Positions 1-64,000 of a stretch of DNA of 64,000 nucleotides are shown here, one piece after another. The stretch covers positions 360,192 to 424,191 of the forward strand of contig JADJPK010000008.1 in NCBI GenBank assembly GCA_016713305.1, in the 5' to 3' direction. The translations under genes were made by a program, and so were the position numbers. This DNA comes from Betaproteobacteria bacterium. Its GTDB lineage: Bacteria > Pseudomonadota > Gammaproteobacteria > Burkholderiales > Ga0077523. Each line of letters begins with the position of its first letter. The stretch's first letter is position 1. The notes under the pieces were generated by a model. It did no database searches. It saw only the letters and a program-made list of their open reading frames with translations, and was not told the origin of the DNA.

Positions 1-215
1 GGCCTCCGGAACGTCGCAATGCTTTCCGGGGTGGAGATCCGGGGCCTCCGGAACGTCGCAATGCTTTCCGGGGTGGAGATCCGGGGCCTCCGGAAAGTCG
101 CAGACTTTCTGGGGTCGGACAGGGGGGGGGGGGGAGGGCAGTCCGGGGGGGGCGGCGGGCGGGCCTCCTTGGGGCCCCCGGAAAGTCGCAAGACTTTCTG
201 GGGTGGAACAGAGGG
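1..215. repeat. Tandem array of ~40-nt hairpin-containing (REP-like) elements, truncated by the window edge
   Basis: nt 1-42 and 43-84 are identical 42-mers (ggcctccggaacgtcgcaatgctttccggggtggagatccgg) containing ccggaa-N12-ttccgg. Two diverged copies (from 85 and from ~172) carry the near-perfect palindrome ccggaaagtc-N3/4-gactttctgg. There are no unique spacers between copies. Confidence 0.8.
122..152. repeat. Homopolymer tracts: G13 (122-134) and G8 (145-152) inside the repeat array
   Basis: Counted directly: a + 13 g at 122-134, then gtcc + 8 g at 145-152. Confidence 0.9.
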
Positions 216-341
216 GCGGGGGTGAGGAGGCGCGAGGCGCGCGGCAGGCCAGGAGAGGGGGTGAGGATGGGTTTGCCATCACCCCCCAACCACGTTTCAA
301 GCGCGCCTCCGACCGCAAGACGAGAAACCCGCGACTCCCTT

Positions 342-1202
342 TCATTCGCACACCCGCGCCATTCCCTGCAGCCGCAGGTACGCGGCGCCGATGAGCCCCG
401 CGTCCAGCATCCGCCGTGCGCAGGCCGTTCCGTTGTCCAGCGCGAGACTCGCGGCATCGGCGGGCAGACGGTCCACCCCGACGGTCACGAGACGCGTCCC
501 GAGGTCCGTGTCGTCGCGGACTTCGTTGGCGGGGCGCCGATGAACGGACGGGTGATCGACATCGACGGCGTTCGCCACCAGCGTCGCGGCGGCGTCGGCG
601 GCTGCGGCCGTGCGCGCAATGACGGTCACGGAGTCCGCGATGCCCAGCGAATGCGACCGGCCACGCCAGCCCGATGTGGCGATGCCGCGCCAGGGATCGA
701 TGGCACGGATCAAGGCGTGACCGTGCAGATGTGCATCCTCGATTCCGGCGACCCCGATGCGGAACGACGCGTCGTCCTCCAGATGCACCGCGATGTCGCC
801 GCCGTTGTTCACGTAGGCGCGGCGCAGCCGGCGCGACCGCGTCATCGCTTCCAGGATCTCATCGGCGACCGCGCCCGCCACAGCCGCCATGGGGGTGATG
901 AACGTCTTCCGATGCGGCCAGCAGGCGGCCTCCATCCTGCGAGCGACGGGCCCGGCGAATCCGCGGGATGTCGCGGGCACGGGAAGCCGCAGTTCGGGCA
1001 GTTCCGAAACCAGAGTCGGGAGCACGTTCTCGAATCGCTCTGCCGCCTGCTCGTAGGCACGCGCCACCTCGCCCGCAGATCCCTCCGCCTCGATGACGAG
1101 ATCGATGGGCCCCTGGTGCAGGTGCAGGCGCCCGTCGGCAAGCCGTACGCGATCCGGCCGCCACGCTGGAGTTTCCGTCCGGTGCGCGAGGGCGGCGTTC
1201 AC
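342..1202 (-). CDS. UPF0280 family (ApbE-like superfamily) protein
   Basis: This is only the C-terminal 286 codons of track ORF 342..2471. The GTG at 1202 overlaps the upstream stop (GTGA at 1199-1202). The translation ...LHQGPIDLVIEAEG...ITPMAAVAGAVADEILEAM...IATSGWRGRSHSLGIADSVTV... looks like UPF0280 proteins that accompany 6-hydroxynicotinate-reductase-like genes. Confidence 0.75.
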   Translation of the reverse strand: MNAALAHRTETPAWRPDRVRLADGRLHLHQGPIDLVIEAEGSAGEVARAYEQAAERFENVLPTLVSELPELRLPVPATSRGFAGPVARRMEAACWPHRKTFITPMAAVAGAVADEILEAMTRSRRLRRAYVNNGGDIAVHLEDDASFRIGVAGIEDAHLHGHALIRAIDPWRGIATSGWRGRSHSLGIADSVTVIARTAAAADAAATLVANAVDVDHPSVHRRPANEVRDDTDLGTRLVTVGVDRLPADAASLALDNGTACARRMLDAGLIGAAYLRLQGMARVCE

Positions 1203-2707
1203 GCGGGAAACGCCGGGTCGATGCGAAACGGCCAGGGATTCTCGGGCAGCCACTCCGCGGCGGTGCGGCGTGCCTGCGCAAGCACGGTCTCCAGCGGGAT
1301 CACGCTGTCCATGTGTCCGCCCAGTTCGCGATAGTGATCCAGAGGCAGCGTGAACTCGATGGGCACGACGAGCGCGGGTGTGGGCACCGAGCCGAAGGAC
1401 CGCGCCGGCATCTTCGAGACGTCCGCCATCAGCGTGATGCCGCCACCGGGCCACACGTAAACCGGAGCGCCGCCGCACGTCACGCGAGTGAGCGACGCCT
1501 TCACCGAGCGCGTGAGCCGTACCGGATTCTCCGTCACGCCGGCGCGCAGGCTGCCTCCCGCCCCGCCCATGAACAGCACGGTGCACAGCGCCGGTTCGCA
1601 GTTTTCCTTGATGCGCGCCACCGCCTTGGCGATGACGTCGGGCATCGGCGCGGGCTGGGGCACGAGTCGATCGTCCAGCACATACCATGCGGACTGCTCG
1701 CCGGTCGTCGACACCATCAGCATGCGCAGACCCGGCCAGGCGCGTTCCGGGTCGACGGATTCGACGATGTCCAGCGGGTCCTGGATGTTCGTGCCGCCCC
1801 ATCCGGAACCGGGCTCCGCCACACGGAAATAGCGGCCCGGGGTGGACTTGCGCCCGCGCACCTGGATGCCCGCGGGCTGCATGGACAGGAACCGCCCGGC
1901 CTGGTGTTCCGACAGCACGCCGGTGATGTGGTCGTCCACGACGATCACCTCGTCCGCGTGCCCCAGCCACTGCTTGGCGAACATGCCGATGGTGGCGGAA
2001 CCGCAGCCGACCCGCATGCGGACCTCCTGTTCGCCATCCACGACAGGCGGCATGCCGGCCTGGACGACGACACGCGACCCGCCGTCGATGGCGAGTTCCA
2101 CCGCCTCGCGGTTGCACAGCCGTTCCAGGACGCTGCAGGCGACGCGGCCCTCGCGCTTGGTGCCGCCGGTCAGATGGCGCACGCCGCCCAAGGCCAACAT
2201 CTGCGAACCGTACTCGGCCGTGGTGACGTGGCCGACCTGCTCGTCGTCCATGCGGATCGCCGCCTGCTCGGGTCCCAGGAACCGGTCGGTGTCGATCTTC
2301 ACCTTCACGCCGCAGTAGCTGAAGATGCCTTCCGTCACCACCGTGACCATGTCGACGTCCGCGTGCCTGCTCGACACGATGAACGGGGCCGGCCTGTAGT
2401 CCGGATAGGTGGTGCCGGATCCGACGCCGGTGACGAACACGGGCGCATCCGACAGCAGTTCGCCCTGCCACTCCCGCGATCGCTCCAGGAATGGCACGAC
2501 TTCGCCACCTTCACGGTGTACCCGCTCCGTGATGACCAGCGGATCGAGTCGCGAGAGCGCGCCTTCCACGTTGGCGTACCGGTCGCACGCGCCGGTCTTG
2601 CCGGGCCGGATGATGCACAGCACCGGACAGGCATCGCAGCGCACGTTGCCCGAGGCGACCGGCTGGTCGAGGACGTCGGCGGATTCTGAGCTGGTGTCGC
2701 TTCGCAT
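1199..2707 (-). CDS. 6-hydroxynicotinate reductase-like Fe-S protein
   Basis: In-frame ATG at 2707 (MRSDTSSE...) within ORF 1199..2815. N-terminal Cys cluster CDACPVLCIIRPGKTGACDRY. The 502-aa body is non-shadow-like, and its stop overlaps the downstream start. Confidence 0.75.
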   Translation of the reverse strand: MRSDTSSESADVLDQPVASGNVRCDACPVLCIIRPGKTGACDRYANVEGALSRLDPLVITERVHREGGEVVPFLERSREWQGELLSDAPVFVTGVGSGTTYPDYRPAPFIVSSRHADVDMVTVVTEGIFSYCGVKVKIDTDRFLGPEQAAIRMDDEQVGHVTTAEYGSQMLALGGVRHLTGGTKREGRVACSVLERLCNREAVELAIDGGSRVVVQAGMPPVVDGEQEVRMRVGCGSATIGMFAKQWLGHADEVIVVDDHITGVLSEHQAGRFLSMQPAGIQVRGRKSTPGRYFRVAEPGSGWGGTNIQDPLDIVESVDPERAWPGLRMLMVSTTGEQSAWYVLDDRLVPQPAPMPDVIAKAVARIKENCEPALCTVLFMGGAGGSLRAGVTENPVRLTRSVKASLTRVTCGGAPVYVWPGGGITLMADVSKMPARSFGSVPTPALVVPIEFTLPLDHYRELGGHMDSVIPLETVLAQARRTAAEWLPENPWPFRIDPAFPA

Positions 2708-2729
2708 GGAACGGAGATGGACGGTAGGG

Positions 2730-5483
2730 TCAGGGGCGGGAAGCGCGCTCCAGCAGCGCGGCGCGCAGCCGGTGGGGAAGCACGGGAACGAACGTGCAGC
2801 GCACGCCGGTGGCATGGCGGATGGCGCCGAGAATGGCCGGCGGCGTGGGAATCAGCGCGGGCTCGCCCACGCCCTTGGCCCCGCCGGGGCCGACCGGCTC
2901 GCGCTCTTCCACGAGAATCGTCTCGATCACCGGCACGTCGCCCACGGTGGGGATGAGGTAGTCGTGCAGGTTCTCGGTGCGCCCGGCGATGTACTCCTCC
3001 ATGAGCGCGAGCCCCAATCCCTGCGCGATGCCGCCGTGGATCTGGCCTTCCACCTGCTGCGGATTCAGCGCACGGCCCACGTCGTGGGCGGCGACGACGC
3101 GCCGCACGCGCGTCGTGCCCAGCTCCAGATCCACTTCCACCTCGGCCATCTGCGCCGCGAACGCGTAGGTGGCGTAGGGCATTCCCTGGCCATTCGCATC
3201 GAGCTTCGTCGTGGGCGGATCGAAATAACCGACCCCTTCCACCACGTTGCCCCGCTCGTTCGGCGGAAGCGTCGTGAGGTCGACGCTCTGGTGTCCCGAG
3301 GCATCCTCGACGTGCAATCGCCAGCCCTCGATGTAGATGCGGGCCGGTTCCTTCGCGCTCACCAGCGACAGCAGCCGGGCGCGCAGATCCATGCCGGCCA
3401 GCTCCGACGCCTTGCCGGACACGAAGGCCTGACGCGACGCCGACGACTTGCCTGCGTCGAGCGTGAGATCGGTGTCGCCCGCCACGTACCGGATTCGGTC
3501 CACAGGCAGGCCCACGGCGTCGGCGACCACCTGCAGCATCGTGGTGTTCGTGCCCTGGCCGATGTCCGCGCAGCCGTTGTAGAACGTCACGGTGCCGTTT
3601 CGCGCGAGTCCGATGCGCATGGAAGAGGGATTGGAAAGCGCGGTATTGCCGATGCCATACCACATGCAGCCGATGCCCACACCGCGCTTCAGCACCGCGT
3701 TCGACGCATTGAATCCGGCCGCGGTCTCCAGCGACGACTGCCAGCGCGGCCGCAGGGCGTCCAGACAGGCGGGAAGTCCGCAGCTCGCCTGCAGCACCTG
3801 ACCCGTCGGCGTGCAGTCCCCGGCGCGCAATGCGTTGCGCCGGCGGATCTCCAGGCGGTCCAGGCCCAGCCGCTCCGCGATGTCGTCGAGCAGCGTCTCG
3901 TGTGCGATCGCCGCCTGCGGGATGCCGAACCCGCGGAACGCGCCTGCCACCGGTTCGTTCGTGTGATAGGCCCGTCCGCGCGCACGCACATGGGGAACGC
4001 GGTACGGGCCGCTGGCGTGCACCGGAACACGATTGGCGACCGTCGGTCCCCAGCTCGCATAGGCCCCCGTGTTGAAGACGGCGTCGACCTCGGCAGCGAC
4101 GAGACGTCCTTCGCCGTCGGCACCGAACCGCGCGTCGATTCGCGCGGGGTGCCGCTTGGTCGTCGCCATCATGCTTTCCTGCCGGGTATACACCATCGCC
4201 ACCGGCCGTCCCGTCAGCCACGCGGCGAGCGCGATGAGCGGCTGCACCGAAAGATCCAGCTTGCCGCCGAAGCCGCCTCCGCACGCGGTCGGCACGATGC
4301 GGATCTGCTCGGGCCGCAGCCGCATGACCAGGGCGACCTCGTCGCGATCCATGTAGGGCGTCTGCGTCGTCACGTGGAGTTCGATGCGCTCGCCCACGCG
4401 TTGCGCCCACCCGGCTTCCGGCTCGATGTAGGCATGTTCGACGAAGCTCGTCTCGAATCGGCCGATGGCCACGACCGCGCACTGCTCCAGAGCGGCCGCC
4501 GCGTCGCCCGAGACGACGCGCCCTTCCAGCAGCAGATTGTCCGCGCGGGACTCGTGCACCTGCGCCGCGTCCTGCGCCATGGCGGCGTCCAGGCCGATCA
4601 CCGGCGGCTCGATGCGATAGCGAATGGGGACGGCATCGTCCGCAATCGCCTCCACCACGGCGCGAGGACCCACCAGCGCCACGATCGGCTCGCCGCGGTA
4701 GCGGGCGAGGCCGTTCGCCAGCACCGGCTGGTCCTTCACGTCCGGATAGATGCCATAGCCGTTCGACGGAACGTCCTGTGCCGTGAGGACGAGTGCCAAT
4801 CCCGGGTGCCGCCGAGCAAAGGCGTCCATGTCTCCCAGCGTGAATCGCGCGCGGGGATGCGGAGAACGGATCGCCTTCACCCACAGCGCGTCTACCGGAA
4901 TGCCGTCGGCACCGAAGCGATCGGTTCCCTTGACCTTCGCCTCGCCATCGACCTTGGCCAGCCGGGCGCCGAGCGCGTGTCCCGGCTCCGGCACCGCGGG
5001 CAGCACCACTTCGCCGATGCAGGCCAGCACGGCCTCGACGATCTTCTGGTATCCCGTGCACCGGCACAGCACGCCACCCAGCGCGTCTTCCACGTCGCGC
5101 TGCGTGGGCCGTTGCGTCCGCCCGAGCAGATCCGCCGCCGCCATCAGCATGCCGGGGGTGCAGATGCCGCACTGCGCCGCGAGATGCCTGTGGAACGCCG
5201 TCTGCAGCCGCGCGAAACGCGCGTCTGCGGACAGACCCTCCACCGTCGTGATGGAGCGCCCCTGCAGCCGCCCGACGGGGACGAGACAGGCGCAGGTCTG
5301 GCGCCCATCCAGCAGCACGGTGCAGGCGCCGCAGTCCCCCGCGTTGCAGCCGATCTTGGTGCCCGTGAGCCCGAGTTCGTCGCGCAGCATGTCGGCAAGG
5401 CGGGTCAGACCGGGCGACGCACAGGTGACTTCGCGGCCGTTCACCGAGAACTCGACCGCGTGGGTCCGCGCACGGTCGTTCAA
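2730..5483 (-). CDS. Xanthine dehydrogenase/aldehyde oxidase family protein, fused [2Fe-2S] and molybdopterin-binding subunit
   Basis: 917-aa ORF. N-terminal motifs CNAGDCGACTV, CGICTPG and CRCTGY (two 2Fe-2S sites) are followed by a/b-hammerhead and Moco-binding-like sequence (...GGGFGGK..., ...GVGEPALIPTPPAI...). The TTG start at 5483 overlaps the upstream stop (TTGA). Confidence 0.9.
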   Translation of the reverse strand: MNDRARTHAVEFSVNGREVTCASPGLTRLADMLRDELGLTGTKIGCNAGDCGACTVLLDGRQTCACLVPVGRLQGRSITTVEGLSADARFARLQTAFHRHLAAQCGICTPGMLMAAADLLGRTQRPTQRDVEDALGGVLCRCTGYQKIVEAVLACIGEVVLPAVPEPGHALGARLAKVDGEAKVKGTDRFGADGIPVDALWVKAIRSPHPRARFTLGDMDAFARRHPGLALVLTAQDVPSNGYGIYPDVKDQPVLANGLARYRGEPIVALVGPRAVVEAIADDAVPIRYRIEPPVIGLDAAMAQDAAQVHESRADNLLLEGRVVSGDAAAALEQCAVVAIGRFETSFVEHAYIEPEAGWAQRVGERIELHVTTQTPYMDRDEVALVMRLRPEQIRIVPTACGGGFGGKLDLSVQPLIALAAWLTGRPVAMVYTRQESMMATTKRHPARIDARFGADGEGRLVAAEVDAVFNTGAYASWGPTVANRVPVHASGPYRVPHVRARGRAYHTNEPVAGAFRGFGIPQAAIAHETLLDDIAERLGLDRLEIRRRNALRAGDCTPTGQVLQASCGLPACLDALRPRWQSSLETAAGFNASNAVLKRGVGIGCMWYGIGNTALSNPSSMRIGLARNGTVTFYNGCADIGQGTNTTMLQVVADAVGLPVDRIRYVAGDTDLTLDAGKSSASRQAFVSGKASELAGMDLRARLLSLVSAKEPARIYIEGWRLHVEDASGHQSVDLTTLPPNERGNVVEGVGYFDPPTTKLDANGQGMPYATYAFAAQMAEVEVDLELGTTRVRRVVAAHDVGRALNPQQVEGQIHGGIAQGLGLALMEEYIAGRTENLHDYLIPTVGDVPVIETILVEEREPVGPGGAKGVGEPALIPTPPAILGAIRHATGVRCTFVPVLPHRLRAALLERASRP

Positions 5484-6322
5484 AGTTTCTCTCCCGCGTG
5501 CTGAAGCAGGCGCGACACGAGTGTCTGCGCGGCATCAACGCGATAGACGCGCGAAGCGCGGACGTCGTCGATGGGCGCGAGCGCCGCCAGATGCTCCGGC
5601 TGGACCAGGTGGCCCAGCGCGCTCGCGACCGGTTTGCCCGTGAGCACGTCCTCGAGGGCAGTCAACCGGCAGGCCACGGGCGAACACGCGCCGACGGCGA
5701 TGCGGGCACGGGTGATGACGCCTGTCTCGTCCGCTTCCAGCACGGCCGCCGCCATCACGATGGAGATGACGAGATAGCGCCGGGCGCCCAGCTTGAGGAA
5801 GTGGCCGGCGCTGCGCGCCGCGGGACACGGAACATGCAGAGCTGTCACCAGCTCGTCGATGGATCGGTCCACCCGGCGGGGGCCACGAAGAAAATCGGCA
5901 AGGGCCACGCGTCTGCGCCCGGACGGGCCGGCAATCTCCACGCTTGCGTCCAATGCGGCCAGGGCCGGAATGCCGTCGGCGGCCGGAGAGGCATTGCAGA
6001 CGTTGCCGGCGATGGTGCCCGCATTCTGGATCTGCGGTCCGCCGATCTCCCGTGCCGCGAGCTTCAGCGCGTCGAACGCAGCGGGGAGCGGGGTGTCCTG
6101 CAGTTCGCGCCAGGTGACGGCTGCGCCGATGCGCCAGCCGTGTTCATCCTCGCGGATTCCCGCGAGTTCGGGGATGCCGGTGATGTCGAGAACATCCGAT
6201 TCGAGCGTCCGGCCCGCACGAGCAGGGTAGAAATCGGTACCGCCGGCCAGGATCACGTGCGGGCGCTTCGCCAGCGCCTCGAGCGCGTGGTCGAGCGTCT
6301 GGGGACGCACATAGGTGTTCAT
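5480..6322 (-). CDS. FAD-binding subunit of a xanthine dehydrogenase family enzyme (CoxM-like)
   Basis: ATG at 6322. MNTYVRPQTLDHALEAL..ILAGGTDFYP...NAGTIAGNVCNASPAAD is typical of the molybdopterin dehydrogenase FAD-binding domain. There is a 4-nt overlap with the next gene. Confidence 0.88.
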   Translation of the reverse strand: MNTYVRPQTLDHALEALAKRPHVILAGGTDFYPARAGRTLESDVLDITGIPELAGIREDEHGWRIGAAVTWRELQDTPLPAAFDALKLAAREIGGPQIQNAGTIAGNVCNASPAADGIPALAALDASVEIAGPSGRRRVALADFLRGPRRVDRSIDELVTALHVPCPAARSAGHFLKLGARRYLVISIVMAAAVLEADETGVITRARIAVGACSPVACRLTALEDVLTGKPVASALGHLVQPEHLAALAPIDDVRASRVYRVDAAQTLVSRLLQHAGEKL

Positions 6323-6692
6323 GCGAGCACAGTGGCCGGGACGGTCGGAGGTCGTTCGAGGATAGCCGTTTTGCCATCACGGCGATAGGCAATGGGCGCG
6401 GCACCACGAGGAGTGCCGCGCTCGAGCGGCCGTTGCAGGAAGACCGGCCGGAGGTGGCAGCAAAGGAGAGAGGAACTGCGGCAGCCGGTCCTGCCCTTCT
6501 ATATGGAACAGGTGTCGAGGAAGGCCCGGATCACCCGCGGAGGAATCGCGCGGCCTTCCGGAACGGGCGACGGCGAAGCGGGATGCCCGGAAAGGTCGGA
6601 GCGACGCGTCTCACGAGCGTGTGCCGCGAGCAGAACTTCGTTGGACTGGGGGAGGGCCTGCGTCGCGGATCCTTCCACCGATCGGAACGTCT

Positions 6693-7343
6693 TCAGTTGC
6701 AAAGACCGCCGAGGGAGGCGTCCATGGAGCCGGCACCGCTTGCGGGCGCGGCATCGTCCAGTTCGGCGAGGGCGGCTTGCTGCTTCCGGACCGCGGCGAG
6801 GTCCTTCTTGAGCTTGTCGCACTGCTCCTTGGACAACCCGGCGGTCTTCGCGGGTTCTGCCGCTGCCGGCGCCGGTTGCGCGGCCGCCTTGGCCGCCGCC
6901 GCTTCCGCTGCTGCCTTGGCCGCGCGCTCCTTTTCCCTTTCCTTTTCGGCGGCGTCGGCTTTCGCCAGGCAGTCGGCCTCGACGATCGCCCGCACTTCGC
7001 CCGGCGACCCCGGCGTCTGATAGACGGAGGTCACGAACCGGCGGCGTGCGGATTTCTCCTGCACACCCAGGTATTCGTTGTCGACGGCGGCCAGTGCCTG
7101 CGTCGCACTGACCCCGCCCGTCTTCTTGCGCGAGATGCGCTCGGCGTCCTCGCCCACGGCTGCACAGGCTCGCTGGGTGTCCGTGCCTCCGGAAGACCGC
7201 CGGGTGGTCGTGACCACGCGAGCGCCTTCGCCACAGGGCTTGTCGGCGTAGGTGCCGTCCGGACAGCGGTATACCTTGGCGGCGTGTGCGCCGCCCGAAA
7301 ACACGGCCGTCAACAGGGCGAAAGTGCATGCAAGCAGTCGCAT
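6693..7343 (-). CDS. Secreted DUF4124-like protein with an Ala/Lys/Glu-rich low-complexity tail
   Basis: ATG at 7343 inside ORF 6693..8477. Signal peptide MRLLACTFALLTAVFSGGAHA, then KVYRCPDGTYADKPCG (DUF4124-like), then an AEKEREKERAAKAAAEAAAAKAAA region. Confidence 0.65.
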   Translation of the reverse strand: MRLLACTFALLTAVFSGGAHAAKVYRCPDGTYADKPCGEGARVVTTTRRSSGGTDTQRACAAVGEDAERISRKKTGGVSATQALAAVDNEYLGVQEKSARRRFVTSVYQTPGSPGEVRAIVEADCLAKADAAEKEREKERAAKAAAEAAAAKAAAQPAPAAAEPAKTAGLSKEQCDKLKKDLAAVRKQQAALAELDDAAPASGAGSMDASLGGLCN

Positions 7344-7517
7344 GGGGGTTCCAGGAAAATGGGCAGTTCCGGTGTTTTCGGCGTGCGCAGGCGCGGTTTG
7401 AGGGTTGCCGTGCGGAGGACCGGATCCGAGCGCGCCGATTGCCCCGTGACCGGCTTCCGATGCGAAGGTCCGGGAGTGTCCCTGCGATATCATCGGCCGG
7501 GTCGAAGGGAGGAGAAC

Positions 7518-8186
7518 GTGGACGCAATGCTCGATGGCGTGGATGTGATTTCGGATGTCGTATGTCCCTGGTGTTTCATCGGCAAACGCCACCTGGATGC
7601 GGCGCTGGCCCGGTGGCAGTCTCTCCATCCCGGCGAGCGGCCGGACGTGCGCTGGCACGCCTTCCAGCTGAACCCGGACATGCCTGTCGAAGGCATGGAC
7701 CGGCAGGACTACGTCGCGGCGAAATTCGGCGGTCCCGACCGAGCGCGCGACATCTACGCCCGGGTCGCCGCGGCGGGCCGCACGGCGGGCATCGAGTTCG
7801 ACTTCGGCCGCATGCAGATCCAGCCCAACACCTCCCAGGCGCACCGCCTCATCGCGTGGGCCGGGGCGAAGGGCCGGCAGGACGCCATGGTGGAGACCCT
7901 GTTCCGGGGCTACTTTCTGACCGCTTCCAACCTGACCGACGACGGCCAGCTCGCGCTGCTCGCCGAACAGGCAGGTCTGGACAAGGATGAGGCCACGGGG
8001 TTTCTGGCGGGCGACGAACTGCGCGGGGAGGTCGCCGCCGACGAACGCATGGCGCGAAGCATCGGCGTGCAGGGCGTTCCGTTCTTCATCTTCAACCGGC
8101 GGCTGGCGGTGTCCGGTGCGCAGCCGCCCGAGGTGCTGATCCAGGCCATGGAAGAAGCATCTCGAGCGCCGGCCGCTGCCACATGA
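7518..8186 (+). CDS. DsbA family oxidoreductase (FrnE/2-hydroxychromene-2-carboxylate isomerase-like)
   Basis: CPWC active site (DVVCPWCFIGKRHL). RBS gaagggaggag lies upstream of the GTG at 7518, with an alternative ATG at 7527. This is the C-terminal part of ORF 6621..8186. Confidence 0.85.
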   Translation: MDAMLDGVDVISDVVCPWCFIGKRHLDAALARWQSLHPGERPDVRWHAFQLNPDMPVEGMDRQDYVAAKFGGPDRARDIYARVAAAGRTAGIEFDFGRMQIQPNTSQAHRLIAWAGAKGRQDAMVETLFRGYFLTASNLTDDGQLALLAEQAGLDKDEATGFLAGDELRGEVAADERMARSIGVQGVPFFIFNRRLAVSGAQPPEVLIQAMEEASRAPAAAT

Positions 8187-8229
8187 GGCATCCTCGAGCC
8201 ATGTTCCCCGGGAGTCCGCGGGTTCCGGC

Positions 8230-9185
8230 ATGGCCGGCGCGCCGCACGTGATGGACCTGCGTTCCGAGATCGAGGCGGCGGCCCGCCGCATCCGGCCCCA
8301 TGTCCGGCGCACGCCCGTGCTGCCGCTCACTGCCGGAGAAAGCGGCGGCGATTTCACGGTCTTCCTGAAGCTGGAGTACTTGCAGCACGTCGGCTCGTTC
8401 AAGCCGAGGGGTGCTTTCAACCGGATGCTGTCGGCCGAGATTCCGCCGGCGGGCGTCATCGCGGCCTCCGGCGGCAATCACGGGCTGGCCGTCGCGTACG
8501 CCGCAGGCGTGCTGGGCGTTCCGGCCGAGATCTTCGTTCCGGAGATCGCAGCGCCCGTGAAGATCGCCCGGCTGAGGGAACTTTCCGCCACGGTCCACGT
8601 GGTCGGACGCCACTACGCCGAAGCATGGAATGCCTGTGCGGCGCGGCAGGCGGTGTCGAAGGCGCTGCTGGTCCATGCGTACGACCAGCCCGAAGTGCTG
8701 GCGGGGCAGGGCACGGTGGCCGCGGAGTTCGAGGAGCAGTTCCCGGATATCGACACGGTGATGGTGGCCGTGGGAGGCGGAGGGCTCGTGGGCGGAATCG
8801 CCGGCTGGTTCGGCGGGCGGGCGCGGGTGGTGGCGGTCGAACCACAGACGTCCTGCGCCCTGCATGCGGCGCTGGCAGCCGGTGCTCCGGTGGATGTCGA
8901 CGTGAGCGGCATTGCCGCGGATTCCCTCGGTGCGAGGCGGGTCGGAGAGCACATGTTTCCCGTGGCGCGACAGCACGTGGATCGCGTCGTGCTTGTGGAC
9001 GATGCGCAGATTCGTGCAGCGCAGCAAGCGCTTTGGCGGGATTTCCGGATCGTCGCGGAACCGGGTGGGGCCACGGCGTTCGCGGCATTGCGCTCGCGCC
9101 TCTACGTGCCCCGGCGGGGCGAACGGGTGGGGTGGTCGTGTGCGGCGCGAACTGCGATCCCGCCACGATCACCGGCACACCATGA
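8230..9185 (+). pseudogene. Threonine/serine dehydratase-like PLP enzyme, frameshifted near its 3' end
   Basis: Frame 1 has FLKLEYLQHVGSFKPRGAFN (PLP-Lys motif), ...SGGNHG... and ...VAVGGGGLVGGIA... Conservation then leaves frame 1 at GERVG (9121-9132) and continues in the frame of ORF 8625..9185 as VVVCGANCDPATITGTP*. The join lies in the run gtggggtgg (GGGG at 9129-9132), which looks like a 1-nt loss. The frame-shifted stop (9183-9185) forms an ATGA overlap with the next gene's ATG at 9182. Confidence 0.8.
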
Positions 9186-10000
9186 CCGACGCCATCGCCA
9201 AGACCGCCTTCTACTGCGCAGGTGCCCGCATGCTCGACGCGCGCGCCGCCTCACCCCTCGTGGACGACCGTCTGGCCGAACGGTTGATGGGAGAGCAGGG
9301 CATGCAGATCTTCGAAGCGTTCCGCGGGTTGCGGCATCCCAACGGCTCGGTGGTCGCGCGGCACAAGATCATCGATGACGCGTTGCGCGAACGGTTCAAG
9401 GGCCGTCCGGAACGCCTGGCGGTGGTCCTGGGTGCCGGGCTGGACACCCGTGCGTTCCGCTTCCGTACCGGCCGGTGGGTCGAGATCGACATGCCGGGCA
9501 CGCTCGACTACAAGGAACGGCTGCTGCCGGCGGCGAGCTGTCCCGTGCCGCTCACGCGGATCGGTCTGGACCTCTCGCGCGGTTCGCTCGAGGACACGCT
9601 GTCGCCCTACGCCACCTCCAAGAAGGTGAGCGTGATCGTGGAGGGGGTCTTCATGTACCTCGACGAATCCGTCGCCGCGAACATGGCAAGGGCCCTGTCG
9701 AAACTGTTTCCGAACCACACCCTGATCTGTGACCTCCTCTCGCGCCGGTTCGCCCGCCGTTACGCGGGGCCGCTGCGCAATGCGCTGTCGCAACTGGGGG
9801 CCGAACTCACCTGGACGCCGGACGATCCGGTCAAGGCTTTCCGCCGCATCGGCTACGAACGCGTGGGCGGTTCGTCCATCGTGCTGCGCGCCGCCGAGTG
9901 GAAGTCGATTCCGGTCGCGACCTGGGCCGTGCGCTGGCTTCTTCCGACGTTGCGCGACGGTTACGCCGTCCACCTCTTCAAGCCGGCATCCGCAAGCTGA
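9182..10000 (+). CDS. Class I SAM-dependent methyltransferase (leucine carboxyl methyltransferase/TIGR00027-like)
   Basis: MTDAIAKTAFYCAGARMLDA..., ...VVLGAGLDTRAFRF... and ...VIVEGVFMYLDE... are typical LCM-family motifs. Confidence 0.85.
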   Translation: MTDAIAKTAFYCAGARMLDARAASPLVDDRLAERLMGEQGMQIFEAFRGLRHPNGSVVARHKIIDDALRERFKGRPERLAVVLGAGLDTRAFRFRTGRWVEIDMPGTLDYKERLLPAASCPVPLTRIGLDLSRGSLEDTLSPYATSKKVSVIVEGVFMYLDESVAANMARALSKLFPNHTLICDLLSRRFARRYAGPLRNALSQLGAELTWTPDDPVKAFRRIGYERVGGSSIVLRAAEWKSIPVATWAVRWLLPTLRDGYAVHLFKPASAS

Positions 10001-10045
10001 GTCCGCCGGTGGCGCGCTGCCGCGCAATCGGCGGGAACCTCGCGC

Positions 10046-10342
10046 TCAGACGAGCTTCTTCTTGTCGAAGAACGCCTTGCGCCAGCGCGTGACCGTCACC
10101 TTCTCGAACAGCCCGGCCTTCGTGAACGGATCCTCGGCAATGAAGCGTTCCGCGGCCGCGCGATCCTCCGTGTCCACGAGAAGCACGCCGCCGTGGCCGC
10201 CCGTTCCGTCGTCATCGATGAGCGCACCGGCCGCGAGGAGCAGGTGCTGATTGGCGGTGAGGTACTCGAGGTGCGCGGGGCGGGCAGCGGCCCGCACTTC
10301 GGCGCTCCCGGGCTTGTCGACGGTCTGGATGGCGTAGGGCAT
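10046..10342 (-). CDS. YciI family protein
   Basis: 98-aa protein from the ATG at 10342, with RBS ggagaag upstream. MPYAIQTVDKPGS..RPAHLEYL.....LLAAGAL...GG..GGVLLVD..DRAAAERFIAEDPF.KAGLF is characteristic of YciI. Confidence 0.85.
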   Translation of the reverse strand: MPYAIQTVDKPGSAEVRAAARPAHLEYLTANQHLLLAAGALIDDDGTGGHGGVLLVDTEDRAAAERFIAEDPFTKAGLFEKVTVTRWRKAFFDKKKLV

Positions 10343-10760
10343 GAAAGATCTTCTCCGCAAGGAATTCAGGTCGAAGTTGCCGACGTGTTTGCCGTCAGCA
10401 GTCCGCATTGCCGACTGCCAGCGGGCCTGCACCGCCGGCCGCATCGCTGCACGGACGGCAACGCTGATCGCCGCACGGCCGCACAACGGTGGAGCGCCAT
10501 CGACGCACGCGTGCTCCATTGATGCGCCCGGGTTGCGCTTGAACGTCGATGACTGACCCCGGGGAAGCATCTTAACGCCGCGATGGTGCTGCACGCGCGT
10601 CTCGTTCGCACGTCTTTCCGCCCGCGATGCGCTCGACGATGAAACTTAAGCGCGACGTCCCCGATCCAAGGGGCATCGCACGATGAGATGCCACCCATCA
10701 AATCGAGGACCCCGACGGTCCCGCAGTTCATTCCCGGAGACCTGCCCCTTCGCAGGGTGC

Positions 10761-10776
10761 TGGCACCCAATTCGCT
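10761..10776 (+). promoter_or_regulatory. Candidate sigma54 (-24/-12) promoter upstream of prkA
   Basis: TGGCACCCAATTCGCT compared with consensus TGGCACG-N4-TTGCW. GG/GC spacing is correct and there is one mismatch in the -12 box (TCGC for TTGC). It sits ~290 nt upstream of the prkA ATG in a ~700-nt non-coding leader. Confidence 0.4.
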
Positions 10777-11051
10777 CTGTCTTCCCTCAGGAAGGCGTTT
10801 CGCGCACCGATGTGCCTGGCGGTGACGGTCCGGTCTGCCCGATCCGGGCAGCGCGTGCCCGAGAGGCGGAATGGCGGCACGCCGGGTCCTCCGGCAGTCA
10901 TTCGTGCGCGTTGAAGGTGTCGCGCAGCCGGGAAACGGTCGCAACGGCTTCAGAAAGATCGGGTATTGGTCGTTTCAGGGAACAACAACAAGCGAAGAGG
11001 CGGAGAGACGAGTCGACATGCCGTAAAACGCAGGTGAATGGAGAAGGATCG

Positions 11052-12977
11052 ATGATGAAGATCGCTGAAGGGTACAAGGCCAGATATTCGTCCAGCCAGG
11101 CCGATGAGATGTCGGTGGAGGAATATCTGGAGCTTTGCAGGAAGGACCCGGCGGTGTATGCAAGTGCCGCGGAACGGATGCTCGCGGCAATCGGCGAACC
11201 TGAAGTCGTCGACACCCGGCTCGACCCAAGGCTGTCGCGGCTCTTCTCCAACCGGGTCATCAAGCGCTATCCCGCCTTTGCCGAGTTCTACGGCATGGAG
11301 GACGTGGTGGCGCAGATCGTCGCCTTCTTCAAGCACGCCGCCCAGGGTCTCGAGGAGAAGAAGCAGATCCTCTATCTTCTGGGTCCGGTGGGCGGCGGGA
11401 AGTCCTCCATCGCCGAGCGCCTCAAGCAGCTGATGGAAAAGCGTCCCATCTATGCGCTCAAGGGCTCTCCCGTCAACGAATCCCCCCTGGGGCTCTTCGC
11501 GCCCGAGGAGTTCGGCGACACGCTTCTTGCCGATTACGGCATTCCCCGCCGGTACCTCAGCGGCATCATGTCGCCCTGGGCCATCAAGCGCCTGCAGGAA
11601 TTCGACGGCGACATCTCGCAGTTCCGCGTCGTGCGCATCCAGCCTTCGGTGCTGCGGCAGGTCGCCATCGCCAAGACCGAACCCGGCGACGAAAACAATC
11701 AGGACATCTCCTCTCTGGTCGGCAAAGTGGATATCCGCAAGCTCGACCGCTACGCCCAGGACGACCCCGACGCCTACAGCTACTCCGGCGGGCTGTGCCT
11801 GGCGAACCAGGGGCTGCTCGAGTTCGTGGAGATGTTCAAGGCGCCGATCAAGATGCTGCACCCCCTGCTGACGGCCACCCAGGAGGGCAACTTCAAGGGC
11901 ACCGAGGGCTTCTCGGCCATTCCGTTCAGCGGCGTGATCCTGGCGCACAGCAACGAATCGGAATGGCAATCTTTCCGCAACAACCGGCACAACGAGGCTT
12001 TCCTCGACCGTATCTACATCGTCAAGGTGCCCTACTGCCTGCAGGTGTCGGACGAGATGCGGATCTACGAAAAGCTCGTGAGGAACAGCGCGCTCGCCCA
12101 TGCGCCGTGCGCTCCCCACACCCTGGAGATGATGGCGCAGTTCTCCGTCCTGTCTCGCCTGAAGGACCCGGAGAACTCCAGCCTGTACTCCAAGATGCGG
12201 GTGTACGACGGCGAGAGCCTGAAGGACACCGATCCGCGCGCCAAGTCCTATCAGGAATACCGCGAGTACGCCGGACCGGACGAGGGCATGACGGGGATCT
12301 CCACACGCTTCGCCTACAAGATCCTGTCGACGGTGTTCAACCATGACCAGGTGGAGGTGGCCGCCAACCAGGTTCACCTCATGTACGTGCTGGAGCAGCG
12401 GATCGGCCGCGAGGACTTCCCGGACGAAACCAAGCGCAGGTACCTGGAGTTCATCAAGGGCTACCTCGCGCCGCGTTACGCGGAGTTCATCGGCAAGGAG
12501 ATCCAGACCGCGTACCTCGAGTCCTATTCCGAGTACGGCCAGAACATCTTCGACCGTTACGTCACGTACGCCGATTGCTGGATCCAGGACGAGGAGTTCC
12601 GCGACCCCGACACCGGCGAGTTCTTCGACCGTTCGGCGCTCAATACCGAGCTCGAGAAGATCGAGAAGCCGGCCGGCATCGCCAATCCGAAGGACTTCCG
12701 CAACGAGATCGTGAACTTCGTGCTGCGGGCGCGTGCGAACAACGGCGGCAAGAATCCCGTGTGGAGCAGCTACGAGAAACTGCGCGAGGTCATCGAGAAG
12801 AAGATGTTCTCCAGCACCGAAGATCTGCTGCCGGTGATCTCCTTCAACGCCAAGGCGTCCACGGAGGATCAGAAGAAGCACCAGAACTTCGTGGACCGCA
12901 TGGTGGCCAAGGGGTACACCGAGAAGCAGGTCCGTCTGCTCTCGGAGTGGTACCTCCGGGTCCAGAAGTCCTCGTGA
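11052..12977 (+). CDS. prkA: PrkA family serine protein kinase (YeaG-like)
   Basis: ATG at 11052 after RBS ggagaagg, giving 641 aa. Walker A LLGPVGGGKSS. The similarity along the whole length is PrkA/YeaG-like (...FYGMEDVV..IV.FFKHAAQGLEEKKQILYLLGPVGGGKSS...). Confidence 0.95.
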   Translation: MMKIAEGYKARYSSSQADEMSVEEYLELCRKDPAVYASAAERMLAAIGEPEVVDTRLDPRLSRLFSNRVIKRYPAFAEFYGMEDVVAQIVAFFKHAAQGLEEKKQILYLLGPVGGGKSSIAERLKQLMEKRPIYALKGSPVNESPLGLFAPEEFGDTLLADYGIPRRYLSGIMSPWAIKRLQEFDGDISQFRVVRIQPSVLRQVAIAKTEPGDENNQDISSLVGKVDIRKLDRYAQDDPDAYSYSGGLCLANQGLLEFVEMFKAPIKMLHPLLTATQEGNFKGTEGFSAIPFSGVILAHSNESEWQSFRNNRHNEAFLDRIYIVKVPYCLQVSDEMRIYEKLVRNSALAHAPCAPHTLEMMAQFSVLSRLKDPENSSLYSKMRVYDGESLKDTDPRAKSYQEYREYAGPDEGMTGISTRFAYKILSTVFNHDQVEVAANQVHLMYVLEQRIGREDFPDETKRRYLEFIKGYLAPRYAEFIGKEIQTAYLESYSEYGQNIFDRYVTYADCWIQDEEFRDPDTGEFFDRSALNTELEKIEKPAGIANPKDFRNEIVNFVLRARANNGGKNPVWSSYEKLREVIEKKMFSSTEDLLPVISFNAKASTEDQKKHQNFVDRMVAKGYTEKQVRLLSEWYLRVQKSS

Positions 12978-13029
12978 GGCGGCCTTCCATGAATCTTGTG
13001 TCTCGAACGCGGGCGGGAACCGGACGACC

Positions 13030-14304
13030 ATGAACCGACTGGTCGATCGCCGGTTGAACGGACGCAACCGGAGCGCGGTCAACCGGGAGCGTTTTCTCCG
13101 CCGTTACAAGGATCACATCCGCCGCTCGGTGAAGGGCATGATCGCCGAGCGTTCCATCGGCGACATGGCCAAGGGCGGCGAGGTGAAGGTCCCGGTCAAG
13201 GACCTCTCGGAACCGGGGTTCGGCTATGGTCAGGGCGGGGACTGGGAGCACGTCCATCCGGGCAACCGCGAGTTCACGGCCGGGGATCGCATCAAGCGTC
13301 CCGACGGAGGCGCCGGCGGAGGTCGGGGCGAGGGCGATTCCGGTTCGGGGGAGGTGGTGGACGAGTTCGTGTTCACGCTTTCCCGCGACGAATTCCTGAA
13401 CATCTTCTTCGAGGATCTCGAGCTTCCCAACCTCATGCGCACGGCTGTGGCCGAGAGCGAGGACACCAAGCTCGTCCGGGCGGGCTACGTGAAGGACGGC
13501 ACTCCGTCGAATCTCAGCGTGGTCCGCACCATGAAGACGGCACTCGCGCGGCGGATTGCGCTGGGCGGACCGATCAGGAAGGAACTGCGATGCCTTGCCG
13601 AAGAACGCGAGACGGCGCTTCGCGACAGCCGTCCGCAAGCGGACATCGAGGCGCTCGACACGAAGATCGCGGAACTGGAGGCCCAGCTCGCGCGCCTGCC
13701 CTTTCTCGACGATGTCGATCTGCGCTACCGGCACAGGGTGGCCGTTCCGCGGCCGGCGGCGCGGGCCGTGATGTTCTGCCTCATGGACGTGTCCGCGTCC
13801 ATGGACGAGCGCAAGAAGGATCTCGCCAAGCGCTTCTATACGCTGCTGTATCTCTTCCTGATGCGGCGTTACGAGCGGGTCGATCTGGTCTTCATCCGTC
13901 ACACGGACGAGGCGCAGGAGGTGGACGAGGACACGTTCTTCCACGATACGCGCAGCGGCGGCACTGTGGTGTTCTCGGCGCTGGAGCTGATGGCACAGAT
14001 CGTCACCGCACGCTATCCGCCGGACGACTGGAACATCTATGCGGCGCAGGCCTCCGACGGCGATGCCTTCGGCGCGGATCCGGCCAAGAGCGCCCGGTTC
14101 CTGCGCGAGACGCTGCTGCCCCTGACGCGGTATTTCGCTTATATCGAATGTCCGGCGGAGCATCAGACCGGGCAGAGCAGCCTGTGGGTGGAGTACCAGG
14201 AGCTGCAGAGGCCGGATCTCAACTTCGCCATGCGGCGGGTCTACCATCCCTCGGAGATCTACCCCGTGTTCCGGGATCTCTTCCGCAAGGAGCGTGTGAC
14301 ATGA
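13030..14304 (+). CDS. YeaH/YhbH family protein (DUF444, UPF0229)
   Basis: MNRLVDRRLNGRNRSAVNRERFLRRYKDHIR... is the typical DUF444 N-terminus. The C-terminal vWA-like part reads ...VMFCLMDVSASMDE... It directly follows prkA. Confidence 0.92.
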   Translation: MNRLVDRRLNGRNRSAVNRERFLRRYKDHIRRSVKGMIAERSIGDMAKGGEVKVPVKDLSEPGFGYGQGGDWEHVHPGNREFTAGDRIKRPDGGAGGGRGEGDSGSGEVVDEFVFTLSRDEFLNIFFEDLELPNLMRTAVAESEDTKLVRAGYVKDGTPSNLSVVRTMKTALARRIALGGPIRKELRCLAEERETALRDSRPQADIEALDTKIAELEAQLARLPFLDDVDLRYRHRVAVPRPAARAVMFCLMDVSASMDERKKDLAKRFYTLLYLFLMRRYERVDLVFIRHTDEAQEVDEDTFFHDTRSGGTVVFSALELMAQIVTARYPPDDWNIYAAQASDGDAFGADPAKSARFLRETLLPLTRYFAYIECPAEHQTGQSSLWVEYQELQRPDLNFAMRRVYHPSEIYPVFRDLFRKERVT

Positions 14305-14341
14305 CAGCACGTGACCGAACACATCGCGGGGAGGGGCGCCC

Positions 14342-15847
14342 GTGAACGCCATCGCCGATCTCATGTTGCCGCACGGTCCCGAATGGGACTTCGAGGCGTT
14401 GGAACAGTACGACCGGGTCATTGCGCGCACGGCCGTGGAGTACGGTTTGGACACGTATTTGAATCAGATCGAGATTATCAATTTTGAGCAGATACTCAAT
14501 GCCTACGCCTCCAGCGGCCTGCCGCTCGGCTATCCGCACTGGTCGTTCGGCAAGGCCTTCATCCGGCACGAGCAGGCCTACCGCAAGGGCTACCAGGGTC
14601 TCGCCTACGAGATCGTGATCAACTCCAACCCCTGCATCTCGTATCTGATGGAGGAGAATTCCCTCACGATGCAGGCGCTGGTGATCGCGCACGCGTGCTA
14701 CGGGCACAACTCGTTCTTCAAGGGCAACTACCTGTTCCGGCAGTTCACCCAGGCCGACGCGATCCTCGACTACCTGGTGTTCGCGCGCCGCTATGTCATG
14801 GAGTGCGAGGAGCGCCACGGGGCGGCGGAGGTGGAGGAGGTCATCGATTCCTGCCACGCGCTGATGGACTACGGGGTGGACCGCTATCGCAGGCCCCAGC
14901 CGATCTCCGCACGCGAACGCGAGGCGCGCCGCTCCGAGCAGCAGGAGTACGAGCGGCAGCAGTTCAACGATCTCTGGCGAACCCTGCCTGCCACGGAAGC
15001 CGCGCCCCTGCGATCCGCCGCGCAGTCGTTCCCGCCGGAGCCGGAAGAGAACATCCTCTATTTCGTGGAGAAGTATTCGCCACGGCTCGCGCCCTGGCAG
15101 CGCGAACTGGTGCGCATCGTCCGCAAGCTGGGCCAGTACTTCTATCCGCAGACCCAGACCAAGGTGATGAACGAGGGCTGGGCGACGTTCTGGCATTACA
15201 CGCTGCTCAACCGCCTCTACGAGAAGCGCGTGGTGGACGATGCGTTCATGATCGAATTCCTGCACGACCACACGAACGTCGTCGCGCAGCGCGGGTTCGA
15301 CGAGCGCGGCTATCACGGCATGAATCCCTACGCGCTGGGCTTTGCCATGATGTCCGACATCCGCCGGATGTGCGAGCACCCCACGGCCGAGGATCGCGAG
15401 TGGTTCCCCGATCTGGCCGGCACCGACTGGGTGAAGTCGCTGGACTTTGCCATGCGCAATTTCAAGGACGAATCCTTCATCGCGCAGTACCTGTCGCCCA
15501 AGCTGATCCGCGATTTCCGGCTGTTCGTGATCGCGGACCATGCAGAGGAAACCGATCTGCTCGTGGACAGCATCCACGACGAGCAGGGCTACCGGCGCGT
15601 GCGCCGCATGCTGGCCGATCAGCACCGCCGCGACAACCGCCTGCCCGACGTGCAGGTGACCCGGTTCGACCGCGACGGCGATCGCTCGCTCACGCTCCGC
15701 AACCAGATCTTGCGCGGCAGACCGCTCGCGGACGACGAAACGAACCAGGTCCTCCGCCACCTGGGCCGTCTCTGGGGTTTCACGGTTCGTCTGGAATCCG
15801 TGGACGCAGACGGGCGGATCGAGCGGTTCAGGGAATGGAGGCCCTAG
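14342..15847 (+). CDS. SpoVR family protein (YcgB-like)
   Basis: The GTG at 14342 is the first codon of the track ORF. ...YGLDTYLNQIEIINFEQILNAY...GLAYEIVINSNPCISYLMEENS...ACYGHNSFFKGNYLF... are SpoVR hallmarks. This is the third gene of the prkA operon. Confidence 0.92.
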   Translation: MNAIADLMLPHGPEWDFEALEQYDRVIARTAVEYGLDTYLNQIEIINFEQILNAYASSGLPLGYPHWSFGKAFIRHEQAYRKGYQGLAYEIVINSNPCISYLMEENSLTMQALVIAHACYGHNSFFKGNYLFRQFTQADAILDYLVFARRYVMECEERHGAAEVEEVIDSCHALMDYGVDRYRRPQPISAREREARRSEQQEYERQQFNDLWRTLPATEAAPLRSAAQSFPPEPEENILYFVEKYSPRLAPWQRELVRIVRKLGQYFYPQTQTKVMNEGWATFWHYTLLNRLYEKRVVDDAFMIEFLHDHTNVVAQRGFDERGYHGMNPYALGFAMMSDIRRMCEHPTAEDREWFPDLAGTDWVKSLDFAMRNFKDESFIAQYLSPKLIRDFRLFVIADHAEETDLLVDSIHDEQGYRRVRRMLADQHRRDNRLPDVQVTRFDRDGDRSLTLRNQILRGRPLADDETNQVLRHLGRLWGFTVRLESVDADGRIERFREWRP

Positions 15848-15851
15848 ATTC

Positions 15852-15957
15852 CCAGACCCCAGACCCTGGACCCTAGCCCTAGACCCCAGGCCCTGGACCC
15901 TAGACCCTAGACCCTGGACCCTGGACCCTGGCCCCGGACCCTGGACCGGGCCCCGGG
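15852..15957. repeat. Imperfect heptanucleotide tandem repeat, unit CYRGACC, about 15 units
   Basis: Read directly: ccagacc ccagacc ctggacc ctagcc ctagacc ccaggcc ctggacc ctagacc ctagacc ctggacc ctggacc ctggccc cggacc ctggacc gggcccc gggccc. It begins 5 nt after the spoVR stop (TAG 15845-15847) and lies ~165 nt upstream of the tauD-like start. Confidence 0.9.
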
Positions 15958-16123
15958 CCCGAGGAAATCGGCCGCGGGTCCCTCGTGCATCGCCGCCGCA
16001 GGCGGCCGAACCACCCTGGGGTCGAGGGTCCCGGCGGGACTCGGGCCTGGTTGAGAGCCTCGTCTATCGCCCGGATGTCCGTCCGTTCTATCCTTGTGCT
16101 CCTTGCCGGAGGGGAGAACAACG

Positions 16124-16999
16124 ATGACGCTCACGTTCCGCAGGCTGCATCCGCTCTTCGCGGCGGAAGTGGGCCCGGTCGAGCTGCGGCGCATTCACGA
16201 CCGACCCACGCTCGACGCCATACGGGCCGCCATGGACGAATACGCGGTTCTGGTGTTCCGCGACCAGCCGTTCACGGACGAGGAGCAGATGGCGTTCGCA
16301 CGCAGGCTCGACGGGGAACTGCACGCGAAGACCGGCGCCGCGGCCATCGGCAGGAGCCGTCTCGGGACCGAAGCCATTGCCGACATCTCGAACGTCGACG
16401 AGAAAGGCGACCTCCTCGATTCCGACGATCGCCGGCGGATGTACGCCCTGGGCAACCGCCTGTGGCACACCGACGCGTCGTTCCAGGATCCGCCCGGCCG
16501 GCTGTCGATGCTGTCCGCGCGTGTCGTGCCGCCCCGCGGCGGCGACACCGAATTCGCCGACATGCGGGCGGCCTACGATGCACTCGACCCCGATCTCAAG
16601 GCGGAGATCGAGCCGCTGCGCGCCCACCATTCCATCGCGCATTCGCGCCAGACGCTGGGTTTCGAATTCAACGAGGCGGAGCTCGGCCTGCTGCAGGGGG
16701 CGGCTCATCCGCTCGTGCGCATCAATCCCCGCACGGGGCGTCGTGCGCTGTACCTCGCGTCCCATGCCTCGCGCGTGCTGGACCGGCCGGTGCCGGAGGG
16801 GCGCCTGCTGCTCGGCGAACTGATCGAACATGCGACCCGCGCACCCTTCGTCTACCGCCACGCCTGGCGGCCGGGCGATCTGGTGATGTGGGACAACCTC
16901 GCCACGTTGCACCGCGCCACGCGATTCGCCGATGGAGCGCACCGGCGGGAGATGCGACGCGTGACGACGCTGGATCTGCCCGGGAACGCGGCGGCATAG
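16124..16999 (+). CDS. TauD/TfdA family Fe(II)/2-oxoglutarate-dependent dioxygenase
   Basis: ATG at 16124 after RBS ggagggga. ...LWHTDASFQDPPGRLSMLSA...GGDTEFADM... (HxD facial triad) and ...VMWDNLATLHRA... support the call. Confidence 0.9.
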   Translation: MTLTFRRLHPLFAAEVGPVELRRIHDRPTLDAIRAAMDEYAVLVFRDQPFTDEEQMAFARRLDGELHAKTGAAAIGRSRLGTEAIADISNVDEKGDLLDSDDRRRMYALGNRLWHTDASFQDPPGRLSMLSARVVPPRGGDTEFADMRAAYDALDPDLKAEIEPLRAHHSIAHSRQTLGFEFNEAELGLLQGAAHPLVRINPRTGRRALYLASHASRVLDRPVPEGRLLLGELIEHATRAPFVYRHAWRPGDLVMWDNLATLHRATRFADGAHRREMRRVTTLDLPGNAAA

Positions 17000-17081
17000 C
17001 GCAGAGCGCGCGCACTCTCGTCCGGCGCGGCGAGTCCCGACCTCCTGATGGCAAGGCACCCCGTGGCGTGGAAAGGTCGAG

Positions 17082-17906
17082 TCAGGGAGCTTCCCTGCTC
17101 GCCGCTTCGCCGGACGAGGCAAGACTTGCCGCGGCGGCGTCCCCGATCGCGGGAGCCGATTCCTTCAATTCCACGCCCGACAGCTTGCGCGTCCTCGCCT
17201 CGTTCATAAGGAACGAGAGCTTGTGCGCGGCCAGCGCGTACGACAGTCCCTCGGGCGGCCGGACGTTGGAGATGCAGTTGCGCTCGGCGTTGCTGCGTCC
17301 GGGGATGGGATCGTAGGTGAGATAGATTCCCAGGCTGTCCGGCGAGGACAGTCCCGGGCGTTCCCCGATCAGGATGACGCTCATGCGGGCGCCCAGCAGG
17401 GCGCCCACTTCGTCGGCCACCGCCACCCGGCCCTGTTCCACGATGCAAACAGGGGCCAGCGACCATCCGTCCTCCCGCAGACGGGGGGCGACACTGTCCA
17501 GCAGAGCGGCGGCGTGCGCTTCCGCGGCCCGTGCCGAAAGGCCGTCCGCGATCACGAACACGCAGTCGAAGGGAGTGTCCGGGCGCGGCCGGTCTTCGAG
17601 CGCGGTCCGCGACGGCTCCGACAGAATGCGGCCCAGATCCGGCCGGGCGATGTACGCGGCACGGTCGGCCGCTGCACTGTGCAGCCGGAGCACTTCGTGC
17701 CCCGAGGCTCCGAGCCGCTTGGCCAGGGCCTCTGCATCGAGTCCCAGCTGCACCGCGTCGCGCGCCTGCGCGTGCGCAAGCTGAAAACGCAACAGGGCCG
17801 CGGTGGGAAGGCTGCCGCCGGCCCGCCCCAGTCCGACGCGCGCGCTCGTGAGGCGGCTCAATTCGTTCCAGGGATCGGGACGGCCGACGCCGGTCGACTT
17901 CTTCAT
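17082..17906 (-). CDS. eutC: Ethanolamine ammonia-lyase light subunit
   Basis: ...TSARVGLGRAGGSLPT...LRFQLAHAQARDAV... and ...VILIGERPGLSSPDSLG.YLTY...NCISN.RP.GL... are EutC signatures. It lies downstream of eutB. Confidence 0.93.
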   Translation of the reverse strand: MKKSTGVGRPDPWNELSRLTSARVGLGRAGGSLPTAALLRFQLAHAQARDAVQLGLDAEALAKRLGASGHEVLRLHSAAADRAAYIARPDLGRILSEPSRTALEDRPRPDTPFDCVFVIADGLSARAAEAHAAALLDSVAPRLREDGWSLAPVCIVEQGRVAVADEVGALLGARMSVILIGERPGLSSPDSLGIYLTYDPIPGRSNAERNCISNVRPPEGLSYALAAHKLSFLMNEARTRKLSGVELKESAPAIGDAAAASLASSGEAASREAP

Positions 17907-17928
17907 GGAACGCCCGCTCCGGGTACCT

Positions 17929-19320
17929 TCATGCGTCCTCCTTCACCAGCTCCAGCAGCCGGTGCCGGACCTCGGCGGGTCTCAACCTCGTCCCGCCTTC
18001 CAGGATGCCCATGTCTTCCAGCCACGTTTCGAACTCCGGCGCGGGACGCAGCCCCAGCGTCTGGCGCAGGTAAAGGGCGTCGTGGAACGACGTGCTCTGG
18101 TAATTGAGCATGATGTCGTCGGCTCCGGGCACGCCCATGATGTAGTTCACGCCGGCGGTGCCCAGCAGAGTGAGCAGTGCGTCCATGTCGTCCTGGTCGG
18201 CATCGGCGTGATTCGTGTAACAGACGTCCATGCCCATGGGCAGGCCCAGCAGCTTGCCGCAGAAGTGATCCTCCAGCCCCGCGCGGACGATCTCCCGGCC
18301 GTTCAGGTACTCGGGGCCGATGAACCCGACCACGCTGTTCACGAGCAGAGGACGGTAGCGCCGCGCCAGTCCGTAGGCCCGCGCTTCCAACGTCTGCTGA
18401 TCGACACCGTGGTGGGCGTTGGCGGAAAGCGCGCTGCCCTGGCCGGTCTCGAAATACATCACGTTGCTGCCCACGGTTCCGCGGCCGAGCGAGCGGGCCA
18501 TGTCGTTCGCTTCGTCCAGCAGCGAGGCGCTGATACCGAAGCTGCGGTTCGTCGCCTCCGTTCCGCCGATCGACTGGAAGACGAGATCCACCGGAACGCC
18601 CTGGCGCATGGCGTCCATGGTGGTGGTGACGTGCGTGAGGATGCAGGACTGGGTCGGGATGCCATGGGCCTCGATGATCTGCGCGAGCATGCGGTTGAGC
18701 ATCGATACCTGCGCGAGATTGTCGGTCGCGGGGTTGATGCCGATCACCGCATCGCCACAGGCGTACAGCAGGCCATCGACGATGCTGGCCGCGATGCCCT
18801 TCGGGTCGTCCGTGGGGTGGTTGGGCTGCAGGCGATTGGAGAGCCTGCCGGGCAGTCCGAGCGTGTTGCGGAAGCGGGTCACCACACGAATCTTGGAAGC
18901 GGCCAGGACGAGATCCTGGAGACGCATGATCTTGGATACCGCCGCCACCATCTCGGGTGTCAGCCCCGGCGCGAGCGCTTCCAGTTCCTGGGGGCCCGCG
19001 CCATACGAAAGCAGCCAGTCGCGGAAGCCGCCGACCGTGAGGTGGCCCACGGTGGAAAAAGCAGCCGGGTCGTGCTCGTCGATGATGAGCCGCGTGATCT
19101 CGTCGGACTCGTAGTCGACGACGGTCTCGTTGAGGAACGTCTGGAGCGGCAGATCGGCCAGGGTCATCTGCGCCGCCACGCGCTCCTCGGCAGACACCGC
19201 GGCGATACCCGCGAGACGATCGCCCGCGCGCCCCGGCGTGGCTTTCGCGAGCAGTGTTCCGAGGTTGGCGAACCGGTACGTCCTGGCACCGACGACGTGG
19301 CTGTAGGTGGGCATGAGCAT
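17929..19320 (-). CDS. eutB: Ethanolamine ammonia-lyase heavy subunit
   Basis: 463 aa. ...RLQPNHPTDDP.GI.ASI.DGL.YA.GDAVIGINPA... and ...MYFETGQGSALSA..HHGVDQQT.EARAYG... are EutB-specific blocks. Confidence 0.95.
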   Translation of the reverse strand: MLMPTYSHVVGARTYRFANLGTLLAKATPGRAGDRLAGIAAVSAEERVAAQMTLADLPLQTFLNETVVDYESDEITRLIIDEHDPAAFSTVGHLTVGGFRDWLLSYGAGPQELEALAPGLTPEMVAAVSKIMRLQDLVLAASKIRVVTRFRNTLGLPGRLSNRLQPNHPTDDPKGIAASIVDGLLYACGDAVIGINPATDNLAQVSMLNRMLAQIIEAHGIPTQSCILTHVTTTMDAMRQGVPVDLVFQSIGGTEATNRSFGISASLLDEANDMARSLGRGTVGSNVMYFETGQGSALSANAHHGVDQQTLEARAYGLARRYRPLLVNSVVGFIGPEYLNGREIVRAGLEDHFCGKLLGLPMGMDVCYTNHADADQDDMDALLTLLGTAGVNYIMGVPGADDIMLNYQSTSFHDALYLRQTLGLRPAPEFETWLEDMGILEGGTRLRPAEVRHRLLELVKEDA

Positions 19321-19438
19321 CTCCCGGAGCGCGCGAGGCCGGCGGACGCGAAGATCGTTCGCCGGACACGGACGGTCCGCCCCGCATGCTCACACGAATC
19401 GTCCGGGCCCGGGAAGGGCCGGATGAACCGGCGCGGCG

Positions 19439-20881
19439 CTATCGCCAGCGGCGGACGCGGCTCGTCGCGTCGGCGTAACGCGCGTGCAGCGACGGATCGA
19501 GCGGCTGATCCGGATGGATGACGCGCATGGGCGGCGCCTGGGGCGGCAGTTGTTCCATCGTGCCCAGGCCGGCGCCCATGTACGCGAGCAGGGCGCACCC
19601 CAAGCCGGTCAGATCCACGTTGGACGGCACCACCACGGTGCGGTTCAGGGCGCGGGCCAGAAAATCACAGAAGTAGCGGCTGTTCGTCAGCACCCCGTCG
19701 ACGCTCACGCTGGAGGCCAGGGGCACCCGCTCGTTCATGGCGCTCACGGCTTGCGCCGTGCGCAGCACGACGCCCTCCAGGGCCGAGCGGACCATGAGCC
19801 TGCGGTCGGTTTCGAGGTCAAGGCCCAGCCACATGCCGGCCGCGCTGCGGTCCCAGTAGGGGCTGGCCAATCCCGACAGCGCCGGGACGAACGCGAGGCC
19901 GCGTTCAAGGGCGGACGGTCCATCGAATGCGTCGAGCTCGCGCTGCTGCGAGAAGAGCCCCAGGCTTCGCACCCAGTTCATGGCGGACACCGCGTTGTAG
20001 ACCCCGGCATCCAGCGCATAGGTGTCGCGCCCGTCGATGCGCCAGGCGATGGTGGGGACCATTCCGCCGCGGCGCATCGCATCGCCCGGAGAATCCGTGA
20101 CGGCCAGGGCGAACGCGCCGGACCCGAAGGTGATCTTCAGTTCGCCTGGCCGTCTGCAGCCGTGTCCGAACAGGGCCGCCTGCTGATCGACCGCGCTGGC
20201 GACGAGCGGCACGCCGCATTTCCGCAGCACGCCGTATTCGCCGACGGTCGCACGGATCGGAGGCAGCGCGGCGATCGGCACACCGAACAGCCGGCACAGT
20301 TCCGGGTCCCACTGGCCCGTGTCCAGGTTCATGAGACTCGTGCGCGAAGCCGCCGTCGCATCCGTGGCGTAGACGCCGCACAGGCGGTCGAGAAAGAAGC
20401 TGTCGCTCGTGCCCATGCGCAGTTTTCCGCGCCGGGCGAGCGCCCGTGCCTCGGGCACGTGTTCGAGGATCCAGCGCAATTTCGTCGCCGCGAAGTACGG
20501 ATCGAGCGGGAGCCCCGCCTTGGCGAGCGTGACGGACTCGGCGCCGTCGGCCCGCAGCGCGTTGACCATGGGCGTCGTGCGCGAGTCCTGCCACACGATC
20601 GCGTTGTAGAGCGGTTCGCCGGTCTCCGCGCTCCATGCGACGACCGTTTCGCCCTGGTTGTCGAGACCCACGCCCTCGGCGCCGGTGGCGTGTTCGAGGC
20701 AGTGCTCCACCGCTCGCAGCAATTCCAGGGGATCGTGCTCGAACCACCCGGCCTGCGGGTAGAACTGGCGGTGCTCGAGGGAGCACAGGGCAGTGAATTC
20801 GCCCTGGCGGGTCAAGCGGAACGCTTTGGTGGACGCGATGCCCTGGTCGACGGCGACGACGAAGGCGGACGTACTTGCCAT
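19439..20881 (-). CDS. FGGY-family carbohydrate kinase (glycerol kinase-like)
   Basis: ATG at 20881 (MASTSAFVVAVDQGIASTKAF...). ...WFEHDP.E......NQGET.V.W....G.P.YNAIVWQD.RT... and ...DPYF.ATKL.WILE.V... are glycerol-kinase-like motifs. Confidence 0.85.
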   Translation of the reverse strand: MASTSAFVVAVDQGIASTKAFRLTRQGEFTALCSLEHRQFYPQAGWFEHDPLELLRAVEHCLEHATGAEGVGLDNQGETVVAWSAETGEPLYNAIVWQDSRTTPMVNALRADGAESVTLAKAGLPLDPYFAATKLRWILEHVPEARALARRGKLRMGTSDSFFLDRLCGVYATDATAASRTSLMNLDTGQWDPELCRLFGVPIAALPPIRATVGEYGVLRKCGVPLVASAVDQQAALFGHGCRRPGELKITFGSGAFALAVTDSPGDAMRRGGMVPTIAWRIDGRDTYALDAGVYNAVSAMNWVRSLGLFSQQRELDAFDGPSALERGLAFVPALSGLASPYWDRSAAGMWLGLDLETDRRLMVRSALEGVVLRTAQAVSAMNERVPLASSVSVDGVLTNSRYFCDFLARALNRTVVVPSNVDLTGLGCALLAYMGAGLGTMEQLPPQAPPMRVIHPDQPLDPSLHARYADATSRVRRWR

Positions 20882-21133
20882 GGGACGGACCTGACGACGC
20901 TCAAGCACTGGACGTGCGGGACGGTCTGTCCGCCCGCGCCTTCCGGTGGCTATGGGGGCGGCCGCGATGCCTCGCCGCCAGTTCCCGTCGTGTCACCGGC
21001 TGGAGGGGAGACTACGTCACGCAGGAGGCCCCCGATTTGATCCGGCGCAATTGCGATGCGCGGGATCGGCATGGAAAGAGAGGTGGCATCCGCGAAACCG
21101 TCCTGCGCTGGCGCCAGTCGACGCGTCCCCCTG

Positions 21134-21859
21134 TCAGTGGGGAGACCCCATGAAGACCATGGGTCTTGGCTTGGAGGCAGGGCGGTCCGCGAGGCGTGCC
21201 GGCACGGCCGACGCGGCCACGGGACCGGCGCGGCCCGGCGGGCTTTCCGGTTCCAGCATCCAGCGGCTACGCCAGGCCTGCAGCACCTTGTCCGCGTAGC
21301 CGGTGCCGCGGCCCAGGCTGCCGTTGTAGCGCGCGAGCGCGCGGCCGAGATCGCCCTTTTCGACGTCCAGGTAGTGCCGCAGGATGGTGCAGCCGTAGCG
21401 CAGACGGGTGCGCAGATGGACCAGGTTGTGATCCGGATGGCCGATGCTGGTCACGCAGAACGGCATGACCTGCATGTAGCCGCGGGCGCCGGCACTGGAG
21501 ACCGCGTACTTGCGGAAATTGCTCTCCACCTGGATGAGGCCCAGGACGAGATGAGGATCGAGCCCCGCCCGGCTCGCCTCGTAGTGCACGGTGAGCAGGA
21601 ACTCGTGGCGGGCCTGCGGATCGGGGATGCGCTTCGCCAGGCGGGGCGACAGGGTCTTGAGCCACACCTCGCCCTCGATGGGATCGGCAAAGGCGACGTT
21701 GGCGGTCGCTTCGTCCGAGACACTGCGCTGCAGACGCGCCTGGACCGCTGCCGACAGCGGCTCGTACCGCTGGGCACCGGCGAGCGCGCGGGGCGGATCC
21801 GCGGCAGCGAACAGCAGCGCCGCCGCGAGCGCGGTCAGGCGAGCGAGCGTTCGACCCAT
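21134..21859 (-). CDS. Lytic transglycosylase (SLT domain) with signal peptide
   Basis: ATG at 21859, inside the last 25 nt of pro[21 protein letters not shown] signal peptide. ...[30 protein letters not shown]... contains the catalytic ES motif of SLT/GEWL-like transglycosylases. Confidence 0.85.
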
Positions 21860-23544
21860 GCGGCCGCTTCGGCCAGGGGGCAGGGACCAGCCTTCGGTTC
21901 CCCGCGATGCTGGACTTCCACTTCGCCGTTCTTGAGCCCCCGGTCTCCCACGGTGATCCGCAACGGAATGCCGGTGAGTTCCATGTCGGCGAACATCACG
22001 CCCGGCCGCTCGTCGCGGTCGTCCAGCAGCACCTCGATCCCCCGCGATTCCAGGTCGCCGTGGAGCTGGTCCGCCGCGGCCTTCACGGCCTCGCTCTTGC
22101 GGTAGCCGATGGCGACGATCGCCACGTGGAACGGCGCCATGGCGGACGGGAAGAGGATGCCGCGCTCGTCGTGGTTCTGCTCGATGGCCGCGGCCACGAT
22201 GCGTGAGACGCCGATGCCGTAGCAGCCCATCTCCATGGGGTGTGTCTGCCCGGCTTCGTCCAGGAAGGTGCAGGACATCGCCTGCGAATACTTGGTGCGG
22301 AGCTGGAACACGTGGCCCACTTCGATGCCGCGGCACAGCTCCAGCGTGCCCTGGCCGTCGGGGCTCGCATCGCCGTCCACGACGTTGCGGATGTCGAAGA
22401 CGTCCGCCGGAGCGGGCAGATCGCGTCCGAAGTTCACGCCGGTCAGGTGATAACCCGCCTCGTTGGCGCCGCAGGCGAAATTGCTCATCGCCGGCACCGA
22501 CCGGTCGGCGACGATCCGCACCGTTTCCGGCAGGCCGATGGGACCCAGATAGCCCGCGCGCGAACCGGTGTGACGGGCGATCTCTTCCTCGGTGGCGAAG
22601 CGGAACTCGCCCAGTCCGGGCACCTTGCCCAGCTTGACCTCGTTCAACTGATGATCGCCGCGCAGCAGCGCGACCACGAGGCGGTCGTCGTGCATCACCG
22701 CGATGGCCTTGAGAATGCGCTGCGGCCCCATCCCGAGGAAGGCGCCGACGTCCTCGATCGTCTTCTTCCCGGGCGTTTCCACCTTCGTCATGGGGTGCGC
22801 CGGTGCTGCGCGGTCATTCGCGGGGGCCACCGCTTCGGCCAGTTCCACGTTTGCCGCGTAGTCCGAGGAGGGGCAGAACGCGATGGCGTCCTCGCCCGAG
22901 TCGGCCAGCACGTGGAATTCGTGCGAGCCGGTCCCGCCGATCGCGCCGGTGTCCGCGGCCACGGCCCGGAACTTCAGGCCGAGCCGCGTGAAGATGCGCG
23001 AATAGGCGTCGTACATGTTGCGGTATTCGCGCTGCAGGTCCTCGAACGACGTGTGGAAGGAGTAGGCGTCCTTCATCACGAACTCCCGCGCGCGCATCAC
23101 GCCGAAACGGGGGCGGATCTCGTCGCGGAACTTGGTCTGGATCTGGTAGAAGTTGACGGGCAACTGGCGGTAGCTGCGGATCTCGCGGCGCGCGATGTCG
23201 GTGATCACTTCCTCGTGCGTCGGGCCGAAGCAGAAGTCGCGCTCGTGGCGGTCGCGGATCTTGAGCATCTGGGGTCCGAACACCTGCCAGCGGCCCGTCT
23301 CCTGCCACAGTTCCGCCGGCTGCACCGCGGGCATGAACAGCTCCACGGCGCCGGCGCGATTCATCTCCTCCCGCACGATCGCTTCCACCTTGCGCAGCAC
23401 GCGCAGCCCGAGCGGCATCCAGGTGTACAGGCCGCTGCCGAGCTTGCGGATGAGGCCGGCCCGGAGCATCAGCCGGTGGCTGACGAGTTCGGCTTCGGCG
23501 GGGGCTTCCTTGAGGGTGGACAGAAAGAACTGGGAGACTCGCAT
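21835..23544 (-). CDS. proS: Proline--tRNA ligase
   Basis: ATG at 23544. [46 protein letters not shown]..., 569 aa, class II aaRS motifs and the bacterial INS editing domain region. Confidence 0.96.
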
Positions 23545-23737
23545 TGGGCTTCGTTTGCTTGGAAAATGGGGATCCCGGTGCCTGGCGTGCCGCGGACCGG
23601 ATCGGATCGACTCGTGCGAGGCGCCGGTTGCCTGCCCGGTTACCGCGCGTCCTCTGTGTCGTGGTTCCCGTCCGACGGGCGGGTCGTCCACGTGCACGGC
23701 ACCGGTGAATTCCCAATTCTAGCGGCCATTCAATCCC

Positions 23738-24526
23738 ATGAGCTTGTTTTCCTCGCTGCGCGCGGGCAGATCGCGCAAGTCCGCCGACGAAGTGCACGTG
23801 AGCGAGAAGGGCGGCATCCGTTCCCTGCACCTGGGCAGCGACACCGTCCAGAGCTCCATGCGCATCGCCGCGCCGTTCGAGCTGGTGCTCTCGTACACAC
23901 GGGCGATGATGGGATTCCTCCTGTTCCATCCCGAGCCGCGACAGTTCCTGATGATCGGCCTGGGCGGCGGCTCGCTCGCCAAGTACGTGTGGCACCGTCT
24001 GCCGGAGGCGCGGACGACGGTGATCGAGAACAACGAGCGCATCATGGCAGCCGCCCGCAGCCAGTTCGCGCTGCCCGGCAACGACGAGCGCCTGCACGTC
24101 GAGCACGGCGACGGTGCCGAGTTCATCCGCGCCCATCCGGCCTTCTGCGACGTGCTGATGGTGGACGCCTACGACGCGAAGGCCCAGGTCGAGGCGCTGG
24201 CCACGGAGGACTTCTACTCCGAGTGCCGCAAGGCGCTCGAACCCGGCGGCGTGCTGGTGGTCAACCTGTGGAGTACCGATCCGCGCTTCGACACCTTCCT
24301 CCAGCGCATCGAACGGGTGTTCGACGCCCAGGTGGTGTGCCTGCCCGCGGAGAGGAAAGGCAACGTCGCGGTGTTCGCATTCGACCGCAGGGTTCCCGTC
24401 ACCCGCTGGGACCAATTGAAGGAAAGGGCGCGGACGCTCGAAGCCGCCACGGGACTCGAAATGCTCAAGTTCGTGGGCCGCCTGGGCGATCTCAATCCGC
24501 ACAGCGAGCACCGGCTGCTTCTGTGA
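23738..24526 (+). CDS. Spermidine synthase-like (PABS family) SAM-dependent methyltransferase-fold protein
   Basis: ...[17 protein letters not shown]... (GxGxG), ...VIENNERI...A...F and ...HGDGAEF......DVLMVDAYD... match the PABS fold. Confidence 0.8.
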
Positions 24527-24639
24527 TGGCAGCGCTTTCGTGCGGACGATCGCGACGCAGTGCAACATGGTGCGAGCGTTTCCCGCCGCGGTCTTTTGTG
24601 AAAGAATCCGACAGTGGGTTCAAACAATACAACCGGGTC

Positions 24640-25167
24640 ATGATCGATCGCGACGGCTACCGGCCCAACGTCGGCATCGTTCTGGTGAATGCGAGGAACG
24701 AGGTGTTCTGGGCCAAGCGGCTCAAGGAACACGCTTGGCAGTTCCCGCAGGGCGGCATCAAGCATGGTGAAACGCCCGAAGTCGCCATGTACCGCGAACT
24801 GCACGAGGAAGTGGGACTCGAGCCTGGGCACGTGGAGATGCTGGGACGTACGCGGGACTGGCTGCGCTACGACGTTCCGCGGCACTGGATCCGCCGCGAG
24901 CCCCGTCCGCACTACCGCGGCCAGAAACAGATCTGGTTCCTGCTGCGCCTGACCGGGCGCGACACCGACGTCTGCCTGCGCCGTACCGAGAAGCCGGAGT
25001 TCGATGCCTGGCGCTGGACCGGCTACTGGATCCCGCTGGATGCGGTGATCGACTTCAAGCGCGACGTCTACACGCGGGCGCTGTCCGAACTGTCCACCTA
25101 CCTGTCCCTTCACCCGGATCCTCACTGGCTCGAGAGCGCCACAGCCCCCGCAGCCCTGCAGAGCTGA
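24640..25167 (+). CDS. rppH: RNA pyrophosphohydrolase (Nudix)
   Basis: [17 protein letters not shown]...[28 protein letters not shown] is near-identical in pattern to E. coli RppH ([14 protein letters not shown]...[23 protein letters not shown]). ATG at 24640 within ORF 22240..25167. Confidence 0.95.
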
Positions 25168-25259
25168 CCGACGCAGTGCGCGCCGCCGGGGCCTGGTGAA
25201 ACCCGTGCCGCGTGAGGGCAGCCGCCTTCACCCGTGCAGGCGGCCGACCACCGCGCCCA

Positions 25260-25685
25260 TCAGGCGGCTTTCACTTCCTCCAGATCCGCCGTCAGTTTGC
25301 CGCCGTCCTCCAGCAGCACGATGAACAGCTCGCCGCGAAGCTTCCAGGCCGCGGCGACGTCCCGGAGGATCTCGACCACCGTGTGAAGCGCATCAGGGTC
25401 CCGATCCGCCAGGGGGTGCACGGACGAGAGCCGGAGGATCACGCCGCCGGGACCGGGCGGGTTCTCCAGCAGGCATTCCTCCAGCGCGTCCCAGTTGTGG
25501 CCGAACCAGTTGGGGAATTCGAAGATGCGGGCGAACGCCTGCAGAAGCTCGGACTTGTCGGCCGGGCCGGACAGCTGGATCAGCCGGGGTGGTTCTGAAG
25601 AGGTGGGGGGGATCGTCACGTCATGCCCCACATGCCGGTAGACGCCGCCGGAACGCGTCGCGATGATGTCACCGAGAGTTCTCAT
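25260..25685 (-). CDS. Barstar family ribonuclease inhibitor
   Basis: ...ELLQAFARIFEFPNWFGHNWDALEECL...GGVILRL... matches the barstar core (F.FP.YFG.N.DAL.DCL). It is located 55 nt downstream of the RNase gene. Confidence 0.85.
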   Translation of the reverse strand: MRTLGDIIATRSGGVYRHVGHDVTIPPTSSEPPRLIQLSGPADKSELLQAFARIFEFPNWFGHNWDALEECLLENPPGPGGVILRLSSVHPLADRDPDALHTVVEILRDVAAAWKLRGELFIVLLEDGGKLTADLEEVKAA

Positions 25686-25740
25686 GCTGACCTCCTTGCG
25701 CTGCGGGACTTCCGGGCCGGAACCGCGCCTGCCGCGACCG

Positions 25741-26115
25741 TCACGGCTGCCGCTCCACGATGCGGAAGAACGTCGAGTAGTGGTCGGGTGTCCAGTAGGC
25801 GTCGACTCCGCCGCCGGTCACGATGCGCCGCGCGCCCCTGTCCCGGCTCCCCGGCGTCGGCACGGTGTATTCCCGGTAGTGGCCGCGCGGCCGGGGCGGC
25901 AACAGCCGTTCGCGGTTCGAGAATACGCTGCCGTCCTTGGCGTAGGGATACGGTCCGCCTCGGCGGATGAGGGCGAGCGTCGCGCGGCCTTCCGGCGGCA
26001 GCTCTGCCTCCGAGATCTGCAGCAGCGGCAACGGGCGGGCCAGCGCGGGCTCGGCCCCCGCGAACGTCAGGATCGCGGCGAGGACGATCCACCCCAGACG
26101 GAAGAGTCGCAGCAC
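25741..26115 (-). CDS. Secreted guanyl-specific ribonuclease (barnase/RNase Sa, N1/T1 superfamily)
   Basis: GTG at 26115. Signal peptide MLRLFRLGWIVLAAILTFAGAEPALA. ...GGPYPYAKDGSVFSNRERLLP....YREYTVPTPG..DRGARRIV.......YWTPDHYSTFFRI holds the catalytic E/R/H context of microbial RNases. Confidence 0.88.
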   Translation of the reverse strand: MLRLFRLGWIVLAAILTFAGAEPALARPLPLLQISEAELPPEGRATLALIRRGGPYPYAKDGSVFSNRERLLPPRPRGHYREYTVPTPGSRDRGARRIVTGGGVDAYWTPDHYSTFFRIVERQP

Positions 26116-26121
26116 GGCGGA

Positions 26122-27126
26122 TTACCGGGCGGTGTCCAGCACGATCTTGCCGATGTGCGTGCTCGACTCCATGAGCGCGTGCGCGCGCACCGCATCGGCC
26201 AGGGGAAACACCTGGTGAATGACCGGCTTGATGGTTTTCGCCTCGATGAGTGGCCACACCTTCTCGCGCAGGGCACGGCCGACCTCGGTCTTGTACTCCA
26301 CCGAGCGCGGCCGCAGCGTGGAACCGGTGATGGTGAGGCGCCGGTAGAGGATGTCGCCCATGTCGAAGGCTGCCTTGCTCCCGCCCAGGAACGCGATGAT
26401 GGACAGGCGGCCGTCGGCGGCCAGGCATTTCAGCTCGCGCCCCACGTAATCGCCCGCGACCATGTCCAGAATCACGTCGACACCCTTGCCTGCGGTCAGT
26501 TCCTTGACCACCGCCACGAAGTCCTCCTCGCGGTAGTTGATGCCGCGTTCCGCGCCGAGCGCTTCGCAGGCCCGGCACTTCTGCGCGCTGCCGGCGGTCA
26601 CGAACACACGGTGGCCGAAGGCGCGCGCCATCTGGATGGCCGTGACTCCGATGCCGCTGGAACCGCCCTGCACGAGCAGGGTCTCGCCCGGTGCCAGCCG
26701 GCCTCGGTCGAACACGTTGATCCACACCGTGAAGAACGTCTCCGGCAGCGAGGCTGCCTCGATCATGGTAAGTCCGGCAGGCACCGGCAGACACTGGCCG
26801 GCGGGAGTCGTGCAGTACCGGGCATAGCCTCCGCCGGGCGTGAGCGCGCACACGGCATCCCCCACTTGCCATTGCGTGACGCCTTCGCCCAGACCGACCA
26901 CCGTTCCGGCGACCTCGAGCCCGGGCAGATCCGACACCCCGGGGGGCAGGGGGTAGAGTCCCATCCGCTGCAGGACATCGGGCCGGTTCACGCCCGCGGC
27001 CGCGACGTCGATGAGCACCTCGCCTGGACGCGGGACGGGGAGCGGCCGCCGCACGTATCGAAGCACCTCGGGACCGCCGGGCTGGGCGATCTCCACCGCC
27101 CCCATGTCACTGGGTAGTGCCGCCAT
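26122..27126 (-). CDS. NAD(P)H:quinone oxidoreductase (zinc-independent MDR, PIG3/Qor family)
   Basis: ATG at 27126 after RBS gaaggag. ...GEVLIDVAAAGVNRPDVLQRMGLYP.PPG.SD.PGLEVAG.V... and ...LVQGGSSGIGVTAIQ.A...G... support the call. Confidence 0.9.
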   Translation of the reverse strand: MAALPSDMGAVEIAQPGGPEVLRYVRRPLPVPRPGEVLIDVAAAGVNRPDVLQRMGLYPLPPGVSDLPGLEVAGTVVGLGEGVTQWQVGDAVCALTPGGGYARYCTTPAGQCLPVPAGLTMIEAASLPETFFTVWINVFDRGRLAPGETLLVQGGSSGIGVTAIQMARAFGHRVFVTAGSAQKCRACEALGAERGINYREEDFVAVVKELTAGKGVDVILDMVAGDYVGRELKCLAADGRLSIIAFLGGSKAAFDMGDILYRRLTITGSTLRPRSVEYKTEVGRALREKVWPLIEAKTIKPVIHQVFPLADAVRAHALMESSTHIGKIVLDTAR

Positions 27127-27301
27127 GAATCGACTCCTTCGTGATCCGCGCGGAGCCGACGCGTGCGCCTGCACACGTTCCGGACCGGACGGTCGAGGGC
27201 CCATTGTATCGGCGCGACCCGCCCGTCCGGTGCCTCTCGTGACCGGCGGTTTGCGCGCGCGCGGACTGCCGGTTCCTTGCGGAGGAGGGAGGTGCCGGCG
27301 C

Positions 27302-29083
27302 TCAGGCCGGCAGCCTCCCCTGCGCCTCTTCGACCAGCGCCATGAGCTCGCTGCGTCGTCGCTGGTGCTCCTCGGATCCGGCGTGGCTGTAGTTGAGATT
27401 GAGAAGAAGATGGGTGAAGCGGTCGAACAATGTCTGCGCCTCGGCCTTGCCGGACACCGCGTAGCGTGGTGCGACGACATCCCGCAGCAGCAGCAGCGCG
27501 TCCTTCTGCCGTTCGAGCGCCGTGGAGACATCCACGGGGTCGTAGGCGTTCTGCTGCAGGAATACGGCATCCACCAGACGAGCCTTGAGGTGCGCCACGA
27601 AATCGTCGAGGCTCACGCCTTCCTCACCGGTGACGTGCATCATCTGTTCGATGTCGTGTCCCTGGCGCAGCAGATCGAGCATCACCGCGACGGCGGCGAT
27701 CCAGTCGGGCCCCATCTGCTCGCGCCGCCACCGCTCGAGCTGTTCGGTTGTCCGGGACCACGACAGCAGCGGATCCACCGCAGGGTAGAAGCGGCGGTAG
27801 GCGCGCTCGGCGGAAAGACCCAGGAACGTCTTCACCGTGGCGAGCGTGGCTTGCGTCACCGGTTCGTCGAAATTTCCACCGGCCGGCGAGACCGTTCCGA
27901 TCATCGTCACGCTCCCCTCGGTTCCATCCTGCCGGCGAACGATGCCTGCACGCTCGTACAGCGCGCGAACGGCCGAATCGAGGTAGGCAGGAAACGCTTC
28001 ATCCCCCGGGATCTCTTCCAGCAGTCCGGAGATCTCCCGCAGCGCCTGCGCCCAGCGGGAGGTGGAATCAGCGATCACCAGTGCGTTCAGGCCCATGTGC
28101 CGGTAGTACTCGGCGATCGTGACACCGAGATACAGCGACGATTCGCGCGCCGCGACAGGCATGGAGGAGGTATTGCAGATGAGCACCGTCCTTTCCATGA
28201 GCGTGCCGCCGGTCCTGGGATCCGGCAACCGCGGAAGCTCCGTGATCGTCTCCACGACTTCCCCGGCGCGCTCGCCGCAGGCGACGATCACGACCACGTC
28301 GGCCGCCGCGTAGCGCGATCAGATTCTGCAGCACGGTCTTGCCCGCGCCGAACGGCCCCGGAATGCAGGCGGTGCCCCGGCGCGATGGGAAAGAACTGTC
28401 GATGAGACGCATCGTCGTGACCAGGGGCCGCTCCGGGAGATTCTTTCGGCGGTTCCGGCCGGAAGCATGGGCGCCCGAAGGACGGCGGATCGGCCAGCGC
28501 TTGGCCAGGAGATTTCCCGGCGCTGTTCTCCATCCGCTTCCAGCACCGCGACGATGTCCGCGACGCGCACGCGTCCGCCGCCAAGCGTTGCGACACGCAT
28601 CGGTCTGGCGAGATCGGTCGGTGCAAAGATGTGGTGGCGCACATGACCTTCCTGCACGTGGCCGATCGTCTCTCCTGCCCGGATGGTCGCGCCCGCCGCT
28701 ACGGCCGGCTCGAAATGCCACAGGCGGTCCGCGTCCAGTGCGTCGGCCCGGGCACCGCGCTCCAGGAAGTTGCCGTGGTGCGCGCTCAGGACGTCGAGCG
28801 GATTCTGCAGGCCGTCGTAGACCTGGCCCAGCAGGCCTGGACCGAGCGTGGCCGACAGCAGTTCACCGGTCAGGTCGACCGCCATGCCGACGCGAATACC
28901 GCGTGTGTCCTCGAAGACCTGCAGATCGGCCGTCGCGCCGCGCACTCGCAGCACTTCGGCCTGCAGCCGGCGGCCGCCCACGTGAATGTAGGCCACTTCG
29001 TTCTTGATCACGCGCCCCTCGCCGGCCCGGATCCGGACGAGCGCCTCCTTCACGCCCGTCACCACTGCCTGTGCCCCGATCAC
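27302..29083 (-). pseudogene. V/A-type ATPase catalytic subunit A, disrupted by two frameshifts
   Basis: The GTG at 29083 overlaps the upstream stop (GTGA). The N-terminus (…LQAEVLRVRGATADLQVFEDTRGI..G..V..TGELLSATLGPGLLGQVYDGLQNPL) is in the frame of ORF 28319..29374. The Walker-A segment (RWPIRRP...PLVTTMRLIDSSFPSRRGTACIPGPFGAGKTVLQNLIA) is only in the frame of ORF 28068..28721. The remainder (RYAAADVVVIVACGERAGEV...NTSSMPVAARESS...) returns to the first frame (ORF 27302..28297), passing an in-frame TGA at 28319-28321. The shifts are at about 28505-28515 and about 28316-28326. Confidence 0.88.
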
Positions 29084-29759
29084 GCGTACGGCCCCAGGTG
29101 TCCGGCGATCGTGCGTGCGATCTCCCGCTCCAGACGTGCAGCCGCTCGTCCTTCGTCCTGGCGAAGCCACCGGTCGGCGATGTCCCACTTGAACAGGTAG
29201 ACGAGAACTGCGTCGAATGCGAAGGCATGATCCATGGGCAGGGAACCCAGGTGGTCCCAGACCAGCCCCATCAGCAGCCCTTTCCAGCGCCGCGGTGTCG
29301 TTCGCTTCAAGCAGGGCGCGCGTGTGGAACCCAGGGAAACCACGCTTCGAGCCTGTGGTTGCGTTCGGTCGCATGCCTTGCCGCGTAGGCCGTCCATGCA
29401 GGCACGCCCCACTCCGGGCCCGGCATTGCCTGTCCAGAGCACTGCCGCCTGAGCGCGGCCATCACCGTGCGGATGGCGAGCCGGAATTCGGCGAACGAAC
29501 AGAGCAGGCCCGAGGGATGCCGTGCACGCAACTCACGGAAATGCGACAGCACTGCTTCGTCCGTGTTGTCCGCGGGCTGCCGCTGCCATGCCAGAAAATC
29601 CAGTGCGGACTCGGTCACGGCCCGATCGTCGGGATGCAGCAGCGTCAGCCGGTCGCGCAGTCGATCTGCGGAAATCGGCAGGCGAACCAGCGTGTCGAAC
29701 CGGGCGAGGTGAGGCAGGCTGGCCACCAGCAAGTAGTACTGGCGCTGCGCGGTGGTCAT
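29080..29759 (-). pseudogene. DUF2764 family protein (subunit-C-like component of Bacteroidetes-type V-ATPase operons), disrupted by two frameshifts
   Basis: ATG at 29759 (ATGA overlap with the subunit E stop). The N-terminus MTTAQRQYYLLVASLPHL is DUF2764-like. A sensible sequence has to be read in three frames: ...HATERNHRLEAWFP | GFHTRALLEANDTAALER | WKGLLMGLVWDHLGSLPMDHAFAFDAVLVYLFKWDIADRW...GPYA*. The shifts are at about 29330-29340 and about 29278-29286. The length of 680 nt is not a multiple of 3. Confidence 0.7.
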
Positions 29760-30412
29760 GGGCGGGCGTCCTCCTGCAGGAGCGAACGGTATCGGGGCAG
29801 CAGCCGGTCGAGGAGCATCGCCGCGACCGAGTCGGGCGAGATGTCCACCTCCACAGTTCCCGCCTCGAGGCGCACGCGCACTCCGGCGGAGTTGCTGCGC
29901 GCCACCTGCATCTCGATGCCGCAGGTCAGGAGTTCCACGACCAGCGCGCTTACGTGGGCGTCGAGAACGTCCGGTGCCGACGGCTCGGGATCGCTGTGCG
30001 GTCCGGCGAGCTCGATGCCCACCGCGCCCCGAAGGCCGCAGGCGATCGCGCTCCGCGCGACTTCGTCGACGATGCCTGCGAGGGCATCCCGCTGCTCGAG
30101 GCGTTCCTTCACGAGTCTGCGGACCAATTGCCCGAACAGCGCCTCCAGATCCTGGCGGAGTTGCAGCAGCGCATCCCGATGCGCAAGGCGAACGGCTTCG
30201 CGGGCCGAGCGGCGGTCAGCATCCGCCTGGACGCGTGCTGCCGCGACGATCTCCGCGGCTTGCGCACGAGCCGAGTCCAGCAGCATCGCGGCCTCGCTCT
30301 GGGCCCGCGAAACGATGCGGGCCTGCTCCTTCTCGCCGCGCTCGACGCCTTCCTCGTGCAGGCGCCGGATCAGTTCCTCGACGCCACTTTGCCGTGCGCG
30401 CGCGTCAGCCAC
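29756..30412 (-). CDS. V/A-type ATPase subunit E (intact)
   Basis: GTG at 30412 (GTGGCTGA overlap with the subunit K stop). 218 aa with a charged coiled-coil N-terminus (EELIRRLHEEGVERGEKEQARIVSRAQSEAAMLLDSARAQAAEIV...) and a globular C-terminus, typical of subunit E. Confidence 0.75.
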   Translation of the reverse strand: MADARARQSGVEELIRRLHEEGVERGEKEQARIVSRAQSEAAMLLDSARAQAAEIVAAARVQADADRRSAREAVRLAHRDALLQLRQDLEALFGQLVRRLVKERLEQRDALAGIVDEVARSAIACGLRGAVGIELAGPHSDPEPSAPDVLDAHVSALVVELLTCGIEMQVARSNSAGVRVRLEAGTVEVDISPDSVAAMLLDRLLPRYRSLLQEDARP

Positions 30413-30857
30413 GGCCGATGCCCTGGATGAGCACCAGCGCGAAGGCCAGGGCGAACACGGCGAATCCCTCGACGAAGGCGGCAGGGGCCACTGACAGACC
30501 GAAGACTTCGGGTTTGCTCTTCGACACCTGGATGGCCGACGCACAGCAGTTGCCCTGCTGGACGGCGCTGACCATCTGGGCCAGGCCCGACAGCACGCCG
30601 ATGACGAACAACGCCGTCCCGTTCCCGGCGGTGACCGGCCGCTGTAGCGCGAGCATCACCACGATGCCGTAGATCGCCTGCGACGCGGGCATCGCAGCGA
30701 TGCCGATGAACCGGCCATGGCCGGATTCCGTCTCGAGGAGCGCCCCACAGGCTGCCTGCCCGGCTCGCGCACAACCGAGGATGCTGCCGATGGCAGCCAG
30801 CACCATCGCGCCGTAGATTCCGGTCCAGCCCATCGTCAGTGTCAGGATGTCCGCCAT
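30405..30857 (-). CDS. V/A-type ATPase proteolipid subunit K (intact, 4-TM duplicated hairpin)
   Basis: 150 aa. MADILTLTMGWTGIYGAMVLAAIGSILGCARAG... and ...VAPAAFVEGFAVFALAFALVLI. There is a single carboxylate (E) in the last helix, and a Gln (PASQAIYG) at the equivalent site of the first hairpin. Confidence 0.85.
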   Translation of the reverse strand: MADILTLTMGWTGIYGAMVLAAIGSILGCARAGQAACGALLETESGHGRFIGIAAMPASQAIYGIVVMLALQRPVTAGNGTALFVIGVLSGLAQMVSAVQQGNCCASAIQVSKSKPEVFGLSVAPAAFVEGFAVFALAFALVLIQGIGRG

Positions 30858-32589
30858 GGCTCACTCTCCGTTCTCGCGAATGCCCGGAACGGTCGACCTT
30901 CGCTCCAGACGGCCCAGTTGAAGAATTCGATGAAGTTGAGTCTCAGGCCGTGGACGATGCCGCCCGCGACGCCGAGAACCAGGTTGAGTCCGTGCCCGAC
31001 GATCGCGATGATCCCGGCGAGAATCGGCCCTGCCGCTCCTGCGGTGCCGGACACGCCCGCTGCGAGATCGTTGAAGGCTGCGCCCAGCGATGCACCGGCG
31101 AACCCGAGCGCGAAGAGGCGGAGGTAGCTCAACGTGTCTCCGAGCGCACCCACCACACGCGTGACGCCCAGCAGACCGTCCACGAGCCGATGGCGCCAGT
31201 CGGCCGAGTCGCCGGCCGTGAGAAGCACGGTGGCGAGTCCGAAGACGATGGTCAGCGTCCCGGCTGGCTTCAATGCATCGACGGACATGCCACGGCCGGC
31301 CCACATGACGGCCGCACCCAGAAAGACGAGCACCCAGCCGATGGCGGTTCGACCTGCGGGTTGGCCCCGGCGGTGCCAGGCCACCATGACGTTGGCGGTC
31401 ACGAGGTGCACGATGCCCAGGCAAAGCGAGATGACCAGCAACGTGCCGGCGTCGCCCGCGTCCACGGCGACGAGCCTCGCCGTCCAGGTTCCGGGCGCCG
31501 GCGAGCTTCCGAACCAGCTGCCTACGGCCACACCCCAGACGAACGAAACCCCTGTCGCGAGCGCTGCCAGTGAGCGCAGCCGCCGTCCCGATTCCGTGCG
31601 TCCGATCCGGCGCCACAGCACCGCCAGCAGTCCGGCGAGTAACAGCCCATAGCCTGCATCCGACAGGATCATGGCGAAGAACAGCGCGAAGGCGCCGGCT
31701 ACGAATGCGCTCGGGTCCCAGCCGCCATAGCCGGGAACCAGATAGAAACCGGTGAGATCGCGGCCTGCCGCCAGAACACCCCGGGAATCGAGCAGTGTCG
31801 GCGGATCGTCTTCCGCAGTTGCCGGAGCGGTCGTGAGGGCGAATCCATGGCGCTGCGCGCAATCATGCAGAGCCCCAGCAGCGGTCCGCGGCGCCCATCC
31901 GCGCAGGGCGAACACGGCCGGGGTCACCCTGCCGGCATCGTTCAAGGCCGCGCGGTCCTCCAGGCGTATTACGTTCAACCGGTTGAGTTCCTCCAGCCAC
32001 CGCGCAGCGCGGCGCGCTCGATCGAGATCCTCGATCTCATCCTCCGGCGCTCCAGTTCCTCTTCGAGCCGGGCAGGGACCTGGCGCCAGCGTGCGTACGC
32101 TCGCCGGGAATGCCCCGCGGCTCCTCGGCCGAACGACGACGCTCACGAAGTCAATGGTCTCGATAGACCACCGCCACGGCTCGCTGCGGATTCCAGGCCG
32201 TCGAGCATGTGCGGGGACGATGTAGAACCACAGGCGCAAGTCGCCGGATGCGCTGCGCGGTCGGGCGCTGAAGTCTCCCCAGGCGCCAGGTCCCGGATCC
32301 GGCAGCGCAGGCCTTGACGCTCGTCAGCGAGCCTCTGCAGCCGCGCCTGATCTCCAGCGCCCGGGCCACTGACGTCGGCGGCGAAATCTCTGGCCGGCGG
32401 TGACCAGGCTCGCGCGGAGGAACGCAGGGCCTCGGACGCGCCCTCTGTTGTCCACCCGCTGCACGACCTCGGCCGCGCCGAGCTGACTCAGATGAAGGCA
32501 GCCCAGACGTCCTGCAGCTCCGTCAGGGGATCGGGCTTGTCGCGCAACAGCCTGCGTCGTACTGCGACCTTCAGCGGAACGATGCTCAT
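30842..32589 (-). pseudogene. V/A-type ATPase subunit I (a-subunit), N-terminal third disrupted by multiple frameshifts
   Basis: ATG at 32589 (ATGA overlap with the subunit D stop). MSIVPLKVAV...ELQDVWAAFI runs into TGA at 32488-32490. Plausible sequence then continues in other frames (HLSQLGAAEVV...; ...GDQARLQRLADERQGLRCRIRDL...; ...AYARWRQVPARLEEELERR | EDEIEDLDRARRAARWLEELNRL...). From about 32040 downstream the membrane domain is one intact frame ending ...GLRLNFIEFFNWAVWSEGRPFRAF...*. There are at least 5 frame changes, and 1748 nt is not a multiple of 3. Confidence 0.75.
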
Positions 32590-33184
32590 GGCCAGCTGGC
32601 CTTCTCGCCGGGACGACTCCGCGCCTTGGCGATCTTGGCCCGCACCATCGCGACGCGCTCCGCGTCGCCAAGCGCAATCTTGATCCGCCGGATGTCCGCG
32701 CGCCTGCGAGGATCAGCACCCCCTTGAGCAGGTTCGCCCTCTGGATGCGCGGCCGAGGGCTGCGGTGAGTCGCGACGCGCTCCGTCCGGACGGCCGCGAC
32801 CTCCGGTCCATCAATCGCTGAGCTCTGTCCGATGTGTTATCCACCCAGTGCGGCCGGGCCAGCATGCCATAGTCCAGACCCGCGTGTGCACCGGTCGGCG
32901 GCAGCCGGGGCAGCAGCGTGCCGAGCAGGTCCACTCCGTGCCCCACGCGCTGACCCGGACCAGGTTGTCCAGCGTGATCTCTTCGTTGGCCATCATCGGC
33001 ACCGCGGAGGCCGCCACTGCTGCGAGGGCTCGGCGCCGATCCAGGAGCGCCCCGAGCGCCCTGCGCTCCGAGGCCAGCTCCGTGGCGAGCTGCCGCCGCT
33101 TGAGATCCAGGGAAGGCAACGCGGGCGGTAGAGCAAGTCGCGCCGGCGCCGGAGCGAGCCCTTCTTGAGCGCCAGATCACGCAT
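32586..33184 (-). pseudogene. V/A-type ATPase subunit D, disrupted by about four frameshifts
   Basis: ATG at 33184 (MRDLALKKGSLRRRRDLLYR). Recognisable D sequence is then read successively in different frames: LPSLDLKRRQLATELASERRAL...EEITLDNLVRVS | GHGVDLLGTLLPRLPP...YGMLARPHWVDNTSDRAQRL | ...IQRANLLKGVLI | PRRRADIRRIKIALGDAERVAMVRAKIAKA...WP*. The shifts are near 33118, 32948, 32745 and 32710. Each step is +1 in frame, consistent with four 1-nt losses (599+4=603). Confidence 0.72.
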
Positions 33185-34524
33185 CCCCCGGCGCTCCCTC
33201 GCGGCGGCAGATCGGGCCGAGGACTTGTCGATGAGCGACTGCCGGATGCCGATCTGCTGCGGTTCGAAGCACTCTGCCAGCGTCTGCCAGCAGCGATCGA
33301 GTGCCGCTTCCAGCCCCATCGCGGCATCGATGCGCATGAAGCGGTCGCGGAACATGCGCCCGAACGCCAGCAGCTGCCGGTCGAACGCCGACAGCTCGAA
33401 TGCCATGGCGCGCTTGCGCTCCGCGTCCTCGGCCGCGGCGTAGAGACGGATCATCGCGTTTGCCACCTGACCATGATCGTCGCGCGTCACCTTGTCACGA
33501 CGTGCTTCAGGCCGCGACAGCGAGCCGAACGGATCGAGGACGCCGCCATGCAGGTAGTACTGCCCTCGGTGATGTAGCCGGTGTTATCCGGCACCGGGTG
33601 GGTGACATCGTGGCCCGGCATGGTGGTCACGGAAAGGATCGTCACCGAACCCGCATCGCGGAACTGGCAGGCTTTCTCGTATCGCCGCGCCAGACGCGAA
33701 TACAGATCGCCGAGGTAGCCTCGGTTGGACGGCACGCGCTCCATGGTGATGGCAATCTCCTTCATCGCGTCCGCGTAGGCCGTCATGTCGGTGAGCAGCA
33801 CCAGGACCCGGCGGCCCCGGATGGCGAAGTTCTCGGCCACGGCCAGCGCCATGTCGGGGACCAGCAGGCGTTCGACGATGGGGTCGGACGCGAGATTGAC
33901 GAACATCACGGTGCGCGAGAGCACACCGCGGTCATCGAACGCCATTCGGAACACGTGGAAATCGTCGAAGGAAAGCCCCATCCCCCCGAAGACGACGACG
34001 TCGGCGTCCGCCTGGAAGCCGACACGGGCCAGCAGCGCGTTGTACGGCTCGCCCGGCACGGAAGATGGAGATCTTCTGGCTCTCGACGAGGCTGTTGAAC
34101 ACGTCGATCATCGGAATGTCGGTGCGGATCATCCTCTGAGGCACGCGCCGCATGACCGGGTTCACCGACGGGCCGTCGATGGCGATCTCCGGCTGGTCGC
34201 CCAGACCGGGGCCGCCGTCCCTGGGGACGCCCGTTCCTCCGAACACGCGTCCGAGGATGTGCTCCGAGAAGCGTGCCTTCAGCGGCGAGCCGGTGAATCG
34301 CACGCCCGCCGCGGTGGATAGACCGCGGGTGCCCTCGAACACCTGCAGCGTGACGATGTCGCCGTCCAGTTCGATCGCACGGGCGAGCGAGCTCGCCCCG
34401 TCGGGATTCTCGATGATCGCCAGTTCGTCGATGGCCCGCCGGGCGCCCGCACGCGCACGATGTCTCCCACGATGTCGCGCAGGCCGCGGAAGACGAGGGG
34501 GCTGGACGCCGACATGCGATTCAC
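33177..34524 (-). pseudogene. V/A-type ATPase subunit B, disrupted by four frameshifts
   Basis: The GTG at 34524 overlaps the TonB-like stop (GTGA); an alternative ATG is at 34515. The pieces are MSASSPLVFRGLRDIVGDIVRVRAPG | AIDELAIIENPDG...LQVFEGTRGLS...[24 protein letters not shown] | [14 protein letters not shown]...[50 protein letters not shown]...[13 protein letters not shown]...[13 protein letters not shown] | [17 protein letters not shown]...[18 protein letters not shown]...ERRG | DA*. The shifts are near 34440 (-1), 34065 (-2), 33565 (-1) and in the C5/G5 run 33185-33189 (-1). 1348+5=1353 nt restores a 451-codon frame ending at TGA 33177-33179. Confidence 0.85.
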
Positions 34525-35222
34525 CCGGTCCTGCGTGACTGCAGCCGCAGAACGACCGGCTGAGGCATGCTTTCGGGAGGGACGTCCTGCATCGGCGGCA
34601 GCGATTCGAGCGCGCGCTCGATTCGTCGGTCCAGATCGGCGTCGCCGGTGTTCTGGCGGAAACGAAGCCGCGAAAGCCGGCCGTCCTTCGCGATCCAGAC
34701 GCTGACCACCGCACGGAACTCCTCCTTCCGTAGATCGGGCAGCGACATCAGCTCATCCGTCAGGAAGCGCTCGAGCTGCGACGTGTACGAGGCATATTCC
34801 AGCAGGGGATTGAGGCGACCCGATCGGCTCTTGTCGTCCAGGTTCTCGCCGATGGTGGTGATGTCTCTCCCACCGCGCCGGGCCGCCAGGCCGAACGAAT
34901 CACCGACCGCGCCGCCTTCCTCGTTCACGCCGAGCTGGTCGCCGGGCGCGGGCGCTTCCTGGGGTGCGTCGCTGGGACTCTGGACGATCTTCTCGACGTC
35001 CTCCTCTTCCACCTCGGCCGGCTTTTCCGGCTCCGGCTCCTTCGGCTTGGGCGGAGTCCGCTCCGGGTTCAGCAAGGCCACGCGCTGCGCGGAGGACCGC
35101 TTCTGCGTCTGATCGCCCAGCAGGAGGTCCCGTCCGTAGACCGCCGCCAGGGCTACCGCCGCGACGACCCCGGCGCGAAGCGCGAGCCGCCAGGGCCGCC
35201 CGAGCGGATGAGCCTCATCCAC
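34521..35222 (-). CDS. TonB-like energy transducer (N-terminal anchor, Pro/Glu/Lys-rich spacer, TonB_C-like domain)
   Basis: TM segment LALRAGVVAAVALAAVYG. The spacer reads PERTPPKPKEPEPEKPAEVEEEDVEK. The C-terminus ...EEFRAVVSVWIAKDGRLSRLRFRQNTGDADLDRRIERALESLPPM...VVLRL resembles the TonB C-terminal fold pattern. GTG start at 35222. Confidence 0.7.
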   Translation of the reverse strand: MDEAHPLGRPWRLALRAGVVAAVALAAVYGRDLLLGDQTQKRSSAQRVALLNPERTPPKPKEPEPEKPAEVEEEDVEKIVQSPSDAPQEAPAPGDQLGVNEEGGAVGDSFGLAARRGGRDITTIGENLDDKSRSGRLNPLLEYASYTSQLERFLTDELMSLPDLRKEEFRAVVSVWIAKDGRLSRLRFRQNTGDADLDRRIERALESLPPMQDVPPESMPQPVVLRLQSRRTG

Positions 35223-35249
35223 GGGACCGCTCCGTCGCGGCGGGCCGCT

Positions 35250-35654
35250 TCATTTCACGAGCGCCTGCGTGACCAGGCCGAGCTGGGTGATCTGCAACCG
35301 TTTCATCACGTCCAGGACTTCGATCACGCGCTGATACTGGATCTGCGCATCGCCCTTCACCACGACGGGCAGCGTCGGATCGGCGGCACGAAACTGGCGA
35401 AGCTTGTCCTCCAGTTCGGCCACCGTGACCACGGCCGTGTCGAGGTATATCCGTCCGTCGGCCGTGATGGTCACGGCCTTGGTGCGGGGCTTTGCGATGG
35501 AGGGCGCCGCACTGGCCTTGGGCAGCGTCACGGATATGCCCTGAACGGTCGCCGTAGCCATCACGATGAAGATGATGAGCAGGTTCCAGGCGAGATCCAT
35601 GAGCGGGGTCAGATTCAGCTCGTCGTAGATCTTGTTGTCGTGGCCGAAACGCAT
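35250..35654 (-). CDS. exbD: ExbD/TolR family biopolymer transport protein
   Basis: 134 aa. ...ELNLTPLMDLAWNLLIIFIVMAT...VTLPKA...ITADGRIYLD...PVVVKGDAQIQYQRVIEVLDVMK..I matches the canonical ExbD/TolR layout. Confidence 0.9.
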   Translation of the reverse strand: MRFGHDNKIYDELNLTPLMDLAWNLLIIFIVMATATVQGISVTLPKASAAPSIAKPRTKAVTITADGRIYLDTAVVTVAELEDKLRQFRAADPTLPVVVKGDAQIQYQRVIEVLDVMKRLQITQLGLVTQALVK

Positions 35655-35663
35655 GGCGCCTCC

Positions 35664-37487
35664 TTATGCCTTCCGGTAGCTGCGCGCAATGCGGCTGAGC
35701 AGCTCGTTGCTGAACAGTTCCATCGCCGTCGTGAGGGCGCGGATCCGCAGTGCCAGAAAGTTGTACGCGAACATCACGGGGATCGCCACGACGAGACCCG
35801 CCACCGTCGTCGTGATCGCCGCAGCGACTCCGGGTGCGATGGTGTTGACGTTCACGTCGCCCTGCATGGCGATGGTCGCGAAGGTGACCATGATGCCCAC
35901 CACGGTTCCGAGCAGCCCCAGGAACGGAGCGCCGCTGACGGAGAGCGTGAGCATCACCATGTTCTTGTTCATCCGGTTCGCCTCCTCGACCATGGCGGAG
36001 TCGATGGCCGCCTTCACCACATCCATGTCGGAAGCGTCCATGCCGGCGTGAGCAGGTGACTCGGCCGCCAGCGACTTGCGGACTTCACCGATGGCTGCGG
36101 CATACATGCGGAACAGGCTCGAGTCCCGGAGAACGCCGCCTGCTTTCGGCGTCGAATCCGCGGAGGAGGGATCGCTGCCCGCCAGCGCGGCCAGATCGCC
36201 CTGCAGATCGCGAAACCTGCCGAGAAATCCGGCATTGGCGTTCTCCATGCGCCGCAGCAGTCGAGCCTTGACGATGATCGCCTCCGTGCTGAGGAAGCCC
36301 AGAATCACGATGAGGCCGATGATCACCCAAGCGTCACGGCTCACCGCGCCGGCCAGGACGCGCAGCAACGCCAGATACTGCCCTCCGTCTGCCTGTGCCT
36401 CGTCCTGACCGTATTCCACGATCCGCGCGTCCGGCCCGTGGCCGAGCGCCGCGAGCCGGATCCAATCCTTGCTGCGGGCAGTCCTGGAAAATTGCAGTTC
36501 GTCGAGATCGCCGGAGAAGCCCGGTATCTCCGCAATGGCGCCCACGGTAACGGGTCCCGCCAGCTCGGGGAGCTTTGCCGCCACGGCTGCCACTTCCTCT
36601 CCATCGACGTAAACCGTGAGCCGGTCCGATGCGGTCACCGCCACGTGGTGCCAGGTTCCCGGCGAGAGGCGGTCGATCGACGGCGTTTCGATCTGCGAAC
36701 CCGGAGCACGGATGCGGGCCTGAAGGGACGCGCCCTTGACGTCGATCACGAATTCGCCGTCGTTTCCCGCGAGAGTGAGAAGACGCCCGCCGCCATCCAG
36801 CGTGGAAGTCTTGATCCACGCGGTGATGGAAAGCGCGCCGCCTGCCGCAACCTTCAAGGCAGGCTTTGCCGGGACCGTGAACGAGGAGGTGGCGGCAAAG
36901 CGCAGCGCATGATCGATGGCGCCCTCCGCGATCGAGGCTGCGGAAGAGTTCTGCGCGCCGTTCTGGTAGGCGGTGGAATCGACCGGTGCGGACTCGTTCT
37001 GCGCGAAGTGGTACGCGGCAGTCTGCGCGTCGTCGAAAGTGCCCGCCGCGTCCGCCCCGGCGGGCGCGTTCGGATTTCCGTAGTAGAGCCACACGACGTC
37101 GTTGTCCGTCTTCTGGTGCAGCCTGGGCACACGCACCCAGACGAGCGCAATGCCGTTCAGTCCGTCGAAGCGCTCCACATGGAACTTGAGAGGTGTCTTG
37201 TCGTCGCCGGCGACAAAACGGAGATCCTCGCCGTTCTCCTTGGCGTCGACGAACGGAAAGTTGCCTGTGTGCAGACGCACGAGCACAGGCGCCTCGTCCA
37301 CGGGCCCGGAGAGCGCCGCGCCGTCACGCGCGGTGTGAAGCGTGATCTTCTTGCGATACGACCAGTCCGCATTCCACCATGCGAAGGCGGAGACCGGCGC
37401 CAGCATCGAGACCGTGGCGACCAACGCGAGAATTGCCACCAGTACAGACGTCCAGCGTGAATTCGTCGGGGTTCGTGCGAGACTCAT
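35664..37487 (-). CDS. DUF2341 + LamG/concanavalin-like periplasmic domain fused to a MotA/TolQ/ExbB proton-channel domain
   Basis: ATG at 37487, 607 aa, with a signal/anchor segment. WWNADWSYRKKITL...DLRFV..D..T.L.FHVE.FD......VWVRVP is DUF2341-like. ...DLDELQFSRTARSKDW is a LamG-like ending. The C-terminus ...MLTLSVSGAPFLGLLGTVVGIM.TF......GDVN...IAPGVAAAITTTVAGLVVAIP..FAYNFL is the ExbB/TolQ signature. Confidence 0.88.
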   Translation of the reverse strand: MSLARTPTNSRWTSVLVAILALVATVSMLAPVSAFAWWNADWSYRKKITLHTARDGAALSGPVDEAPVLVRLHTGNFPFVDAKENGEDLRFVAGDDKTPLKFHVERFDGLNGIALVWVRVPRLHQKTDNDVVWLYYGNPNAPAGADAAGTFDDAQTAAYHFAQNESAPVDSTAYQNGAQNSSAASIAEGAIDHALRFAATSSFTVPAKPALKVAAGGALSITAWIKTSTLDGGGRLLTLAGNDGEFVIDVKGASLQARIRAPGSQIETPSIDRLSPGTWHHVAVTASDRLTVYVDGEEVAAVAAKLPELAGPVTVGAIAEIPGFSGDLDELQFSRTARSKDWIRLAALGHGPDARIVEYGQDEAQADGGQYLALLRVLAGAVSRDAWVIIGLIVILGFLSTEAIIVKARLLRRMENANAGFLGRFRDLQGDLAALAGSDPSSADSTPKAGGVLRDSSLFRMYAAAIGEVRKSLAAESPAHAGMDASDMDVVKAAIDSAMVEEANRMNKNMVMLTLSVSGAPFLGLLGTVVGIMVTFATIAMQGDVNVNTIAPGVAAAITTTVAGLVVAIPVMFAYNFLALRIRALTTAMELFSNELLSRIARSYRKA

Positions 37488-37782
37488 GGAGTCGTCCTCG
37501 GGCGGGGCGAACGTTCGTTCAGGGATGGGTCCGGTGCGTCGATTGCAGATCAATTCTGTGGATGGAATGACATCCGGATTTGCGCTGCGTCAAGACAACT
37601 GCACGCTTGGCCAAGCGGCGTATGGGAAATGTCGATAGGGTGACACCGCGCTCCCATGAGAATGGTCTGTACGGATCAAGTGGGGCGCACGGGACTGTCA
37701 CACGTGTGCGGACCGGTCGGAGATGAAGGGTCGCAAGCGCCTGAGGACCGCAACGATGAGTGCGTCAGGGAACGGAAATCCG

Positions 37783-37796
37783 TTGACTTTGGTCAA
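37783..37796. promoter_or_regulatory. FNR/Dnr/FixK-type box candidate (TTGAC-N4-GTCAA)
   Basis: Perfect inverted repeat TTGACTTTGGTCAA (fits TTGA-N6-TCAA), centred ~87 nt upstream of the ATG at 37877 that leads the DUF2934/NTF2-like/NnrU genes. Confidence 0.4.
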
Positions 37797-37876
37797 TTCC
37801 AGGATCGTTGCGAGCCGTGAAACTTGCGCCCGCGCTCGATCCTGCGCACCGATCAAATGCAACCTGGAGGCGACAA

Positions 37877-38968
37877 ATGACTGACGAAAAATTTCATCGC
37901 ATTCGCGAGATGGCCTATCGGATCTGGATGGACGAGGGCTGCCCTCACGGACGCGACATGGACCATTGGCTGCGCGCCCAGTACGCCGTGGACAGCATCG
38001 GCTCCGAATCGCCCTACGCGACGTCGACGTCGGTGACGGAAGTCCTCATTGGCGCGGAAGAAGCGGCGGAGGAGCGGACGAGGGTGGCGTTGGCGCGCCC
38101 CGGTCCGAAGACCACTGCGCGTAAGCGCGCATCCGGTTCGTCCCCGCGACGAACTGACCTCGCAGAGGCGCGGATCTCCCCCTGCGTGTCCGCATGCGGG
38201 AGGTCTGCCGCTGCCTTTCGTCCAGGAGGTCCGGTGCCGGACGTCGGCCCCTGTGAATACTCGCTCGGGCGTCCCGCCGACAGGGCTTCACCGGTCCTCA
38301 CCGCAGCGCCGCCGCTCCGAGAACGGGGCGCCGCCGGCGTGGGCCGGCTCGGCGAAATTTGCATCCCACCCTTGTGGTCCGTCTTGTCATCGCGCCATTC
38401 CGGCTGCCACGCGATCCGTGTACATTCCCCGGACCGGCCCTGGAGTACGGGCCGGCCACTCGTCCTCGCGGAGATGTTCCATGACGCTGCTGACCACTCT
38501 GAAAGATGTCTTCCGCCCACCGATTCTCCCGGCCGTGCAGCCAGGCACCGGTGTGCAGGTGTGCTTCGGCACGGTCACGGTGGAGGAGGCGCTCGCGGCG
38601 GAAGCCGCGCGATACGACGCCCAGACCGCCAACGATTTCGCCGCCATGGAGCGCCTGTTCGGAGACGACCTCGTGTATGTCCACTCGAGCACGAACGTGG
38701 ACACCAAGGCGAGCTTCATCGAATCCATGCGCTCGGGCGCTGTTCGCTATCGCCGCATGACACTGGGCGACGTCACGGTGCGAATCTATGGCGGTGTGGC
38801 GATCGTCTCGGGTGCCGCGAACTTCGATGTGACGGCCAACGGGCAGGAACTGTCGCTCTCTCTCATGTTTCACAGCATCTGGGCCCAGCGTCCCGCCGGC
38901 CTGCAGTTCGTGTCCTGGCAGGCGACCCGTCTTCCCGCCAGGGCGTGAGACCGCCATGGCCTGGCTGA
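37877..38968 (+). CDS. DUF2934 domain protein; 3' extent doubtful
   Basis: ATG at 37877 after RBS ggagg. MTDEKFHRIREMAYRIWMDEGCPHGRDMDHWLRAQ is a classic DUF2934 motif. Only about the first 110 codons look protein-like, yet no stop occurs in this frame until 38968, so the ORF would fully overlap the next gene in another frame. Confidence 0.45.
   Translation: MTDEKFHRIREMAYRIWMDEGCPHGRDMDHWLRAQYAVDSIGSESPYATSTSVTEVLIGAEEAAEERTRVALARPGPKTTARKRASGSSPRRTDLAEARISPCVSACGRSAAAFRPGGPVPDVGPCEYSLGRPADRASPVLTAAPPLRERGAAGVGRLGEICIPPLWSVLSSRHSGCHAIRVHSPDRPWSTGRPLVLAEMFHDAADHSERCLPPTDSPGRAARHRCAGVLRHGHGGGGARGGSRAIRRPDRQRFRRHGAPVRRRPRVCPLEHERGHQGELHRIHALGRCSLSPHDTGRRHGANLWRCGDRLGCRELRCDGQRAGTVALSHVSQHLGPASRRPAVRVLAGDPSSRQGVRPPWPG
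38481..38948 (+). CDS. NTF2-like/SnoaL-like (DUF4440-type) protein
   Basis: ATG at 38481 in ORF 38049..38948. ...AEAARYDAQTANDFAAMERLFGDDLVYVHSSTNVDTKASFIESMRSGAVRY......V.IYGGVAIVSG......ANGQE....L.F...W is the typical DUF4440 pattern. Confidence 0.75.
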   Translation: MTLLTTLKDVFRPPILPAVQPGTGVQVCFGTVTVEEALAAEAARYDAQTANDFAAMERLFGDDLVYVHSSTNVDTKASFIESMRSGAVRYRRMTLGDVTVRIYGGVAIVSGAANFDVTANGQELSLSLMFHSIWAQRPAGLQFVSWQATRLPARA

Positions 38969-39534
38969 TCGCGGGGCTGGTCGTCTTTCTGGGCGCGCAT
39001 TCCGTCCGGATCGTCGCGGACGGCTGGCGTTCACGGCGCATCGCGGCGATGGGAGAAGGGCCCTGGAAGGGGCTGTTCTCGGTGGTTTCCCTGGCGGGTT
39101 TCGTGCTCATCGTCTGGGGCTACGGCCAGACGCGCATCGATCCCGTGGAACTGTGGCAGCCGCCTCGCTGGACGGCGCACGCGACGGCGCTGCTCACCCT
39201 CCTGGCGTTCGTCCTGATCGCCGCGGCGAATGTTCCCGGCAACCACTTCAAGCAGGTGCTCGGTCATCCCATGGTCGCGGGAGTGAAGCTCTGGGCGTTC
39301 GCGCATCTGCTGTCGAACGGGCGGTTGGGCGATGTGGTGCTGTTCGGGGCCATTCTCGTCTGGGCGATCGTGGACTTCGCCTCCGCGCGGCGACGCGATC
39401 GTGCGGCCGGCAGGCGCTATCCGGAGGGCCGCGCGGGCAAGGATGTCGCGGCCGTCGTCGCTGGCGTCGCCGTGTGGGCGGTCTTCGCGTTCCTGCTGCA
39501 CGGACCGCTCATCGGCGTGCGTCCGTTCGGTTGA
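38956..39534 (+). CDS. NnrU family membrane protein
   Basis: 192 aa with 5-6 hydrophobic segments. MAWLIAGLVVFLGAHSVRIV...GEGPWKGLFS..SL.GF.LIVWGY... and ...HPM..GVKLWAFAHLLSNG.LGD..LFG..L.WA are NnrU hallmarks. Confidence 0.88.
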   Translation: MAWLIAGLVVFLGAHSVRIVADGWRSRRIAAMGEGPWKGLFSVVSLAGFVLIVWGYGQTRIDPVELWQPPRWTAHATALLTLLAFVLIAAANVPGNHFKQVLGHPMVAGVKLWAFAHLLSNGRLGDVVLFGAILVWAIVDFASARRRDRAAGRRYPEGRAGKDVAAVVAGVAVWAVFAFLLHGPLIGVRPFG

Positions 39535-39603
39535 CCGTCCGGGCGTGAGGCCCGCCGCGCGGACGCGCGGCACGGCGGTGGGAAAGTCCGGGGACTGGTT
39601 TCG

Positions 39604-40065
39604 TCAGGGGCTCGGGCCAGGGGTCGCGGGGCCTGACTGCGCCTCTTGCCGATCGTTCCCCTGGAATTGCGGGTCCCACGGACCCATCACCACCTCGGCA
39701 TCGCCGTCGCCCGACCAGGGCGGCATCGTGATGCCGTAGGCGACGAGCGGTTCGTCGCCCTCACAGCGAAACTGGAATCGGGTGCCGCGGGGAATGGTCA
39801 CGCACAGTTCCGGCTCCAGGTCCGTCCAGAGTTCGATCCGGCCATCGTCGCGCCACATTCGTCCGCGGCCGCTCACCACGACCCAGATCTCGTCCGCCGA
39901 CGCGTGCACGACCGCGCGGGAGAGGGCGCCTGCCGGGAGCTCGAATCTCGCCATCGATCCGTGTGGCGTGCGTCCGAGCGGATGCACGCGTGAACCGTCC
40001 GGCGCACGTTCCGGCAGGACATCGCGCACGTGAACGCTCGACGGTGCCGGGCCGGATTCGTTCAC
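39604..40065 (-). CDS. Cupin domain protein
   Basis: The GTG at 40065 overlaps the upstream stop (GTGA at 40062-40065). ...GSMARFELPAGALSRAVVHASADEIWVVVSGRGRMW...VTIPRGTRFQFR..GDEPL is the cupin two-motif pattern. Confidence 0.75.
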   Translation of the reverse strand: MNESGPAPSSVHVRDVLPERAPDGSRVHPLGRTPHGSMARFELPAGALSRAVVHASADEIWVVVSGRGRMWRDDGRIELWTDLEPELCVTIPRGTRFQFRCEGDEPLVAYGITMPPWSGDGDAEVVMGPWDPQFQGNDRQEAQSGPATPGPSP

Positions 40066-40355
40066 TGCGCCGCGGGCGGGTTCGAGGAAGGCAGCGCCTT
40101 GTCCACGCATTCCTTCACGGCGCTCCAGCCGTTGCGCCCGATTTCTTGGATGCAGCGGTCGATCAGCGGTTCGGCGCGGCGGGGATACTTCTCCAACGCC
40201 TGCGCGGCAGGAAGATCGCGGCGGATGCATTCGTGCACGGCCTGCTCGCCCCATTCGCCCATCTCGTGGATGCAGCGCGAAGGAACGAGGGACGCATAGT
40301 CGGCCGCGCAGGCCTGGAAGGCCACGAGGGCCGATGCGAAGGCGGCGTATCGCAT
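40062..40355 (-). CDS. Small secreted protein with an internally duplicated Cys motif (hypothetical)
   Basis: ATG at 40355. Signal peptide MRYAAFASALVAFQACAA. Two repeats are present: RCIHEMGEWGEQAVHECIRRDL and RCIQEIGRNGWSAVKECVDKAL. It is translationally coupled to the cupin gene. Confidence 0.6.
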   Translation of the reverse strand: MRYAAFASALVAFQACAADYASLVPSRCIHEMGEWGEQAVHECIRRDLPAAQALEKYPRRAEPLIDRCIQEIGRNGWSAVKECVDKALPSSNPPAAQ

Positions 40356-40509
40356 CCGGCGTGAGCCCCCTGCCGGCTGCTCGGGACATCGCGCTGCGAA
40401 GGAGAGTCTTGCCGGACGGGCAATTGCATCGTGCCCCGGTGGCCAGCCGTCCCGGTGGGTCGAGCGTCGATCGGTCATGCCTTCCTCCTTGACCCGATCA
40501 GCATAACGC

Positions 40510-43500
40510 ATGAGACCTTCCGGCAGTCTTGACAGAGATGGGGAGATAATTGGCCCAGGAATCGTCCAGCGGTGTTTCCCCGGGGTGGGGAAACGGGCAG
40601 CACGGAGTGGCGGTGACGTGACACACAAGAACGAGAATGCGGGGCGCGACGGCGTCCCGGGATCGGCTCCCGCGGATGCGCTCGCCGTGCTGCGGACGCT
40701 GGGCGCCTGCAGCTACAGCCATCGTCCGCTGACTGGCGAACTGCGGTGGGCCTGCGGACCGGATGATCTGTGCGGACATCCGGCGGAGACCCTGCCGTCT
40801 GCCGTGAGCGGCTGGCTGGACCTCGTCCACGAGGCCGACCGGTTGCGGGTCAAGTTGCACTTCGATCTCCTCGGATCAGGGCCGGATGCCCCGGCTGTCG
40901 ACTATCGTGTGCGCAGGCCGGACGGCACCTTCGACCAGGTTTCCGACCGGGCGGCCGGACACGCCTCTGCATTCGAACCTGGAGCCGCGGAAGCGCGGGT
41001 CGTGCGCGAGATCACCGTCCGCCATCGAGGCGACGAGGCGTGCGAGGCCATGCAGGATCTCCTGCTGCGAACCCTGGACGCCATGTCCGATGGTTTCATG
41101 ATCCTCGACCGGCAATGGCGCTACCGCTACGTGAATCCGCGCTGTGCGCAGATTCTGCGCCGTCCCGTCGACGAACTGGTCGGCCGCTGCATGTGGGATC
41201 TGTATCCCGATGCGTACGATCTTCCCTTCGGCCGGGCCTGCCGGGAAGCCATGGAGACCGGCCAGCCGGCCACCGTCGAGAATTTCTATCCGGGCATGGG
41301 CGTGTGGTTCGAGAACCGGATCCTGCCGTCTGCGGACAGCCTTCACGTCTATTTTCGCGACGTGACCGAACGCAAGCGGATCGAGGCCGAGAAAGACAGC
41401 GCCACCACCGCCATGCAGGAACTGGATACGAGGCTCCAGCTCGCCCTCGAGGTTGGCGAGTTCGGTTACTGGTCGTTCAACGTGGAGACGAGGCACGGCC
41501 AGCTCTCCCCGGAATACCGCAGACTGCTGGGGGATCCGGATGAGCCGCTCGACCACTTCGACCAATGGTTGGAGCGCGTCCATCCGGAGGATCGCGCCGG
41601 GATCCTGCAGACCGAGGCGCGTCTCCTGGCACTTCCGGACGGCGAGCGCGCCGACGTGGAATACCGCATCCTTCACCGCGACGGCAGTTACCGGTGGTTC
41701 GCGGCGCGAGCGCGTGTCCTGGCGGGTCAGGTCGATCGACCGTCCCTCTTCGGCCTCGTGCGCGACTTCACCTCCGAACGCAGCGAGCAGACGGAGCGGT
41801 TGCGCACGGAACGTCGCCTGCAGGACGTCCTCGCCGGCATCCGCGATGGCTTCATCGTGCTCGACGCGCAGTGGCGTTATGCGTATGTCAACGACCGCGC
41901 CTGCGAGCTCCTCCAGCGCAGCCGCAACGAACTGCAGGGCCGTGTTCTCTGGGATGTGTTCCCTCAAGCCCGCAGCCTGCCCTTTCACGCGGCCTGTCAT
42001 CGGGTGCGGGATTCCGGCCGGGAGGAGCGCATCGACCAGTATTTCGCCGTCACCCAGACCTGGTATCGCAACCATATTCATCCCACCGCGGACGGCGGGA
42101 TCGCCATCTTCCTCGAGGACATCTCCGAGCTGAAGCGCAACGTCGCCCACATCGAGATGGAGCAGGAACGCTGGGCCGCGGCGTTCGATCAGGCGACCGT
42201 GGGCTTCGTGATCGTGGACGGCAACGGGCTGCGCTCGCGCGTCAATCCTCGCATGTGCGAGCTGGCAGGGCGTCCTGCGGAGCAACTGGTCGGCTCGCCG
42301 GTGTGGGACGTGACGCACCCTGACGATGCCGGACTCGAGAAGGCGCTCTGCGCCGATCTCCACGCAGGCCGCGTGCCTTCCATCGCGTACGAGAAACGCA
42401 TGCTGCGGCCCGACGGCAGCGTGGCATGGGCGAAGATCAGCAGCACCATGGTCCAACCGGGCGCCGGCCGGGACAAGTTCGAATTGCGCGTGCTGGTGGA
42501 CATCACGGAGCGCAAGGCGGCCGAGGCGGCGCTTCTCGAGGAGCGCGCCCGGCTCGCCGCCACCTTCGAACAGTCCGCCGTCGGCGTGTCGGAGTCGTCG
42601 ATCGACGAGTGCATCCTGCGCGTGAACAAGCGCTTCTGCGAGATCGTCCGGCGTACGGAAGAACAGATGCTGGCGACGTCACCTCCCGAATTGACGCATC
42701 CCGACGATCGCCAGCGCCGCCGTGCGTTGATGGACGAACTGCTCAGTGGCAAGCTCAAGCGCTTCAGCGACGAGCGCCGCATGCTGCGGCCCGACGGCAG
42801 CGAGGTGTGGGTGTCGGTCAACACGTCCCGCGTCGAACCCGGAGATGGCCGCCCGCCGTACTTCTCGTCGATGATCACGGACATCTCGGAACTGAAGGAC
42901 ACCGAGCGGCTCCTCAAGGACTCCCACGACCGCCTCGCCCGCTTCACCGAACAGATCACGCGCGCGATGGAGCAGGACCGGGTGCGCATCGCACGGGAGA
43001 TCCACGACGAGCTGGGGCAGGCGTTCAGCGGGCTCAAGATGGACGTCGCCTGGCTGCGCCGGCATCTGAATCCGGGCGGGGCGCTGGAGATCGAGCCGCT
43101 CGATGAGCGTCTCGGCGCGATGGCGGATTTCATCGACACGACCGTGGGCACTGTCCGCCGCATCGCCACGGAACTGCGCCCCGCGGCGCTCGACACGCTG
43201 GGTCTCGCCGCGGCCTTCCGCGGTTATGCCCAGCAGTTCCAGGCACGCACGGGCATCCGCTGCGAGGTCGACGCCGAGGACGTCGCGCTGGACGACGACC
43301 GTGCCACCGCTCTTTTCCGGATCTTCCAGGAGGCGCTGACCAACGTGGCGAAGCACGCGAAGGCCACCGTGGTCCGCATCCGCCTGGAGCTGGCGGGAGA
43401 CCGCGTGCGGATGACCGCGGCCGATGACGGCCGGGGGTTCGATCCCGGGACGCTGCGCACACCCCGCACGTTGGGAGTGCTGGGCATCACGGAACGCGCG

Positions 43501-43614
43501 GGCCTCCTGGGCGGCGTCGCGCAGATCGCTTCCAGGCCTGGCCAGGGAACCGTCGTGACGGTGGTCGTGCCCGTCCGCGCCGAGTCCGGTCAGGATCCGG
43601 CGCCGGCGGCATGA
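40510..43614 (+). CDS. Multi-PAS sensor histidine kinase (HisKA_3/NarX-DegS type)
   Basis: 1034-aa ORF with about six PAS/PAC-like repeats (recurrent ...DG..YRW...R/…D.TERK motifs). The HisKA_3 H-box is RIAREIHDELGQAFSGLKM. The HATPase_c region reads ...ALTNVAKHA...DDGRGFD...GVLGITERA.LLGG. The start is uncertain (ATG at 40510 or an internal GTG near 40618). Confidence 0.88.
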   Translation: MRPSGSLDRDGEIIGPGIVQRCFPGVGKRAARSGGDVTHKNENAGRDGVPGSAPADALAVLRTLGACSYSHRPLTGELRWACGPDDLCGHPAETLPSAVSGWLDLVHEADRLRVKLHFDLLGSGPDAPAVDYRVRRPDGTFDQVSDRAAGHASAFEPGAAEARVVREITVRHRGDEACEAMQDLLLRTLDAMSDGFMILDRQWRYRYVNPRCAQILRRPVDELVGRCMWDLYPDAYDLPFGRACREAMETGQPATVENFYPGMGVWFENRILPSADSLHVYFRDVTERKRIEAEKDSATTAMQELDTRLQLALEVGEFGYWSFNVETRHGQLSPEYRRLLGDPDEPLDHFDQWLERVHPEDRAGILQTEARLLALPDGERADVEYRILHRDGSYRWFAARARVLAGQVDRPSLFGLVRDFTSERSEQTERLRTERRLQDVLAGIRDGFIVLDAQWRYAYVNDRACELLQRSRNELQGRVLWDVFPQARSLPFHAACHRVRDSGREERIDQYFAVTQTWYRNHIHPTADGGIAIFLEDISELKRNVAHIEMEQERWAAAFDQATVGFVIVDGNGLRSRVNPRMCELAGRPAEQLVGSPVWDVTHPDDAGLEKALCADLHAGRVPSIAYEKRMLRPDGSVAWAKISSTMVQPGAGRDKFELRVLVDITERKAAEAALLEERARLAATFEQSAVGVSESSIDECILRVNKRFCEIVRRTEEQMLATSPPELTHPDDRQRRRALMDELLSGKLKRFSDERRMLRPDGSEVWVSVNTSRVEPGDGRPPYFSSMITDISELKDTERLLKDSHDRLARFTEQITRAMEQDRVRIAREIHDELGQAFSGLKMDVAWLRRHLNPGGALEIEPLDERLGAMADFIDTTVGTVRRIATELRPAALDTLGLAAAFRGYAQQFQARTGIRCEVDAEDVALDDDRATALFRIFQEALTNVAKHAKATVVRIRLELAGDRVRMTAADDGRGFDPGTLRTPRTLGVLGITERAGLLGGVAQIASRPGQGTVVTVVVPVRAESGQDPAPAA

Positions 43615-44240
43615 GGTTTCTCGTCGTCGACGATCACCCGCTCATCCGGCGCGGAATCCGGCAGCTGCTGGAAGAGGCATACGTCCAGGCGGAGGTGGCA
43701 GAGGCCGATTCCGGCGAGGCGGCGCTCGATGAGCTGCGCAGGCAGCGCTTCGATCTCGTGATCCTCGATCTGTCGCTCCCGGGCATGTCCGGGCTGGACG
43801 TGCTGGCGAAGGCCATCGAGCGCCGGCCTGATCAACGCGTGCTCATGCTGAGCATGCATTCCGAGACGGAACTGGGCGTGCAGGCGCTGAGGCTCGGGGC
43901 CCGCGGCTACATCACCAAGGACAACGCCACCGAGCAGCTCTTCGGTGCCATCTCCAAGATCCTCGGCGGCGGGCGCTTCATCACCGCCGAACTGGCCGAA
44001 GTGCTGGCGGACAGGCTCGCCATGCCGCCGCTCGCCCTCCCGCACGAGGCGCTTTCGTCCCGCGAATTCCGGGTGATGCGCATGCTCGCCGCGGGTCAGA
44101 CGCCCACCGAGATCGCGCAGGCGCTGGCATTGTCGGTCAAGACCGTGAGCACCTACCGTTCGCGCATCCTCGACAAGATGGGGCTGCAGAACAACGCGGA
44201 TCTCACCCGCTACTGCCTCAAGCACACGCTGATCGACTAG
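43611..44240 (+). CDS. NarL/FixJ-family response regulator (REC + LuxR-type HTH)
   Basis: ATGA overlap with the kinase stop. MRFLVVDDHPLIRRGI...DLVILDLSLPGMSG...ARGYITKD...LSSREFRVMRMLAAGQTPTEIAQALALSVKTVSTYRSRIL.KMG. Confidence 0.93.
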   Translation: MRFLVVDDHPLIRRGIRQLLEEAYVQAEVAEADSGEAALDELRRQRFDLVILDLSLPGMSGLDVLAKAIERRPDQRVLMLSMHSETELGVQALRLGARGYITKDNATEQLFGAISKILGGGRFITAELAEVLADRLAMPPLALPHEALSSREFRVMRMLAAGQTPTEIAQALALSVKTVSTYRSRILDKMGLQNNADLTRYCLKHTLID

Positions 44241-44418
44241 ACCTGCTCCCGCCACGCGGTGTGTTCGCACCGGCCGGCGATTCTTTCCGCAGGCCTCCCG
44301 GCGGGCGCTGCCGCGGATACCTGTAGGAATCCGCCTACGCCGTCCCCGGCGGTCTCCCACATCGCATCGCGACTTGCACCGATGGGCGCGCGCGGCCGTT
44401 GCGCCGATAGTGCCTCCC

Positions 44419-46607
44419 ATGGAAACCCGCGCAAGCCGGCGGGAGCAAGGGAGACGATCGGTGCGTACGTACGTGGTGGCAAGCAATCTCGCGACGAAGT
44501 CGCGGCTCGTCAAGCGGGTGGTGACTTCACCCGGCGCGTGGCTCGTGGGCAGTTCCAGCGACCCGCGCGAGGCCGTGGACGTCGCGCAGACGACACAGCC
44601 CGAGGTGATCGTCGCGGGCATCGAACCCGAGCAGACGGTCGATCCGTGGATGCTCTCCGAGATCCGCAACTCCGTGCCGGGCGCGATGATCGTCGCCGTC
44701 GTCGACGATCCGGCAGGGGTTCTCGCCCAGTACTGTCGCGCGGCCGGGGCCGACCACGTCATCGATTCGCGCGATGACCGCGAGGGGCTGCATCGTGTTC
44801 TGGCGTCCGTCGTGGCCCAAGCCAGGACCGAGAAGCCGCACGACACGCCGACAGACCCGCGCGCCGAACCTGCCGAAACCGTTCCTGGCATCGATCCCCA
44901 TGAAACGTCCCGGGCGCTTGCCGAACTGCGCCAGGTGTCGGTCGACGACTGCGACGCGATCCTGTGCGACATCGTGTCCGCCACCCGGCGCGTGACCTTC
45001 GTGTCGCTCGGAGCGGAGCGGCTGCTGGGCTTCAAGCTGGAGTGGTGGCTGCAGAACCCGAATTTCTTCCGCGACGTGATGGAGGAAGAAGACCGCGAGG
45101 GCGTGTTCAGGCTGCTCGACATGGTGGCGGCCGACGGTGCGAGCAGGACGCTCGAACTGCGCATGAATACCGCCAACGGCGGCTCGGTCTGGCTCAAGGG
45201 ACGCGCCATGCGCGCGGGAGCGGACAAGGGTTCGGGCACGGTGCGCTGCTTTCTCACGGACATCACCGAATTCAAGCTGGCCCAGGCGCGGCTTGCCGCC
45301 GCGACGACCCGCGACCCGGTGACCGGGTTCATCAACCGGACCGCGCTCAAGGAACTGCTCGGTCAGAAGATCGCGGAGGCAGGCCGGCGCGGGGAATCCG
45401 TGGCCGCGCTGATTCTCACCATCGACCGCTTCCGCCTGCTGCGCGATTCGCTCGGGTCGGAAATGAGCGATCAGGTGCTGATCGGGCTGGGAGGACGTGT
45501 CCGGTCCGCGCTGGGGAGGCGGACATCCTGTGCCGCCACGGCGACGACGAATTCGCGATCGTTCTGGACGACGCCCGCGGCGACGAGAGCATCGCCTGCA
45601 TCGCGACCCGGCTGTTGCGGGGCATCGCCGATCCGATCGAGATAGGGGCAGAGGAATTCCGCCTGACCTGTTCGATAGGAATCGCCCTGTGCCCGCCCAA
45701 CGGCCGGGACGCCGACATGCTCCTGCGCTCCGCCGCGGCGGCGGCCTACGTCGCCCGGCATGGCGGCGGCAACGCCTTCCGCTTCTTTGCCCCGGACATG
45801 AACGATCGTGCCGAACAGAGGTTCGGCCTGGAACGCGATCTCAGACGCGCCATCGAACGGGGCGAGTTCGAACTCAACTATCAGCCTCAGATGGACGCGG
45901 AGGGCACGGCTCTCGTGGGCGCGGAAGCGTTGCTGCGATGGAAGCATCCGCAGCGCGGCGAGATCGAACCGTCCCGGTTCATCCCGCTGGCCGAGGAGGT
46001 CGGGCTCATCACGGACATCGGCGAGTGGGTGGCTTCGGAGGTGACCCGGCAGATGGCGCTCTGGTGGCGCGACGGACTGGCCGTTCCCCGTGTGGCGATC
46101 AACGTGTCCTGCGCGCAGTTTCGCAACGGGTTCGTGGATCACCTCGCTCTCTGCCTGGAGGAGCACGGCGTCCGGCCCGACCGCATCGAGGTCGAGATCA
46201 CCGAGAGCCTGATGATGGAAGACCTGCCCGAGGTTTCGCGCGCCATGGCCCGTCTGCGCGCCATGGGGGTGCGCATCGCCATCGACGATTTCGGCACCGG
46301 CTATTCATCCCTTGCGGTCCTGCAGAGGCTTGCCCCGGATGCGTTGAAGATCGACCGCCAGTTCGCGGATTCCGTGGACACCCATCCGGCGGGAGGCGCG
46401 ATCGTCAAGGCGATCGTCGGAATGGCCGATGCGCTGGGCCTCGAGGTCGTCGCGGAGGGGGTGGAGACACAGGCCCAGTTCCGCTCTCTCGCGCAGCTCG
46501 GATGCACGCTGTTCCAGGGGCGCCTGTGGTCCATGCCGGCTTCCGCCGCGCAGTTCGGGGCGCGCTTTCTCGGATCGTCGCCGATGGAGGTGCCGGTGCG
46601 CGCGTAG
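44419..46607 (+). pseudogene. Pseudo-receiver/PAS/GGDEF/EAL signalling protein, frameshifted inside the GGDEF domain
   Basis: ORF 44374..45645 carries a REC-like region (no DD pair), a PAS domain and the GGDEF start (RDPVTGFINR...ALILTIDRFRLLRDSLG...LGGRVRSALG). The sequence continues in ORF 44964..46607 as EADILCRHGDDEFAIVL... plus a full EAL domain (EFELNYQPQ...EALLRW...EVEITES...IAIDDFGTGYSSL...KIDR...AEGVET). The join lies in the G4 run 45513-45516; with five Gs it would read LGEAD. Confidence 0.85.
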
Positions 46608-46622
46608 CTCCATTTTCCAGTG

Positions 46623-46660
46623 CCTGTCGCCAGCTCACTCCCTCTCGAGCCGGCGACAGG
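46623..46660. terminator. GC-rich hairpin between convergent genes (candidate bidirectional terminator, no U-tract)
   Basis: cctgtcgcc (46623-46631) pairs with ggcgacagg (46652-46660), plus inner gctc/gagc pairing. It starts 16 nt after the EAL gene stop. A second hairpin, ccggagac-N11-gtctccgg, is at 46710-46736. Confidence 0.3.
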
Positions 46661-46870
46661 CCCCGGAGTGCCGGAGTCGGCGACGCAGGCCGAGTCCGTA
46701 CCGGCACGGCCGGAGACGCATGCAGCATGTCTCCGGTGCTCTCTCGTGACGACGCTCTGCGCCGTGCACCGGTGAACCGTCTGCCAACGGCGAACCGGTG
46801 TGCGGGCGTCACGAGTCTTCCCGAGCGTTCCCGAGCCTTCTCTTTCGCTTCTGCCCGCGGCGCCGCCGCG

Positions 46871-49270
46871 CTACTGCCTCTGCCACTGGGACGCGCCGCT
46901 GTCCATGGTGAGCTGCAGGATGTCCGTGCGCGCGCCCGACGGGGAATCCGGCTCGGCCGGGCGGATCCGGTAGGTACCCAGCGTCGTATGCCCCGACTGG
47001 TCGGTCATCAGCAGCCGTCCTGCCGTGGCCTGGATGCGGCCGTGAGTCAGCACGCGCCCCTCCGAACGGATGTCGTAGCTGCCTGCCGCCTCGATCTCCA
47101 GCGAGATGCGGCGCCGCTGGCCGCGGGGGTCGGCGATCTCCGTCACCCACGTTCCGGCGAGTGCGGCATCCAGGCCGGACCCGGGTTCGGGAATCGGCGC
47201 GGACGGTGTCGCGGATGGCGCCGAGGCGGCAGGTGCCGGCGGTGTCCTGGGAGACAGTGTGCGAGGCAGCGATGATGTCCCCTGCGTCGCGGCTTCCGGT
47301 GCGCGTACGGGTTGAGGCGGTGGAACTGCGACGGCTTCCTTCGGTGCGCCGGCCGCGGCCGTCGACGGCAAGGGACGGGGCACTGCCGTTGCAGGTGGGC
47401 CGGCGTCAGCCGCTCGCGGCAGCGCCGGGGGCCGAGCCGCCGGGACAGGTGGCAGGCTCGAAGCCTGGGCGGACTGCGCGGCGGACGCCTTCAGCGAGGC
47501 CAGGCTGACCGGAACCGACGCACCGGATACCGGCAGGACGGCCGTGTAGACGAGCGCATCGGACTCCGCCGGGTCGAGCCTGCCCATCAAGGCGGCATGA
47601 TCGCGCCGGAGCGCCGTGATCTCCGCCGATGCACCGCGCGGTTCGAGCCACTGCGCGAGCAGCGGCCGCAGACGCAGAATCAGACCCGAATCGGCGGCGG
47701 AACGCGGCAGCCCGGCGGCGGCCATACCATCGTCCATCGCCAGGCGGGCTTCTTCCAGGGCCAGCGCGGCCCTTGCGGACACGATGGCCTCCGCCGTCTG
47801 CCCCGCCGCCTGATGCGCCACGGCGCGATAGGCATCCAGTCGAGGTTCGTCCGGGACGTTCCGCTTCGCTTCGGTCAGCAATGCGAGGGCTTCGTCGATC
47901 CGGCCGCGCTCGATGCGGTCCCAGACGCGCTCGAGATCCCACGCCACTGTCGTGTGCAGGAGCCTGGCGGCCGCTGAGCGGGCGCGCAGCAGTGCGTCCT
48001 CCTGACCATGCGCGGCCAGCACGTCGATCAGCGCTCCATGCGCCTCCAGGGATCCCGGTTCCCGCTGCACTGCCTTCTGCAGGACGGCGAGCGCGTCCGC
48101 CGGACGGTTCCGGGACAGCCAGATCTCCGCCTGGAACACCTCGGCTTCCACGCGTCCCGCTCCCGCCTGCGCCGCTCGCTGAAAGAGCGTGGCGCTCTCT
48201 CGCCTCGAAGCGGCTGCCTTGTTCTCCAGCGTGTCGGCGAGATGAAGGTCTCGGCTGCCCGGCGCGGGACACGGTGCCGGAGACAATTCGCCCGGACGCG
48301 GTGCGCGTGCGGTGCCCGGCCGCGTCGCGGTGCAGACCGGCACCCGCAGCGAGCGCGCCTGCTGCGTCCAACGGGCGATGCGCTGCTGACGGATCCAGGC
48401 GAGCGCGCGGGCAGCCTCGGGCGAGTCGCCCGCGCCCTGGAGACGGCGGACGAACTGATCGGCAGGATCGTCCTGGCCCAGCCGGGACAGCGCCACGGCC
48501 TTGAGTGCCAGCGCCCGTACGTGTCTCGCATCGATCTTGAGCGCTTCGTCGGCGGCCGCGCGTGCGGCGAGGAGTTCCTCGTACTCCGCCGCCCAGGGAC
48601 GCCATGGCATCTGCGCGCCTGCCGGGGGCGGGGCTTCGCTTCGCTGCCGCACATTCGATTCCCGCACGAGAAATTCCGCGAGATCGACGTACCGCTCGAC
48701 GTTGGCGGGTTCCGCACGCGCGGCGGCCGCCAGCTGGCCCAGGCGGTCCTGGTACCACTCCTCGTAGCGCCGGTGGTGGCTCGCAGCGGAACGCAGCAGC
48801 GCGCCCCCGAGCGAGCGCAAGCGGTCTGCGGGCTCGCCGGCGGCGGCGGCCCGGTCCAGGTCCGCACGCCTTGCCTCGGGAGTCGCGGCTCCGTCGTCGC
48901 GGGCGGATTCGAGCGTGAGCAGTTCGCCGGCCTGCGCCGCCGCCTTGGGATCGAGGGCCTTGAGCGCTTCGAGATCGAGCTTCGCGCGGGTGAAGTCACC
49001 GGTGCGTGCCGCGGCGATCGCCCGGCCAGCATGCGCCTGCAGGAGCAGCGGATCCTGCACGAGCGCTTCGGTGAAGAGGCGGCGGGCGGTGGCGGGCCGG
49101 CCCAGCGCCAGCCAGCACTGCGCCCGGGCATTGAGCGAGACGGCGTCGGGCGTCGCGGCCGGGGCAGGCGCCGCCGCCAGGAGGCGTTCGCAGTCGCCGG
49201 CGGCGGCGATCGCGAAGGGTGACACGAGGCAGGTGAGGGCGGCGAACGCGAGCCGCGGAACGATGCGCAT
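46871..49270 (-). CDS. Secreted TPR-repeat protein with a Pro/Ala-rich linker and a C-terminal globular domain (hypothetical)
   Basis: 799-aa ORF with signal peptide MRIVPRLAFAALTCLVSPFAIAAA. Repeated A/L-rich helical TPR-like segments are followed by a ...PPVPAARPPALPRAADAGPPATAVPRPLP... linker and the terminal ...GTWVTEIADPRGQRRRISLEIEAAGSYDIRSEG... domain. It begins 6 nt after the lldD-like stop. Confidence 0.7.
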   Translation of the reverse strand: MRIVPRLAFAALTCLVSPFAIAAAGDCERLLAAAPAPAATPDAVSLNARAQCWLALGRPATARRLFTEALVQDPLLLQAHAGRAIAAARTGDFTRAKLDLEALKALDPKAAAQAGELLTLESARDDGAATPEARRADLDRAAAAGEPADRLRSLGGALLRSAASHHRRYEEWYQDRLGQLAAAARAEPANVERYVDLAEFLVRESNVRQRSEAPPPAGAQMPWRPWAAEYEELLAARAAADEALKIDARHVRALALKAVALSRLGQDDPADQFVRRLQGAGDSPEAARALAWIRQQRIARWTQQARSLRVPVCTATRPGTARAPRPGELSPAPCPAPGSRDLHLADTLENKAAASRRESATLFQRAAQAGAGRVEAEVFQAEIWLSRNRPADALAVLQKAVQREPGSLEAHGALIDVLAAHGQEDALLRARSAAARLLHTTVAWDLERVWDRIERGRIDEALALLTEAKRNVPDEPRLDAYRAVAHQAAGQTAEAIVSARAALALEEARLAMDDGMAAAGLPRSAADSGLILRLRPLLAQWLEPRGASAEITALRRDHAALMGRLDPAESDALVYTAVLPVSGASVPVSLASLKASAAQSAQASSLPPVPAARPPALPRAADAGPPATAVPRPLPSTAAAGAPKEAVAVPPPQPVRAPEAATQGTSSLPRTLSPRTPPAPAASAPSATPSAPIPEPGSGLDAALAGTWVTEIADPRGQRRRISLEIEAAGSYDIRSEGRVLTHGRIQATAGRLLMTDQSGHTTLGTYRIRPAEPDSPSGARTDILQLTMDSGASQWQRQ

Positions 49271-49276
49271 GACCGG

Positions 49277-50422
49277 CTACGTGGGGGCGAGGCAGCTCCG
49301 ATCCAGCTGGTCGACCCCGGTCCGGCCGAGCAGAGCCACGGCCAGATCGAATTCATGGCGCAGGATCGCCAGTGAACGGGCCACGCCGGGTTCGCCGCCC
49401 GCCGCCAGTCCGTAGAGCCATGCACGTCCGATCATGCAGGCGCGGGCGCCGAGACACAGCGCCTTCACGATGTCCGAACCGCGCCGCACGCCGCCGTCGA
49501 GGATCACTTCGGCCCGGTCGCCCACCGCATCCGCCACCTCCGGCAGCGCGCGGATGGAGGACATCGCTCCGTCGAGCTGACGGCCGCCGTGGTTCGAAAC
49601 GATGATGGCGTCGGCCCCGTGGTCGACCGCCGCGCGTGCATCCTCGCCCGTGAGAATTCCCTTTACCGCCACCGGTCCGCCCCACGCGTTCTTGAACCAC
49701 TCGAGGTCCTTGTAGCTCACGGAGGGATCGAACTGCCCGCCGATGAAGCGGGTGATCGTCATGGCCTCGCCGGTCGACAGGGCGCTGCCGGCGAAGTTGC
49801 CATAGGTGACCCTCGGGCCGAGTCCCACGTCCAGCAGCCAGCGCCAATGGAGCGCGAAATCGAGCAACGTGTCGAGCGAAAAGCGTGGCGGCACGGTGAA
49901 TCCGTTTCGCATGTCGCGCTCGCGCGGCCCCTGCACCTTGGTGTCCACGGTGAGGACCAGCGCCCTGCATCCGGCGGCCTTGGCGCGCTCGATGAACGTG
50001 CGGGTGAGCTCGCGATCGCGCAGGACGTAGAGCTGGAACCAGCGGGTGACGGAGGACGCCGCGGCGATGTCCTCGATGCTGCAGGTGGACATGCAGGACA
50101 GGCAGTAGGGCACGCCGGCAGCGGCTGCGGCCCGGGAGGCCGGAAGCTCGCCGCGGCGATGCGTGATGCCGGCCAGCCCGGTGGGCGCGAGCACCACGGG
50201 AAACGCGGCAGGCGCGCCGAGGATCGTCGTGGCCGTGGACCGTTCGGAGATGTCCGTCAGCATGCGGGGCCGGAACGCATATCGCGCGAAATCCGCGCTG
50301 TTCGCACGCAGCGTGATCTCGTCCTGGGCGCCGCCGTCGACGAACTCGAAGATGACCCGCGGCAGCCGCTTGCGGGCGGCCGAACGCAGATCGGCAATGT
50401 TGTACAGGCGTTGGAGATTCAA
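49277..50422 (-). CDS. FMN-dependent alpha-hydroxy acid dehydrogenase (L-lactate dehydrogenase/LldD-like)
   Basis: ...YNIADLRSAARKRLPRVIFEFVDGGAQDE.TLR.N...F... and ...VSNHGGRQLDGA.SSI.ALPEV..AV....EVILDGGVRRGSD..KAL.LGA.A..IGR are typical. No ATG precedes the conserved N-terminus, so the TTG at 50422 is proposed as the start. Confidence 0.85.
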   Translation of the reverse strand: MNLQRLYNIADLRSAARKRLPRVIFEFVDGGAQDEITLRANSADFARYAFRPRMLTDISERSTATTILGAPAAFPVVLAPTGLAGITHRRGELPASRAAAAAGVPYCLSCMSTCSIEDIAAASSVTRWFQLYVLRDRELTRTFIERAKAAGCRALVLTVDTKVQGPRERDMRNGFTVPPRFSLDTLLDFALHWRWLLDVGLGPRVTYGNFAGSALSTGEAMTITRFIGGQFDPSVSYKDLEWFKNAWGGPVAVKGILTGEDARAAVDHGADAIIVSNHGGRQLDGAMSSIRALPEVADAVGDRAEVILDGGVRRGSDIVKALCLGARACMIGRAWLYGLAAGGEPGVARSLAILRHEFDLAVALLGRTGVDQLDRSCLAPT

Positions 50423-50546
50423 GGCGCGAGTCCCCGGGCCCGGGTCCCCAGGGGAGCGCCGCGGCGCGGGCGGCCGGTTCTCGGGCAGGCGTCGACGTGG
50501 AGAGAAGCGGGTTTTCCCCCGGGACCAGGGACCAGGGTCTCGGGTC

Positions 50547-52073
50547 TCATCTGGCCCCCTGCGGCCGGTCCGCGCGTTCCACGGTGAGGGACGGGTCGTT
50601 GCGCGAGTCCGTCCGGGCGGTCGCGCCATGCCGAAGGGGATTCGCGCCCCAGACCGTGGGCAGATCGCGCTTGCGGGCGCGGGCGAGGTCCTCGAGGTGC
50701 CGCGAAGGCGCCATCTCCCACGCGAAATCCGTCAGCTTGCGCAGGAGTTCCTGCACGAGCTGAGGGTTGCGCTCGGCCGCGTTGTCTTCCTCCGCCGGGT
50801 CGTGCGGAATGTCGTAGAGCTCCGTTCTGGACGGCAGCGTGGAGTACACCACGAGCTTCCAGTCGCCGGAGCGGATCGAGGCGCGCAGATCCTCGACAGT
50901 GAGCGGCACGTCCTTGCGCGTGCCGAGCTTGCCCTCCTTGATCACGGGCCACTGGTCGATGCCGTCCAGCGGCTTGCGCTGATCCAGACCGGCCCCCGCC
51001 TGAGCCAGCAGCGTCGGATAGAGGTCGGTCACGTGGATGAGCGCGTTGGTCACTCCCGCCTCCAGCCCCCGGGGCCACTTGACCAGCGCCGGAACGCGCA
51101 CGCCGCCTTCGTAGACACTGCCGGCGCCGTCGCGGTAGGGGCCGTTGTCGGCGGCGGCCACGGCGAGGTCGCCGTCGCCCGTCGGAAACTTGTGCGCCAC
51201 GGCGCCGCCGTTGTCGCTGTGGAAGACCAGCAGCGTGTCCTCCAGCATTCCCTTCTTCTGGAGCGCCGCGAGGATCTGCCCGACGGCATCGTCCAGCGCG
51301 CTCACCATGCCTGCGTACGTCCGCCGGATCTCGTCCCCGATGTGCGCGTTGCGGTCGAGGAATTCGCGCGGCGCCTGCAGCGGAGCGGCCGGTGCGTTGA
51401 ACGACACGAACAGGAACAGCGGCTTGGACGGATCGTGGCCCGCGACGACGGACGCGGCTTCCTTGCCGATGAGAGCGGTGTCGTATCCGGTTTCCTTGAC
51501 CGGCTTGTCCTGGCGGTACCAGTCCGGCCCGTTGTCGCCGCGGCGGGTGAAGTGGTCGACGCCGCCGGCGAGCGTGCCGTAGAAGTGGTCGAAGCCCCGT
51601 CGAAGCGGCCAGAACCCGGGTTGGGCATGGCCCAGCTGCCACTTGCCGACGAAGGCGGTGCGATATCCCGATTCCTTCAGGGCCTGGGCCAGCGTCCGCT
51701 CTTCCACCGGCAGGCCGTACGTGCTCTGCGGGAGGATCGACTGGGTCTGCAGTCCGTAGCGGAAGGGATAGCGGCCCGTCATCACCGCCGCCCGGGTCTG
51801 GCTCGAATGGGGCTGGACATAGAACTGATTGAGGCGCACCGCGCCGTCGGCGATCCGGTCGATGTTCGGCGTGCGGATTTCCTTGCCGAGGTACCCGAGA
51901 TCCTGCCAGCCCAGATCGTCCGGCATGAGGTACACGATGTGCGGGCGCTGCGCTGCCTGTGCCGGCAGGAAGGGGCAGGCGGTGATGGCTGCAACGAGGG
52001 CGAAGACAAGTGCGTTCGCCGGCTTCCCGGCGATGCCGCCTCTGCGCCGGGCCGGGGAAGAAGCAATCGTCAT
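50547..52073 (-). CDS. Arylsulfatase-family (alkaline phosphatase superfamily) hydrolase with a non-canonical nucleophile motif
   Basis: 508 aa with a signal-like N-terminus. ...PHIVYLMPDDLGWQDLG... and ...FHSDNGG... are sulfatase family blocks. At the C/S-x-P-x-R position the sequence is S-S-Q-T-R (YVQPHSSQTRAAVMTGRYP). Confidence 0.85.
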   Translation of the reverse strand: MTIASSPARRRGGIAGKPANALVFALVAAITACPFLPAQAAQRPHIVYLMPDDLGWQDLGYLGKEIRTPNIDRIADGAVRLNQFYVQPHSSQTRAAVMTGRYPFRYGLQTQSILPQSTYGLPVEERTLAQALKESGYRTAFVGKWQLGHAQPGFWPLRRGFDHFYGTLAGGVDHFTRRGDNGPDWYRQDKPVKETGYDTALIGKEAASVVAGHDPSKPLFLFVSFNAPAAPLQAPREFLDRNAHIGDEIRRTYAGMVSALDDAVGQILAALQKKGMLEDTLLVFHSDNGGAVAHKFPTGDGDLAVAAADNGPYRDGAGSVYEGGVRVPALVKWPRGLEAGVTNALIHVTDLYPTLLAQAGAGLDQRKPLDGIDQWPVIKEGKLGTRKDVPLTVEDLRASIRSGDWKLVVYSTLPSRTELYDIPHDPAEEDNAAERNPQLVQELLRKLTDFAWEMAPSRHLEDLARARKRDLPTVWGANPLRHGATARTDSRNDPSLTVERADRPQGAR

Positions 52074-52272
52074 GGTCGCGGATGTTACACCGCGCTCCCC
52101 CCGCGACGCATCGCGCGGGAGCGCCTGTCCTCGACAATCGGGCCTTGTCCATGCCCGGACTTCCGAGACATTCCGGAGGGCGAAGGGCGGAGTGTTTCCT
52201 GTCCCTCGTCTGCGCGGCGGAACCCCCCGAACGGGACCGCGAAGGGCGGCGGCCCTGTGCTAGCATCGAACC

Positions 52273-53865
52273 ATGAGCGAGCGCACTGCCGGCATGGACG
52301 GAACACTCCAGCGAACACTCGAGGCCGTCGGTGCGCGGGTGCGGCTGCAGCACGCCATCGAGATCGGCCTGCTCGCTCTTTCGGCGCTCCTCGCCATCGG
52401 CACCGTCATGGTGGTACTGGGCGCCATCCTCTCCGGCACGCCGCTCGCCCGCTGGCCCCTGTACGGCGGCCTCTTCCTGATCGCGGGTGCACTCTTCCTG
52501 TTCGGACGCGCCGCCCTGCGCTCCGTCTCGCTCGAGGAAGCCGCGGGCATTGCAGACGACGCGGCGCAGTTGCGCGACGAGCTCAAGTCCACGCTGTGGT
52601 TCTCCCGGTCCGGGGAGAGCTCGCCCTGGGTCGCCGTCCTGCTGCAGCGATGCTCGGCCACCGTTCGCGGGCTGGATGCCGGCAAGCTCGTGCCGCTGCG
52701 GCTGCCGTCCACGGTCTGGGCGGTCGTCATCCTCGGCGTCGTGCTGGCCGCCGCCGTGATCCTGTCCCCGCATTTCGCATCGCATGCTTCCGATCGCCCC
52801 GAGTCCTCCTCAGCGGCGCAACCAGCGCGCCCGCCCGCGGCCCCCCCGCCTGGGCAGGCGGTCATAGAGGAGGCGCTCGCGTCGGCGGATGCCGCCGCCA
52901 GGGAGCGCCTGGAACGTACGCTGGCGGCGCTGCAGGATCCGCAGCGCAGCGCCGAGGAAAAGCGCAGGGCGGTGGAGGAGGCGCGGCAGATCGCCGGGCA
53001 GCGCGCGCTGGAAGCCGCCGCGAGCCGTGAGCAGATGCGCAGCCTGGCCGAAAGTCTGGAAGACCGGAAGGGGTTCGAGGAAGTGGCGCAGGCCCTGCGG
53101 TCGGGCGACGCGAAGGCCGCGGCCGAACTGTTGCGCCAGCGCATGCCGTCCCAGGATCCGGCGGAGGCCTCCGGCGGCGAAAAGGGCGGATCGGCCTCGG
53201 CCGCCGCGGCGCCGGATCAGGCGGCCATGGACCAGCTCAAGGAATCCATGGAATCGCTGTCGCGCAACGACGGTTCGCAGGCCGAGACGGAGGGCCGGCT
53301 GTCGAAGGCGGTGCAGAATCTGGAGGAGATCTCCCGCCGGCTCGATGCCGCGGCGGCGCTCAATCGCGCCGCGCGCAAGCTCGCCGCCGTGTCCACGGCC
53401 CTTGAAGCGCGAGACGACCCTGCGCGCGGCGCGTTTCGGACGCCAGCAGGGGCAAGGCAATCCCAGCGAGTCGGCCGAGACCGGCGATGCCGAAATGAAG
53501 GGCGGATCCATGTTCCGCCTCGGCGCCCTGGCCCAGGAGAAGCCCAAGGCGCCCGGCCAGGAGTCGAGCCGCTCGGGCGAGGCCTCGGGTCACGCGCCGG
53601 GCGATCCCGTGGTGGGCGACGAGGCCACCCGCATCCAGGCGAAATACAAGCGCGAGACGGTGAAGGGGCAGGAGGCCGACGGCAACGAAGGCACCGACTC
53701 GGCGTTCTACGCCGCGAGCCGCCAGGCGGACGCGCGCGTGGAGTACCAGGCAGTGGAGGGGCGCTACCGCCACGTGGGCGAGGAGGCGCTGAGCCCGGAG
53801 CGGATCGCGCTCCGGCATCGAAACCAGGTGAAGGGATTCTTCCCCGAGAACGCGGAGAACGCGAA

Positions 53866-53869
<4 letters not shown>
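52273..53869 (+). pseudogene. Membrane/coiled-coil protein preceding MoxR (DUF4175-like), frameshifted
   Basis: ATG at 52273. Three hydrophobic segments are followed by an Ala/Glu/Arg-rich coiled-coil region in the frame of ORF 52273... A protein-like C-terminus (LKRETTLRAARFGRQQGQGNPSES...AFYAASRQADARVEYQAVEGRYRHVGEEALSPERIALRHRNQVKGFFPENAENAK*) is in the frame of ORF 52889..53869. Its TGA (53867-53869) forms a GTGA overlap with the MoxR GTG at 53866. The shift is near the CCC run at 53399-53401. Confidence 0.65.
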
Positions 53870-54861
<992 letters not shown>

Positions 54862-55025
54862 AGAACCCGCAGCCGCGCATGCCTGGGAGAGCACACGCCC
54901 GCTGATCCGATGGGAAACCGCCGGGCGCCAGTCCGCGTCCGGCGGGGCCGCCCGGCCGTTGCGCCGTCCGGCCACCGACATTCCGCGAGCCGTTCCGATC
55001 CGCACCGAGTTCCCCTCACGTTCCG

Positions 55026-55919
55026 ATGCCCACCCGACACACTCTGTTCACCGAAGATTTCCTGCGCCGCCTGGAACATCTGAACGTCGTGACGCGCAAG
55101 CCTGCCGCGGGACACCTGCGCGGCTCCCACCGGTCGCGCCGGACCGGCACGGGCATGGTCTTCGCCGACTACCGCCAGTATTCGAGCGGCGACGACACCC
55201 GCAATCTGGACTGGGGCATCTACATGCGGCTCGACCGGCTCATCCTCCGGCTGTTCGAGGAGGAGGCCGACCTGCCGGTGTACGTGTTCATCGACTCCAG
55301 CGCCTCCATGGCGCACGGCACTCCGCGCAAGTTCGACTTCGCGCGGCAGATCGGCGCGGCGCTCGCGTACCTGGCCCTGCTCAACTACGACCGCGTGAGC
55401 GTCGTCGCGTGGGCCGACGGCATCGCAGCGGAGCTTCCGGCCCGCCGCGGCAAGACCCAGGTATGGCCCATGTTCCGCTTCCTCGAAGGCATCGAACCTT
55501 CGTCCGGCACGGACCTCAACAGCGCGGCCCGCGCGTACTTCGGCGCACGGCGCACCCGCGGGCTCGTGATCCCGATCAGCGATTTCCTGGAAGAAAGGCG
55601 GTCCTCGTTCGCGCCTTGCGTCCAGTGGCTGCGGCAGTTCCGGCACGAAGTCGTGGCGTTCCAGGTGCTGCCGCCCGAGGAGATGAATCCGGAACTGCCG
55701 GAGAACATCGTGCTGGTGGATGATGAGACCGGCGACAGCCTGCCGCTGGAGGTCACGCCCGAACTGATGCGGGACTATCGCGCGGCCCTGCACGCGCATT
55801 GCCAATCGATCGAGACGGAGTGCCGGCGCCAGGGCTGGTCGTACCTGCTGGCGCGCACCGATGCGCCGTTCGAGGATCTGATGCTCACGGCGCTGAGAAG
55901 AGAAGGCGTGCTGCGATGA
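55026..55919 (+). CDS. DUF58 domain protein (vWA-like, MoxR partner)
   Basis: ...GSHRSRRTGTGMVFADYRQYSSGDDTRNLDW....R.DRL.LR.FEEE..L.VY.FIDSSASM is the canonical DUF58 motif. Confidence 0.92.
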   Translation: MPTRHTLFTEDFLRRLEHLNVVTRKPAAGHLRGSHRSRRTGTGMVFADYRQYSSGDDTRNLDWGIYMRLDRLILRLFEEEADLPVYVFIDSSASMAHGTPRKFDFARQIGAALAYLALLNYDRVSVVAWADGIAAELPARRGKTQVWPMFRFLEGIEPSSGTDLNSAARAYFGARRTRGLVIPISDFLEERRSSFAPCVQWLRQFRHEVVAFQVLPPEEMNPELPENIVLVDDETGDSLPLEVTPELMRDYRAALHAHCQSIETECRRQGWSYLLARTDAPFEDLMLTALRREGVLR

Positions 55920-57715
55920 GCTTTGCCGGTCTGGCGCCCGCCGTCGCGTGGGTCCTGGCCGCGATGGCGGCCGCTGCGGTGGTCGGGCTGTACCTCTTGC
56001 GTCCCCCTCCGCAGCGCGTCGCCGTGCCGTCCCTCGTGCTGTGGCAACGCATCGCCGGCGTGCGCCGCCGCCTCGCGCAGCGCTGGCGGTGGTGGCTGTC
56101 GCTGCTGCTCGCGCTGGTCATCGCGACCCTGCTCGCACTGGCGGCGATGCGTCCCGAAGCGGCAGGCAGCAGCACGGGCGCCCGCGATCTGGTCGTCGTG
56201 GTGGACAACTCGATCACCATGAACGCCATGCGGTCCGACGGCAAGACCCGTTTCGAACATGCGGTCGCTGCGGCCCGGTCGGCCATCCGGAAGGCGCCGC
56301 CCGGCACGCGCTTTCTCGTGTCGGACACGCTGCGTCTGGCGTCCACCGGCGGCTTCGTGCAGAGCGAGGCCGCGTTGCGCCTGCTGGACTCGATGGAAGC
56401 GGGCAACGGGACGAAGGCCTGGTTTCCGGAGCTCGAACTGCTCCCCGAGGCCGCGCGGGAACGCGATGTCCTCTTCTTCACCGATGGCGTGACTGCGGTC
56501 GCCCATCCGGCCGCGGTCACCACGGTGTCCTCGTTCGAACGCGCGCCGAACCTCGGCATCACGGCATTCAATCTGCGGCCGCTGCCCACCGACGCGACGC
56601 GCTACGAAGCGTTCGTCGAGGTGGGCAATGCGGCGACGGTCGCCGTGGAGGCAACGGTCACCGTTTCCGGCCCCGGCCGCGATCCCAGATCGAAGCCCGT
56701 GCGCCTGCCGCCGCGCGGCTTCGCCACCGTATCGGTGCCCGTGGCCGACTTCGGCGGAGGCGCCCTGCAGGCCACGGTGGAAAGTGCCGACGACCGGCTC
56801 GCGCTGGACGACCGGGCCTACGCGTTCCTTCCCTTCAACCGCAGCATGCGGGTGGCGCTGGTCACCGCCGGCAATGCACCGCTGGAAGCGGCGTTGCGTC
56901 TCGATCCGCGCTTGCGGCTCACGGTGCTCTCGCCGTCGCAGTACGCGGCGAAGGGCGGATACGACGCGTACGTGTTCGACCGCTTCGCACCGGCCGCCGC
57001 TCCCCTGGCCCCCGTGCTCGCGTTCCGGCCGCCGCAGACGAAATGGCTGGCCGCGCACGGCGGCTCGCTCGCCGCGCCGGTGGCGGGTTCGTGGCTGGCC
57101 GATCATCCGGTACTGGACAACGTGTCGCTGGCCGACGTGCAGATCGACCGGGCGGTGGCGCTGCAAGGCGTCGATGCCCAGTCCGGCGTGCTGGCCCGGA
57201 CCCCCTCCGGACAGGCATTGGTGATCGCGTCGGACCGCGCCCCCCGGCGGCTGGCCGTCGGCTTCTCCGGCGAGGATTCCAACTTCGCGTCGCAGGCCTC
57301 CTTTCCGGTCTTTCTCGCCAACGCGATGCAGTGGCTCACCGAGGAAATCCCGCCGCACCACGAGCGGCTCGGCACGTTGCGGGTGCCTCTGGAAAAGGCG
57401 CGTGTGAGCGCGATGAACGCAGGCGCACTGCAGACGCGTGAACTGCCGGGTGCGACGGGTTTCACCGTGAGCGAGCCCGACTTTCTCACGGTGGAGTCTT
57501 CCGCCGGGCGCATGCGGGTGCTGGTCAACGTGCTGGACCCGGCCGTCACGGACATCAATGCCAGTGGGTTGTCTCCGGCGCCTGCGTCGTCCTCCACGGC
57601 CGAACCGCACGACGGGACGGCCGATGCGCTGCCGCTCGCCTGGTGGCTGCTGCTCGCTGCTGCGGCCGCCCTGGTCGCGGAATGGCTCACCTACCATCGG
57701 CGGGTGACCGTATGA
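55916..57715 (+). CDS. BatA-like membrane protein (aerotolerance-regulator N-terminal domain + VWA-like region)
   Basis: ATG at 55916 (ATGA overlap with the DUF58 stop). MSFAGLAPAVAWVLAAMAAAAVVGLYLLRPPPQRVAVPSLVLW is the BatA_N pattern. ...DLVVVVDNSITM... follows, with a C-terminal TM segment (LAWWLLLAAAAALVAEWLTY). Confidence 0.8.
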   Translation: MSFAGLAPAVAWVLAAMAAAAVVGLYLLRPPPQRVAVPSLVLWQRIAGVRRRLAQRWRWWLSLLLALVIATLLALAAMRPEAAGSSTGARDLVVVVDNSITMNAMRSDGKTRFEHAVAAARSAIRKAPPGTRFLVSDTLRLASTGGFVQSEAALRLLDSMEAGNGTKAWFPELELLPEAARERDVLFFTDGVTAVAHPAAVTTVSSFERAPNLGITAFNLRPLPTDATRYEAFVEVGNAATVAVEATVTVSGPGRDPRSKPVRLPPRGFATVSVPVADFGGGALQATVESADDRLALDDRAYAFLPFNRSMRVALVTAGNAPLEAALRLDPRLRLTVLSPSQYAAKGGYDAYVFDRFAPAAAPLAPVLAFRPPQTKWLAAHGGSLAAPVAGSWLADHPVLDNVSLADVQIDRAVALQGVDAQSGVLARTPSGQALVIASDRAPRRLAVGFSGEDSNFASQASFPVFLANAMQWLTEEIPPHHERLGTLRVPLEKARVSAMNAGALQTRELPGATGFTVSEPDFLTVESSAGRMRVLVNVLDPAVTDINASGLSPAPASSSTAEPHDGTADALPLAWWLLLAAAAALVAEWLTYHRRVTV

Positions 57716-60291
57716 GCGCGATCACCTTCGAGTACGCGTGGCCCGCGGCCGCCTTCCTGGCCGCGCTGCCGGTGCTGGTGTGGGCAGGACTGAAGTCCTC
57801 CACGGCGCTGGGGCCGGCCCAGCGCCGCGTGCTTCTGGGCGTGCGCGTGCTGGTGCTTGCGTGCGTGACCGCCGCGCTCATGCGCCCGGTCGCCCTGTCC
57901 GAGTCCCAGGACGTCTCGGTCGTCTACGCGCTGGACGTCTCGCGCAGCGTGGATCCTGCCTTCGTGGACGCGGCCATCGGATGGATGCAGAAGGCTGACG
58001 CACTGGGCAAGCCTGCGCAGTCCCGCTTCGTGGCGTTCGCCGATCGCGTGCGGCGTGCGGAATCGCCTGAAGCCATCAGGCGCGTCCCGCTTCGCGTCGA
58101 CGGCAAGGGGGCTGCCGACGGACTCGACCCCCTCGTTTCGGACATTGAAGGCGCGCTCGCGGCCGTCGGCAGCAGCTTTGCCGACGACCGGCTCAAGCGT
58201 GTGGTGCTCATGACCGACGGCCTGGAGACGCGGGGCGATGCCGCCCGAGCGCTGGATGCCTTGCGCGCGCGCCACGTGCGGGTCTTCACGGTACCCGCGA
58301 CCGTGCGCGCCGCCGGTGACGCCAGGATCGAATCCATCGAGGTGCCGCGGGAATTCCGGCGCGACGAACCCACCGTCGTCCACGTGCTGGTGTTCGCCCA
58401 GGCGGCCGTGCAAGCGCAGGTCACGTTGCGCCGGGATTCGAAGGTGCTCGGCCGTCAGACGCTGAAGCTCGCCGCCGGAATCCAGCGCGTGCCCTTCACC
58501 GTGCGCATTCCCGACAGCGGCGGCGTTTCGCTCACGGCGGAAGTGGCCGCGGCGGGCGATCTGATCGCGGAGAACAACGCGTTCACCACGGCGGCCTCGG
58601 TGCTGCCGCGTCCGCGCGTGCTGTACATCGAATCGGCGGCGGATTCGGCGCGCTACGCGAAGGACGCACTGACGGCCCAGGGCTTCGATGTGCAGGTGGC
58701 GCTGCCGGAGTAGGCACCGCAGACCGCCGAGGCACTGAACGAGTACGACGCCGTGATCGTGTCCGACACGCGGGGCGACCAGCTCGGTGCGCAGCGAATG
58801 GAGGCGCTGGAACGCTATGTCCGCGATTTCGGCGGTGGCCTCGTGTACGCGGCCGGCGTCAATTCGTATGGCGAATCGGGACTGCGGGATTCGGCATTGG
58901 AGCGTGTTCTGCCTGCCACCTTCGAGGCGCAGGAGAAGCGCCGGGATCTCGCCCTGGTGATCGCGCTGGACCGTTCCTACAGCATGAAGGGTCGCAAGCT
59001 GGACCTGGCGAAGGCCGCCACGCTGGGCGCGCTCCAGCTGCTGGAGGAGGAGCACAGGTTCGCCGTGATCACCTTCGACTCGCAGCCCGAGATCACCGTG
59101 CCGCTGGCGCCCGTGCGCTCCAAGCGCAAGGCGGAGGATCTCATCTCGCGGTTCACCGCCAGCGGGCAGACCAACATCTATCCGGCGCTGCAGATGGCCT
59201 ACCGCATGCTGGTCGACGTGCCGCTCAAGGCCAAGCACGTGATCCTGCTCTCGGACGGCGACACGCAGCCCGCGGACTTCCAGCGGCTCGCCCGGCGGAT
59301 GGGCGATGCGAACATCACGGTGACCACGGTGGCGATCGGTGCGGAGGCCGACAAGACCCTGCTGGAGAACATCTCGACCTGGGGCAAGGGGAGGTTCTAT
59401 TACGCCGAGAGTGCGGAAGCGGTGCCGCAGATCTTCCTGCAGGAGACCAAGCGGCTCGTGAACGAGGGGCTGCGCGAGGAGCCGGTCGGTGCCGTCGTCA
59501 AGCGCAAGGCCGAAGCCCTGCGGGGCATCGACTTCGCCCAGGCGCCCAAGCTCAAGGGATTCGTCAGCACCAAGCCGCGCACGCGTGCCGAGGTGTATCT
59601 CGTCACGGGCACCGACGCCGCACTGCTCACGCGCTGGCAGGTGGGCCTGGGCAAGGCCGCCGTGTTCGGATCGGATCTCAAGAACCGCTGGGCCGCCGAC
59701 TGGCTCGCGTGGCCGGGGTACCAGAAGTTCTGGAGCCAGCTCGTGCGGGAGGTGATGCGCCGCACCACCCGCGAGGAAGGTCAGTTCACCGTCGCGGTGG
59801 AGAACGGCGAAGTCGTGGCGAGACTCGTGGCCCTCACACCCGAGGGCGGCTTCCGCAACGGGCTGGCGCCGCAACTGCGGATGAGCGGCATGGGGGATCT
59901 GCCGGGAGCGGCGCCCATGCGCCAGACGGCGCCGGGCACCTACGAACTGCGCGTTGCGGTTCCCGAGGGCATGCAGCCGCGCGCCCGGTTCGAACTGGCC
60001 GGGGATGTCCCGGCAGCCATCAAGGCCTTGACCGGTCCGCGCGAACTGGTGCGTCCGATGCCCGAGGAGTTTCGTCTGCGCTCACCGGACACCGCGATGC
60101 TGAAGACGCTCGCCAGCCAGACGGGTGGCGTCTATGCGCCTCGCCCCGAGGAAGTCTTCGCGTCCTACGGGGAGACCTCCGCGATCAGGGCCGCCCTGTG
60201 GCCCTGCTTCGTCCTCGCGGGTCTGGCGCTCTATCTGCTGGACCTCGCCATCCGCCGTGCCCCCTGGATCCGGCGTCTGTTCGAAGGCTGA
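57712..60291 (+). pseudogene. Large VWA/GATase1-like membrane protein of the Bat-like cluster, interrupted by an in-frame TAG
   Basis: ATG at 57712 (ATGA overlap). ORFs 57643..58713 and 58753..60291 are in the same frame and are separated only by TAG at 58711-58713 (...VQVALPE*APQTAEALNEYDAVIVSDTRGDQL...). Homologous single proteins normally run straight through this region. The second half has a VWA block (LALVIALDRSYSMKG...ITFDSQ...TNIYPAL...HVILLSDGD) and a C-terminal TM segment. Confidence 0.75.
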
Positions 60292-60530
60292 ACGGGTACC
60301 GGACAGGCGCCGAAAGACCCTGCGTCCGAAGCGCTGCGAGCGACGGCTCAAGTGTCGCCGGTTGGCGCCGTAATGCAACAGGTCAGCCTCGCCTCGCCCA
60401 ACCTGTGATCCCCGATCCGACCTACCTCCTTCTCGAAGCATGTCGAGTCGTCGAAGCCTGGCTCGCCCAGGCCGCGCGGCTGCTCGGACTGGGAAGGGGC
60501 GGGCCCGGTCAGCCGTATTGAGGAACCGCC

Positions 60531-61130
60531 ATGTACCTGCAGAACACCGCCCGAGACAAGGGCCTTGCGGACGCGAACCGTGCCATCGGAACCCGGCTGG
60601 ATCAGCCGGTCTCGATCGACCTCCTGACCGGCGTCTTCAGCCGGCATTTCCTGTGCGAACTGGCGACCGCCCGCTTCAGCGAAGCACGCCGCCATGGCTA
60701 CTACGCGAGCGTGGTCGTACTGGAAGTGGACCGCTTTGCCGAACTGCTCGGCAACGAAGGACAGCGCGCCGCGGACGAAGTGCTGGTGAACGTGGCGGAG
60801 TTGCTGAGAGCCTGCATCCGGCGCGAGGACATGGTCGCGCGCTTCGACGATGCGCGCTTCGTCGTGTTGATGATGCACTGCGACAGCGAGAACGCCATGG
60901 CCAAGGCCGAGGCGCTTCGCTGCGCGATTTCCGATCTTGAACCCGCGGGGATTCCCGTCACGGCGAGCGCAGGGGTGGCCTCGGCCTCCGTTCGCGGCAC
61001 CGTGGACCTCGATGCGCTGCTCGAGCCCGCCACCCGCGCGTTGGCGGAAGCCCAGACCCACACGGGCAACGCGGTCGTGCTGGGCCGGATCGCACCCCCT
61101 TCGCAAACGGCAGTGCCCGCCGTGTCCTGA
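60531..61130 (+). CDS. Stand-alone GGDEF-domain protein with a degenerate active site
   Basis: ...DLLTGVFSRHFL....ARF.EARRHGYYASVVVLEVDRFAELLGNEGQRAADEVL..VAELL... is the GGDEF fold. At the GG(D/E)EF position the sequence reads RFDDARF. Confidence 0.8.
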   Translation: MYLQNTARDKGLADANRAIGTRLDQPVSIDLLTGVFSRHFLCELATARFSEARRHGYYASVVVLEVDRFAELLGNEGQRAADEVLVNVAELLRACIRREDMVARFDDARFVVLMMHCDSENAMAKAEALRCAISDLEPAGIPVTASAGVASASVRGTVDLDALLEPATRALAEAQTHTGNAVVLGRIAPPSQTAVPAVS

Positions 61131-61219
61131 CCGGCGCTGTCCGGTTTCGGGCTGCCGCGCGAAGACGCCGCCGCGGCCCGGCCCTTTCTGCGGGGCGAGG
61201 CCGAGGCCTCGCCCGGATT

Positions 61220-61648
<429 letters not shown>

Positions 61649-61771
61649 TGCTGGTTCTCCTTCGTCGACGTTGTTCGAATGGGTGGGGGAAACGGGCATC
61701 GTCCGTTCGGCTGCGACGCGCCTTGCTCCTGCCGCGATGTGACTGTCCCCGGAATCACCTGCGTTGCACGC

Positions 61772-62371
61772 TCATGCCGAGCCTATCCGCCGCGCTTCGA
61801 TGAACCGGGCTTTCCAGTGAGGCGCATCGAACGGGTCGACACGCACGGCGCCCCCACGGGAGGGCGCGTGGACGAAGCGTCCGTCACCGATGTACAGCGC
61901 AACGTGCATCGCCCGTTTGCCCCGGCGGAAGAACAGCAGGTCTCCCGGCAGCAGGGCATCCGCACGATCCAGCCTCGCGCCGTAGGTCTTCTGGCTCAGG
62001 GAATCTCTGGGGACGATCCGGCCAGCCTTGGCGAACGCGTAGTGGATGAGGCCGCTGCAGTCGAAACCCTCGGGCGTCGCGCCGCCGTAGCGGTAAGGGA
62101 CGCCGATGAGCGCAGTCGCATGCCTGGCGGCTCTTTCCCGGAGTGGCGCGGTGGTTTCCCCGACCGTCGATTCCACCGAGGGCACCGGCTCCGGGACCGC
62201 GACTGCGGCCGGGAACACGGGCGGCGGTTCCTGGGTCTGCGGAGGGAGCACGGAAGCCGCCGGGTCCCCCGGGAGCGGCAAGGCCGGCTGCGAGGTGGGG
62301 CGTGTCGGCGCGCAGGCACACAGCGCCAGCGATGCCACGACCCAAGCGATCGCCCGCAAGCGCGATCTCAT
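61772..62371 (-). CDS. NlpC/P60 (C40) family peptidoglycan hydrolase lipoprotein
   Basis: ATG at 62371 (ATGA overlap with the upstream stop). Lipobox LALCAC. ...LIGVPYRYGGATPEGFDCSGLIHYAF...GDLLFF.......HVALYIGDGRFVHAP contains the Cys/His catalytic core. Confidence 0.9.
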   Translation of the reverse strand: MRSRLRAIAWVVASLALCACAPTRPTSQPALPLPGDPAASVLPPQTQEPPPVFPAAVAVPEPVPSVESTVGETTAPLRERAARHATALIGVPYRYGGATPEGFDCSGLIHYAFAKAGRIVPRDSLSQKTYGARLDRADALLPGDLLFFRRGKRAMHVALYIGDGRFVHAPSRGGAVRVDPFDAPHWKARFIEARRIGSA

Positions 62372-63675
62372 GCGCCGGCCTTCTGCACGCCGCACCAGCG
62401 TGCGATGAACAGCGCCAGCACCTGCGTCACCTTCCGCGTGCTTTCGAGCGATACCGATTCGTCGATGCCGTGGATGTGCGACGACTCCGGGCCGTAACAG
62501 GTGGCCGGCGTGTCGCCGTAGAGATTGAAGACCCGCACGTCGGTCGTCGCGGTGGATGCGAAGTACCGGGTCGGCGTTCCCGTTACCTGCTCGTGCGCGG
62601 CCACGAGCGTCTCGACCAGCGGCTGGGCGCGGTCGATCACCACGCCTTCGGATTGCAGGCCCGCATAGCGAATGCGGTACTGGACACCCTGTAGCGACGG
62701 ATCGCTTCGTGCCGTCCGCGCAAGGCGCTCCTCGATGGCGGCGCGAGCCTCGCCCACGCTCACGCCCGGATAGAAGCCGCAGCGGATGTCGGCGACGCAG
62801 CGGGTGGGGACGGACGAAGTCCACTCGCCACCCTGGATGCGTCCGAGATTGAAGTTGATGGGCCGTTCCACGCCCGCGAACGCCGGGTGCCGCGCTTGCG
62901 GGGCGTTCCAGTCGTCGCGCAGCGTCTGCAGACCGCGATACAGCGCGTACGTCGCCTCGATTGCATTGATGCCGCGGCTCACGTCGAGCACGTGGGCGGG
63001 CCGACCCAGGACCTCGAGCGAAAGCCAGATGACGCCGACCTGCGCGGTCAGCACGGAATGATCGAACGGCTCCGGAATGATCGCCGCGTCGGCCCGGTAG
63101 CCGTGCTTGAGACAGGCGAGCGCGCCGTTGCCCGTGCATTCCTCTTCCACCACCGATTGCAGCCATACCGGTGCGGCCGGCTGCAATCCCAATGTGCGCA
63201 GAGCTTCGAAGGCGATGACGTATGCCGCGATGCCGGCCTTCATGTCACCCGACCCGCGGCCGTAGAGCCGGCCATCCCGGATGACCGGTTCGAAGGGCGG
63301 CGCGCTCCACAGGTCTTCGGATCCGACCGGAACGACGTCGATGTGGCCGTTGAGGATGAGCGACCGGCCTGCGGCATTGCGAGGGCGGAACGCGCCCACG
63401 ACATTGTCGTGACGCTGCCAGTGGCCGACGGGCGGTGCATAACCCGGCATGTCCGCCAGTTCGTCGTCGCGCACCTCGAAGCGGTCGACGGCCAGGCCCA
63501 TGCCCTGGAACAGGCCTTCCATGTAATCCTGCGCGGACGCTTCTTCCCCCAGCACGCTGGGGAAGCGCACGAGCGCTTCGAGCAGCGCATGCAGGCGGGG
63601 CTGAAGATCGTCGCAGGCCGCGAGCAACTCATGTTCGAGGCCGGAATCGATGGGAGTGCCGGACGATGTTGTCAT
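62368..63675 (-). CDS. ArgE/DapE family M20 metallopeptidase (acetylornithine deacetylase-like)
   Basis: ATG at 63675. ...LILNGHIDVVP...W...PF...I.DGRLYGRGSGDMKAG... and ...EEE.TGNGAL... are typical M20 deacylase motifs. Confidence 0.88.
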   Translation of the reverse strand: MTTSSGTPIDSGLEHELLAACDDLQPRLHALLEALVRFPSVLGEEASAQDYMEGLFQGMGLAVDRFEVRDDELADMPGYAPPVGHWQRHDNVVGAFRPRNAAGRSLILNGHIDVVPVGSEDLWSAPPFEPVIRDGRLYGRGSGDMKAGIAAYVIAFEALRTLGLQPAAPVWLQSVVEEECTGNGALACLKHGYRADAAIIPEPFDHSVLTAQVGVIWLSLEVLGRPAHVLDVSRGINAIEATYALYRGLQTLRDDWNAPQARHPAFAGVERPINFNLGRIQGGEWTSSVPTRCVADIRCGFYPGVSVGEARAAIEERLARTARSDPSLQGVQYRIRYAGLQSEGVVIDRAQPLVETLVAAHEQVTGTPTRYFASTATTDVRVFNLYGDTPATCYGPESSHIHGIDESVSLESTRKVTQVLALFIARWCGVQKAGA

Positions 63676-63823
63676 TGAAGGACCGGAGCAAGTTTCCGGC
63701 GGAATATACCCCAGCTTGGGTCCCGGTCGAGCGGACGCCGGCCGAGCGATGCAGGAAGTGTCATGAAAGGCGCATGCTCTGCGCCCTCTCGATCGGACCT
63801 GCGCTTCCCGCCGATGAACCCCA

Positions 63824-64000
63824 CGGACGCCGATGTCGCCGTCGTCACCGGAACCACGCACGGCATCGGTATGGTCACGGCGCGGGAACTCGCAAGAGCG
63901 GGTAGACATGTGGTCATGCTGGTCCGGGACGCGAGCGCGGGAGAACGGGTGGCCGGGGACATTTCCCGGTCCGTGCCAGATCGCAGGCCGGACGTGATTC
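63824..64000 (+). CDS. Short-chain dehydrogenase/reductase, 5' fragment running off the window
   Basis: My own translation from the ATG at 63824 gives MNPTDADVAVVTGTTHGIGMVTARELARAGRHVVMLVRDASAGERVAGDI..., with the TGxxxGIG Rossmann motif. There is no stop before nt 64000. An alternative in-frame ATG is at 63764. It is not in the ORF track because it is open-ended. Confidence 0.65.

Follow-up and report, generated by a model that had tools for sequence, protein, structure and literature searches.

A Tol/Ton-like envelope motor trio beside rotary ATPase genes in a betaproteobacterial contig and in related loci

The window analysed here is a 64,000-nucleotide stretch of a betaproteobacterial contig, in which a first-pass annotation had described ten co-directional minus-strand genes. 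Homologues of all ten were found in the claimed order, ExbB-like, ExbD-like, TonB-like, B, D, I, K, E, X and A, and Pfam backed the assignments, with MotA_ExbB, DUF2341 and Laminin_G_3 in 35667-37487, ExbD in 35253-35654, TonB_2 in 34524-35222 and, downstream of the motor genes, pieces of ATP-synt_ab together with V_ATPase_I and ATP-synt_C. The ten genes had been taken to be intact and translationally coupled, which did not hold, since five ATPase genes are frameshifted as assembled: the ExbB-like, ExbD-like, TonB-like, K and E genes are whole, and B, D, I, X and A are broken. The features are as follows.

37877-38100, plus strand: small DUF2934 gene, divergent from the ExbB-like gene; Pfam DUF2934 2.1e-12; end uncertain, ORF open to 38968
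35664-37487, minus strand: ExbB/TolQ-like channel subunit; intact, 607 aa; signal peptide, periplasmic DUF2341 and LamG extension, C-terminal MotA_ExbB
35250-35654, minus strand: ExbD/TolR-like subunit; intact, 134 aa; conserved membrane Asp (TPLMDLAWNLLIIF)
34521-35222, minus strand: TonB/TolA-like protein; intact, 233 aa; N-terminal membrane helix, Pro/Glu/Lys-rich spacer, C-terminal TonB_2
33177-34515, minus strand: subunit B; not intact; frameshifts near 34436 (-1), 34060 (-2) and 33566 (-1), possibly another near the C-terminus
32586-33184, minus strand: subunit D; not intact; about four frameshifts (33117, 32947, 32747, 32712)
30842-32589, minus strand: subunit I (a-type stator); C-terminal ~400 codons intact, N-terminal ~190 codons with about nine frameshifts (32510-32048)
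30405-30857, minus strand: subunit K; intact, 150 aa; duplicated four-helix proteolipid with the full Na+-ligand set
29756-30412, minus strand: subunit E; intact, 218 aa from GTG; single frame collinear with L003 E (42-44% identity)
29080-29759, minus strand: DUF2764-like subunit X; not intact; two frameshifts near 29315 and 29278
27302-29083, minus strand: catalytic subunit A; not intact; four frameshifts between 28512 and 28316

Inspection of the DNA located every junction string that the annotation had quoted. The ExbB-like stop TAA (35664-35666) is followed by GGAGG and the ExbD ATG at 35654, the ExbD-like TGA lies at 35250 and the TonB-like GTG at 35222, and the TonB-like and B genes meet in GTGA (34521-34524). 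Further downstream, the B/D junction is ATGCGTGA, D and I share ATGA (32586-32589), I and K overlap by 16 nt, the K/E junction is GTGGCTGA, E and X share ATGA (29756-29759), and X and A share GTGA (29080-29083). While the GTG at 34524 is indeed in frame with B, the start of B is more probably the ATG at 34515, which lies 5 nt past the TonB-like TGA and is kept in the related loci L003 and L004. On the other side of the array, DUF2934 genes were also found just upstream of ExbB in L004 and L087, and the DUF2934 gene is a possible accessory neighbour of the array.

The ExbB-like protein is 100% identical to P0121 ('MAG: DUF2341 domain-containing protein [Betaproteobacteria bacterium]'), carries a periplasmic DUF2341 and LamG extension of ~380 residues (Pfam MotA_ExbB 5.7e-27, DUF2341 8.7e-17, Laminin_G_3 4.1e-17) and has the subfamily signature T549 in GDVNVNTIAPG. 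The ExbD-like protein (Pfam ExbD 1.2e-26) shows 90% identity to its L003 counterpart, and the TonB-like protein matches TonB_2 (1.7e-08, 34.9 bits against a cut-off of 22). The proteins are family homologues of the TonB-ExbB-ExbD-type motor that had been annotated, but they are not bona fide ExbB, ExbD and TonB: the motor falls below every NCBIfam equivalog cut-off and is slightly closer to TolQ/TolR. The top NCBIfam match was TolQ for the ExbB-like protein (110 bits, cut-off 221) and TolR for the ExbD-like protein (85 bits, cut-off 127), tonB_Cterm scored 21 bits (cut-off 27) with the TonB-like protein, and no SxxxH motif was found in the TonB-like membrane helix when aligned with 11 homologues.

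The ATPase subunit set matches, as had been proposed, that of the seven-gene DUF2764-containing V-ATPase known from Bacteroides, where the operon has been described (PMC10197588); the L003 B protein passes NF002555, and L003 X matches DUF2764 weakly (8.5e-05, 22.8 bits against a cut-off of 24.1). Subunit K matched ATP-synt_C (2.8e-18) and NCBIfam NF007200 (163 bits against a cut-off of 108), and E matched the NCBIfam V-type subunit E models at 6e-19, below cut-off. The start of I (MSIVPL) agrees with L003, and its intact C-terminal part holds the YLRLFALG arginine motif (Pfam V_ATPase_I 8.7e-09 on 30845-32323). The Pfam domains of B are spread over three frames, and the tblastn match to L003 B breaks into four HSPs whose frames alternate (65-89% identity). 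For D, the HSPs fell into three frame segments, and a Pfam search of every single-frame piece returned no match; those for X, 50-54% identical to L003 X, also lay in differing frames. In A, the Walker A/P-loop GPFGAGKT is out of frame, a stop at 28319-28321 interrupts the starting frame, PLVTTMRLIDSSFPSRRGTACIPGPFGAGKTVLQNLIA is readable solely in another frame, and the Pfam domains are divided between 28322-29461 and 27305-28318. A horizontal origin had also been suggested for this block; a recent transfer lacks compositional support, GC being 0.68 in the block as in the window, and the closest homologues of A, 60-66% identical, are spread over many phyla.

The extent of the damage was assessed by frameshift-aware alignment against the L003 proteins, ORF lists and tblastn against intact relatives. 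The alignment needed 22 internal events of 1-2 nt (three in B, four in D, nine in I, two in X and four in A), whereas in intact relatives, aligned in the same way as a control, spurious events numbered about one per gene, lay at gene ends except for a compensated internal pair in the D gene of L096, and were absent from the interior of I. The events are concentrated in the fastest-evolving segments and are clustered, 13 falling in 1.07 kb against none in a neighbouring 2.7 kb stretch. Among ~20 events there was no nonsense codon after frame correction and no indel above 2 nt; no excess amino-acid divergence from outgroups was detected in the frame-corrected proteins, GC3 remains high in the corrected frames, and the frameshift sites showed no association with GC content or long homopolymers. 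Contig L090, 96.6% identical, parts from the window at precisely the position of the first frameshift (34437, about codon 27 of B) and is unrelated beyond it. The rest of the window contains long intact genes with full-length Pfam matches, ~20 events within 7.2 kb standing against roughly 55 kb intact; since the sole other frameshift is in a GGDEF-EAL gene near 45516, the damage is specific to the ATPase block.

Because all events are of 1-2 nt, without nonsense codons or excess divergence, and are clustered, and because L090 breaks off at 34437, a consensus error in a strain-variable region seems somewhat likelier than very recent pseudogenisation, although the lack of association between the sites and GC content or long homopolymers counts against an error. 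Pseudogenisation, in which the ATPase genes would truly have been inactivated not long ago and the window would show the linkage in decay, with a trio running on ordinary proton-motive force, has a considerable chance of being right, if short of an even one. It would account for the confinement of the frameshifts to 7.2 kb and for the second frameshifted gene, as well as for the lack of any A fragment of the source MAG in the protein database, which is expected of an annotated pseudogene; the only close relative, L090, being foreign from codon ~27 of B is compatible with a silencing insertion or deletion, and motor-only relatives exist. On the other hand, neutral decay should yield far more substitutions than indels, together with varied deletion sizes, which sits poorly with the uniformly small events, their strong clustering, the high GC3 and the undetectable excess of amino-acid change.

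The neighbourhood search that the first-pass annotation had proposed, for the motor beside DUF2764-type V-ATPase genes, was positive in other genomes, and the adjacency is not an accident of one genome. The intact order ExbB-ExbD-TonB-B-D-I-K-E-X-A was found in L003, L087, L088/L089 and L096, all independent metagenome contigs, with gaps of 0-70 nt or overlaps, and L004 has the same beginning, its contig being cut inside B. Since the ExbB proteins of the same-order loci are just 46-61% identical to that of the window, the two modules have stayed linked through long divergence. In L098 and L115 it is the V-type operon that precedes the motor. Where the neighbour is an N-ATPase, whose AtpR was confirmed with Pfam, it follows the motor in L091 and L111, precedes it in L005 and is divergently oriented in L119. 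In L112 and L121/L122 the motor is followed, and in L108 preceded, by a second V/A-type operon, which includes an F subunit and a c subunit of a single hairpin. In total, ~15 distinct loci with seven arrangements and three ATPase families are linked, on the same strand except in L119, and the motor/ATPase junction spans 5 nt in the window and is overlapping in L087 and L112. The V-type operon was also found without ExbB nearby, in L001/L002. These findings lead us to regard the window locus, tentatively, as one copy of a conserved two-module array of motor and rotary ATPase.

All linked loci fall into one ExbB super-clade (95/100 NJ bootstrap), and one inner clade (61/100) contains 11 linked loci and no informative unlinked locus, clade support in these trees, all NJ, being moderate. 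Among the more distant DUF2341-ExbB loci of reference genomes, none of 80 had an ATPase within 10 kb; these loci carry TpsB, a giant TPS exoprotein, an outer-membrane Porin_5 and a coiled-coil protein, none of which was found in the linked loci or in the whole window. In five distinct members of the super-clade whose flanks are long (L078, L100, L101, L102/L037 and L104), the motor trio stands alone, so that an ATPase need not accompany the motor, at least in cis.

Judged from sequence, the most likely explanation of the linkage, though one held with reserve, is that the ATPase may be an accessory ATP-driven ion pump giving ion-motive force to the Tol/Ton-like motor. The ATP-driven local ion circuit of the first-pass annotation is compatible with the data and is the mechanism we favour as a hypothesis; it is from the gene arrangement that we infer co-transcription and ion coupling.

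Rather unlikely, but the best placed of the other explanations of the linkage, is a co-regulated stress island without a direct ion circuit, both modules being needed under one shared condition, for instance anoxia or stress from acid, detergents or uncouplers, the ATPase for cytoplasmic ion and pH homeostasis and the motor for envelope integrity, each off the bulk gradient. Accessory V- and N-type ATPases have been tied to membrane or acid stress (PMC5376962, PMC10197588); the motor scores nearest TolQ/TolR, is alone in some relatives, and the coupling ion appears to vary among the linked ATPase types. However, three unrelated ATPase operons are joined in both orientations to one ExbB subfamily and to no other family member, a specificity of recruitment beyond what general stress co-regulation predicts, and the junctions are very tight. 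Physical coupling, with the ExbB/ExbD/TonB-like proteins binding the ATPase as an extra stator, anchor or regulator, would suit the tight junctions and the smaller number of stalk subunits in seven-gene V-type and N-type enzymes than in classical ones (PMC2881411, PMC10197588), but it is highly improbable, as the third linked type has its own I, K, F, A, B and other conserved operon genes and is linked all the same, and in other genomes (L001/L002) the V-type operon functions in the absence of ExbB. That mobile ATPase operons landed beside the motor by chance, or that both hitch-hike on a shared mobile island with no functional relation, deserves very little credence despite the transfer of N-ATPase operons as units (PMC2881411), an integrase fragment upstream of ExbB in L171 and flanking genes that vary from locus to locus, given the ~15 loci, seven arrangements and three ATPase families set beside none among 80 in the sister family, an estimate that by chance fewer than ~1% of genomes would have a rotary ATPase operon within 10 kb of any given gene, and a linkage kept down to ~40% ExbB identity.

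For an accessory ion pump, the coupling ion appears to differ among the linked loci. The sole PDB match of K was the Na+ K ring of Enterococcus hirae (2BL2), whose T64, Q65, Q110 and E139 align with S59, Q60, Q101 and E130 of the window K, so that all Na+ ligands are kept. The c subunit of the second V/A-type has the carboxylate alone (H+-like), and an N-ATPase ring of similar motif that has been characterised selects H+ (PMC5376962); a circuit specific to sodium therefore cannot apply to the linked loci in general. Three points favour the pump: the conserved Na+ ligands of K, the contribution to fitness that the Bacteroides homologue of the V-ATPase makes when the membrane is stressed (PMC10197588), and the proposal that the B. 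pseudomallei N-ATPase acts as an efficient H+ pump driven by ATP (PMC5376962).

The first-pass annotation knew of no system coupling a TonB-type motor with a V/A-ATPase in one operon, and our literature search likewise found no publication describing a motor-ATPase linkage; as far as that search reached, the pairing of an envelope motor trio with three kinds of rotary ATPase is previously undescribed. If the frameshifts are real, the motor in the window works without the ATPase, which cannot be made from the sequence as assembled. In the proposed mechanism, the first module would be a Tol/Ton-like envelope motor composed of the ExbB/TolQ homologue, the ExbD/TolR homologue and the TonB/TolA-like protein, and the second an accessory rotary ATPase directly after it on the same strand, in the window the seven-gene DUF2764-containing V-type. 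In intact relatives, the ATPase would hydrolyse ATP to export Na+, or H+ in sister loci, and the ions would re-enter through the ExbB/ExbD-type channel; in the periplasm or at the outer membrane, their return would do mechanical work on the TonB/TolA-like protein. Such a circuit may keep the motor energised while the respiratory proton-motive force is unreliable.

Homologues of the V-ATPase subunits B, D, I, K, E, X and A lie directly after a three-gene motor in the window, X being a DUF2764-like subunit, and the block ends at 27302. The window has 68% GC, and an NCBI protein of a Betaproteobacteria bacterium MAG matches its ExbB-like protein with 100% identity. All three motor genes are intact.

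Motor genes of the window
35667-37487, minus strand: ExbB/TolQ-like gene, intact; signal peptide, DUF2341, LamG-type domain and C-terminal MotA_ExbB
35253-35654, minus strand: ExbD/TolR-like gene, intact; ExbD domain
34524-35222, minus strand: TonB/TolA-like gene, intact; TonB_2 domain

The trio shares with TonB-ExbB-ExbD and TolQ-TolR-TolA the MotA_ExbB and ExbD domains, the membrane Asp and the three-gene order. The ExbD-like protein matches PF02472 with 93.7 bits and carries the membrane Asp within TPLMDLAWNLLIIF, and the third protein resembles TonB and TolA in its membrane helix, Pro-rich spacer and C-terminal TonB_2 domain (34.9 bits against a cut-off of 22). In contrast to Ton and Tol components, the window ExbB has a signal peptide and a periplasmic DUF2341 and LamG extension of about 380 residues, and the NCBIfam equivalog models were missed. 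The ExbB-like protein scored 65 bits on TIGR02797 (exbB; cut-off 206) and a higher but also insufficient 110 bits on TolQ (cut-off 221), satisfying only the superfamily domain PF01618. The ExbD-like protein fell under all equivalog cut-offs, with TolR as its best score, and the TonB-like protein fell under that of tonB_Cterm; the Ser/His (SxxxH) motif was absent from the TonB-like membrane helix in all 12 homologues aligned. Since the equivalog cut-offs were missed and the TonB-like helix lacks SxxxH, the motor is, as judged from sequence, a separate branch of the MotA/TolQ/ExbB superfamily and not a proven Ton or Tol system. Among the window ORFs scanned with Pfam there was no TonB-dependent receptor, TolB or Pal domain, although a receptor may lie elsewhere in the genome, and the genes that follow the TonB/TolA-like gene encode the ATPase, so that the Tol-Pal gene order is not found here. 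DUF2341 appendages of MotA/ExbB homologues have been listed with function unknown (PMC12505986).

The first-pass annotation had described a TonB-ExbB-ExbD-type motor and a seven-gene V/A-type ATPase in one overlap-coupled array, and had suggested a search of gene neighbourhoods in other genomes. That search recovered the same array in relatives, and the linkage between motor and ATPase is conserved.

Loci with a rotary ATPase operon adjoining the DUF2341-ExbB motor (percentages, ExbB identity to the window)
L003 (closest intact relative), 61%: intact ExbB-ExbD-TonB-B-D-I-K-E-X-A, with overlapping or 3-nt junctions
L004, 60%: same beginning, then cut by the contig end
L087, 48%: the same array, intact up to the contig end within A
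L088/L089, 47%: the array is again intact; L088 breaks off after K and L089 within D
L096, 47%: same array, intact; the contig ends in A
L098 and L115: same V-type operon, upstream of ExbB
L005: N-ATPase operon upstream of the ExbB motor
L091 and L111: N-ATPase operon downstream of the motor
L119: N-ATPase operon divergent from the motor
L112 and L121/L122: a different V/A-type operon, starting at most about 170 nt from the TonB-like gene and overlapping it in L112
L108: the second V/A-type operon, preceding ExbB

Altogether, about 15 distinct linked loci show seven arrangements and draw on three ATPase families. The N-ATPase operons have the order atpD-C-Q-R-B-E-F-A-G, with AtpR confirmed by Pfam, and the second V/A-type operon contains I, a single-hairpin c subunit, F, A and B. 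All-against-all clustering for a further gene common to the linked loci, such as an outer-membrane partner, returned motor and ATPase genes only. A small DUF2934 gene just upstream of ExbB recurs in three linked loci only; the window ORF is open for 386 codons, compared with about 80 aa in its homologues.

DUF2934 genes just upstream of ExbB
Window, about 37877-38100, plus strand
L004 (relative at 60% ExbB identity), 7229-7492
L087 (relative at 48% ExbB identity), 2956-3195

GGDEF-EAL or EAL genes were observed beside the motor or the V-ATPase operon in several loci (L100, 7836-9698; L093, 15-689; L001, 12337-13392), and the window has a GGDEF-EAL gene about 7 kb upstream of the motor. These neighbours may hint at c-di-GMP control or may be coincidence.

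The linkage is confined to one subfamily of ExbB. With one genome per species searched using the family alignment, we obtained 80 wider-family DUF2341-ExbB loci at 35-44% identity, none of which has an ATPase within 10 kb. The wider family, at 35-45% identity, has the same ExbB architecture and the same ExbB-ExbD-TonB-like order as the window clade, but differs from it in signature positions such as T549 and in its neighbours. Upstream lie TpsB and a giant two-partner-secretion (TPS) protein. The TonB-like gene is followed by a gene for a Porin_5 outer-membrane protein in 65 of 85 loci, by one for a 224-aa coiled-coil protein in 56 and, often, by a rotamase gene. All of these neighbours are missing from both the ATPase-linked loci and the whole window. 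This wider-family context (L007-L086, L006 and L170; for example L015, relative +2837 to +4570) is apparently undescribed, and it suggests that a Ton/Tol-like motor is connected with the secretion of giant adhesins.

In neighbour-joining trees, an ExbB super-clade with bootstrap 95/100 takes in all linked loci. An inner clade (61/100) consists of 11 linked loci and four whose flanks were too short to score; the loci left unscored for short flanks are L093, L095, L097, L099 and L171. Our first definition of the clade failed the bootstrap since L097 and L099 nest inside it, and the clade was redefined. Five distinct super-clade members with long flanks have the three-gene motor alone, in varied contexts. 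All 16 linked proteins in which the position aligns carry the signature residue T549 (in GDVNVNTIAPG), as do 8 of the 86 other proteins. The window ExbB belongs to the super-clade, carries T549 and has a rotary ATPase operon directly adjacent, the three features by which we propose to recognise an ATPase-linked subfamily. These results show that the association of motor and ATPase is conserved, subfamily-specific and repeatedly arisen, with operon-like junctions.

The usual order of the seven-gene V-ATPase in Bacteroides, Porphyromonas and Chlamydia genomes is E-DUF2764-A-B-D-I-K, of which the order in the window and L003, B-D-I-K-E-X-A, is a cyclic permutation. The set is the same, namely A, B, D, E, I, a duplicated K and a DUF2764-like subunit, with no C, F, G or H. 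The L003 B homologue passes NF002555 (655 bits; cut-off 431) and the window K subunit passes NF007200 (163 bits; cut-off 108). The operon differs in that its X falls short of the Pfam DUF2764 cut-off (L003 X against PF10962, 22.8 bits; cut-off 24.1), although the place of X between E and A is conserved; in that five of the window genes are frameshifted; in its position behind an ExbB-ExbD-TonB-like trio; and in its host, a betaproteobacterial MAG. The subunit set matches that of the described seven-gene Bacteroides V-ATPase operon, and the Na+ ligands noted for the K subunit of B. fragilis are also kept in the window K (PMC10197588). The only solved structure matched by the window K was 2BL2, the K ring of the Enterococcus hirae Na+ V-ATPase (Ntp; E = 1.8e-05, at low identity). 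S59, Q60, Q101 and E130 align to T64, Q65, Q110 and E139 of 2BL2, so that the carboxylate and all four side-chain Na+ ligand positions are kept, one with Thr replaced by Ser. The Ntp enzyme is an ATP-driven ion exporter, the role we infer for the window-type ATPase; it has no linked motor genes, and its operon has more subunits.

The N-ATPase (atpDC-QR-BEFAG; Dibrova et al. 2010) takes the place of the V-ATPase in L005, L091, L111 and L119 and is absent from the window. At these sister loci the operons follow the hallmark gene order and include AtpR, and their c subunit is of the two-carboxylate kind. N-ATPase is an accessory enzyme proposed to act as an ATP-driven pump, and the one characterised N-type ring with the two-carboxylate motif is H+-selective (PMC5376962); the N-ATPase literature examined makes no mention of a link to ExbB/TolQ genes. 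The c subunit of the second V/A-type operon is without Na+ ligands and looks H+-type. A strictly sodium circuit was rejected as a general rule on account of this c subunit and the H+-selective N-type ring.

In the window itself the ATPase block is broken as assembled. The junction strings quoted in the first-pass annotation are all present in the sequence, and the B subunit is likelier to start at ATG 34515, 5 nt past the TonB-like stop, since this ATG is conserved in relatives; the overlapping GTG shares its frame. K and E are whole ORFs, whereas none of B, D, I, X and A had a full-length frame in ORF listings and stop-to-stop maps. B has three internal frameshifts, and its Pfam domains lie in three frames. 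In A, the Walker A sequence GPFGAGKT is legible only in a shifted frame, the starting frame stopping at 28319-28321, while L003 and L098, a locus with the same V-type operon, have an intact Walker A loop in one frame. The C-terminal 400 or so codons of I are intact, with the arginine motif in LSYLRLFALG, but the N-terminal 190 or so are frameshifted, and no full-length protein is encoded as assembled. The X copy is frameshifted and has no DUF2764 match. Thus the linkage claimed in the first-pass annotation holds in relatives, but the intact, translationally coupled array does not hold for this copy, and the broken ATPase genes should not be annotated as translatable as assembled.

Frameshift-aware alignment of the window DNA with L003 proteins located 22 internal events of 1-2 nt (three in B, four in D, nine in I, two in X and four in A) and no in-frame stops in the ATPase genes after frame correction. 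Controls on the intact and more divergent L098 and L096 gave about one call per gene, at gene ends, and none inside I; the exception was one compensated internal pair in D of L096. Over-calling by the aligner was ruled out by these near-clean controls, and because the control calls are few and terminal, the events are real features of the window sequence. The rest of the window contains long genes with full-length Pfam matches, with a single exception. This is a PAS-GGDEF-EAL gene (44233-46607, plus strand), the only disruption found outside the ATPase block, with a frameshift near 45516 that separates positions 2-72 of the GGDEF profile from positions 72-160 and EAL, which are read in a different frame. 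Among the relatives, the near-identical contigs L121 (244-2171) and L122 (274-2201), which carry the second V/A-type ATPase, have an ExbB-like gene split into two frames near codon 65.

We lean towards consensus or assembly error as the source of the frameshifts. Several observations fit error or a very recent event. Every event is 1-2 nt long, with no nonsense codons and no larger deletions, and codon-position GC is still gene-like. The events are tightly clustered: D and the N-terminal part of I hold 13 of them within 1.07 kb, the following 2.7 kb has none, and the clusters fall in the fastest-evolving segments. In a relative-rate test for relaxed selection the frame-corrected window proteins and the L003 proteins lay equally close to the outgroups, so that a long period of decay is ruled out, although very recent decay and error look alike in this test. 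Real decay into pseudogenes is a quite plausible alternative: the damage is limited to one dispensable operon, a second gene in the window is frameshifted, and relatives with the motor alone exist. The only close relative found, L090, a 2.4-kb metagenome contig that is 96.6% identical over window 36686-34437, bears on both readings. It switches to unrelated sequence no more than 1-2 nt from the first B frameshift, and its final 108 nt (2300-2407) have no match anywhere in the 64-kb window. A strain-level rearrangement, an insertion or a chimeric contig end could account for the break, which indicates structural strain variation at this spot that could impair a consensus; it is just as compatible with an insertion that shut the operon down. 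Local GC was rejected as a cause (on average 0.689 in bins with events against 0.677 in those without), as were homopolymers, the contexts being short GC-rich runs and not long homopolymers.

A promoter and terminator scan of 26.5-38.5 kb found nothing above shuffled expectation and hence has no bearing on transcription units. Composition was discarded as a sign of horizontal transfer, the GC and skew of the ATPase block equalling those of the rest of the window, and a tRNA scan for island borders found none. Four features elsewhere in the window were also observed; the PrkA - DUF444 - SpoVR cluster is presumably a stress operon of the yeaG-yeaH-ycgB type.

Other features of the window
25263-26121, minus strand: a pair of genes for a barnase-type ribonuclease and a barstar inhibitor; the ATPase block lies about 1.2 kb upstream
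26125 to about 27100: zinc-dependent dehydrogenase gene, between the barnase/barstar pair and the ATPase block
10650-15844, plus strand: intact PrkA - DUF444 - SpoVR three-gene cluster
52264-60288, plus strand: MoxR-type AAA ATPase, DUF58, BatA and VWA gene cluster; its first ORF is 865 aa, with the AAA domain in the C-terminal third only

In the working that we tentatively favour for intact loci of this subfamily, the ATPase would export Na+ or H+ at the expense of ATP, and return flow through the ExbB/ExbD channel would energise the TonB/TolA-like protein, so that the motor would have its own supply when the bulk proton-motive force (PMF) is weak. This working agrees with the part in stress that has been proposed for accessory V- and N-type ATPases; its main rival is plain co-regulation of motor and ATPase under the same stress, with no dedicated circuit. 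Physical coupling of the motor to the ATPase and chance adjacency both seem improbable. In a bolder and less probable reading, the loci would encode a self-powered envelope motor, in which a Tol/Ton-type 5:2 ion-driven motor has its own ATP-driven pump. A dedicated Na+ or H+ cycle would then turn ATP into periplasmic or outer-membrane mechanical work independently of respiration, in a partnership assembled at least three times (with V-type, second V/A-type and N-type enzymes). A link of motor and pump is directly testable, since intact loci are present on several contigs.

Full-text searches found DUF2341 only as an unexplained appendage of MotA/ExbB homologues, and no paper linking ExbB/TolQ genes with V- or N-type ATPases. 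The component families are known, and as far as we can tell their conserved partnership is undescribed. In the current view, Ton and Tol motors rely on the bulk inner-membrane PMF, since no energy source exists in the outer membrane itself. If the proposed circuit is true, envelope work would have a second route of energy supply, via ATP, probably used under conditions that compromise the PMF. The N-type and seven-gene V-type ATPases, of which the roles are largely obscure so far (PMC5376962; PMC10197588), would gain a concrete physiological partner, and there would be a handle on the DUF2341/LamG appendage left unexplained in a recent survey of MotA/ExbB homologues (PMC12505986).

Follow-up and report, generated by a model that had tools for sequence, protein, structure and literature searches.

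Clustered frameshifts in a V/A-ATPase operon of a Betaproteobacteria MAG are very probably consensus errors

The window analysed here is a stretch of 64,000 nucleotides on a 503,274-nt contig, whose proteins (locus-tag prefix IPK20) are deposited as MBK8017313-328 under the name 'MAG: Betaproteobacteria bacterium'. At its centre lie seven V/A-ATPase genes (Table 1). The catalytic subunits A and B, with their ATP-synt_ab domains, and the rotor and stator subunits D, I, and K were all recovered, which identifies the set as that of a V/A-type ATPase; the fragments of subunit A matched PF02874, PF16886, PF00006, and PF22919. The genes of such a set are uninterrupted in the related contigs L081, L090, L097, and L112, whereas in the window they are not.

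Table 1. Coordinates of the V/A-ATPase genes and associated features in the window.
Feature	Position	Strand	Description
V/A-ATPase genes (n = 7)	27302-34515	minus	Order B-D-I-K-E-DUF2764-A
Subunit B	33177..34515	minus	6 small deletions; PF00006 on fragment
Subunit D	32586..33184	minus	At least 7 frame changes
Subunit I	30842..32589	minus	PF01496 on C-terminal fragment
Subunit K (c-ring proteolipid)	30405..30857	minus	Intact; PF00137; MBK8017318.1
Subunit E-like, 218 aa	29756..30412	minus	Open ORF; MBK8017317.1
DUF2764 subunit	29080..29759	minus	2 uncompensated shifts: 29316 (-2), 29278 (+1)
Subunit A	27302..29083	minus	8 deletions around the Walker A region; remainder clean
exbB-like (DUF2341 + LamG + MotA_ExbB), exbD, tonB_2	34521..37553	minus	Identified by Pfam; no indels
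9.77-kb island	27256..37025		Most of exbB, exbD, tonB, and the whole ATPase operon
Worst zone	31860..33260		About 20 frame changes (D and I N-terminus, 1.4 kb); 10-23% mismatch to every reference haplotype

Indels were called by aligning the window's DNA with near-identical contigs in which the genes are intact, combined with frameshift-aware protein-to-DNA alignment; the frame maps from a crude GC3 frame HMM were only rough, and the homologue alignments were used in their place. At least 37 small indels were found in the 7.2 kb of V/A-ATPase genes, this being a minimum total. An earlier sequence-only reading had counted about 17 disruptions. All 17 of its positions proved to be real frame changes, and its subunit assignments and frame joins agree with the alignments to intact homologues, but its count was too low. 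The concentration in the V-ATPase genes that it described was also borne out, with 5.1 indels per kb in the operon; the same comparison over 38 kb of flank gave 0.16 per kb, and the enrichment is thus 33-fold (binomial P = 5e-24).

For subunit A, the eight deletions remove 9 nt (28508, 28480, 28476, 28438, 28397, 28380, 28379, and 28313 x2), and their net effect is a frame change at 28509 and another at 28316. Both of these changes had been noted earlier, and the eight deletions lie in between. The in-frame TGA proposed at 28319-28321, on the other hand, is an out-of-frame reading of CTGATC and not a nonsense substitution. The gene is unbroken at 602 aa in L090.

For subunit B, the deletions lie at 34437 (-1), 34061 (-2), 33566 (-1), 33506 (-2), 33492 (-1), and about 33190 (-1), and those at 33506 and 33492 form a compensated pair that had been overlooked. 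The protein is uninterrupted over at least 317-319 aa in L081 and L082, and its C-terminal 298 aa are whole in L112.

For subunit D, at least five net changes (33123, 32926, 32798, 32712, and 32617) and a short compensated pair at about 32780-32750 were observed, and the protein aligns over its full length after frame correction. This gene has a mosaic structure, in which blocks matching L097 at 100% identity alternate with others from a divergent allele. A whole 204-aa D (PF01813) is encoded in L097 and L112, and PF01813 was also found on the D orthologue P0001. For subunit I, at least 12 frame changes fall between 32510 and 32045, within the N-terminal 660 nt, and none in the C-terminal part (31925-30842); both L097 and L112 encode an unbroken protein of 593 aa. 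The DUF2764 subunit is whole at 226 aa in L090, L091, L092, and L112.

The short E and K genes had both been taken as uninterrupted. This holds for K, whose exact protein occurs in seven independent contigs. The E ORF is likewise open, but it contains a compensated -1/+1 pair (30397/30390) that changes three residues, and no assembly other than the source MAG (MBK8017317.1) was found to have this exact sequence.

The events resolved at the DNA level comprise 16 deletions and 2 insertions, located at short homopolymers, at GC/TC dinucleotide repeats, and at non-repeat sites. They are strongly clustered: eight are packed into 196 nt of subunit A (28313-28508; P about 1e-6), and three indel-free intervals (1528, 1008, and 769 nt) would arise with probabilities of 4e-4, 6e-3, and 2e-2, respectively, under a uniform rate. 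In the worst zone, where the mismatch was taken from a 100-nt profile against L112, the window aligns at 75% identity and needs 15 gap openings in 239 columns, whereas the references differ from each other by about 6% without gaps. Basecalling error at a methylation motif was also considered and is unsupported, as the deletion sites have no common motif.

In contigs 94-99% identical to the window, drawn from Logan, ENA, and NCBI metagenome assemblies, every subunit is uninterrupted (B, at least 319 aa; D, 204 aa; I, 593 aa; E, 218 aa; DUF2764, 226 aa; A, 602 aa; and K). Intact orthologues, the closest of them 99% identical, come from about a dozen independent assemblies, and these contigs are apparently of short-read origin. 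For each indel of the window, all covering contigs agree on the same resolution, and none of them carries the indel. Of the interrupted ORFs, three fragments (in A, I, and B) were absent from the searched collection, and two scans of JGI metagenomes with patterns accepting the intact or the deleted form at 28380 and 34437 gave no match. Furthermore, L097 and L112 differ by 6.4% but align over 2678 nt with 0 gaps, and L113 and L091 differ by 6.2%, again with 0 gaps, whereas some 80 gap openings appear when the window is aligned to either. The orthologous locus of near-identical strains, a comparison that the sequence-only reading had proposed, therefore carries intact ORFs and favours poor consensus.

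Outside the divergent block, 24 of the 29 substitutions private to the window in the V-ATPase genes are synonymous (83%, compared to a neutral expectation of 29%; P = 2.3e-9). This bias indicates that selection is still acting on these genes. No in-frame stops are left in their frame-corrected alignments. In bacterial mutation spectra, indels and substitutions stand at roughly 1:5-1:10; the window, with its indels set against only about five private non-synonymous changes, lies far above this ratio.

The three upstream genes, exbB-like, exbD, and tonB, are free of indels in comparison with up to nine contigs, as had been claimed, and the segment 37055-34525 has zero gaps against nine contigs. 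The accompanying claim that the flanking genes are intact is thus correct for the immediate flanks but not farther out. Frameshift-type indels were found there at 38141 and 38177 (3' end of a DUF2934 gene), at 45512 in a PAS-GGDEF-EAL gene, at 53399 in a 531-aa gene upstream of moxR, and at 63769/63805 at the start of an adh_short gene. These slips (C5 to C4, C6 to C5, G5 to G4, CC to CCC, and a GC-repeat -2) coincide with short base runs and GC repeats or adjoin them.

The island is missing in the sister strains (L103, L098-L100, L105, and L106), which have 154 nt in its place and retain a truncated 157-aa DUF2341 gene. Since these strains have deleted it outright, the island is dispensable, and real decay is biologically plausible. 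Subunit D and the N-terminus of I belong to a strongly divergent allele that was seen nowhere else. The search with D returned no close relative of this allele (best match P0001, 66% identical), so that the indel positions inside 33260-31930 are approximate and the substitution counts come from outside this interval; a codon-position analysis of the zone did not separate divergent allele from noise. The conserved DYGMLARPHWVD motif nevertheless argues that a real allele underlies it. As an observation in its own right, the presence of the island varies among strains and the alleles of the D/I N-terminus diverge sharply, which is real biology of modest interest.

Of the two explanations offered by the sequence-only reading, locally poor consensus quality is supported and very recent inactivation is not. 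Pseudogenisation would mean that dozens of small deletions arose after selection on the dispensable island was lost. The confinement of the disruptions to one functional unit fits this, as does the loss of all 9.77 kb of the island in sister strains, where a truncated exbB-like gene is left. We consider it improbable, because the synonymous bias is the opposite of relaxed selection, no nonsense codon is left once the frames are corrected, no indel is common to any other assembly, and exbB, exbD, and tonB of the same dispensable island are untouched; the extreme clustering in subunit A and the excess of indels over non-synonymous changes also count against it. That the indels are real, in an activated-sludge strain at the first stage of losing its V-ATPase island, is very improbable, and so, jointly with it, is the route this would take, a burst of clustered small deletions ahead of substitutional decay. 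Programmed recoding, in which ribosomal frameshifting or transcriptional slippage would restore the proteins, can draw on the preserved amino-acid motifs and nothing more; it is effectively refuted by the at least 37 sites without a common slippery motif, the mixture of -1, -2, and +1 changes, and the near-identical strains that make the same proteins shift-free.

A further explanation, itself a sub-type of artefact, is that co-occurring V-ATPase haplotypes (85-99% identical) were merged into a chimera, giving rise to both the indels and the mosaic in a sequence that belongs to no single organism. Collapsed alleles are known to yield apparent frameshifts, for which PMC8445201 provides a precedent. 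The blocks at 33452-33222 and 33101-32948, which are 100% identical to L097, alternate with blocks of about 70-80% identity, and a population bubble would also account for the ends, at 33565 and 32180, of contigs from other samples. However, the eight deletions in A sit where the known haplotypes hardly differ, and the exbB-tonB segment is multi-allelic (96-99%) yet indel-free. Such a merger is thus possible, though we would not expect it.

The frameshifts are very probably consensus errors in a long-read MAG, neither mutations of the organism nor a real biological feature, and the V/A-ATPase operon is in all likelihood functional in the population. This explanation rests on the intact near-identical orthologues, gapless natural divergence, synonymous bias, absence of residual stops, deletion-biased and clustered indels, and slips in the flanks.

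For the 27.3-34.4 kb segment, the assembly probably drew on few long reads, from a minority haplotype; the absence of the island in the sisters, the contig breaks at 34437, and the unique D/I allele make this plausible. L083 and L086 break at 34437, the position of the first indel, although this second breakpoint is suggestive only. Short-read polishing would then have mended only the parts coverable by abundant relatives, leaving behind raw-quality, deletion-rich patches of consensus. Low abundance of the haplotype would probably explain this presumed low coverage and failure of polishing. Low coverage of the whole island is too simple an account, however, since its exbB-exbD-tonB part is error-free, and the patch in A is little polymorphic among the references, so that failed read recruitment is not obviously the cause there.

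The protein MBK8002123.1, from the same accession block as those of the window, is attributed to Singleton et al. 2021 (PMC10448046). This proximity suggests, but does not prove, that the window comes from their Nanopore-plus-Illumina activated-sludge study. Its pipeline is described as CANU on Nanopore reads, Racon, medaka twice, and one Illumina Racon round with --include-unpolished, and this probable source study itself states an indel caveat (PMC8012365).

Gaps in the accession numbering imply that GenBank gives no A, B, or D protein for this MAG, so that gene-loss or pathway inference would wrongly score its V-ATPase as inactivated. The main value of the locus is a caution for gene-loss calls from a MAG: residual long-read errors can accumulate in strain-variable islands and mimic targeted pseudogenisation.

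Among known systems, the subunit set and order, including DUF2764, are as in L001, L005, L008, and L035, the four loci in which the order was read among 80 related loci fetched from Myxococcota, Gammaproteobacteria, Cyanobacteria, Gemmatimonadota, and other MAGs. The operon differs from such loci in that the nearest subunit A in GTDB representative genomes is just 66% identical, and exbB-exbD-tonB lies directly upstream in only one of them, L035 (a Bradyrhizobium MAG). As a synteny control the 80 distant loci were unusable, having no flanks in common with the window except in L035.

Decaying operons, such as the pseudogene clusters of reductive genomes like that of Mycobacterium leprae, show relaxed selection, nonsense mutations, and disruptions common to relatives. 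The window resembles them in that frameshifts are numerous in a single functional gene cluster and loss of that cluster is tolerated, but it shows none of these three hallmarks.

The resemblance to the indel errors of long-read (Nanopore) assemblies and MAGs lies in small, deletion-biased indels that split conserved genes, in leftover homopolymer slips elsewhere on the contig, and in errors that persist where polishing reads are scarce. Such gene-fragmenting indels are addressed in the proovframe preprint (10.1101/2021.08.23.457338), Kastor (PMC12007338), and Sereika et al. 2022 (PMC9262707). Unlike errors spread evenly, those of the window reach 33-fold over the contig background in a single operon, at a strain-variable island.

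Searches for exact copies of the window's intact ExbD and K proteins retrieved 16 contigs (Logan, ENA and NCBI metagenome assemblies) with 94–99% identity to the window; two more, L097 and L112, came from additional searches. In the near-identical contigs, all of the V-ATPase subunits are uninterrupted: B, D (204 aa), I (593 aa), K, E (218 aa), DUF2764 (226 aa) and A (602 aa). The indels were placed by DNA alignment and by a purpose-written frameshift-aware protein-to-DNA alignment, as tabulated below. Alignments of both kinds to the intact contigs confirmed every disruption listed in the sequence-only reading; its total of 17 was too low, the true minimum being 37 indels. The TGA at 28319–28321, taken there as in-frame, is an out-of-frame reading and not a nonsense mutation. 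The comparison with the orthologous locus in close relatives that it had proposed yielded intact genes without the window's indels.

Genes and frame-disrupting events in the window
Feature	Position	Strand	Detail
exbB-like gene	35664-37553	minus	DUF2341, LamG and MotA_ExbB domains
exbD	35250-35654	minus	
tonB_2 gene	34521-35222	minus	
V/A-type ATPase operon	34515-27302	minus	order B-D-I-K-E-DUF2764-A
B indels	34437 (-1), 34061 (-2), 33566 (-1), 33506 (-2), 33492 (-1), about 33190 (-1)		6 events
D indels	33123, 32926, 32798, pair near 32780-32750, 32712, 32617		at least 7 events
I indels	between 32510 and 32045		at least 12 events
E indels	30397 (-1), 30390 (+1)		2 events, compensated
DUF2764 indels	29316 (-2), 29278 (+1)		2 events
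A indels	between 28508 and 28313		8 events (9 nt)
Flank event	38141		C5 to C4; with 38177, alters end of DUF2934 gene
Flank event	38177		C6 to C5; with 38141, alters end of DUF2934 gene
Flank event	45512		G5 to G4; splits PAS-GGDEF-EAL gene
Flank event	53399		CC to CCC; fuses 531-aa gene to moxR, giving apparent 862-aa ORF
Flank events	63769 (-2), 63805 (+1)		start of adh_short gene

Over 38.4 kb of flank (5145–7120, 16081–27255, 34525–46301 and 50524–64000) compared with equally close contigs, six frameshift-type events were found, in addition to a few in-frame or intergenic polymorphisms. Because the indel rate is 5.1 per kb in the operon versus 0.16 per kb in the flanks (ratio 33; binomial P = 5e-24), the concentration of indels in the operon, as originally noted, is real. 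The accompanying description of the flanking genes as intact holds for the immediate neighbours and fails farther out, where the six events lie. The single-base run changes at 38141, 38177, 45512 and 53399 are probably background long-read errors. In two places (29316/29278 in DUF2764 and 63769/63805 at the start of adh_short), a GC repeat has lost 2 nt and a 1-nt gain lies 36–38 nt further on; this recurring signature may be an artefact of polishing or alignment.

None of the window's V-ATPase indels is shared by any covering contig, and each site is resolved alike by all contigs; the window's E variant is known from the source MAG alone. Natural divergence in the V-ATPase genes yields no indels: L097 and L112 differ by 6.4% with 0 gaps over 2678 nt, and another pair of contigs, L113 and L091, by 6.2%, again with 0 gaps. 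In contrast, the window shows about 80 gap openings against either reference, and its I N-terminus has 15 gap openings in 239 alignment columns at 75% identity. Substitutions outside the divergent block were counted as private to the window where it differs from a base shared by all references, of which at least two had to be available. Of these, 24 of 29 are synonymous, compared to 27–31% expected for random changes (P = 2.3e-9), indicating that purifying selection acted on the lineage essentially until it was sampled. As read off the difference lists, such substitutions seem about as frequent in the operon as in the flanks.

Once the frames are corrected, none of the seven genes contains an in-frame stop codon. 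The DNA-level events are deletion-biased (16 deletions versus 2 insertions), and their spacing is far from Poisson, with 8 of them crowded into 196 nt of the A gene, which is 1.8 kb long (P about 1e-6), and event-free stretches of 1528, 1008 and 769 nt in the operon. With typical bacterial mutation spectra, a neutral process that produced at least 37 indels would be expected to leave at least about a hundred substitutions, along with several nonsense codons. The unshared indels, the gap-free divergence, the synonymous bias, the absence of stops, and the spectrum and clustering of the events therefore all point to error. These five lines of evidence favour locally poor consensus, one of the two alternatives raised from the sequence, over very recent inactivation of the operon. 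The indel cluster is very probably a familiar type of assembly artefact, and it is quite improbable that some or all of the operon indels are real.

In the worst zone (33260–31860), blocks of the window that are 100% identical to L097 alternate with blocks of a strongly divergent allele, a pattern that could stem from recombination or from chimeric polishing. Over D and the I N-terminus, this allele is approximately 25–30% divergent from four reference haplotypes, which are themselves about 6% apart. The family-conserved DYGMLARPHWVD motif that it carries, where L097 has RYSLLARPHWVD, argues that the allele is genuine. Contigs from other samples break at about 33565 and 32180, flanking this zone.

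The simplest reading of why the errors fall in the ATPase segment is that this segment would derive from a minority haplotype that only a few long reads covered, that short reads of more abundant relatives would have polished only the mappable segments, and that patches without polishing would have remained in the consensus. Two features fit this minority-haplotype reading poorly: the references show no polymorphism where the A patch sits, and the exbB–tonB segment is multi-allelic yet clean.

The window's proteins are in GenBank as MBK8017313, 314, 317, 318, 320, 321, 324 and 328 ('MAG: Betaproteobacteria bacterium'; locus tag IPK20, 503,274-nt contig), and gaps in the accession numbering imply that A, B and D were given no protein record. 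Another protein from this accession block, MBK8002123.1, has been assigned to the activated-sludge MAGs of Singleton et al., 2021 (PMC10448046), and the shared block suggests that the window's MAG likely belongs to that study. There, Nanopore reads were assembled with CANU (corMinCoverage=0) and polished with Racon, twice with medaka, and then once with Illumina reads via Racon --include-unpolished (Singleton et al., 2021).

In the near-identical sister strains L103, L098–L100, L105 and L106, window positions 27256–37025 (9.77 kb), comprising most of the exbB-like gene, exbD, tonB_2 and the whole V-ATPase operon, are missing altogether. These strains have 154 unrelated nt in place of this island and still carry a DUF2341 gene shortened to 157 aa, which looks like a deletion polymorphism within an activated-sludge population. 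Position 34437, where the first V-ATPase indel lies, is also exactly where two independent contigs (L083 and L086) end or diverge, which hints at a further structural variant with exbB–tonB but without the ATPase. The 108-nt tail of L083 (2300–2407) has no match in the window or among the fetched loci, and the contig may be chimeric or may carry another structural variant. Just downstream of the island, at 25260–26115, an adjacent pair encodes a barnase-like ribonuclease (124 aa) and a barstar (141 aa), next to a zinc-type quinone oxidoreductase.

The window has a GC content of about 68%, and no tRNA or Rfam matches were found in it. The exbB-like gene encodes a protein with a DUF2341 domain, a LamG/ConA-like domain and a MotA_ExbB channel. 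Of 80 related V-ATPase loci fetched from many phyla, the best subunit A match is only 66% identical to that of the window. The subunit order was read in four of them (L001, L005, L008 and L035), and all four match B-D-I-K-E-DUF2764-A. Among the related loci, only L035, from a Bradyrhizobium MAG, shares with the window an exbB-exbD-tonB_2 trio directly upstream of the V-ATPase (L035 817–3758), with an ExbD 75% identical to the window's.
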